A stretch of DNA of 48,707 nucleotides, counting the filler, from Bipalium vagum (lineage: Eukaryota): assembly GCA_037834085.1 (NCBI GenBank). It is 2 parts of 2 records of this genome, joined end to end, with 100 filler letters (N's around TTAATTAATTAA, not from the genome) between each part and the next. Parts side by side here need not be neighbours in the genome. Positions count along the whole stretch, not along the records: positions 24,237 to 48,707 come from JBBMKC010200830.1; 1 more part is not named here. One strand, given 5' to 3'. Each line of letters opens with the position of its first letter. The first letter of the stretch is position 1. This document shows positions 1 through 48,707 of this stretch, in pieces. The notes under the pieces are model-generated. The model made no database searches. It saw only the letters and a list, made by a program, of their open reading frames with translations, and was not told the DNA's origin. The position numbers and the translations under genes are program-made.

Positions 1-69
<69 letters not shown>
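1..69. repeat. (AAT)n microsatellite, about 23 units
   Basis: Perfect ATA/AAT trinucleotide run at the window start. Confidence 0.97.
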
Positions 70-74
<5 letters not shown>

Positions 75-552
75 TTACAAAGATGTTCATATAACAAAAT
101 CAACAAAACAAAAAAACAAGAACAAAAGCTTCAATGAGCACTGCACACTTCTATCAGAAATACTTTCTTGACTTTGTAAATTAAATTTAGAAATCAACGC
201 ACAATGCGGACTCAATTTATTGGCTCTCAACATTGACGTATACTTTTTCCGCTGTAAGATAAAAATAGTTGAGCTAAATAATCTTGTATATAGTTGTGAC
301 GACAGATATAATAAAAATAACAAAAACATTAATATAAATATAATAATGATAATTTTTGTCTTACTTTATTACATCGATTATCAGTAACCCAAAGAAAGAT
401 AAGATTCGTTTTATTTTTGGTGGGCGCCTGTTCAATTTTTTCCCAGATTAACTCAAATAATATATTGACATAATAATAATAATAATCAATACCAATCAAG
501 AATATCGATTTATTTTTTGTCAAATCATCTTTATTTCCATTTCATTTCAAAA

Positions 553-3500
553 ATGATGTCCAGTTTTGTTAAACCAACCCACCACAATGGTATTTCTCTC
601 AACTACGAATCCGTTCCGAAGAGACATTTGATCTATGAACATTTCTGGTACCTGAACGCGGGCATTCTGTCCAACTCCCTCTTCGAAAAGGCTGTTCTCT
701 ACATGGGAACGTGCAAGTTGAACACGGCCGACTTCACCTTCATTCTGTTCCTCGGCCTGAAATATCTGATCCACTACATCGAGCTGTTCACCTTCGACCA
801 CACGCCTCTGCTGTTCGAATGTATCACGAAGCATCTCAAATATCTTCAGGCCTTGATCGGGACTCATTCCAAATCAAAAAAGTATCTCAACTATCGCTTC
901 ATCAACAAGCTGCAGCATATATTTGAAAACTTGCGAAACGTGAACTTCAGGGACTTTGCCTGCCGCCAAATGTACATTGATCAGTTGGAGCGGCTCTGCA
1001 ACTTCTTTGCCACCCGCCTGAACATGTGGATCAAGAGCCCCAGACTACAAGCGTACCTGTTTCGATACGGTTTCGACCCGTACCGGTCGTGCGTGTTCTA
1101 CAACTCGTTCCTCATCCCCAACCAGAAGAAGTACGTGGACCCTTTGTGCCGAGTCGATCAGAAGTTCCTCGACAAGATCGAGATGAAATGCAACTGTAAG
1201 ATAATGCTGAGTATCGAGAATCTGGAGTGCTATCTGGTGCCGGAATACGTCATGCTCGAGGTTCTGTTCGACCTGTATCGTGGCAACTACATCGGATTCA
1301 TTGAGATGTTCGGGTACATTGTCAAACGACTAAACTCCACGCAGTACTTCGCCAAATCGCTGAGGACGGTCATAATCGAAGGCTCGATCCTGTACAACAT
1401 TCTCACCAACGTTCCCGTTAGGAAACTAAAGTACCTGGAAAGAACCATCGTCGCTGGGTCGCCCGTCACTCCGTTCCTCAGCTCCAATAGTATCAGCAAA
1501 CAGTTGTTCAGCATCATAGCCATGATTCGAGAGCAGGACCCCCAAGCAGCTCTGGTTCACGATTTATCGGTCACTGATGAGAGCGACGAAGGGTCAAAAG
1601 AAAACGACCTCGACTATTTCAGCAGAAAGTACCACAGCCATTCGACAATGGAATTGGGACGGTTACAAGAAGAAATTAGTGACCTCAAATACTCCCAAGA
1701 AGTGCTGAAGTATTTCCAGGCCCATTTCAACAAGACTGTGAAGGAACAAAAACAGCAGAAGGAAAAGGAGAAGATCTTTCTCCGATGTGAAAAGATCATG
1801 CTTAATGATCACGTTGAACTGATGCCCAAGAAGACATTGAGTCCAGAGAAACAGGAGGAGGTGAAGGAAGATGTCGAGAGTATGAAGATGGAGGAAAGTG
1901 TGAATGAGAACAATTCCAGGCAATGTAGAAGAGGGGACATTAAAGACGTTGGTTGTCGTATTCCATCGTCGAAAAATAAATCTTTTACTGATAAAGACCG
2001 GTGTGTAAAGATCTTGATGAATGATCACCGAGAATTGATGACAGAAAACCCCTTGGACAGTGAGAGACAGGGAGTCGAAATCTGGGACGAGGTTGAGGAA
2101 AGTTTGAAGAATAGAAAGAGGGTGGAGGACAGAGAGAGACAGGAACAATCGAGAAGAAATGTAGAGAGGAGCATGACAGACAGCGATAATGAGAATATTT
2201 CCAGCCAGTGCATAAGGAGGGACCTTAAAGAAAGGGACTGCAGTGTTTCAACGTCGAAAAATCGATCCGTTACTGATAAACACCATAACAAAAAGAAAAG
2301 AATGGTATTGGGTGGAAAGAAAAGGTCTAGTACTTCAGACGATACTACAAGAAGTAAAATAGGTGACCTGACCTCCGTTGCTGGAACTAATGAGAGCAAT
2401 TTGGGAAGACTGTGCCAAGAGAACGTAAAAGAGGCGTCGTGTGTAACAATGGACCAAAACCCAGCACCCGTAGTCGACTTCGAAACCCTCAGCCCCAAGG
2501 AACAGTTCAAGCTTTTGCTGCAGGAATCGTTTGAAGATTATCAGTCCGACCATAATTGGGTGGCTCACAAGATGCGCTTAATGTTACGATGCGACACTGA
2601 CGAAACAGTCGACGATGTCAAACATCCGTTTCTCTACGAAAAACGCAGTATCCGGGACCGAATTCGGAACCGGAACTTCATGCAGAAAGTTCTACCGAAA
2701 CCGGAACCGTTGGGCCAAACACTTTCCACTATGTCCGCGGGCAATTCCAAGTCGTGGATTTCGCTCGCCGCCAGCAAAATTCTGTCGGGAGAGATCCATT
2801 CGCTGGAGATCGAAGACGATTATTCCACGTCAAACTCGGATCTTTCCAATTCCGACATTCTCAATGGCAAGGATTTGAAGATGCGCTTCCCGGAGATATT
2901 CGTCTTTCTGGAAAAGTATGGCAAAGGAATTCTCGATTCGTTCTTGAAAAAGAAGCTGTACAAAAAACAGGACTGGGTCCATTTCCTGAGTAAGCAGCTC
3001 AATTTCAGCATCTCCAAAGACGTTATGATGGCCAAAGTATGCGATTTCGATTATATCTTCGGAAAAGTTTGCGAGAAACAGGCTACACGAATTGAGAAGG
3101 TCAAAGATCCGTTGGGCAAGAAGATATTCGCTTTGTTGTTGTTGTTGACGAAAGAAACGATCTCCGATAAGGACTTCCGGGAACTTCAAAACGGTAAGGG
3201 TATCGATCTGGCTATTATCGACAAAATCAATCAGTGCCAGCCTTCGGTTCCGTCATACATTGGCAATTTAGACGAGTACAAGTCGAAGGACCTATTGCCG
3301 AACATGTCACGCTGTCTGTGCCAGATGATGTACGACCTGATCCAAATCTCTCACGAAAGTTCCCGAGACAACTTTTACATTCTCCAGTATCACATTGCTG
3401 TCCTGAACGATATCATATCGAAAGTCGATGACCCAAACATCAAGGCCGCCTTCACTATGCTCAACATTCGCCAGGACCTGATGGCACTCAACTTCAAAAC

Positions 3501-4041
3501 GTACAACCGCAACGGTGGAACGGCATCGCAAATGATCTACATGGCCGAAGAATTGTCGTTTCTGCACGACATTGTTTTCAAACAGCCTTGTTGCGCCTAC
3601 AAGATCAGTCACCATTTGGGACTGCACATTCTCTATCACTCGGCCCAGATCGATGACAACATTCGAGCCGTCGAACCGTTTCTCAAGCTCCCCGGTGATC
3701 GACGGATCAAGAAAATCGAGAAGATCTGCAACTGTATCATTGCACTCAAAACGAAAAAGCACCCGACCATCAACATGAACGAATACATCGTGGAAATCTT
3801 TTACGATTTCGATACGGGCAACCATTTCGGAGCGATCGAACTGTTAAAGCAGATCATGTCGTGCACGAAGAAATTGATCCAGAACCACCGGACTTTGGTG
3901 GCCTATCCGTCCGGTGAGCTGTGGGTGTTCCGCGACACGGAGTGGCTGAAGAAGTGCTTCAATGTCAACGAGAACGACAGCAAGGGAATGGGAATTTTCC
4001 GGAACAACGGTGAACCCAGCGAAATCATTATGGCAGATTAG
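553..4041 (+). CDS. Large intronless protein of unknown function (1162 aa from ATG 553): two apparently helical regions joined by a charged low-complexity linker
   Basis: 3.5-kb uninterrupted ORF in very AT-rich surroundings. Strong C/G-ending codon bias (ttc, aac, atc, gac). First ATG at 553. ATTAAA/AATAAA lie downstream (about 4084 and 4127). No family motif recognised. Confidence 0.85.
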   Translation: MMSSFVKPTHHNGISLNYESVPKRHLIYEHFWYLNAGILSNSLFEKAVLYMGTCKLNTADFTFILFLGLKYLIHYIELFTFDHTPLLFECITKHLKYLQALIGTHSKSKKYLNYRFINKLQHIFENLRNVNFRDFACRQMYIDQLERLCNFFATRLNMWIKSPRLQAYLFRYGFDPYRSCVFYNSFLIPNQKKYVDPLCRVDQKFLDKIEMKCNCKIMLSIENLECYLVPEYVMLEVLFDLYRGNYIGFIEMFGYIVKRLNSTQYFAKSLRTVIIEGSILYNILTNVPVRKLKYLERTIVAGSPVTPFLSSNSISKQLFSIIAMIREQDPQAALVHDLSVTDESDEGSKENDLDYFSRKYHSHSTMELGRLQEEISDLKYSQEVLKYFQAHFNKTVKEQKQQKEKEKIFLRCEKIMLNDHVELMPKKTLSPEKQEEVKEDVESMKMEESVNENNSRQCRRGDIKDVGCRIPSSKNKSFTDKDRCVKILMNDHRELMTENPLDSERQGVEIWDEVEESLKNRKRVEDRERQEQSRRNVERSMTDSDNENISSQCIRRDLKERDCSVSTSKNRSVTDKHHNKKKRMVLGGKKRSSTSDDTTRSKIGDLTSVAGTNESNLGRLCQENVKEASCVTMDQNPAPVVDFETLSPKEQFKLLLQESFEDYQSDHNWVAHKMRLMLRCDTDETVDDVKHPFLYEKRSIRDRIRNRNFMQKVLPKPEPLGQTLSTMSAGNSKSWISLAASKILSGEIHSLEIEDDYSTSNSDLSNSDILNGKDLKMRFPEIFVFLEKYGKGILDSFLKKKLYKKQDWVHFLSKQLNFSISKDVMMAKVCDFDYIFGKVCEKQATRIEKVKDPLGKKIFALLLLLTKETISDKDFRELQNGKGIDLAIIDKINQCQPSVPSYIGNLDEYKSKDLLPNMSRCLCQMMYDLIQISHESSRDNFYILQYHIAVLNDIISKVDDPNIKAAFTMLNIRQDLMALNFKTYNRNGGTASQMIYMAEELSFLHDIVFKQPCCAYKISHHLGLHILYHSAQIDDNIRAVEPFLKLPGDRRIKKIEKICNCIIALKTKKHPTINMNEYIVEIFYDFDTGNHFGAIELLKQIMSCTKKLIQNHRTLVAYPSGELWVFRDTEWLKKCFNVNENDSKGMGIFRNNGEPSEIIMAD

Positions 4042-4720
4042 TCGGTATTGATTTTCCTCGGGGAACGAAAAATCGATTCTCACATTAAATTTGAAAAATA
4101 ACCATTATTATTAAAATGATAAGTTAAATAAATTATCTTTTCTCTTCGATTCTCACTCTCCGTCTGTAGTCGGGTCTCAAAGTTCTTTTTGTTTTATTTT
4201 CTTTTGCCTTTTTTTTGTCCATAAAGAAGATTTCTATTTTGATACTTTTACTGTTGATTCTGTGCCGGGCGATTTCGAATCAATAAATTTAATTTATCTG
4301 ACCAATTTTAGCGTTTGCTTCTTTTTTCGATATGCCTTTTAATTGTTTAGAAATGCTAAGATTGTTGGAATCCACAGTAACATCAGTTGTCACCTCAAGA
4401 GAAACTGTAAGGAAACCCCTATAAAACCAAACAGAACTGCATCCGAGAAATGTAGAGGAGTCGAAGCTAAGTTCAAGGGAACGGATGGGGACATTTTATG
4501 AGTCTCTACAGCACAGGATCTACCGGGCTACCATTAGTAATTTTAGTTTGAATATTGAAAACTATTTGATAATTTGATTATATAATCTATACGTATTTGC
4601 ATGAAAAAGTCTCGTTAGGCTTACTTTATGTTGCATAGGTCGACTCGATTTGCGTAATCTTCAAATTGTGATGAAATATTTTCTATACCAAAATATTCAA
4701 TTGGCTGAACTTTTTATTAT

Positions 4721-4970
4721 TATCTGGTAGGAAAGTCTTTTAAAAATGATGATGACTTAAAATCCGGGTGTCAACAGTTCTTTGATTCAAAAAACCAAAA
4801 GTGGTATACAGCAGGTATAAAATTACTTGCCGAACGTTGGATAAAGTGTGTTGAGCATAATGGAACATATTTTCCTGAATAAATTTTGCGTTTTCTGCTT
4901 TATAATTGACTGTTTTAATTGATTTTTTTATAAGATTAAAATGGTAGATTACTGATGGAGCAGGTTAATA
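4721..4970 (+). mobile_element. mariner transposase 3' remnant with probable terminal repeat
   Basis: 4721-4882 reads YLVGKSFKNDDDLKSGCQQFFDSKNQKWYTAGIKLLAERWIKCVEHNGTYFPE*, a typical mariner C-terminus. It is followed by a TIR-like end (...caggttaata). Confidence 0.85.
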
Positions 4971-5534
4971 TTTTCACTCGATTCGCGTAAAATTATGTCA
5001 TAGTTTAATTTGTTGAATAATTTAAAGTACAGTCGACCCCCTCAAACTTTAATTGAGACAGGAAAAAGATGCAGTACATGTATAATTATTTTATCGAGCA
5101 CACAAACTCAGGCAGATTTCATAAGGTTGTGTATTATTTAAATTTGAATTCATGGTCAGAGCTATCACGACCACATATTATCACTATCTTTCCAGATTCA
5201 AAAATATTAATGATAATGAAATAAAATTTACATGATTAGTTAAAGAACCATCATGTTATCGATATCTTAAAGAAATAATTGAAAAATCTTTGAAGGTTAT
5301 CAAGATATTAGAGAATTGAAAATATGGACGTGAGTACAGGTTTTATAGTGAATGATGTCTTAATTTTATTTAATTTACAAAAAATAAAATGTTTAATTCT
5401 TATTATCTTTATTATATATAATAATAAATTTTTCCTGCTACAATACTCTTAAAATAAGAATATTTATTCTTAAATAAATTTAAATTAATGAAATAACTAA
5501 AAGTTTTATAATTGGATAAACTACTGAATGGTAC

Positions 5535-5735
5535 CTTTTTTTCTCGAGAGATTTTCTTTGAAAGATCTTTTTGATTAGGAGAAATCATTTCCACATCTTC
5601 ATTCTTTTTAAAAAGATCTTCTTGAAAATGTTGACATAAGTCTTGCAATGCTTTGTCATTTCCATAATTACAGCTTACATACTTAGAAATTTTGGCGAAT
5701 TCATCTTGCATAATTTTCCTTTTATCTTCCATTAT
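5535..5735 (-). CDS. Possible isolated coding exon (201 nt, phase 0-0); gene unassigned
   Basis: Open frame IMEDKRKIMQDEFAKISKYVSCNYGNDKALQDLCQHFQED...REKK bounded by a ttttAG acceptor and an AAG|GTACC donor. No partner exons identified. Confidence 0.35.
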
Positions 5736-5869
5736 CTAAAATATATATTAAATAATAAATAATGATATTATGATAGCGAAAAAATATTGAATAAGATCAC
5801 CAAAAACTAATGGAAAATAAAAAAGAAGAGTTTAAAAAAATCGTAAAAGTCCAATTTTCAAAAGGATTT

Positions 5870-6520
5870 AAAGCTTTCAAAAACATACTAGAAAAGCTGA
5901 TGTACATGAGAATTTAAAAGTGATATCACTGACATCGAAAACTAGAAATCGATGGATCTTCAAAAGCCATACACCAAAAGTGTTGCGAGCTAATGTCGTG
6001 TACCAGTTTACATGTCATGGATGTAATAATCTATAAATAGGAGAGACACAGCGTCATCTCAGAACACGCATTGGCGAGCATTCACAACCAAGCAGAACAA
6101 GCAAGGTGTTGGATCATTCAGTAAACTGTGGTGAAAGAAAGAGCAAAGTTAAAGAGAACGAATTCAGAATAATTATGGGAAACTTTAATAATAATGATGA
6201 ACGAAAGATCTAAGTCATTATCAATCAAAGAAAGGCAACTAAATATTAACATCCAAACGGAAGATAATAAGAACCAATGGATTGTTAATGTTTTCTGTGA
6301 TTAATTTTTTTTTAATTTTTATTTTTAAAAAATATATATTTTATCCAATAATAATCAAGAAAAATAATTTTTAATTTTTAAATACCGTTATTTAACGATT
6401 TAAAATGTAAATATCAAAAACATTGACTGTTGAAGAACTGAAAAATAAAAGTTTGAAACATGTTTCATAAAAATATATATTTGAATAAATTTTGTATTCA
6501 GTTAATAAAAGGCGAATAAT
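5870..6520 (+). mobile_element. Penelope-like retroelement 3' end: GIY-YIG endonuclease pseudogene plus 3' UTR/pLTR
   Basis: Translation FKSHTPKVLRANVVYQFTCHGCNNL*IGETQRHLRTRIGEHSQPSRTSKVLDH matches the VVY-x2-CxxC-YIGET-R-L-R-EH signature. The YIG tyrosine is mutated to TAA (6034-6036) and further stops follow. Confidence 0.88.
6423..6467 (+). ncRNA. Degenerate minimal hammerhead ribozyme in the Penelope 3' region
   Basis: ttga-CTGTTGA-A-GAACT(gaaaaataaa)AGTTT-GAAA-CATG-TT-tca. The core has an A6-to-U change. Paralogous to 28209-28244. Confidence 0.55.
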
Positions 6521-8399
6521 CGAAAAATAATTATATATTGTTCACAATATTAAGATTAATAATGATAATATTAAAATATCAACCTATGTATTAATAAATT
6601 TAAAATAGTATTTGTTAAAATTATATATATATAATTTAAAATTACGTTAATAAGCAAATATAAGAAATATAAATTTAAATATTTTTATCTATTGAAATAC
6701 TAATATTATCAAAATCTTTCACTAATAAAGATAAACTTTTATTACCAATTTTTATAAACTATTTTCATCGAAAAATCTAACATCCTGGTTTTTTGATAAA
6801 ATTCTGCAGTAAGCCAGACATTACTAACTTTTGATCTATTGCACAGATTTTAACAATCTATATATCATATTAAAGAAAATTTTATGTAGAATTATATTTT
6901 GACTCTTATTATATTTTAAAAGCTACTTTTTAAAACTCAGAACCTTCCTAATATCTTTTCTTTTATTAAATCTATTATTCAATACACAATTAGAGAAATA
7001 AAAATTTAATTTAATTAATAATAAATATTTAATTTGTCAATTTTCCTGAATCCTTTTTCAAATTAATTTTAATATTTAAAAATTCCGTTCTCTACTCCAA
7101 GGGTCACTTTTGTTTATCTAGTCTAAATAGATAATTATGTAACTAAGGAGTAATTTTAAATAATTTACGAAAATTAAGTAAATCTAGGATAAATAGGTAA
7201 AATTACGATAAAATCTATGTTTGATAAAATCTACGAAGTAAATCATTTTAAATTTTATTAATAAAATGCAGTAATTTTAAATTAACTATTTAAATCAATT
7301 AAATAACATTTTTAAATTTAATTTTAAAATACATAAATAATGAGATAATTTATGTATCAAATTTAATTTTAAAATTTAATTTTAAAATATAACAATTAAT
7401 ATATTTCTATCCATATATGAATTGAAGATAATTTTTTTCAATGAAAGCCAGTGTATCTAATTTTTGTTGGATCGAAATATTTTTAACAGCTCCATAAAAA
7501 TATGTGACATAAGCGATCTCAATTATAGTACAAAACGGTTGCAGTTCAAATTCAGATTATTCTGTTTGCCTTTCATTATTATTTTGCCCACGTGTAACTG
7601 GGTTAATTTGAAATCAATCTCCAGAAGACTTTGTTCATTTTAAACTATAACAATTGAATGAAGATAAGGAAATCTATTTAGTATTTTAAGAATTTTCCTA
7701 AACAAGCTGTCTTTTAAATTATAGTACGACCAAAGTAAACTGCTCATAGACATGGTTACCTCAAAAGTTATGCATAAAAACCTTTACTCTAAAATTCTTG
7801 CAGAACGGCATCAATAGGCAACACGGGATCCCATTTATAGATTATTCGCCGTTGACTGTTTTACGTTGTGAGTATATCGGAATTCCAATGAGATAGAATT
7901 AGGTAAAACTTCGACTTTGAAAACGTTTCAATTGGTTTTCCGCATTCTCACTTGTCTCAATTACTGAAATTGAAGTTCAATCCTAAGCAATTGATATCGC
8001 AATAAAAAATATTATTCCCGGCTTCCTTTAGAATCTCGTCGCTGATGTTCTGGTAATATTTAAGAACAAACCGATCTATTGTTGACAATTTTCACAGATC
8101 AACTGAAGCGGTAAAGGAAAGATCTCAGTTTCAGCTGAAAATCATGGGCAATTTAAAATTGGAAATTTCTTTTCATCAATAAGACGGAAATATCGATATC
8201 AAAATTTTGTCGGTAATTGTTGCATTTATTGCCTGTCTCATATAAGGACAGTTGAAATTTTTACATTTTTCAGTGGGAAACTTAGAACTAAAAATCAAAA
8301 GTGACTAAAATGTGACTACTTCATTGCTTCCAAGATGAGATCGCTTCCCTTTTGTTTCTTATTGTCAATTGATATATAGAGATTGATATTGTTTTCTAA

Positions 8400-8870
8400 T
8401 TCTGTAAGACTTAATCGAATATTAATAAACTTCATTGTATAATTTTTTGAGTTCTGCTTTTTTGAAGATATTTCATTTCGTCATTTAGTTTCTATTACAG
8501 CTGATTTATCTTCATTATCCGTTGAATAAATTTCTATTTCATTATCATTACAAAATTCTTCAAATGTTTTATAATAAAATTCAATACCTTTATCAACCCA
8601 AAGTTTTTCAGGTTTTCTTTGGTAGTCTAAATGTTTTATCTTAAGTATCAGTAATTGAATTTTCATTTTATTTTTAAAAGAACAACAAATGAATATATTG
8701 AAAAAAAATCTATTACGGTTGAAATAACCTTGACATCTCTTTCTCGTGGTACATGTGTAACTTTGTCTGAACGCATAAAAACTAAATCCAAATATCATTG
8801 TTGTTACCTTTACTTTTAAAAATGTTTAAGTTTCATGAATTCTTTATTAAAATATTTGCTAATATTTTAT
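8400..8870 (-). mobile_element. Polinton/Maverick-type rve integrase pseudogene
   Basis: Frameshifted pieces NNDIW / TVIDFFSIYSFVVLLKIK / RKPEKLWVDKGIEFYYKTFEEFCNDNEIEIYSTDNEDKSAVIE resemble the Polinton integrase D, D, E motifs (VIDxFSKY, LWxDKGxEFYN, YST..KAxxxER). Confidence 0.75.
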
Positions 8871-9011
8871 TTTTTTAAGGAGGTTGAATTTTAAGCCTTT
8901 AAATAGTTTTTGATTTGCAATATTTTTACTTTCTCTTTCTAATCTTAATCATAAAGCTACGTTACCTTTTATAATTCGCATTTCTTCGCACATTTTGCAC
9001 AACAACAATGA

Positions 9012-9601
9012 TTTTTTTATCAACCAGATTACGAAAAATGATGAAAAGTAGATACTGTAAGTGTTAAAACGGCGGTCAGTTCTATGGTTAGATCATAATA
9101 AAGCTCCAAAACATTTTGCAAACTTGAGGTTACATCAAAAGAAAATGATAGTGACTATTTGGTAGTCTGTGTCCGATCTAATTCACCATATCTTCTTGAA
9201 TCCGGACAAAACAATTGCTTTAAAGATGTACTGTCAGTAAATTGATGAAATGAACTTACAACTTCAAAAAAATCCTCCAGTATTATCCATAGAAAAAGGC
9301 CAATTCAGCTTCATGACAACTCTCGACTGCACGTCTCACAAGTGACCCTACAAAAATTGAACAAGTTTTGGTACGAAATCCTGCCGCATATATTATATTC
9401 ATCAGATCTGTTTTGAAGAGATTTCCCTTTCTTTAAACTTTTGAACCACTTCTTAAGAAATAGATGTTTCAGAAACCAAGAAGACGCAAAAAATGTCTTA
9501 AGTAATTTCATGGCTTTCAGAAAACCGAAATTTTTCATTAAATAAAAGTTGTTTCTCGTTGGACGAAATGTATTCAATCGGATCGTTCATATTTTGATTA
9601 A
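9012..9601 (+). mobile_element. mariner (cecropia/Hsmar1-like) transposase catalytic-domain pseudogene
   Basis: NDEK*IL..KRRSVLWLDHNKAPKHF..LHQKKMIVTIW*S..LIHHIFLNPDKTI...IDEMN...LHDNSRLHVSQVTLQKLNKFWYEILPHILYSSDL...RWTKCIQSDRSYFD*, colinear with the Hsmar1/SETMAR DDD domain. Contains stops and frameshifts. Confidence 0.92.
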
Positions 9602-9840
9602 TAAAGTTTTGTTTTACTAGAAATATTCACATTAAAAGTTTGAGGTCACAAACGGACAACCGAATACGTTAAAGATTTTTTAAATGAAAAAAATATCATT
9701 ATAAAAATAAATTATTGATTTATTGTCAAAGTTCCCTCGTCTCAAACTAATAAATCATTTTTTTGATAATTTTACGGTGAAATTATCAAATAAAAAAACC
9801 CATTGACAAAAAACTTTCCTTTTCCTTACAAAAAGGATTT

Positions 9841-11229
9841 TCAAAACTTTGAAGCATTCTCATTGGTTGAAAATACATTTATTACGTCAAATGACTTGAG
9901 ATCAAGACTATGAGGACTATCGGCGTGATTTATCACTTTTCCAAATTCCGTTACAAACCGTACCTCAGACAATGCTTTTATACATATTCTGTCACAAATT
10001 TCTTTCTCTGACTGAAGAATTCTTTTAAAATATCCTAGCTTGAGCTCCAGCTTTTCTCCCCGTTCTGTTACTCTAAAGAGCAGCGAAATAAATTCCTCTT
10101 TTTGCTCCTTTTTTTCTGGAAAATCTTCATCAAAAAATACTTCAACCTCATCGATGTGTAACTGTTTCTCATGACTACCAGTATTGATTTCGACACTCGG
10201 TCCTTTAACGTTATATAACGTCTTTTGCTTGTCGTTATCTGGAGAGAAATCTACAATGAGTTCTTTCTGTCTAAGATTCCATTGTTCTGTCTTTTCATCA
10301 CTTAAATTCTCGGGAAATTGTCTTGTTGCTTTCTTGATTAAAACTTCCTTGTCGGGACCTTTCTCAACTCTTCCCAACAAGTTTACATCACTGGTGATCC
10401 TAGTAGGAAGTGATTTCAAGGAGGTTCTTTCAGAAAAACAACCCAGTTCATCAAAATCATCAAACCTGTCTATAGGAGAAATTGATTTACTTTTCAAATT
10501 TCTTAAATCTCTTAATTGATTAATTAAAAAATTTTCATATCGATCGATATTCGTCACGTCCTGCAAATCCAGACTCCTAGCGACTTTCTTGGGACCTTTA
10601 TATTGGGAATATTTATCAAATTGAGACCGCAAAGAGTTTTCATTGTTCTCCTTCGTCAACAAATTTTCAATCGGTTTGACACTATTGATTATTGGTAACG
10701 ATCGATTACCCAAATCTCCATATATTTTCTTATCATCGAAAATAGGGTGGGGAATCAGGCGTTTGAAGGGCAATCTTAATCTAGTGGAACTATTCGATAA
10801 CTCCGCTATTTTCTCCATCATGGTTGCTCTAGAGAACCTGGCGAGAAGAAGATCTGTACCGTTAATATTACCCTGCCATCTGTGAGACACTAATGACTTT
10901 CCTGTTGAAAATCGACTTGAATTATTTGAATTGTTCCTGGTTGACATAACAGAGGTACTGGAGCGCAAAAATTGGAAGGTGCAGTTCCTGAACGACTTGA
11001 AGGCATTCATTTTGTTGCGAGGAATCAAGTTTAGTTCAGTCCAACAACTTTCATTACATTCGAAATAATCCATGTCACGGCTAAAATTATTCTCATCCGG
11101 ACTCAATTTCGTTGGGACAATGGAATGACTCGTAGAACAACCGGTCTTAAGGTTTGGCTTACCGTATCGTGATGGAGTCGAGATCAAATCTTCATCGAAA
11201 CACTCGCTTGGTAATCCGTTGCATTCCAT
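9841..11229 (-). CDS. Intronless 462-aa protein: Ser-rich disordered N-terminus and C-terminal SUMO/ubiquitin-like domain (RENi/NFATC2IP-like?)
   Basis: Clean ATG-to-stop ORF. The C-terminal ~80 aa FISLLFRVTERGEKLELKLG...VRFVTEFGKVINHADSPHSLDLKSFDVINVF fits the SUMO-like pattern (F.G..I...xTP.xL.L...D.IxV). The domain call is by eye. Confidence 0.72.
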   Translation of the reverse strand: MECNGLPSECFDEDLISTPSRYGKPNLKTGCSTSHSIVPTKLSPDENNFSRDMDYFECNESCWTELNLIPRNKMNAFKSFRNCTFQFLRSSTSVMSTRNNSNNSSRFSTGKSLVSHRWQGNINGTDLLLARFSRATMMEKIAELSNSSTRLRLPFKRLIPHPIFDDKKIYGDLGNRSLPIINSVKPIENLLTKENNENSLRSQFDKYSQYKGPKKVARSLDLQDVTNIDRYENFLINQLRDLRNLKSKSISPIDRFDDFDELGCFSERTSLKSLPTRITSDVNLLGRVEKGPDKEVLIKKATRQFPENLSDEKTEQWNLRQKELIVDFSPDNDKQKTLYNVKGPSVEINTGSHEKQLHIDEVEVFFDEDFPEKKEQKEEFISLLFRVTERGEKLELKLGYFKRILQSEKEICDRICIKALSEVRFVTEFGKVINHADSPHSLDLKSFDVINVFSTNENASKF

Positions 11230-11444
11230 GGTCTTATTCCTTATTAAGAAATAATTAGATTGTCAATTATTATTGATTTTTTATTGACTTTTATTGGAAA
11301 TTTAAAAGCTAATAGTTATCATTCAAATAACTGGGGACAGTTAAAGTAAGTATTTCAAGATTATTACTGTCATAAGAACTTTCTAAATAACACTGTGACT
11401 TTGAATAGGTTAATTAGAAGATCTCAAAGTAGATCCTCGATCTA

Positions 11445-11770
11445 CTATGGTGTTCCAAATGTTTTGTTACCTTTATTTAACAAAAGTTCAAAATTAAAAA
11501 ATGTATATTAACAATCATATTTACAATCATATTTAATTTTCAAAGTATAAGTCATTATGCTCTATGACTTTTAACCATCTTTCAGCCAAATTTTAGATTC
11601 CAGCTCGATACCACTCCGCAGATTTTGAGGCGAAGAATTCCTGGTTCCCAGCATCGACTTCGTTAAGGTTCTCAAAGGCTCTACCACGAAGAAAGTGCGC
11701 CATAGCCCGGAACAAGTAATAGTCAAAAGGAGGACAAGTCCGGTGTATAAGCCGGATGCGGTAAATGTTT
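11445..11770 (-). mobile_element. mariner transposase 3' remnant
   Basis: HLPHPAYTPDL(frameshift)DYYLFRAMAHFLRGRAFENLNEVDAGNQEFFASKSAEWYRAGI*NLAERWLKVIEHNDLYFEN*. A TIR-like tatggtgttccaaat lies near 11446. Confidence 0.88.
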
Positions 11771-12944
11771 TTATGTTTTCATACATGTTATAAAATATGA
11801 TATTCGTAATCCACTAAAATATTAACCTTGAAATGTTTACTATATTAAATTAGTAAGACAACGAGTGTCAAAAAACAATTGGTAAATAATGATGGCGATG
11901 AAGTAACATAACATATTGGACACCCTAATATTAATAATAATAGTAATGAGACCAAGTTTTATATTAACAAACAATTCAAAATATCTTTTATTTTGGAATC
12001 CGGGTTTTGTTTGGACTACGTGCGTTACTCATTTAATTTACAAATATTTTAATAGAAATATATTAATAAGTGCAAAGTTTAAATGTTGTTTAAGTGAATC
12101 AATTATACAAAATGAAAACATTAAATTTTTAATATTTTTTCAACACTGAGAGATCATTTTTATTACTTTAGTCAATGTTATTTATGATATAAACTGTTGT
12201 AAATATTTATACTGCGTCAATTAAAATGTTTTAAGTAAATTTGATTTGGTATAGGAAAGCACTTTCATTTTTGGATTTCTTCGTCTGAAAATAGACGACC
12301 CATAGGAACGCACTTACGAACAGCCATTCCTATACCAAAAAAGAACCGAAAATTGTATTGTGTCAAGTTTTACAATTAAGAATAGACAATAGAATAGAAT
12401 AGAAGAATAGAATAGGCCTTGTTGAGTAAAGAAAAATACAAAAATGGACGGTAAGCCAAAATCTCTGCGTCTTTGCAGTCTGGAATTGCAAGAACAATGA
12501 AAAAGTTTAATGTTATCATCTTCCAACGAATCTTCATTTATTTTATTTTGTATTTTTTGAACAATTTAATTATGATATTTCTTTGCTTCCATGAAGGTCT
12601 TTCAAGATTTTCAAATGTTTATTGCTCACCACTTTGTAAGATCCTTATCAATTGTTCTTTTCTTTGTCTTATTAACTATAAATTGTCTACGAATGCACAG
12701 AATTTCATTTTCTGTTTTCTTAGATGTACATATTAGGTTGTATTAAAAAATACCGTGAAAAAAATTATCCAAAAAAGGTGCAGTTATATACAAAAATAAC
12801 AAAGCATATTTTATTATTTTTTAAAAAATAAGAACCGGTATTCCAATCTTTAAACTTTGAAACAAAGAAAATCTTGCAAAATTTCTGTACGCTTGCAGAA
12901 TCTTCGTCATGTAACATCCGATATTTACTTTTTTCTTTGATTCA

Positions 12945-13330
12945 TTTTCATCTGTAATAAAAAGATGACGCCAGAAAGCAGTCATCTGTAAGATATTGCA
13001 AAAGATTTGTACAGATTTCCAAAGGCCTTTGAATCTAACGTTCCGATAACTAAAGTTGATATGATATAGATCGCTTATAGTGTACGGGTTTTCTCAGGTT
13101 TCGATTAATGGTGTCTGTCGATGGTTTAATCATCGAAGATAAATCGCGTGTGGATGCAATTGGGTGATCAATAAATGCTTGCTGTGGAACTTCATTTATC
13201 ACAGAAGGTCTTAATTGATGAAGCCTATCTTCGAGAGACTATCTCCGTTTTTGATTTTTGAATCAACATGGCACCTTCTCCTTCAATATTACAAAGTCTT
13301 TGTAATGACATCAATAGTTAATCCCATTTT
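12945..13330 (-). mobile_element. mariner transposase N-terminal (HTH) remnant
   Basis: KNGD..LEDRLHQLRPSVINE...HPIASTRDLSSMIKPSTDTINRNLRK...IQRPLEICTNLL...FITDE matches the mariner HTH-to-first-Asp region. Confidence 0.7.
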
Positions 13331-15148
13331 CAATAATGATGGATCAAATCTCGATTTGCAATTTCAATATTCATTTTACTATTAATATAAATTCAAATAA
13401 ATTCAATGATACGTTTATTTAGACTAAACTTAAAAATAAAGTTTGGCAGTAAAAAAGTCAATGATTACATCAATTTTTAAATTTTTTTATAAAAGAAAAT
13501 TAAACTATAATAATAACGAAAACATTAAAAATTTAATTTAGTTAAATTAAGTAAATTTGACTTAAGGATTTCTATAATAAAATAATTCATAAAAAGGAAC
13601 AAGTATTTATATTGTAAATAAAAAAAATTATAATCTTTGCTTATGAAAGATGAGAAATAGAATACAAATAATAATAGGTTAAATAATGACTTTTTGGTGT
13701 AAATAAAAATAATATTTTAATTAATTTATTGATTAATTTTATTTTGATTAATAATCAATTTTATTCAGTCACCAATCACAAAAATGACACTCAAACTTGA
13801 AAAATGACATGGTGTCTGACTTAATTAGTGCACATATTGTTATTAAAGTAGGTTGGCGTAAGTTAGTAGGAATGATGTTTCTACCCGAAAATTACGTGGT
13901 AACCTTTTGGTAAATAGTATAAATACTGATGCTACATCAGTTAAAATAAGAAATAAGATGATAGGTATTTCTTGGTAATTTACAGTCAGCCTTACTGTGA
14001 AAAATGTGTTAGGAATATACAAGAGTCAAAAGGACTTAATCCGTGTTATTTTTAAATTGCTTCTTTATTTTTGGCAATTCGTTTGTAATTCACTGAACTG
14101 GACGGTTGAAACATAATTTTAATCAGAAATACTTTCATTTACCTTCAAATTATTATTATTAATTTTTATTTTTTATTATTGATCATGCTTGTGACTTGGT
14201 CAGTGATCGACCTATATTTAATGATTGAACTTGAATGATTTAATTGACCAAGTTTCATACGAAAGACCTGGTTATAGATCCTTTTATATTTTCAATCTAT
14301 GTCATGCTTTGCTATCATAACAAAAGTTTTCATTTTTAGTTAATTTTTTAAAGTGTGTAATTGTTATATTACAAGTAAATTTTGTCTCAATAAATTATCT
14401 TAGTTTTTTTTATTTGTTTATGAACCGTACTGTATTTAATCATATAAATCTTTAGAGTCAGATTTACATTAATTGAGTCAATAAGGAAAGCAAACCTTTT
14501 GTTAATTTTAAAATATGTAATGAGATATATTTAAGAAATTGAAGAATTATTTTTCAATCCACCCGTTCGGTGAGATCGAAAATAATAATGATCCTAATAA
14601 TGTGCTGGAATCAGTCAGGTAAATGTTGCGCAATGTCGGTAAATGGTGCGCAATGAAATTGGTTTGCCCGATCACACTATGCCAGAGGATTCAGCTGATC
14701 TGAAGAGAGGTGAACATCCTGAGTTTCATTTGATGTAACCCCATCAATTGGTGGTATTCGGATCGTTTTTGAACACATTAAGATATACAAAGATTGCAAT
14801 GTTAGTTTAAAATTTTTCAAATAAAAACAGTTTCTTAGAAAAAGTTTTACTTCGGTAATATGACTTATATTCAAAGCTTTTCATGTTTATAATACAAATA
14901 AAATTTCTGATAAAAAAATATCGAATTTTTATTAAAAAAACATTTTTTATTTTAAATTTAATCAATTAATTTCTTTCAGCCCTAAATTGTATTCCTGATC
15001 TTAAAGATTATTCTTTCACAATTTAAATTAATTATTTTTAATACTAATAATTTTTTTTTATCAAAAATCGGTTTTGTTTAAATAATCCAATCCAAACAAA
15101 ATCATTCGATTATTGTTCTGAAACAAGCCTCATCGATTTCCAATAATC

Positions 15149-18100
15149 ATGGGCTGTGCGATGTCTTTAGACGAAAGAATTGCATTTAACAAGAGTAAAG
15201 ACATAGACAAAAAACTAAGAGAGGACGGACTGCAGTTGCAGAGAGATATAAAATTGTTGCTTTTAGGTAATGAAACTTGACGATTACTGACTGTGTCACA
15301 CGCATTTTGACGTTCTGTTACATTTTATTTCAGGTGCAGGAGAATCGGGCAAGAGTACAATTATGAAACAGATGAAGTAATGATTTTAACCTTTCATTCT
15401 AAAATCTCTAAACTCTCATTTCTACTATTTTATCTATTTTTTCACAGAATTATCCATGAGGGTGGTTTCACATCATCTGACAACCACCAGTACAAACCCA
15501 TTGTGTATAGCAACACGATCCAATCGATTGCTGCCATTCTCAGAGCCATGCATAAGTTGAACATCGCTTTTGAGAATCCAGCAAGAGAGGTAAATTCAAT
15601 ATCCTTTTCTTTTATTTTTATTGATTTGGAAATATTTCTATTGTCAAGGAGGATGAGATCATCATCACTACAGCGCTGTCGACAATGAAAGATCTTGAAC
15701 CGTTCAGTCCGCAAATGTCTCTAGCTCTGAAGCTGCTGTGGTCCGACCTTGGTGTCCAGGAGTGTTTTCACCGGTCCAACGAGTATCCGCTCAACGATTC
15801 GGCGCTTTAGTAATATTTATATTTTATTATTATTATGTTTTTTCTTTCTTTTAAATAAACGATTTGGTGCTTTTGAATGAACAATAATTATTGATTATTT
15901 ATTTAAGAATAATTTATTGATCTTTATACATTATTTCATTGTTCATCTCAGCTTTGATTGTTTAATTATGGATTCAAATTTCAATCAAAAATTCTCATAA
16001 TAATTTCTAAATGATTTGCGTCTGTGGAATGTACGCAGAGAAATGGACTTTGGTGAAATGAACTGTCATTTGTGACTGTTTATTACATGTGAGATTGTGT
16101 TGTGTTCTATTGACGTCTTTCTGTTTTGACTTGTGGACCTTTGTCCCTTTGAGACATTAAGTGATTTCAAGTTAATCGTTGACCGTTTTCAGTTTCCTGG
16201 ACAATATCGATCGCATCTCTGCTGCCGATTACCGACCCACTGATCAGGATATTTTGCGAACCAGGATCAAAACCACGGGCATTGTGGAGATTCAGTTCAA
16301 GTTCAAAAACATGAACTTTAAGTACGGTTTTTTTTGTCCCAGACCTCTCCTCTGAAGTCTTTCAATTTCAGAATCTTTGATGTCGGAGGTCAGCGGTCCG
16401 AGAGAAAGAAGTGGATCCACTGCTTCGAAGATGTTACGGCAGTCATTTTTTGTGTATCACTCAGTGAATACGACCAAGTGCTTGTAGAGGACGAAACCAC
16501 AGTAATTTTTCTTGTTTTTTATGCTTATCAGATATTTTTTGATTATTTTTCTAAAGTAAATTCTTTTCGTTTAAAAATTGCTATTATTGCATTATTTAAA
16601 CAAATCAATGACCTTGGAATACTAATTAAAGCGTTTTAAACTTTCTTAATTAATTTAGTATTTATTCATTAATAACGGTGGATGGAACTGTTAAATTAAA
16701 AAAATAATATTGACAATAAAGAGATTGAAGAAAAGATCACTATTTCTCACTAGTAAATCCTTGGTATTGTATTGCTTAAGCCTTCCTTCTCTGCCTCACT
16801 GGATTTTTAGTACGAAACAAAAGTTGAAACAATAAAAACTACTGTTTTACTTTTTAATATTATTCCGTTGTGAACAAAGTTAATTTTTGTTGATTATTTG
16901 CCTCAAATTCCAATGAGAATTGATGAAGACTCACAATTTTGAAGATTTACTAAAACAAAACAATTCTAAAGATGATTTTAAATCCATTTGAAAATTTTTT
17001 TCTCGTTCACTCTGTAAAGGGATTGTCATCTTTTGTCTATCAAAAAATTGTTCACCAACTTCACAGATCCATTTCCACTCAACCAAATCGTGTTTTTTGA
17101 AATTTTTTTCTTATTTGAGTATTTTAACAATCATGAACGAAATGCTTGATTAAAACATCATTATTTCGACAACGAAAAGATTGGAGAAATTGAAAAAGGA
17201 TCATCATTTCTCTGTTTTCGGTCGTCAATGTCTTTTTTCACATAGATCGTCATCCCGTTGGCCATTTGGATTCCAAAAAGAACAATACTAAGAACATCTT
17301 TCTTTGTCTTCTACACGACAGTATGACAGTTGAAAGGAATAATGATCCATTTTTTGAAAATATTGATTTTATAATGATTTAAATTTTAATTAATTTTAAC
17401 ATTAATTCGTTTGAATTTTTTCCCCAATCGTTCATTTTCGTCAGTCAATTGTAATAAATGGAATTTTTTAGTGAAACCCCACAATTCTGTCGAGAATAAA
17501 CTGTTAAATTGGTTTTAAATGGATATTTAATTTTTGCTCTTTGACTTTGTAAAGAATTTATGATCCGTTAACGTTTAAGCAAGATTTCACTAAAAGTCCT
17601 ATCACCTCAAAAATAAACCATAGTATTTTCATTAATTTTGAACACTTTCGACCATGTCTTTTTATGGTTTTGAAAGGGTCCTGAACAAATAGCGAAGAAG
17701 GGACTTTCTCTCTGGAAATCATTTCGTGATTCTCATTCTAATTAAAACAGTTGTGACTGATGATTTTTGTCGAGGTCTATCATTATTATTATTATTATCT
17801 GTTATCATTAATGACAGTTGACGATTTTGTTTTGAATTCAGTCATAGGATTGAAAATTTTGCGCTTTTTTTGTTCTTTTTGATCATTATTTTACATGTTC
17901 GATTTAAAGCTTTAACTGAGTCGAGGGATTTAAACCAATGATTCTTTTCTATGGAAAGGGAAACCTTTTTTGGAACTATTGATTTATTCAAAATAATATT
18001 TTCCACTCGTCATTGATTATGAACAGTTTTCAATGAGGACCGATTGTCACTTGAATAATTTGTTGTCAATTCCAGAATCGAATGCAAGAGTCTCTGTTTC

Positions 18101-20276
18101 TCTTTGAGTCGGTCTGTAACAATATATGGTTTGTAAATACGAGCTTCATTCTTTTTCTCAACAAGAAAGATCTCTTCCTCGAAAAGCTCCAAAGAACTCC
18201 TATCACAGACTGCTTTCCAGAATACACAGGTATACCGAATTATTGATTGTTATTTGAACCTTTCATATCTCGCCTTCAGTCCAGATTTTCATTATTAAAA
18301 AAATACACTAAAATCGATACATTGAATATAGAAAATTAATAATAAACTAAAAAAATATTCATTTGTTAATCGATTGTTTTCATAAATTAAATTTTTGATG
18401 ATGATTTTTTAAAGTTTAAAACATCGATTAAAAAAAAGAGAAAATGATTAAATTTGATTTTTTTATTTAAAGATTTTTTATCAGACAAGAATTTTAATTT
18501 GGCTAATCCGATGCCACAGAAAAAATCGAAAATTTCTTTGAGAAAATATCCACATTTGATTGATCGGCTGAAACAAAGTGATAAAAACTGTCAAAAATGT
18601 CTATTTTTATTTATTATGGAATATTTTAGTTGGAAATTTTAATATTTTTTTTTATTGATTTTCGTTAAAGATTTTTAATCATTCACAATTTTGATTTTTA
18701 AAATTAATTTATAGATTAATTTAATAATATCAATGTCATCTTGTTATTTTATCATTTATTATAATAAGTATTTTTCATTCTTATATTTATATTTTTATCT
18801 TTTAATTTTGATTTGTTATTTAAATTTTTTTAAATAAATTAAAATTTTTAAATTAATTTATTTATCTCCATTTATTTCGTAAATTATTTTTTAAAAATAT
18901 ATTAATTTATTTTATTATAATAATAATAATAATAATTATTATTATAATTATTAATTATTTTATTATATAATATATAATTATTTATTATTTTAATTTTTAT
19001 TAAATCATCTTCCTCGTTTTTATTTGCTTTCTTTAATTTTTAATATTTCCATTTTTAGTTATATTAATTAAATTACTTTTCTCACTTTTTAGGATTTATT
19101 TTAATCCTTTTATCTTTTTAATTTTTTAATTTTTTTCTTTATTGTTTTATTTTTTTCGACAATTAACGATTTATGCCTTCTTTATTTTATAATTTTAAAA
19201 ATGAATATTTTTAAATTTTTTAACCATGTGCAATTTATTACATACATCAGTGAAAAGAATGTTCGGTTCGTTTTTAATTTATTCCTTTTTATATTGTGGA
19301 AGGTTATTATTAGTTATTATTTATTTAAATTTTGGAAGGTTTTTCTTTACAGTTTTTAAATTCTTAAATTGCAAATCGATAAACAATTATATTACAATGA
19401 GATTTTAATGAAAAATATTTATCAATTAATTTATATTCAATAATGTCTCTGACAGTTTTAGAGAACTTCGATTTCCGCCGTGCCAGATATAATTTAAATT
19501 TTCTTTTTATGTAAATATTTGTTTTATTTATTAATTGTTATTTTTAAAGTAATTAATTGATGATATATAANNNNNNNNNNNNNNNNNNNNNNNNNNNNNN
19601 NNNNNNNNNNNNNNNNNNNNNNNNNNNNNNNNNNNNNNNNNNNNNNNNNNNNNNNNNNNNNNNNNNNNNNNNNNNNNNNNNNNNNNNNNNNNNNNNNNNN
19701 NNNNNNNNNNNNNNNNNNNNNNNNNNNNNNNNNNNNNNNNNNNNNNNNNNNNNNNNNNNNNNNNNNNNNNNNNNNNNNNNNNNNNNNNNNNNNNNNNNNT
19801 ATTTCCTAATTCATAAGTCAAAATTGTCCAATTAAATTATGTTAATATATATTTAATAAAATTTTAATTATAAAATTAATTTAATTAATCATTTTAAAAG
19901 ACTTTCCTTTAAAAATGACCTTGGAAATTTGTGATTAATCAATACATTGATATTTTAATTTTAAAATATTATCTTTTCTTATCATTTTTGTTTTACTCTT
20001 CCTCATTCATTTTTACCGCAACGAGAAAGTGAATCTTACATTCACCAATTGTGAAATCTCCTTTCTTTCTCACTCTTTATCTTTCCAGGTCCCCAGGAAT
20101 ATGATGCCAGTGTTAGTTATATAGAGCAGTGCTTTCGAAGCAAGAACAAATACGTCAACAAGGAGGTCTACTGTCACCACACATGTGCAACGGACACGAG
20201 CAACATTCAATTTGTTTTCGATGCAGTCACAGATTTAATTATTTCCAACAATTTGCGTGGTTGCGGACTGTATTGA
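15149..20276 (+). CDS. GNAO1: Heterotrimeric G protein alpha-o subunit, 8 exons, 354 aa
   Basis: Exons 15149-15266, 15334-15376, 15448-15589, 15649-15809, 16193-16321, 16372-16501, 18076-18229, 20089-20276, all GT-AG, total 1065 nt. Motifs: MGC start, [40 protein letters not shown], and the Go-type C-terminus [15 protein letters not shown] at 20401. Confidence 0.96.
19571..19799. other. Assembly gap (N run) inside G-alpha-o intron 7
   Basis: 229 Ns within extremely AT-rich low-complexity intron sequence. Confidence 0.98.
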
Positions 20277-21399
20277 TCTTTCAGATGACTGAGAATGTAT
20301 GCTTGAGACGGTTCCTCTCTGTGCCGTTCGTTTGTTTTCCGCTGTCAATTTGCGGCCAAACAAGATCACACAATATTGCAATCTTTCTCCGTGTTCTCTT
20401 AATAAATTTTTGACAGAAAATCGTCCGGTAGTTTTATTTTCAGATCTGGTCCGGCTGATGAAATGATTCGTGAATATTATATATGTTCGTTAGCTATAGC
20501 ATTGGTCTGGTCTAGACGTCATTTTTAGACCGGGCATTGTTAACGGCATTTGTTAATATCGTTATTTTTTCCAATATATTGATGTTACTATTTGGTCTCT
20601 TTTTGCTGAATGATGCTTGCAAAACTAATCAAAACATTGAAACAGGCTCTGAAATCTATGTCGACATGATTTCTTTTAAATTTGATTATCCCAGATTTTA
20701 TGAATCAATCAATACATCCATTAAACGTGTTTTCGGTATCGGAACACTCAGTCCGTTCTATCAAAAAATAAGAATATAATCAATAAATATATATGTATCA
20801 GAAAGTTGATTAATTGAGCACATTTACTTATTCCAAAACCAGCCACAAAATAACTCTCCATAGCATTAACAATCCGTCCCAATTAATATTTTGAATATTA
20901 TTTGACTCTGGGGTGTATCGACTAATGTTAATTTGTTAACTCAATTTCATTTCTTATTCCTAGTGGTCGAAAAGATGTCTCTTAATGTCTGATGACACTT
21001 GAAAATTTACCTTCCCAATCATCACTATTGATATAAATTTCACTTCAAAAGCTTTATGTTATAATCTACGACTGGCTCTACCAATGGGGATCACCACTAA
21101 AGATAATGAAAGCGAAACTTATGGGAAAAAGGTTGTTTGTGATTAATTAAAGAGTATAGCGCTTCGAACTAAGTGAAGACATCCTTTAATTAATATTACG
21201 TTTCAATCATAAGGATCGACAGAACTAAAAATTGTAAAAATATTTATTTATCAAAGGGTGCTTTTGGAGATATATTTGTGCTTATCAACTCCACCTGAGG
21301 AAGTGTAAATAAATAATATGTAATCCGGAAATTCTCTTAGTTTATGACCAAGGAAATCTAAAAATACTAGTTTTTTCCATTAAGTAAAATATTTTCGAG

Positions 21400-21700
21400 T
21401 CGTTTATTTTACTCTTACTGTTTTTACTCCTATTTATGTTTGTGGTACTTAGAAATCCCTCTGATAGAAATTTGTCGGATTATTGAGGAAGTCATCCAAA
21501 TGATTATTCATGACATCTTAAGAAACAAAGGTCCAACCAATTAATGAAGTTAAGAGAGATAAGAATAAATGTCAATCTAAAGTGGCAAGACCAAGTGAGT
21601 ATAACTGTTGAGTAACAATATCCCAGACATATTTCTTAACTTCTTGTCACAGTCATTAAAGGCAACGTTCTACTGCGTGCTCAATTCTGAACCTTTGACA
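21400..21700 (-). mobile_element. Highly decayed mariner C-terminal remnant
   Basis: WDIVTQQLYSLGLATLD*HLFLSLLTSLIGWTF...NHLDDFLNNPTNFYQR resembles WxVLxHPPYSPDLAPSDYHLFLSL...FY. Confidence 0.6.
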
Positions 21701-23014
21701 TCGATAGTTATCTTAAAATCTGCCAGCTGAGAACAATATTTTTAGTGATTGATATTTTAAAAATCATCTCTTTACTAAAATAATTTCCAATAATCGTTCT
21801 CATTTGACTCTAAAATCGTTACCAAGATTTTTCAATTAAAAATATTAACTGAAAAATATCTTTGATCTGATCTGATTTCAATTTTTAAACTAATAAAGGT
21901 GGTTCGGTGTGAAAGTGAAATGAATGAATAAACAAATAACGAATCAATAAAAGAATCAATTTATTGATAAATGAAAATCAGTTTCGGTGTTTTCTTTTTA
22001 ATTTTCACAGGAGTTTCCAATATTTGTCTTCAGACTTTTATCTTCCAATATTCAATAAATTCCCGGAACATTTTTAACAAATCTTAAAAATAAATGCTCA
22101 ATAATTGTCTTTCTTTTCGAAAATCTTCAACTGAAAAATATTCAAACTTTGAAATCTTCCTCAAAAGCTATTTACGAAAATCCTTTCCAAAAATCGTTCT
22201 CATAATTTGCCAGTAAAATCGATACCAATATTTTTCAATACCCCACTTTATTTTAAAATCATTCTGACTCAGATAGATTCTGTAAAATAATAAATGATGG
22301 CTCAAATAATAATATTTTACTAAAAAATCAGAGATTGGCACACGAAGCCGTTCAGATGATCGACAAATCAAACTGCGAAACGAAACAGAAAGCAAGAACA
22401 CATACACTTAGAAATCTGGTTCAATCAACATTCGAATTTTTACAATAAATTATTCGACGAATATCAATACTCTTCTCAACGTCCATAGTGAAAAGGTAGC
22501 AGAAATAAACATCATTTCCAGTTTATCCAAGACACAAAATATAAACGCTCGAGACTATTATTATAGAAGACTATAAGTTGTAACCATAGCAACAATTTTC
22601 TTAATACACATCAGAAGTCACATGTTCAGAAATCTCGAAAAATGTAATCACAAACACCCACTAGTAGGAACAGTCGGAGAATTGTTATCGGGAAAATGAT
22701 CTCTTAACGAACCCCCTTTCATCCAATCCTAACAAATAATAAAAGAGAAATTCTGGAGAAAAACTCATTCCATTTTTAGTAAATTTCAACAAATCAAGGT
22801 TGATCTTTATGCTACTCAAATGCAAACTCGCCAACGTTTTTATGACATACAAAGAAAGCTCGGATCCCAGTTACACTATGATCTATGCGGTTGTTAGCTG
22901 AAAAAAAATTGATCCTCATAACATTGATCTTTTCACAGATCAGTTTTGGAGTGACTCTTTCAGTCCATCAACTTCAACATGATCATTACTGGAAGTGCCT
23001 CTAGACAACGACCA

Positions 23015-24050
23015 TATTAAGTTGAATCATAAGTTCCTTTGTTTTTTAAATATGTTTTTGTCCCAGTTCTGGTTGTATTTAGAATAATATCATGAATCTT
23101 TTGAAAGCTGATTATTCATTGTGTATAATTTTGTTTTACTGAAATAATTCTGAGATATATGGAAAAGGTGTCATAAGCGCGCGGACAGGTCAGAAATGAT
23201 TTGGATCATTTAAGAGGGATAAATTCTCATTACAAAACCAAATACGTTCCAGGTAGTCTACTGACATGGTTGAGAGGCATTTAAATGCACTTTTAAAAGA
23301 CAATGAACGACAAACGCATGCGTGAGTTGGCCGTTCAAATGAAATGCAACCAAATCTGTCGTCAGTTAAAATCAATGGGCAAAGGTTAAATGATGGGAAT
23401 GTGGATACCGCTTCAGTTGTCAGAAAACAAAAAAAAAACTATCGCTTCACAATTTCGGCATATTTGCTTGGCGTCATAGAGCCACTCATGGTCACAATGC
23501 AAGATTTCTCCATCGGATTGTCACTGGAGATGAGAAGTTTTGTCTAAGTAAGTCACCTAAAAAAGAAACAATGGGTAAACAAAAGCGAACCAGCAACATA
23601 TCAAGTTAAGAAAGATCTTCATGTTCGCAATCAGTGATCAGTGTGTGGTGAGACTGAAAGGATCTCATTTATTTTGAAATGTTCACATCTGAACCAAGTT
23701 ATATCAAGCGACCTGATCACCAAAGGTTAATAATTTTGCAGCACGACAACACCCGACCACAGAGTCAAGACCTGACTCCTTCAGATTTTCATCTTCTTTC
23801 GCTTTCTAATCAAATACGCGACTTAATATTCAACAATAATGGGGATCTAAAGGATTGGCTTGAGAATTACTTTGATTCTAGACAAACACAATTTTGGCAA
23901 AACGGCTCAACAAATCGGTACAACGATGGGAAAAAGATGTAAATGATGGTGGACAATACGTGAATAATTGATCTTTGTCTTTATTTCTGGTTGAATATTA
24001 TTGGCTAATAATTGATTAAAAAAATAACGAACTTATGCTTCAACCTAATA
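23015..24050 (+). mobile_element. Near full-length, internally deleted mariner element with both TIRs and TA target duplication
   Basis: Left end tattaagttgaatcataagttc (23015) and right end gaacttatgcttcaacctaata (24050) are inverted repeats. Internal fragments read IYGKGVISARTGQK*F, RFLHRIVTGDEK, IILQHDNTRP, DLTPSDFHL and WLENYFDS. Confidence 0.93.
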
Positions 24051-24136
24051 AATTGATTAAATGATAACCAATTCTTAATTATCTCATTTTAAGCCAATTA
24101 AAAAAAAGTAATATTATTTTATTATTTTTAAATTAA

Positions 24137-24236
24137 NNNNNNNNNNNNNNNNNNNNNNNNNNNNNNNNNNNNNNNNNNNNTTAATTAATTAANNNNNNNN
24201 NNNNNNNNNNNNNNNNNNNNNNNNNNNNNNNNNNNN
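24137..24236. other. Artificial contig-joining spacer N44-TTAATTAATTAA-N44 (100 nt)
   Basis: Symmetric N runs totalling exactly 100 nt around a 12-mer that has stops in all six frames. Confidence 0.85.
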
Positions 24237-25093
24237 GTCGCTATGATATACCTGGAGAATCAGTGCCAACCAAATTATCGTCGATGTCTGAATGGAGAAT
24301 GCCAACCATCTGGAAAGTTTTGTGATGGAATAAAGGACTGTTCGGATGGGTCGGATGAAATCCAGGCTATATGCAGTAATGACAAGCTTCATTATATTTG
24401 CATTCATATATGTTTTTGACAGATAAATGTGATCCTCTCATTAGAAAATGTGAATACTTTCGAAACAAAGCACCAATTAAACCTTCCTATCTTGCTCACT
24501 GGAAGTGTGATGGTGAAAATGATTGTGGAAATAAGTTTGACGAAGCAAAATGTTCTGGTAGATATTAATTATGAAGAATGATTTTCTGAAAAATCATTTA
24601 CCGTTTTAGAAGAAGATTTCAGGTGTGGAAATTTACAGTTTACATGTAGAAACGGGAAGAAGATTCCCAGAGCATATCAGTGTGATAAGGTCATTGACTG
24701 TCCGAATCAAGAAGATGAGATGGGTTGCGGTATTTCTTATTTGTGGTATTTGGTATTATTATAAAATTATTGGTCTTACCAGTATTGCCACAAATAATCG
24801 CATTTAATGGAAAGAAAATAAAAAAAGTGCGGAAAGGAGAAGACATCGAACTGAAATGTGAAGCTTTTGGAAATCCAAAACCCTTTGTTTTATGGAGACA
24901 TAACTGGGGTTGCTTAAGAGATCCATCAAGAATGACAGTGACAAGTTTCCTGCAAAGCTGTAAAAAGGTCATCAGCACATTGAAAATTAAAAATTTCCAG
25001 CCTGGCGATGATGGAATTTATAACTGCGAAACACTGAGCAACGAAAATAGGAGTTTCTCTGAAGACTACCAACTGATAATGGAATCCATTTAA
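24237..25093 (+). CDS. 5'-partial LDL-receptor class A x3 + Ig domain protein (perlecan domain II-like, short)
   Basis: Exons <24237-24375, 24423-24557, 24610-24729, 24783-25093, with phase-1 GT-AG introns of 47-53 nt. LDLa motifs [44 protein letters not shown]. The Ig domain [18 protein letters not shown]...DDGIYNCE resembles perlecan Ig1 (WRLNWG). Stop at 25093, AATAAA at about 25159. Confidence 0.88.
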
Positions 25094-25241
25094 GAGTTTG
25101 CTCAATTTTAATTTAACATATTAATGACTATTATGAGGATTTCGATATTTTTTGAATCAATAAATATTAGTTCACTCGAAAATTTCTGTGCATATTGACT
25201 TAGAATATCTAAGAAAAAAATCAAATAGTTTTTAACACTTT

Positions 25242-25560
25242 TATTTAACAAAATATTCTTTATTCTGTTTTATTATCCTTCCCCATCGGCCTGGTAGTTG
25301 AAAATTCCCACTGTAATAGAAATCCTTAAGTTTATTGGAGAAAAAGATATCTAAGTGGATTTTGATCGTCTTCAATGAATCAATTTTCTTACCGATCAAT
25401 GAATCTTAGATGGATAAAAATAAATGATAATCAGAAAGAGGAAGGTCGGGTGAGTCAGACGGTTACGTCATAAGATGGTATCCATACTCCATAAATATTT
25501 TTTATCACAATATTTTTTAGCACAATCATAGTAACAACCATTCTGACAGTATTTCCATAT
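25242..25560 (-). mobile_element. mariner transposase 3' remnant
   Basis: SDYHLFLSI*DSLIGKKIDSLKTIKIHLDIFFSNKLKDFYYSGNFQLPGRWGRIIKQNKEYFVK*. Confidence 0.82.
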
Positions 25561-27204
25561 CTAAATAATTACAAAATAATGATATGTCCAATACTTTACC
25601 GTTCATTTCGACCGCTGCATTTTTAATTTTATTCATTTATTTGCAGGACTTTCCGGATGATTTAATACGAATATTAGACCATACACAAAAATGAAATTTT
25701 ATTTTGGATGTAAATGAGAATTATTTTCCAAGACGTTTTAAGTTTTACTTTTTCCAAAAGGCAAATTCTCTGCTCATCATAATAAAGTATTAAAATAAAT
25801 AATGATCCCACTAGATTGGGACTACACTAAACCTTGTTTAATATCTAATTCTACTTTTTAATGTTTTCTAATGTAATTCTTAAAAAATTGTTTTGGATTC
25901 CCGTCACCCCTTGTATTCATCCCAGATAAATTGAATGCTTTTCGAAATCTCGATGAAATTCTAGTACCGTTACTGTTATATATACTAATGGAAACACTTC
26001 CATGAAGTAGTTTTCAACATATAATGCGAGACCGCATACGACCAGTATAACAACAAAAGAATCACAAGCGGAAACAATAACTTGAATATTTTTGTGAATA
26101 TAATTCAATGTTACATGTATAACAATGCTTTAGTAAGAACGTTTATATTCAATTAACTTTCCATAAAGATCTTTAAAAGAATTTCAATTTCATTACCAGT
26201 TACCAAAGGAAAATAATGTACTTTTTATCTTTCAAAAGTATTGTTCTAAATTTATTGTACATGAATGAGGAAATAAATCTATTTCATAAAGATACCTTTG
26301 TTCGAATCTTTGTTAAACCCACGTTAATTAAAATAAAATTCAATAATAAAAATAATTAATTTGCTTTTTGTTTTAATTTTTTTAATTTTGTTTTAATTTA
26401 TTTAAAAAAATATTTAACTTTCCAGCAGACATATTTATATATAAAAATGATTCTCTCATTTACCAACATTTACAATGTGTCCATAATTTGATAACTTTTA
26501 TATGAAACACACACGTGAAGGATACATATATATTTTAATCTCTGAGAGACTCAGTATTTGCGATATTTTGTTATATTAAAACAATTCAAGCCACAAATTT
26601 TGTTTTAAAATTTTTCGTCTATCATTTTATATTATCAAATAATGTTGGCAGTCAAATATAACAGAATGGGAATCTTGAGAGTCATTTCACTTCAAAATGA
26701 CTCTAAAAACGCCTACAAATGTAAACATTAAAACTTGTGGAATACTTCTTAGTAATAATTAAATCAAAATAGAGATGCCATTATGTTGTTTACTTTACAC
26801 GTTATGAATATTTATTTACGGCATTATTAGTCTTAATAACAACCCTTACCATCTCCCGAAGTTTTATTTAGTCAAGCTTTCAATTGCCATAACATTTTGG
26901 TGTTATAAAATAAAATTTTGATAACAATAATAAAGTTCGAATTTGTTTTAATGTTATATTGTGTGGTCAACACTTAATTTTTCAGATAATCTGATCATTA
27001 TCCGGAAGCTATTGACTTTTAAATTCTAATATTATTTTCTGGTTTCAAAATATTTAATCTTTTATATATTTCTAATTCCCTTTTTAATAAAATTTGTTGT
27101 CCTATGCAAACTCAAAAAAAGCTTTCCAATTTATTTAATAATGAAATGAGTTTGCACATTTTTAGTATTCATAATTATATAAGGTATATATATATGTGTG
27201 TGTA

Positions 27205-27848
27205 TACATGGTGCGTCAGCTATTTGAGGACAAAAATTGATATTAAAGGTAAGTAATATATTTAATGAAAAGATATAATATATTTACTTTAAAGCAATAT
27301 TAGAAACTTTATTTGTTTTAAGTTCATAAGTTTTATTTATTCAATAAAATCGCTTTCGGTGTCAATTACAGCTTCAAGACGGCCTCTGAAAAGCTTATAA
27401 GCCACGATCAAATGGTTTTTGTTCATATTTATCATAGCAGAACTTATAAAAGCCCTTAATGAATCTTTGGTATTGTGAAGATGTTTGCTCGTCTCCTTCT
27501 CTACTATAACATAACAAAATTAACATTTCTGACAATGTCTGAAAGTGTGGAATTTGTTTTTCTTTTAGATGTAGAGGAAGCATCTCGATCAGATGCCAAA
27601 CATTCCTTTCTAATTTTATTGACAAACGATCTACCACATTAAGAAATTTCTGTCACTGTGTCCAGCAGCTAATGCAACAATAACTACATGCCTTTTCATT
27701 TCTTGTGTTAAATCAAAAGTTATCTCTTCCATTTATAAATTAAAAACTAATTATTTAATGTTGTATCAATAAATATTGCAAATCGATTTTAGCGCCACTA
27801 AAAACAATTTTAACATATTTTGTCCTCCAATGGCTGACGCACCCTGTA
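27205..27848 (-). mobile_element. Internally deleted DD37D (maT-type) Tc1/mariner element with TIRs
   Basis: TIRs ta-catggtgcgtcagctatttgaggacaaaa and ttttgtcctccaatggctgacgcaccctg-ta. N-terminal relic MEEITFDLTQEMKRHVVIVALAAGHSD and C-terminal relic VEKETSKHLHNTKDSLRAFI...FRGRLEAVIDTESDFIE*. The catalytic middle is missing. Confidence 0.88.
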
Positions 27849-28204
27849 TATATAAACTTGGCTGAAATAAGACATAGTCTGCACTTTACTACCATTTGTT
27901 TAAATATATATTAAAAATTTATTATAAAATACAAAAAGTAAATTGTTTTTTCCATATTGAACTGTCGTTTTGTATTTTTGTAATTGCATTTTGAACAAGA
28001 GAAATGTCCTGGAAAAAAACCTTTTCAACCAAATATACTAACCATCCAATTTTTGAAAAATCATCATACTTTTATAGTTGGTATATTCATCATCTCAAGT
28101 GATATATTATTTTTTTTTAAAAAGAGAAAAAAATTTTTACAAAATATTTAAATTAAAAATTAGACCGACGTTTAGATAAAAAAAGTGTGTTGTTTTAAAT
28201 ATGA

Positions 28205-28246
28205 TTGACTGATGATGAACTGATAATAGTTCGAAACATGTTTCTT
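28205..28246 (+). ncRNA. Minimal type-I hammerhead ribozyme (Penelope-type)
   Basis: CTGATGA (28209-15), T, stem II GAACT/gataat/AGTTC, GAAA, palindromic CATG, then TT (GUU cleavage triplet). Stem I is weak (2 bp). The flanks resemble the Penelope 3' region at 6.2-6.5 kb. Confidence 0.68.
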
Positions 28247-29981
28247 GATAATAAATGTTTGGAAAAAATTTGTTCAAAACTATTGAAATGCGTCTATTTA
28301 AAAAATAAATTGATATATTATTATTGATAATTATAATATAATGCTAATAATTGATGTTATATTTCTATAATAATTTTCATAACATTAAATAAAAAATCTA
28401 CGTATTTCTTCATTTTATTTTAATCATTTAAGATAAATTTAAAGATTTAGCTTATTAAGACATTAGTTTAAACAAGTTTTGGTTGCTAGGTACAGACTGT
28501 GCTACAATAGCTCCAGTAAGACTTATTAATGTTTATCCATGCAAAATTTTATTGTTAAACAGAGTATTCCTATAAAAATCTCCTTAATCTTATAATAAAA
28601 AAGAGCCTTGCCCTAGACTACAAATGTGTAAGAAAAATTATAAAAAACCTAGAGTTATTTAATTTAATTAAATAAAAAAGATTCACAATTAACAGTGAAA
28701 TGCATATATCCCGAGTTTGCTATAAATTTAAGAAAAATATATAATGGTAAGATAAAGTTACTAGTTTTATTATCTCAATAAAAAATTGGAAATAGTAGCC
28801 TTATGTTACCAATATAAATACTAATAAAAGATGAAATTGTATAAAATCTGGAAGGAAAATGTGAAAATATAATATTTGTCAATATCAAAAAGTTTATCAT
28901 TTTTTTATTCTTTAGATTTAGTATGACTACTAAATAAGGGAACTTTTACTTGAGAGCCCTTGAGATTAGAACAGCGAAGATCATTGTTCTTTCTTTTCTA
29001 ATCTCTTTCCGAATAATCTTTTCAAAGTTATTAAAATCGTAAAAGCCTGTAAAGTAGTATAAAATATTTTATATTAATATATTTTTTTAAATCCATTTTG
29101 CTATTTGATCATTTCATTCTAATTTTAATTCAAGTAATAGTAAAGACTTTTTTGAAGTAAATTTCGGACAAATGCCCTATACAAATCCTTTTATACAAAA
29201 TACCTATTAATGTACACTTTTGTTTTAAGATTCGAAAATGTGATTACTTTCATTTTCTAATATTTCAATGGACAAAAATGATAATCAATAATAGTATTGG
29301 TTGAAGAAGATCTGAAGCATGTTTTAAAAATCTATGAATAAAATTTTGTACTTTCAGAATTGTCTGCTAAGGAATGTATTTTAGAAAAATGTACTTTTGC
29401 ATCATGAAACTTTCAGCTAAGTGAAAATGAGCTTCAACAGTTATTATGAATTTCACAACATTTGGACCTCTCATCGGATTAGTCTAACTAGGAATTAGAA
29501 TACTTTAACCAGCTGTATAAAGATTTCATTCTTAAAACTGTTTTTAAGAAAAAGTATGTTTTCAATTGTAAACACTGGGCATCATCCCAAAGGATCATTT
29601 CCTGTCAGGTTCAATTCTGGTACCCAATGTTATGGAACTAAAACTTTTAACAGGCTTTAGCACCTGTGATTCTACAAAATTTTCAGATATCTGAAAAGTT
29701 ACAATCCCCCTTTTCCTTCATATCTTTTTTGTCTGGGTCGTGAATTTCCTCTTGTCATCACAAAAAATTGAAAATATTAAATTCAAAAGATAAAAGATCC
29801 CTTGATATTTTAGCTTTTAATGATAATCGTAATATTAATAATCCCTAATTCACTCAAACCAAAATTACTACAGTGCTATATTAATTGATAACATAACATA
29901 ATTCAAATGTACTGTTGTTCTATTCTATTAAAAGGTCTCTGTGGTTTCTAATAAAATCAGAAAAGAAATTATCTATACATT

Positions 29982-32900
29982 TTATCGCTTTTTCGACTGT
30001 AACACTGCAGAGGTTGTAAAATCATTTACGCCATCTTTAACTTCTTGCTCTTTTTTGCGAACAGTGCCCATCACCTTATGGTGTAACTCTGCTCTAGTAA
30101 AAGGCCGCAGATCTTTTGTAACATCGGTTTCTAAAATTAATTATATATTTATACTTGTTTATGATCATAACAAGAATGTGCCTTCATCGAAATCATCAGT
30201 AACAACGGGTACTTTAACACTCGGATTGGCTACCGGCATAGTTAGACCACTGCCAATAAGAACAGACTTTGGTTCAAAAATTGCTTCGTTGTCATGAAGG
30301 GCAATGAAATTCCTCAACAATAACAATTCGTTTACACGATTTTCTATGGTACTTAAATAAATGAGAATCGAGTGGGTCTGTGGTCCTTTTGGACCAAGCA
30401 ATTTATCTAATTGACACCTGAACATGTTTTCATTTATGAATAGAATAACCAATGATTATAACTAGAACAAAATTTAAACGGATATTAATTTTCACCGGGG
30501 TCTTTTTCAAAGATATTAAGACAATAATAATAAAAGCAGAGAAATTGTATCACAACAATAAACATTTAACATTTGTATCACAACAAGATAATGCTATAAG
30601 GCAAAACTATTTATAGATTTATTTAAATTTTACATATTATATTAGGTTATATTATGGTGGTTTATTTGACTTCATTTTTCGGCTAAAAGTCTTAATATTA
30701 ATATGATTACCCGTTGTTTTTATTTTATGCCGAGCTAAATGAGCGCTGCAATGTCCCACTTCTCAGTCATAAAGGCTTCTTCATTTTCTTGTATAATTTT
30801 ACCCAACTGTAATTTCCGTTCTATTTTCAATGCTGTTAATGTTTTATGCTGTCTTTCTCCAATGTTTATTTGTCTTCCAAATTTTGCCTCAATATTGCAA
30901 ATAAATGGTTTTACTCTGGCTTCTATTTTGTGTATCGGCACTTTCGAAATAAAATGTTCCTGCTTTACACAAAACCAAATTGTCTACACCTCCTATCAGA
31001 TCAGGGGTAACATTTTTTACAACAATAAAATTAATTTCTGCTTGTCTGCCTTCTATTACGACATTTACTGACAGTTTCCCGTGGTATCTAATGCGTTGTC
31101 ATTTGCACACCGTAATCTGTTTAGCTGACCATATAAATCCATCATGTATCATCTATTACTCACCTCAAAACTGTTTCTTCTTATAAATCTGTATACTTTT
31201 TTCGTCCACACTGTCATCTTCTTTTACATCCAGTGCATCCTGGGAATAATCACTGACGTAACTGAATTGATGGCTCCCACTAGCTCCCACTATCTTTTGG
31301 GTGTTTCTCATCTTCAGGTATATTACTAAATTGAATAAACTTTCTTCGTGTGTTTCTATGGCATTCATTCTGTTAAAACTTACTCTGTTTCTTGTTCTCT
31401 CAGACTTCTAGATTGGTATCTATGTAAATCGAATTGTGCATAGCATTCTAACGTATAATGTCCATGTTTTTTTGTATTTTAAACTGACAACATTGGGACA
31501 TATTCTTCTAATATGATCAGGTTTTTGCACGCGAAACATTTTCTTTGAGGACATTTTCTACTTAAATGTCTCATTTTGTTGCAAGACCAACAAACAATAT
31601 CACTTTGGTCTCTTCGCCTGTTAATACTATCGTAGTTGCCTGTCATGTGTCTTGATCCTGCAAAATTCTTCAATACTGTGTGGTGTTCCGGGACCTTTGT
31701 TATCTATACCATCTTCATTTTATTCTGCACTGTATTCTTCTTGACAGCATCACTGTAATTTATGACAACATTGATTTTCTCGTTTCTCTTTTTAATAATT
31801 ATTTCCATTTTTTCACCAGAGCTTCAATATCATCCATATTTTTTAGTTTCCTCATTTCTACTTCCCGATTCATTTCTTCATCATTCACGCAGTGTAATAA
31901 CTTTCTTGATATTAAATTTTCATCTGTGGTTTGATGCGCCAACGCCTTTTTCACTTTCTCCTTTATTATCTTCACAAATGATTGAATATCTTCGTTTCCT
32001 CTTCTGTATTGTAATAGGTTTTCCCAATCTGTGAATCATCTTCACCGGTTCTGCAAAGACTAGTCGCAATCTAGCTTCGAACCCATCTGCTTTTAAAGCT
32101 GTTTTCTCATAATCTTCAATGAGGTCTTCGTCAATCATGGCGTCGATCATGCTTTCTTTGACCTTTTTGATTTTTCTAATAAATCAAAATACCTTAGACA
32201 TTGACAAATAAATATTTCGATGTTTTCGCCTTTTTGCAGAATTTTGGGTAACAGTCTTCCAGTCAGTGGATCTACTGGTGTAGTTAACATGTTAATCTGT
32301 TCAGTATTATCGAGAAGAAATTTCATAATACAAAAATATATTTCAAAAACAATGCTTTTCGTCCGTGTTCTGATTATTAAAACAATAATCATCAATAAAT
32401 TTAATTATTTCCATTACAGTGAGTATTTGAGTAATTGAGTTGTAAGAAAATTTTAAATTGAAGAAGTGTAATCATTAATTGTAGTTTCAAATACACTACT
32501 TTATATATTAATCCCAAAGCAAGACAACTTATAAATCCCGACTTAATAAAATCAAATTTTTTAAAGACTTTTCCCAAGAGGACATTTTCAAATTCTCAAA
32601 ATAAGTAATAATCAGTAAGAGATAGGCCAATGAGTTTTGTTGGAAAAGGGTGAATATTATATTCAAGTTTATTCATTTTTGCAAAGGTGGTTTTGCTACA
32701 CGTGCTTTGGTGCTGTCATGCAGAAAAGTTCGACTTTTTGTTGGAAATCGATGAGAGATTATTAATTTAAAATTTTTTAAAGCATGCAAGTGTTAACTAC
32801 TTAGATTTCTCTCACATTATGACTGCTTTTAGAATATTGAGTAATATTTTCTTTGACTCAAAAGTATTTCTGGAATTTTTTATTTTGGTAATAAATTTTA

Positions 32901-35900
32901 TAATTTCTGAAAAACACGAAATAATTTAGTACAATTAAGGTAAGTGCGGTGGTTTAATATCACAATGCAAGCGTTTGGATGAAGGAAGTGGATTTTGAGA
33001 TCTATGGAGAGTAGCATCCTCCAAGTGTTTTGTCTCTGAATTACTTCTAGGCTCAAATGGTCGAATGAACTTTTAAGATTTATAAATGACATTTAAAGTG
33101 TTAATATTTTAAAATTTTAATTAATTATCATTATTATGTATTTGATGAATAAAGTTTGTTATCTACTAGTTATTTTTTAAAATTTTTTAAATGCCATATT
33201 TTAATAATTTATACCATTTTTATATTTTTACTGAATAAATGCCATTTTTAAATTGCCCTAGTTATCAACGTCAGGCATATAAGAAATCTGTTTTAAACGG
33301 TTCCGGATAGCTTACCTGTTTTTTGAAAAAAAAACCCAAATCTGATAGTGAAATTTCTTTGGACAATGATGTTCTACGGAAGCTTATTGAAGATTTGAAG
33401 TCGAATAAGCAAGAAATGACAAGCAATCTTGGAGCTAGTTTTAAGGATCATTTTTAAAGAAAAATATAATACTAAGTGAGAATCAAAAAATGTGATGAAT
33501 ATAGTTAGCCATAAAACGACCCATATTTTATCAATCGATTAATAAAGAAAATTAATCAATATTAATTATATGCAATTAATTACTGATACCTCTCACAGCC
33601 AATCTTTTCAAACATGATGCGAACCTTTTCAACAATTTCTGCTATACAATCATTTGTGACTTTTAAATTACTTTCATTGGTTTCAACCAGTTCCAACAGA
33701 TCTTTCTTTTTGGATTCGAACTCCTGGATCCTTTCATAATGATGATAATCCGATTTGTTTGAATTCTTTTCCAATTTGCTGATCTCATTTTTGATCTACA
33801 CATATCATGAAGTAAACAAAGGGAAAAAAGATGGAAAGAACGAGAGAAGATTAATACAAGTGCTCACTTTTGTCACTTCGTCTGCCAAATTGTCCATTTC
33901 CGAATTCAATTCTGCCACATAATTGAATAGGGCATAATTTCGATCTTCTTTCTGAATAAAGGTATCCACTAATTTGTCAATGTCATGCTGACCACTTAAC
34001 TCGAGCATTTGATCAAATGCTTTTTCATAGGCCTCAATTGAATTGGCTACAGCCATGGCTTTTTCTTCAACTTCCTTTGCTCGTTTCGCCTAATAGATAC
34101 ACTCGAGGTGAAGCACATTTTCATTGATATTTTAAAAAGCCTTTGATTTCATTACATGAAGATTTTATATTGGGAAATTATCATACTCCGTAATTAAAGC
34201 ACTACACTTTCTAACAATTCAAACTTGTTTATATTTTGATTCAAAGATGATATCCTTTATTATTAGATTTTCTTTCAATGTCAAAAATTGTTTGCTAAGT
34301 AAATATTGGTAGAAGTCTCTCAATGTAATTCTGTTTATTAATTTTTTTTCAATATAAGAGCTTCCTATGAAATTTTTTTTCATTTACACAACCTTCCTAA
34401 GTGACCTGTGAATTTCTTTTTACAAAATATTATATTTAGTTTAAATTTGATTTGCTCCGATTTTTATGTATGATCCTTTGAAAAACAGAATAAACCTAAT
34501 CTCACTGCACAATAACATCTGAACCTGTTTTCGAAGGGTGTACGTCGCCCAATATTCCGTCAATAGCTTGGTCTGTAAGTAATTTCAAAGATCCTCACTA
34601 AAGTGGCCAAATGGTTTCGGTTAAGTATTAATTCAGTACAAATTTAGTATTTATTTAATTCATTATTTATTTAGTACAGCCCAAAAAATAACAATAAATT
34701 GTTTCATATCTTTAGTTTCTTCAAAAAATCACCAATACTTTCCTGCAACTGCAATATTTTTGAGTTTAACTAAAAATAGGGGTCTGTCGTAATTATTAAT
34801 TTCCATTTCATTTAATAATTTTGATTCCAAATCAATAATAGTTTATAAGCTCTAAATTATTTCATGTTAAGTTCCGTTATTGAAAAAGAAGTAGAATCTT
34901 TTAGAACTTTAGATATTTAATAACTTATAACAATTTTTATTCACAATTTTTATGGTAAAAAAATTATCAAACATTTTTAAAATAAATTTTCTTTTTATAA
35001 TAAAATTAAAGAAAAACCTTCCAAGCAGTTAATTGAGGATCTTCCTGTCTTTCCAGTGCTTTATTGCTCATAAAGGTTTTCAATTTTCTATCATGATCTA
35101 TAATTCTGACCAGCTCCTTCATTTCTAAATTGTGCTGGGCCAGATCTTTGTCGCATTTCTCGGTGATTTGTAGCATTTTCGTGTGAGCTTCTTCCCTGAA
35201 TTGTAACAAATTAAAATTTTTTGATATTTTGGTAATATTAATATAATAGATTTGTGAATTAATTCGGCTCGTTTTTATGCCAATTAATTATTGAATATTT
35301 TTAGCAATAATTTTGAATTTTTTTAGTTTGGAAATATTTACTAACAAACTTTTTGAATTGTAACAATAATTGATTAACTCAATTAAAAATTTCAAAATTT
35401 GAACAGCACAAGGAACATTTCCGAGTGTGCTCATTTTCTGCTTCCATTTTGGAAATGACACAGCTGAAGCTAATCGACTTCTCATAGAAGTTTATAGTGA
35501 AATTGCTCCGCACGATAAATCATGCAGAGAATAGTTTAAGCGTTTCTGGTTGGCCGATTTCAGTGTCCATGACATGCCTCATTCAGAACAAGTTTTAGTA
35601 CCATGAATTACTCATGTTAATCAGTGAAGATCTGTGTCAATCACATAATGAACTCTCGGAAAATATTGACAAAAGAACAATTTCTGTGCGTTTGGTAGCT
35701 ATGGGAAAGAAACGTGGAGAGGCGGATATCAATGTGTGAATTTTGTTTGAAAGGGAAAAATATGTTTTTGCACCGTATTTTGATTACAGAAGAAAATTAA
35801 ATATACCTCAGTAATACTAAATAAAGAAAATCTATATTTGATCCCACGCAATTGTCCAAATAAACACCGAGTTAAAATATTCTATGCAAAGAAAATGTTA

Positions 35901-37004
35901 AAGTAAAATAGATGTCTTTTTTTCAATAAAAGAACTGAACAGTTTTTCAACATTATAAAGCAAAGTCGATTTATTAATAACTGTCTTTTGGTTGAAAACA
36001 AATAGGGTGTAATAAAAGTCTGGAAACAGTGAGTAAACATTTTTCAAGTTTAAATTGAAAGGAATCGGGAAATACTTTAATTAACCTATTTCTAAATAAC
36101 ATTTAATATATTTTTGTTTAGTTAGATAAAATATTTTAGAGAATAAAATGCTTTTAGGTTTCGTCTTGTTATCGAACTTTCTAAACAACACCTTTGGTCA
36201 TAAGCTGCAGTCGATGTTTCTATAGTATTGCTAATTTCCTGACGAAGTTTTGTCAAAGTCTGGTCGAGTTTCTTGTACATTAAATCGAATCGCGCTCTTT
36301 CCATGCGTAAAGTATCGATTTCTTCTCTCAGCACTAAAATTTATAACCAAATATCCAATGGTAATCATCTGTCAAAGGTAACCTGCGTTTGATCCCAATA
36401 TTTCATTGTACCGTTTTAATGCGTGTGACAACCGACTTTGTAATGTTTTCATCTTCTTTGCCGACTTCACTGACATTTCCTGGCCAATATTTGAACCACC
36501 TGTTGATTTTTGGAGATTTTTTAGTTTTCTCTCAATTTCTTTGATCTGCAAAATACCAATATGAATTCTAAATCGATTTATTCCTCATTAGATAATGCTT
36601 AATGATACCTTGCTGTCCAATTCATCGTGAATGGCCTTTTCCTCATCTATTTGTTCCTTTAACCAATCTTTGTTATCTCCCAAATTTGCAAGATCTTCAC
36701 AGTTTTTTTCATCTTTCAACTGGTTTGATTTGCTGTCTGCAATTCTGAGACTGGTTAACAAATCTTCCTTTTCCTTTTCTAATTCTTCGATATAATTTCT
36801 AAATAATATTTTCTAATATTATATCTTCTACTGGTTATCAAGATACTTTAATTTAAAAATGGCTTGATGCATTTCCTCGATATATCGAACACGATCGGTT
36901 TGAGCAAGCCTAAGCTGCTGAGAAAGAATTTGGTATTCATGTTCTTTTTCTGCTAACCCCTCTTCTAATTCATGTACTTCACCTTTTTTACCTGCTAGTG
37001 GCAT
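29982..37004 (-). CDS. CCDC63/ODAD1: Outer dynein arm docking complex subunit (CCDC63/CCDC114-ODAD1, DC2 family), 9 exons, about 547 aa
   Basis: Exons 37004-36847, 36798-36609, 36545-36383, 36333-36192, 35195-35018, 34089-33868, 33795-33590, 30417-30182, 30130-29982 (1644 nt, frame consistent). Coiled-coil with family motifs LREEIDTLRMER, STAAYDQREEA, EMKELVRIIDHDRKLKTFM, FIQKEDRNYALFNYV and RPFTRAEL. Confidence 0.9.
30650..32330 (-). mobile_element. Decayed Ty3/gypsy LTR-retrotransposon gag-protease-RT-start relic in CCDC63 intron 7
   Basis: Gag-like LPKILQKGENIEIFICQCLRYF; CCHC knuckles CWSCNKMRHLSRKC and CFACK..DHIRRIC, plus a decayed third (..KHGHYTLEC); retropepsin pieces LRCAND and FIVVKNVTPDLIGGVD; RT lead-in EAFMTEKWDI. 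Many frameshifts. Confidence 0.78.
35390..35900 (+). mobile_element. mariner (Mos1/mauritiana-like) N-terminal remnant in CCDC63 intron 4
   Basis: SKFEQHKEHFR/LIFCFHFGNDTAEANRLLIEVYSEIAPHDKSCRE*FKRFWLADFSVHD resembles the Mos1 N-terminus (LIFCFHLKKTAAESHRMLVEAFGE...WFQRFKSGDFDVDD). Confidence 0.82.
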
Positions 37005-37309
37005 AGCTTAAGAAAAACGTTTACAAGATTTTGATAATTAATGGATTTGAAAATTAGAAAGTTTTAAATTTCACAACCACGATAAATTATACCAATATTA
37101 TATATTCATTTAGATTTATTTAAACAATGATTAATTAAAATAATCATATTTGTTAATTAACATTTCATTAGATATGTTAAGTTCCTAATAAAATTAAAGT
37201 TTGGAGCTAAAAAGAATTAGTACTTCACAGCAAGGTTGCTTATTAATGAATGAAAATAACAAATTCAAATTTATTTTTATATTATTAAAGCAAAATTGCT
37301 TACATGTAT

Positions 37310-37650
37310 CTACCATTAAAGCAAGTTTATTAGTAACAAAATAAAATTCTCAATGTGGAAAACCTTTTACCGAAGGAATGTTTCTAAAAATACTAAATGC
37401 TGAGAGTTTGTGGTGTGATGTGTCCAGAAATAAGTTTGTACAGGAAAACAATTGCTAGAATCGAAGATTTGAATGCTTATATAAATAATCAGTTGTTAGA
37501 CAATTTAGAATCAATTAGATTTAATGCAAAAGCTCTGGACTAAAGCTGGGATGTAAAAATTACTGTTCAGAATGTTAACTAGTTTTTATTTGAGGTATCA
37601 CTGAGGGTTTTCGAATTTCGGAGGAGTTCTTATCAATTTTTTTGATGAAA
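37310..37650 (+). mobile_element. hAT (Charlie/SPIN, GTF2IRD2-like) transposase remnant
   Basis: GKPFTEGMFLK..MCPEISLYRKTIARIEDLNAYINNQL...ALD*SWDVKITVQ...FI*GITEGFRISEEFL matches KPFTEGEF..CPE..ISLSR.T..RI...ALDESTD..TAQL.IFIRG...EE. Confidence 0.78.
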
Positions 37651-38579
37651 AAAAAATCGATCGTGTTACAAATGTTGCTGTGAAATTAGTGAATTACCTA
37701 AGATCAAAGATTATAAATTTTCCGGATTTATATCGATGACTTCGTAAATAGAACATGGAAAGAAAGAAAGGTATTTCAAAAGAAAAATTAAATACATAAG
37801 AGGTGGAAAAATAAATTAATACCTCGAAGGAACTTGAGGACTGAAAATTTACTTGATAACCATGTCCCAGATGCACTGAAGAATTTTTGATTTCAGTTTG
37901 TACTTTACTTTTATTTTGGCTTATTCACACTTTTGCTCGTACGTTTGATTTAGTTTTAGAATATAATATATTGCCATTTTTATTATTTTTTTTAACTGAA
38001 TTTAATATTTGTATTTATATTAAATTTAAATAGGAATCCGAAATTAAGAAAAATTTTACTAATTTTAATTATTCATAAATATTTTGTTATATAATTTTCC
38101 AAATATATAATTATTTTTTTATCCAAGTGTCAAATTATTATATGTAATCAATACTTTTGTGATACTACATTATTTTTTATATTTTATGTAATTTTGAAAT
38201 CAAATATTATGTGCATTTCACTATTTTATATAAAAATAAACATTTTTAATTTTAGAATAGATCATTAAAATTTCTAGTGCAATTTAAAGAATTTTTTAGT
38301 ATTGCAGTGTGATTGATGTTTAAGAAAAAAATTACATGTGCTTTAAATGAGTACAATATTTGTTTAAGTTATCCAACTTCAGCAAATAGTATTTAGAAAT
38401 TAATCCCATATTTTTGTAATTTATTTTTTTGAAAGAATGTTATCCCATAATGATATGTAAATTTATTAATCTACTTACATGATTTTTGATTATCTTGATT
38501 CGTAATATTAGTTTTCAGTATTATCACTTGTCAGTCGTTTATTAAAAATAAATTTCAATTATTTTATATTTAAATTCAG

Positions 38580-41500
38580 AATTTTCGAAGACGGGTTTCA
38601 GTTACAGAAGCAATCAGACAATTATTGCATGGAAAAGAATTCAATTTTGGAAATGGAAACTGCAAAATTTAACGTAATTCATTCATCTGAAATATCAAAA
38701 GTTTTACGGGAATTAACTCAGTGCATTGCAAATGACCAGGATTTATTTTTAAATAGTAACAAACCATCACAAAGTACGGGGAGTAGTTCTTTCAACAGTT
38801 GGGTATTTTAGTTTTCGAGAATTTGTTGATATTCAGAAAACGAAAACATTAAACAAGAATATTTAGATAACACTGAAATGATCAAACCGGAATCATTAAA
38901 ATCAACTTCTGCAAATACTTCCAGCAGCTCATCCACAGTTCCGAATGGGAAATCTGTTGAAGACAAACACATTTGTCAGCAATGCGGGAAACAGTTCAGC
39001 AAAAGAGATTTCCTTCAGAAACATAAAATCGTTCATGAAATCCCTCGTCACAAATGTGTGGCATGTGATAAAAGTTTCGTTCGCGAAGATAAGTTAAAAC
39101 GACACTTCACAAGCATTCACTCAAAACATAGGCCGCACATTTGTGAAATGTGCTCCAAGGCCTTTGCACGAAAGTAAATTGGATCGTTTTTATTCGGAAT
39201 ATTTCCAATGGCACTTTTTTCAGAGACAAATTAAAGGACCACCAGAAGCACCACTTAACGGCCGGAAATAGTTTCCAGTGCACCGAGTGTAATGTTCCGT
39301 TTGTACAGAAATCAGATCTCAATCGCCATTTTCGAGGCATTCACAAAGGGGAAGTAGGAGTGGGAATCAATATTCCCTCGAAAAGTAGAATTATTTTTAT
39401 TAAATCTTTATTTTCAATTTTAATACATTTTTATTGATTATCGATAATATCAAAGTTGTTTCTTTTACGATATCTTATACTTCAGTTCTGAGCTATTTAT
39501 AATATTCAATTATTCATGTCCACTGTCACCCTTGTTAAATTTTTTGAACCACTTTTGAGCATTTCTTATGGACACTGATTTGTCGCCTTCAACTTCAAAT
39601 ATTTTCTTTGCAGCATCTATGGCTCTGAAATTCTGATTCCAGTAATGTTTCAGAAGTATAGAGATTGATAATTTATCCATGCTCTTTTCTGAATAAATAT
39701 AAATACACAATTAAAAGTATCCTACGCGTCTCTTTCTCAGCTTTCAAATGGTGTGCAACTTGATAATATTTAAACATAATATTTTGAAAATTTTCTTTTA
39801 AAGTTTAAAAAACACACGAACTTATGAGTCAACCCAATAAAATGTTTTAGCAGTTTTCGTGGAGTGTTTCGAAGTATAATTTATCTCGATTTTTTTCATT
39901 TTTTACATTAATAAAGTCATTAATTTTTATAAATTAATTTTGTTTTAATAGTAAAAATTACATTTGAAAAAGTATGTAGAACATTTATTTAATAAACTGA
40001 TTTCAAAATGTCCATATTTTATTATCGTAAACTAAAAAATGCTACCAAATCTACAGCAGGATTTACTAATAAAAGATTTTTCAACTTTTAGTTTTATGGG
40101 ATTAGAACAATATAATTCATTATGACCAGTAATAAAACAATTAACGATGTTTCTATGGTCATCAAATAGGCGAACTGAAGTATTTATTGACCAATAAATA
40201 TTAAGAAATAGTTAATCGAAAAAGAATTGCATTTCGCCATGATAACCCAGAATTAGTGTAACATTAATTGTACTTACAAAATATTAAGAATTTGAATGCG
40301 ATGTTTCAGATCGCGTTGCATATTTTTCGGATATTGTACTTTCAGATTACCATCTTTTCTGTTATTTGCAGAATAATTAACCAGGACATGGTAAATCACC
40401 TGGTAAAGTATTTCATTTAGCAGTCCAATTATTTTTACTGATGGTATCACGATTATCGAGCATAATGGTGAATATATTGTTCAATAAATTTTTGGAAAAA
40501 AAACTCCACATTTTTTAATATACATCTTTCTTCACCATTCATTGTTATTTTTTAAATTTTCATCGAGTTTTGTTTTATTGTAATCTTGTCAATCGTCTCT
40601 TTGTGTTCGCCTTTCATCGGTTCGTCATTTTACCAGTCTTCGGCTTGGTAGGGATGCGCTGTGAGAAATTAACATGAAGGAAATTTACTTAATTCTGCCC
40701 TTCATCGGCTGAGCAGGTTTTCGTCCCCTAATTCATCATACCAAAACAACAAACTAACTTGTATCAACAAACACTTTACATTATCTGACTCTAGAGGTTG
40801 TATTTCCTAACTCCCCCCGCATATCATCCTTTCGTATATTCAGAGAAGAAACCCATATGCCTCAAACTCAAAACAAACAAAATATGAGGCGTGTACCATT
40901 TAAAAACTCAAACTAAAAAATATAATTTTAAAAATTTTCAAAAAAAGTTTAACTTAAAAATTTATTATTTGCGCAAAAAGTTATAAATATTATCACAAAG
41001 GAGCTATTTTAAAAACAAGTGCTATATATTGTTTGTGAAGTTTAATATTGACAATGGCGATCTGAAAGATAGCTTAAATTCGGTCTGAATCAGATAAATC
41101 AATTGCTGCGTTATCATTGAAGAGGATAAAAAATTTGATTTTTCATTGTTCATCTTATTAATTGATGTCATTCTTTGAATATACAAGGTGTCATTTAGGT
41201 ATTTTTACAATATTTGAGTAAATATCAAACGAGCATCTCCGTAAAACTTATCAGTTTTTATATAAAAACAAAGACATACACAACATATTACAAATTAAAA
41301 TATTACATGTTAACATAAACGTGGAAATAGTTCTGAGAGATAAATTGAAAATTAGTCTGGGGATGTAGCCCAGCGGTCAGAGCAGTGCATGCGCATGTGA
41401 AGGTCAGGTCCCGGGTTCGAATCCCGGTATCTCCGATTAATTTTCACTAACAAGTTCAACTAAATATTCAAAGATTCATTACAATAAATTTAGGGTTCTA

Positions 41501-44500
41501 AAGCTACTTAATTGACACCCGTATTTCTATTGAATATAATACAAATCTAAAAACGTTACCAAAAATATATTATGGTTTTTTGTTATTACATAAATAATTT
41601 CTTGAGAATTGACAAATTAAGTACTTTTTGTTTACCAATATAAATATTAAATTTAATATTGATTAACAAGGATTTGTCAAGTCAAAAGTGAGTGAAGAAA
41701 ATTCGAAAGACGTTCACACATCAAATGGAGATCAATTCAATCCATTATTGATAGATTCTAGTCAACCAAATAACCCGAAGACAATGATAATATCAAGCTC
41801 CTTTTATCCTATTCAAACATCAATTTTACCCTTAAATTCAAACAGTTCTCATTTGGCACAACTGAACAGCATCTCTGACCTTTCTAATGGACTAATAAAA
41901 CCGAAGATTTCCTTCATACCCAACCTTCCATTGAAAGTGGAACTGAACTATACTGGCTCCACAACGCTACCTCAATTACCTCCTGCACAAGAAACAAAGT
42001 CCTCCAGTTCGATTGAAAAAGAAAATTGTCAAGTGAAATTTAAATCGAAAAGAAATCAAAATAAATCTAAATTAAAGTCCCACAATCGTCAAACAAAAAT
42101 CACCGATACAGGAGCCACTAATAAGTTAATGAACCCCAGCGATATGCAGATGGGCAAAAGTTGTAAAAACGATTCAAGCTCAAATTCTTTCAACTCTCTA
42201 GTTTCAGTAAGACATCCAATTGTTACTTTTAAATATCTTTGTATATTATGACTTGTTTCTTATTTATTAGTTTAAGTTTTTTTTAATTAAAATCTCCGCA
42301 ACATTTTCAAATCAACAGTTTTTCATCAGCATATTATTTTACCAGAACTATTAATTAACCACTGAGAGGTATTTATGATTATTTACTCTAACGTCCTGGG
42401 ACAAATCAGAATATTCATTTTTTCCTCTGGCAATGTTCACTGCTCGTAAAAGACTCCTTTCGTTTTTATATAGAAATGATGAACATTTTCTGAAATGTAA
42501 TAAAAATATTGCAAAATTCACTTTTCACGGCTCAAATACAGCTAATTCCCTTTCAGACACTTTAGGGTTTTGTTTATGAAGTTGAATATTAATTTTAGTA
42601 TCATTATTAATTACAAACAAAAAATAAATTATATTAATTATTTTAAATCAATTAAAATTATGAATCAATAACTATTTAAATCGATAATTAAGATTTTCAA
42701 TATTAATTTTTTAATCCACTTGGTGATTTCCTAATTTACTAATAGGGTACTTTTTGAGCTTTTTATCGATATCTTCGTACCTTTATAATGAACAATATCA
42801 GTCGTGCTACTTCGTACCTGATAGTTAGGTATTTATGTTGTAAAGTTATTACATTATTATAATGGAAATTGCTGGGCTTAATTATGTAGCCATTTTTAAA
42901 AATGAATTTATTTTTGAACTAAGCCTATTTGGAATGAAACATGAATTAATTTGTATTTGAATATGATGTTAACATTCACAAAGTCGAATGTCAATTGAAA
43001 AGCCTTGCACATGACCTTTGAAAATAGAAATAATTTACATTTTTATCAAATCCAAGTTATTTCATTGACTGGTTAACAGTAAAAATTTCAGAATGCTAAT
43101 GTTCTTTAATGATCGTTCTTTTTCTAATTTTTAATTAATTATTTAAAATTCAATACAATAATGTGCAAATATCATATTTTGTTTTAATTTTGATAAAGTA
43201 CATTAGATGATTAAAACTGTTAATTGTAAAGTTGCCTAGAATCATAAGAATTTATTTATACGAGTAGTACTCTAGATTATGCTGTGGGAGAGTATTTGAG
43301 TCAATCATGGTCTGCACCCTGATGTGACCAAGTGATCTGAAGAAAAGAGTAAAGTTTCTGAAATTATAGAAAAGATTGATGTATCGACCACACTCCTTGA
43401 GGAAATCACTTACATTTCCAGAACATCTGTGAATTTCATTGTTAACAAAAAATAGAAGAAACGAAAATTTTTTTCATATTGTTACTTCAACCGATGACAT
43501 TATTAAAAAGAAGTCTATGTGGGATACCTTTTGAAATGAAACAAATGTTGGATTCAGATTAAACATTTATTGTAAGCTTTCTAACTGCTCACGAAACATG
43601 GTTCTTTCAATATGAGCACTGACAACATGTCAAAGGCAGAAGTAGAGTCTTTCCGATGAGCAAAGATCAAATAAAGTGCCATTAAAGGAGATGAATCAAG
43701 ACTAAAATCGGTTTTCTTTGTTTCCGAGGGTGAAATTCATAAGGAAAATGTTCTATATTGTAGTTCGAGATAAATCTGAAAATTTTGTAAAACAAATAAA
43801 ACACCGTAAGTAGAACGATCTAGTGAGGTTTTGTTTGAGAGTCTTTAGAATAATATTATTTGTTGTGATTTCCATTAGCTGTCACAACCACTTCTAGTGT
43901 CGAACGAAACTTTCTACATGTTCGTTTTACTTCTTTCATATTCCAAAGTTTCATAACTTCTTGACAGCATAATGTGAGCTTTTGTTTTGTTCTGGCTTCA
44001 ACTACGCCCCGTAGATAATCGTTGGGATTGCAGTCAAGGATGGAATAATCCATAAATCAGTAGCCATAACCAATAGTAGGTTACATGTAACACAACATTG
44101 AAAATATTTCCCGATTTACCTCTACCACCCTTTAAGTGTTTGAACGTTAATTACAAATATTATGTGTGCCTGGCTGAAAAGGATTCAATGAAGTTGGTCG
44201 GAATACAATGAACAAGGATCATGGTTGCTGTCCTAAGACAATGGATCTGTAAATAAAATGATTTAGTCATAGTGACAATGATAAAGTTCGAAATGTCTCA
44301 GATAATGAAAATCTTTATTTAAATATTTATATGTTTTTAATTATAAACATTTCATGTTCAACCCGGGGATATTTGAAGTATTTCTCGAATTAATTTATTT
44401 ATTTTAAGTAATTTTAAATAATCAATAAAGAATTATATAAAGTTTTAAAATATATAAAAAATCACTCAGAAAATAATTGATCATTAAAAAAGTTAATTAA

Positions 44501-47277
44501 TCAATATGTAATTTTGTGAAATAATTGATCCTTTTTAATTAGTAAAATAAATAAAACGGTTTTAAGAAAATCAAATCATTTATTGTCTATTTATAAAGAG
44601 TTCTTGCAAGTCTGCTTTTGTTATAGTAAAAATATTTAATTTTTTCTAAAATCATTTTAATTTATTTTTTTAAAAAGGGAAGATAAACATTTTATAGTTC
44701 TCTGAAAATCTTAGACAATTAGTTTAAAAAGTTTCTTCCGTTTTCAAAAATTTTAAAAATAAGCCATTTTTTAATTTTATGATTATGAATTACTCTGAGT
44801 GCCATTTTTATAGCGATCCGTATCTCTTGACTGCTTAAATGTTGTGAGAAACTGGATTAAACGCGTCTCACACTAATCTCATGATCTAAATTTGCGTCAC
44901 CAAGAGAGCTGCCATAAACAGAAATTGGAAGTTTTGAGGTGTAAAATCAGGACCATTTTGGTGGATGCAAATAATTTATTCAATAGTTTTAAAGAAGTAT
45001 ATTTATGGGGTGAGGTAACATTATAAAATATCGACAAAAGATAAAATTGGAATTGTGAAATTTATTTGCACAGAATTAAAATAGGTTTGATCACCAAAAT
45101 GTGCAAAAATAATCGATTTCGAACGAAATAAACAATATTCGAGAGTTGCTGTATTTGGTGCAATTTGGTAACACATCCCTACTTGATGCTTTGCTAATTG
45201 ATATTAAGTGAGGTTTTTGGGACCCGTTCAAAGGTGAAATTTCTTCGATTTGTCAGCTTAACTTGGTATCAAGAATTGTTTAGCTTTTGGTGTTCGTTGA
45301 ACATAAACATTTAGATTTAAAACTTGTGACATGGGAGGTAATATTACAATTTACGTACATTCTATTGTAACTGAGCAGATCTCAATTCTTTGGTTTATTT
45401 TAAGTAAAGCAACTCTGCGCTCAGATGCAATTTAGTCATAATTTTTATCTCAAAACAAAATACAATGTTCAATGTCTGCGATAATCTCCTTTTATTGTTT
45501 TTTAGTGGTGCTTATCTACGAATATGAAATGGACTATTAATCACCGTTATTGGTAAACCTAGTTGGGTGGCTTCATTAAAAAGGTAGATATGGTAAGATG
45601 GAGAGTAATCTGACACAATACCTCATATTACACTCAATTCTTTTCATATTTGGAAATGGAATTAACTTAAAATCCTTGTTCAACTCACACTTTAAATGCG
45701 ATATCGAAGTCCATGTTTATTGTTGTCACAGGTCGTCAATTGATACCAAAGCGTGCTATAAAATGAAAACAGAATCAAAGAATTCACATAGTACATAAGA
45801 TTCACAATTGACATTTACAGATCATGCAAGCAATATGGACGGAGGATTACAAAAATAATATTATCAATATTTTCTAAAATTTATGATCATGGAAAAGTAC
45901 ATATTTAAGGATACAGGCTCTACGAAATCAGACATTTGCGGATATATCATCCTTTTAAGGATTTTACTGAAAAACTGTCACCTGTTGGATCAGAATTAAC
46001 TCGTAAAAAAGATTACCGTTAAACGAAAAAATCGAAAATTACAATTTTGTGTGAAGGAAAATATTTACGAGAGATAATTTAAGGTGATTGAACTGTGAAC
46101 AATTAGAAGCGAAAATTGAGGCGAGTTTCTCGTTGTCTTACAAGAAATGTTTTACATAACAAATGAAGAACATATTTGCTCTGTGGTGTAGTTCCTGCTC
46201 CATTACAGAGCTCAGCTGAAAAGAATTCATTTCAAATTGTCTAAGTTTGGTTTTTTGATAAAAAAATAAAAATAAAAAATTCAAAATAAAATAATCAATT
46301 ATATTAAATTCGGCACTGGTCAAGGTTGACAACAAAGGTACAGTTACAATCATAGGGTTAAGAAAAGAATAGAAAATTTCCCGAACAATATTTATTGAAT
46401 GGGATAAAGTTACCAAGCGATGTCTAGGTTTTACTTAAGAAAAGTGATTGGTATTTTGTTAGATCGAGAGGAAAAAGAAAAATATGTGAAAGGAAAAGTT
46501 TTGATTGATCTCCATAATTGCTTGAAAAGTAATAAATGTTATAAAAACACGATCCTAAAATGTTCTCATTTCCTTTTTTGAAGTCCTGAAACTATTTTTG
46601 AAAAGAACTTAGTTTGACTAAGGTGTCCAGTTTTGTTATTATGTCCAAATATTTATTTGATTTTTCAAGTTTTCGTTGAAGTCCATTCGCATTGCTCAAC
46701 TTCGTTCCTTTTGAAGGAACCAAAACTGATTGTGCTGTTTTTGCAGTATAATTTTGATAATTGAATGTATGGTTGGGCCAAAGGGAATTTGCGCCCGAAA
46801 GTGTCATATGAAACACTATTTTTTTATCATAAATGCCAAAGTTAAATATTGTTAAACCAGCAGAGTACTCTTTATTCTCATATTCCAATTATCACTCCTT
46901 TCCAATCTCCGATGATCTCTGTATTTCCAACTGCCCCAGAATTCTACTCACGAGCCCTTACTACAGTGTCGAAGCCGACAATTGGAAATGGATCGATTAT
47001 CAATTCGCCCTCGGCTATCAATGCCTATAACCAATCTGCTTCGATCAACCCCAACGTGTCGACCACGTTTTCATCCTCAATCAACAGCACCAATTCGGTA
47101 AAGCCGGCGTATTCTCTCTGCTCGAACAATATCACCTTTGCTCATCAGAATTTTTATCAATTTCAGCAGAACCAATTTCGATATTACTCTTATTTACAGC
47201 CTGGATCTCATTTTTTCGGACAGCATTCCAACAGACCATTGACATCGAATATATATCCTTATATGCCTTTTAATTGA
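38580..47277 (+). CDS. C2H2 zinc-finger transcription factor (4 fingers, S/P/Q/N-rich tail); 5' end uncertain
   Basis: Exons 38580-about 38773/38797, 38837-39173, 39224-39384, 41671-42206, 46861-47277, with matching phases. Fingers CQQC..HKIVH, CVAC..HFTSIH, CEMC..(split by an intron)..HQKHH, CTEC..HFRGIH. Linking the last two exons is inferred from splice sites and phase. Confidence 0.8.
39490..39839 (-). mobile_element. mariner 5' end (TIR + N-terminus) in zinc-finger gene intron
   Basis: Minus-strand TIR tattgggttgactcataagttcg at 39839, then MDKLSISILLKHYWNQNFRAIDAAKKIFEVEGDKSVSIRNAQKWFKKFNKGD. Confidence 0.88.
40100..40490 (+). mobile_element. Decayed mariner catalytic-domain remnant
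   Basis: IVNRKRIAFRHDNP...AYFSDIVLSDYHLFCYLQNN resembles NRKxVxFHHDNARP...YSPDIAPSDYHLFxSLQN. Confidence 0.72.
41359..41435 (+). tRNA. tRNA-Ala(CGC)-like pseudogene or tRNA-derived element
   Basis: Acceptor stem GGGGATG/TATCTCC with G3:U70, T-arm CCGGG-TTCGAAT-CCCGG, A and B boxes, and TTTT downstream. The anticodon stem does not form canonically and AGGTC is duplicated. Confidence 0.7.
43300..43780 (+). mobile_element. Decayed mariner (irritans-like) remnant
   Basis: FIVSFLTAHETWFFQYEH...DEQRSNKV...FF..EGEIHKENV resembles IITGDETWxFQYDPE...EPRPKK...FFDxRGxIHxEFV. Confidence 0.6.
43856..44060 (-). mobile_element. DD37D (maT-type) transposase 3' remnant
   Basis: DCNPNDYLRGVVEARTK...KEVKRTCRKFRSTLEVVVTANGNH resembles SPDxNPLDYxVWGVVE...RACxRFRSRLEAVVxAxG. 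Confidence 0.72.
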
Positions 47278-47689
47278 TTTAATGTTTCTGTCTACGTGGT
47301 TGATTTATTACGCATTTTAATACACATTTATTATTTGTTGCTCTTTTCATTTCGTCGTCACTCAAAAATCTCAACGTTCATCGTTTTACAAGCTTGATAT
47401 GGAGCTTTTGTCATAAGAAAAAAAATATTCACCGAAAAAAACCTCATTAAATTAATTATGGGGATATGAATTAAATGATGATAATAATTTATATTATGGA
47501 TAAGTAAATCTTTGATACTGCTTTCGTGGAACCTAAAATTTCCCATTTCGGAAAAGTATAAAAATAAAATATTAAAGCAAATACAAAAATCACATTGATT
47601 AATGCAGATTATCAATCAGATTTTTGGATCATTTATTTTTTAAACTCAGGATTTTTCCTGAACTATCAGATATATCAAAACCTCAACAA

Positions 47690-47903
47690 AATACTCAGTA
47701 TCCTTCATATTCACCAGATTTGGCTCCTACGAATTATCATTTTTAAGAATTTAGATAAATTCTTAGGTTAAAAATTGTTTGCTGACGTCAGTTATCGAAA
47801 TCGCCATCTCCGATTTTATAAATTCCAGAAATTTAACTAGCATTAAAAGTCTTGATTGTTGGCAGAAATGTGCTTCAACGAATGGTAACTAATTTTAGTT
47901 AAT
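47690..47903 (+). mobile_element. mariner transposase 3' remnant
   Basis: YPSYSPDLAPTNYHF(frameshift)KNLDKFLG*K...DFINSR...WQKCASTNGN. Confidence 0.8.
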
Positions 47904-48707
47904 AAGACTTATTTTTGTTTCGTTAATTTGTTTTTGAAATTCCAATATTTTCTAAGAATTCATTGGGTTATCTTAAGAAATATAAAATCTATTTTAATAT
48001 GAAAATTTGAAAGTGAGAATCTAGTTTTGCACTCTTACTATTAGTGAGAAAAATAAGAATTGAAGCAAACAACAGAACCCCATAAATTTGAATTTAATTT
48101 TTTTCCAATGTCAAATATAATAAACCCATTTTGATTTTTTTAATTTTATGAATACCGAATATGGAATTTTGAATGTTTGTTTGAAGTCTTACTTTTCCCA
48201 CTATCAATTTTTTCAAAGTTCAAATTTTTCTTGTTTAATTTTTAATATAACCCAATCTGGTTTTAATTGTTTTAATTTTTCATGAAATTTAAAAAATTTT
48301 TAATTTTACAAATTTTAAGAATTTCATGAATTTTTAAATTTATTAACTCATTATTTCTTACATAATAAACAATTTATTATTATGAAAATGATTGAAACCA
48401 GAGAGGATTTATTTTTTATTGAATTTAATAAAATTGTTTTAAAAAATCATTAATTTTTCATTTGAAATCTAAAAATCATAAGGAAACTTTAAATAAAATA
48501 GATATTAATATTTTTAAGGAACAACCTAGAAATAATTCTTTTATATACAGTTTGGTCCAACGAATTGTCCACCCCTTTAGAAAATCCACAAATTTGTAAT
48601 TTTGGTAATAAAAGTTAAATAATTTAACACTTATTTAAATAAAATGTGTTTAAATAAGCTAAATTGTTTATTTTAGCGATATTTTGATTTAAATAAAACT
48701 AATGGCG

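Follow-up and report, generated by a model that had tools for sequence, protein, structure and literature searches.

The window analysed here, a stretch of 48,707 nucleotides of Bipalium vagum made up of two parts joined by filler letters, contains close to 28 kb a 199-bp insert which probably represents the 3' end of a Penelope-like element (PLE), either a 5'-truncated copy or a solo pLTR, with a minimal hammerhead of the dimer type that probably persists as a silent passenger. The hammerhead motif itself, at 28209-28242, is genuine, and belongs to the minimal type I hammerheads in which helix III is palindromic. An initial annotation had already claimed a truncated or non-autonomous copy of a dispersed, Penelope-derived hammerhead family. 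This claim is supported by evidence other than that originally invoked, because a sister hammerhead lies behind an ORF relic at 6 kb, the 3' parts of both copies are homologous, a 12-bp repeat surrounds the insert, and the depth profile marks its limits. Neither the sister hammerhead nor the direct repeat had been indicated before, and the extent formerly given (28020-28300) has to be corrected to that in Table 1.

Table 1. Features of the two hammerhead copies in the window and of one related metagenome locus.
Feature	Position	Strand	Description
12-bp direct repeat, left copy	28100-28111	.	Perfect; likely target-site duplication
Insert	28112-28310	+	199 bp, 20% G+C; likely 5'-truncated Penelope-like 3' end, solo-pLTR-sized, without ORF or tail; aligns to 6339-6532
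Stem I	28207-28208 with 28243-28244	+	2 bp; 5' strand given first
Hammerhead core C3-A9	28209-28215	+	CTGATGA, exact, read letter by letter
Extra T (U)	28216	+	Between A9 and G10.1, unpaired
Stem II	28217-28232	+	G10.1-C11.1 (G28217-C28232), five Watson-Crick pairs plus closing G.U, 4-nt loop
G12-A15.1	28233-28236	+	GAAA
Palindrome	28233-28244	+	Perfect, 12 nt; spans G12-A15.1, helix III, H17 and the stem I 3' strand
Helix III	28236-28241	+	Palindromic, 6 nt
CATG	28237-28240	+	T16.1 follows at 28241
H17	28242	+	U (T in DNA); GUU site, predicted cut right after
Stop-free frame	28238-28310	+	24 codons, opened by an ATG within helix III; could be where the ORF of the element starts, unproven; chance 0.07
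12-bp direct repeat, right copy	28311-28322	.	Perfect
Candidate 10-bp target-site duplication	5758-5767 and 6558-6567	.	Left and right of the relic; weak
Penelope-like ORF relic	5768-6304	+	5'-truncated; linker and GIY-YIG endonuclease, one stop, two frame changes; last stop 6302
Sister hammerhead	6424-6467 (motif 6427-6464)	+	A6 read as U, extra A, G.U at 10.1-11.1, 3-bp stem I
3' extension	6533-6557	+	25 nt, only in the relic, not in the 28-kb copy; likely optional PLE tail
Metagenome locus L002	720-1245		Penelope-like endonuclease end, then hammerhead with identical 12-nt palindrome

The sequence at 28209-28242 presents an intact core (CUGANGA, GAAA and NUH), with a long helix II (6 bp) and a short helix I (2 bp). 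The letters claimed in the initial annotation for the core, the extra U after A9 and the very short helix III inside a perfect palindrome were confirmed and lie above chance, and its stem I of about 2 bp was also recovered. Stem II had been described as having 5 bp; the five Watson-Crick pairs are present, and the closing G.U pair and a loop of 4 nt have to be added to that description. A descriptor composed after the motif was known, requiring the exact core, a stem II of at least 4 bp, a palindromic helix III, H17 and a stem I of at least 2 bp, detected a single site on both strands of the window, with 0.0033 expected per window from 300 block-wise dinucleotide shuffles; when one core mismatch was allowed, two sites appeared versus 0.10 expected. 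GUU figures among the cleavable triplets in the available part of PMC3138052. The comparison with Rfam hammerhead models proposed earlier gave no match, either at E<=5 in the window or at E<=10 in 28100-28400 (301 bases). In folding calculations the energy of the monomer is ordinary (z -0.4 to -1.0), and stem II reaches a pair probability of 0.71-0.88 in two folding windows and of 0.07-0.14 in two others, being lost in two of the four. Helix III, with pair probabilities of 0.00-0.11, is too short to close within one motif.

Minimal type I hammerheads with a palindromic helix III have been described in the pLTRs of metazoan PLEs (Cervera and De la Pena 2014, PMC4209133), mostly as single dispersed copies. 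As far as the accessible part of that paper goes, the 28-kb motif shares with its consensus the core, the unpaired nucleotide between 9 and 10.1, the pair G10.1-C11.1, the long helix II, the palindromic 15.2-16.2 plus loop 3, the NUH triplet and the short helix I. A 2-bp helix I is found there (Fig. S3) in PLE hammerheads of Drosophila virilis, Culex and Oikopleura, and the Oikopleura row is built like the 28-kb motif, with a 2-bp helix I, U17, and a helix III of one pair plus a 2-nt AU insert. The 28-kb sequence family was not encountered among the rows of that figure in a rough comparison made on a PDF whose columns were lost. Every structural feature of the motif is already present in the 2014 consensus, as available in PMC4209133, and the sequence family is an addition to the published class; its meaning is mostly one of annotation, as one more sequence family of Penelope hammerheads.

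The limits of the insert are given by its flanks and by its abundance. The 12-mer of the direct repeat occurs only twice in the whole window, and the repeat was equalled in 3 of 3000 trials of a matched null (30 of 3000 at AT-rich sites); it is likely a target-site duplication. The summed contig depth over 28142-28311 ranges from 54,708 to 159,208, with its maximum on the hammerhead core, these values reflecting the contigs of one sequencing run, possibly the source of the window itself, and not a copy number. Neighbouring, single-copy-like bins outside the insert show depths of 25-85, and the resulting ratio, above 2000, marks the insert as a very abundant repeat. At its right edge the depth drops from 94,328 to 633 between adjacent bins, and loose ends accumulate at 28311/28314, a point with which the right copy of the 12-bp repeat coincides. 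Three single contigs connect the insert stretch with its opposite strand, as inverted pLTR junctions would, although this indication is weak. No tandem copy of the insert exists at this locus, the two window copies standing 21.8 kb apart and not adjacent. A covariance model trained on both of them, for which the scores of its own copies are circular, detected no third copy in the window (next match E 0.13).

Variation within the family was taken from the contig-depth table of the same run. None of the 40 differences listed in it falls in the core boxes, and 18 are situated in the flanks within the insert, several of them at 12-35% of depth. Positions 28217 (G10.1, G>A) and 28242 (H17, to A, still NUH) each vary at about 1% of depth, and no compensatory change of stem II appears among the 40, the only change being that at 28217. 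At 28205 the 28-kb copy is unlike 99.7% of the depth (75 contigs), in which the prevailing letter could pair with 28246; at 28245, a letter able to pair with 28206 is carried by 35% of the depth. Since these letters would pair, many members of the family likely possess a stem I of 3-4 bp, and the 28-kb copy likely has the weakest form of the family, with a rare change that breaks a further pair. The suggestion that this copy may be inactive on account of its 2-bp stem I has therefore to be divided: a 2-bp helix I is a published form, whereas the further pair broken at 28205 speaks in favour of inactivity.

The sister hammerhead is located 125 nt behind the stop of the relic at 6302, and conserves the stem II letters of the 28-kb motif, with a longer loop, and an identical 12-nt palindrome. 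Both window copies are about 70% identical over 150 nt, a divergence that may correspond to different subfamilies, with 38 of 43 aligned positions conserved in the ribozyme and 42 of 64 downstream. The alignment of core plus downstream part was reached by none of 300 shuffles, and that of the downstream (3') part alone by 1 of 500 under composition-aware scoring; the latter is reached by 200 of 1000 shuffles when flat scoring is applied to a longer window. The protein encoded by the relic has 1261 relatives at E<=0.001 and matches the C-termini of its long homologues, even though its own Pfam match to GIY-YIG (E 0.013) is below the cut-off. RVT_1 was found upstream in all six long homologues scanned (about 800 aa), one of which also showed GIY-YIG. 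Judging by these protein comparisons, the layout of the relic is that of a PLE with a C-terminal endonuclease. A word-based protein search retrieved no longer relative, nor was a viral locus found for a full-length homologue. It is this single relic at 6 kb that links the high-depth family to an ORF.

Other similarities between the two loci that the initial annotation had put forward did not hold. The letters of the upstream flank match (28026-28049 versus 6236-6256) exist, but they lie outside the insert, in a region of near single-copy depth, and are not above chance: 22 of 1000 shuffles reach the match in narrow 150-nt windows, 53 of 500 and 177 of 500 do so when the scoring takes composition into account, and among 1740 window tiles it occupies approximately the 100th place. 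The second flank match, between part of 28112-28203 and 6300-6421, is at chance level (266 of 500 shuffles). Two further candidates in this region were discarded, namely 28026-28049 as the end of a PLE ORF, which a profile of homologue C-termini places outside the top 25 of 4866 tiles and whose DNA match is at chance level, and an older decayed hammerhead near 28460, equalled by 321 of 500 shuffles.

Related motifs were searched for in metagenomes and viruses with a pattern in which nothing but the core, the 2-bp stem I and the palindrome was fixed. It matched 32 metagenome loci in 14 families, of which six showed the 1-nt insert, G10.1-C11.1 and a stem II of at least 4 bp, versus 0.11 expected when the middle part is shuffled, and the other eight failed. 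By the same test, none of 16 viral loci (11 families of their own, plus two loci belonging to a non-hammerhead metagenome family) was hammerhead-like, and a strict pattern with the stem II of the 28-kb motif itself gave no metagenome match. In one of the six families, the L002 group, the hammerhead follows, at a distance of 240-480 nt, a homologous endonuclease encoded on the same strand; for the other five, no same-strand endonuclease was found within 1.2 kb. A position in the pLTR, behind a PLE ORF, is seen for the hammerheads of the sister copy and of L002, the 28-kb copy being devoid of an ORF. Across families, both partners of the pair 10.2-11.2 are changed in 5 of the 10 rows of an alignment of metagenome and window copies, which were chosen for having stems and share the search pattern, a choice that favours covariation. 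Six metagenome loci (L008, L011, L012, L017, L023 and L032) constitute one dispersed hammerhead family with a 2-bp stem I, in which only about 60-115 nt around the core (approximately -24 to +58..+92) are common to its members; no ORF match was found near them.

How such copies may have originated can be proposed by analogy with other PLEs. According to the available parts of the corresponding reports, the Penelope protein introduces a nick into AT-rich DNA; it then initiates reverse transcription downstream of the ribozyme, where two internal sites can serve as the start (PMC11167929), and the choice of the start generates 5'-truncated copies with or without a tail (PMC11167929, PMC3846280). 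Transferring this mechanism from those two sources to the window, the endonuclease of the element would have nicked an AT-rich target site, and reverse transcription would have begun 68 nt downstream of the ribozyme cut site in the 28-kb copy, and 93 nt downstream of it, with the tail included, in the relic at 6 kb. At 28 kb it would then have halted before reaching the ORF, which lay some 40 nt further on, and the duplication would have remained. The copies do end 68 and 93 nt behind the cut site on their 3' side, these two ends, 25 nt apart, being known from the two window copies only, and on their 5' side in the untranslated part (28 kb) and in the ORF (6 kb). In addition, the 25-nt extension of the relic is similar to the loose ends seen behind 28311 in other copies. 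A short duplication in an AT-rich target is present at 28 kb (12 bp); the 6-kb candidate is weak, with 28 of 1500 null trials reaching it (100 of 1500 at AT-rich sites) and seven occurrences of its 10-mer in the window. One copy is pLTR-sized and lacks the tail, the other bears the endonuclease and has the tail, and this clean pair is consistent with an internal start of reverse transcription.

With regard to cleavage, the structural model predicts that the single motif would be unable to close helix III, whose loop would have 2 nt, and that cleavage would need two copies for this reason. If two motifs are available, such as those of a tandem Penelope transcript, their 6-nt palindromes would pair with each other and the cut would fall after U28242. 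Dimer cleavage had been proposed for the hammerheads of PMC4209133, in the available part of which single motifs are described as inactive and multimers as weak, and was reported for these variants by Lunse et al. 2016 (through the accessible part of the review PMC6765202). In the 28-kb motif, U17 and the GA/UC of stem I would extend the palindromic pairing to 12 bp, burying G12-A14. The minimum free energy of the dimer is -25.4 kcal/mol with this 12-bp duplex versus -9.0 kcal/mol with the active topology, in a nearest-neighbour calculation that ignores the non-canonical contacts of the core, and the duplexes themselves contribute -14.0 (12-bp) versus -4.6 (active). As the 12-bp duplex would bury G12-A14, cleavage would be slow, and would likely need the protein of the element as a chaperone. 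This predicted lock agrees with the protein dependence reported in the accessible part of PMC11167929 for PAc, the Poseidon element of Anolis carolinensis. Standing alone, without a partner in cis, and having a weakened stem I, the 28-kb copy is expected to cut only rarely, and is most likely silent.

PAc (Frangieh et al. 2024), as far as PMC11167929 was available, is similar to the present family in having a pLTR hammerhead, two 3' ends with an optional tail, and an AT-rich target. Its ribozyme cleaves only with the protein and is dispensable for insertion in vitro, which its ribozyme mutants did not impair, and no RNA-seq ends at the cut site are reported in that part of the paper; the 28-kb copy, in contrast, is known from its sequence. 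The solo pLTRs of Penelope elements of Adineta vaga (PMC3846280, in its available part) are also alike, with 181-218 bp, duplications of 8-10 bp and an optional 31-bp tail. Unlike them, the 28-kb locus has a duplication of 12 bp and lacks an inverted pLTR, and the tail at 6 kb measures about 25 nt. A family that is young, highly abundant and endowed with a strong 12-bp palindrome could serve for testing protein-assisted dimer cleavage, for which a single locus is insufficient.

It has to be noted that helix III contains an ATG (28238-28240), two bases before the predicted cut. The same frame remains open for 37 codons in the L002 family; it is interrupted by one stop in the sister copy and soon closed in other families, and shows no third-position bias; moreover, the 24-codon frame did not match the N-termini of six long homologues. 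It has been considered that this ATG could act as the start codon, the palindromic duplex being an off state until the protein of the element refolds the RNAs, and the cut removing the ATG and converting the mRNA into a substrate for transposition or decay. We regard this proposal as rather unlikely; if true, the palindrome would be a switch tying translation to cleavage. In PAc, a cut 26 nt behind the start codon has already been reported (PMC11167929, available part), whereas the possible ATG of the 28-kb copy would stand just before the predicted cut, and a limited literature search revealed no previous description of a helix III that contains the start codon.

Several other readings of the insert have to be weighed against that of a truncated copy or solo pLTR. 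Instead of a set of random 5' truncations, the high-copy family could constitute a short, dedicated element of about 200-230 bp, SINE-like, derived from a pLTR and non-autonomous, for which the Penelope enzyme would be borrowed. Depth exceeds 54,000 inside the insert and is lower than 100 just upstream, the insert is as large as a pLTR and is accompanied by a duplication of its own, the L008 group shares only the surroundings of the core with no ORF nearby, and non-autonomous families derived from pLTRs have been described (bioRxiv 10.64898/2026.07.22.740005, accessible part). However, the upstream drop in depth is expected in any case, given that the 28-kb copy ends there and the repeat at that edge was excluded from the profile; some contigs continue upstream beyond the insert, and the sister copy does carry an ORF. 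We consider this possibility improbable.

Much less probable is that the insert corresponds to the monomer of a non-LTR retrozyme, that is, of a tandem repeat with a type I hammerhead and a circular RNA. The metazoan retrozymes, in the available parts of PMC7229834 and bioRxiv 10.64898/2026.07.22.740005, resemble it in their type I hammerhead, short non-coding unit and PLE-related origin, its low G+C content and a unit within the 150-450 bp range (PMC7229834) are compatible with them, and monomers of retrozyme families exist (bioRxiv 10.64898/2026.07.22.740005). Yet they are defined by tandem units, while the insert, flanked by direct repeats, consists of one unit with a minimal motif; as none are present, the 28-kb locus is not a retrozyme, and the term "retrozyme-like" of the initial annotation has to be abandoned, taking also into account the PLE-type motif without a canonical helix I. 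Besides, no head-to-tail joint is listed in the contigs, which show presence and not absence, and the homologue lies behind a PLE ORF. A chance resemblance within AT-rich DNA, or a small RNA of the C/D-box type, is the reading to which the least credit can be given, close to none. The folding energy of the monomer, not unusual, would suit the former, and weak Rfam matches to SNORD113 (E 0.14) and snoZ247 would suit the latter; nevertheless, 0.0033 sites are expected per window, a second copy exists in the expected place, the duplication and the repeat depth accompany the motif, and the snoRNA scores (20 and 13 bits) are below the cut-offs of 36 and 38, for which reason a snoRNA identity was rejected. 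A 5'-truncated copy or solo pLTR of a PLE remains the preferred reading.

The rest of the window contains other mobile and genic sequences. At 27196-27857, inverted repeats of 47 nt (81% complementary) surround a broken minus-strand ORF with no Pfam match, with very high depth at 27700-27870, which we take to be a relic of the Tc1/mariner type. Fragments at 23394-23942 (+), lacking a Pfam match, resemble a mariner transposase by their motif; broken frames with a zinc knuckle (Pfam E 0.0035) at 30700-32400 (-) are presumably a relic of an LTR retrotransposon, and a fragment at 8481-8825 (-) is similar to an integrase core (rve E 0.043). An uninterrupted frame of 1190 codons occupies 469-4041 (+), with 40-46% G+C, above the rest of the window; no Pfam family was assigned to it and its Atlas matches are all below 0.8. 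A tRNA-like sequence at 41358-41436 (+) (Rfam 40 bits, anticodon undefined) is possibly a pseudogene or a tRNA-derived repeat. Among cellular genes, exons encoding three LDL-receptor class A domains and an Ig domain were located at 24237-25093 (+), with a stop at 25093, G-protein alpha exons near 16322-16639 and 20055-20276, and exons of an ODAD1-like (outer dynein arm docking) gene at 33580-37007 (-).
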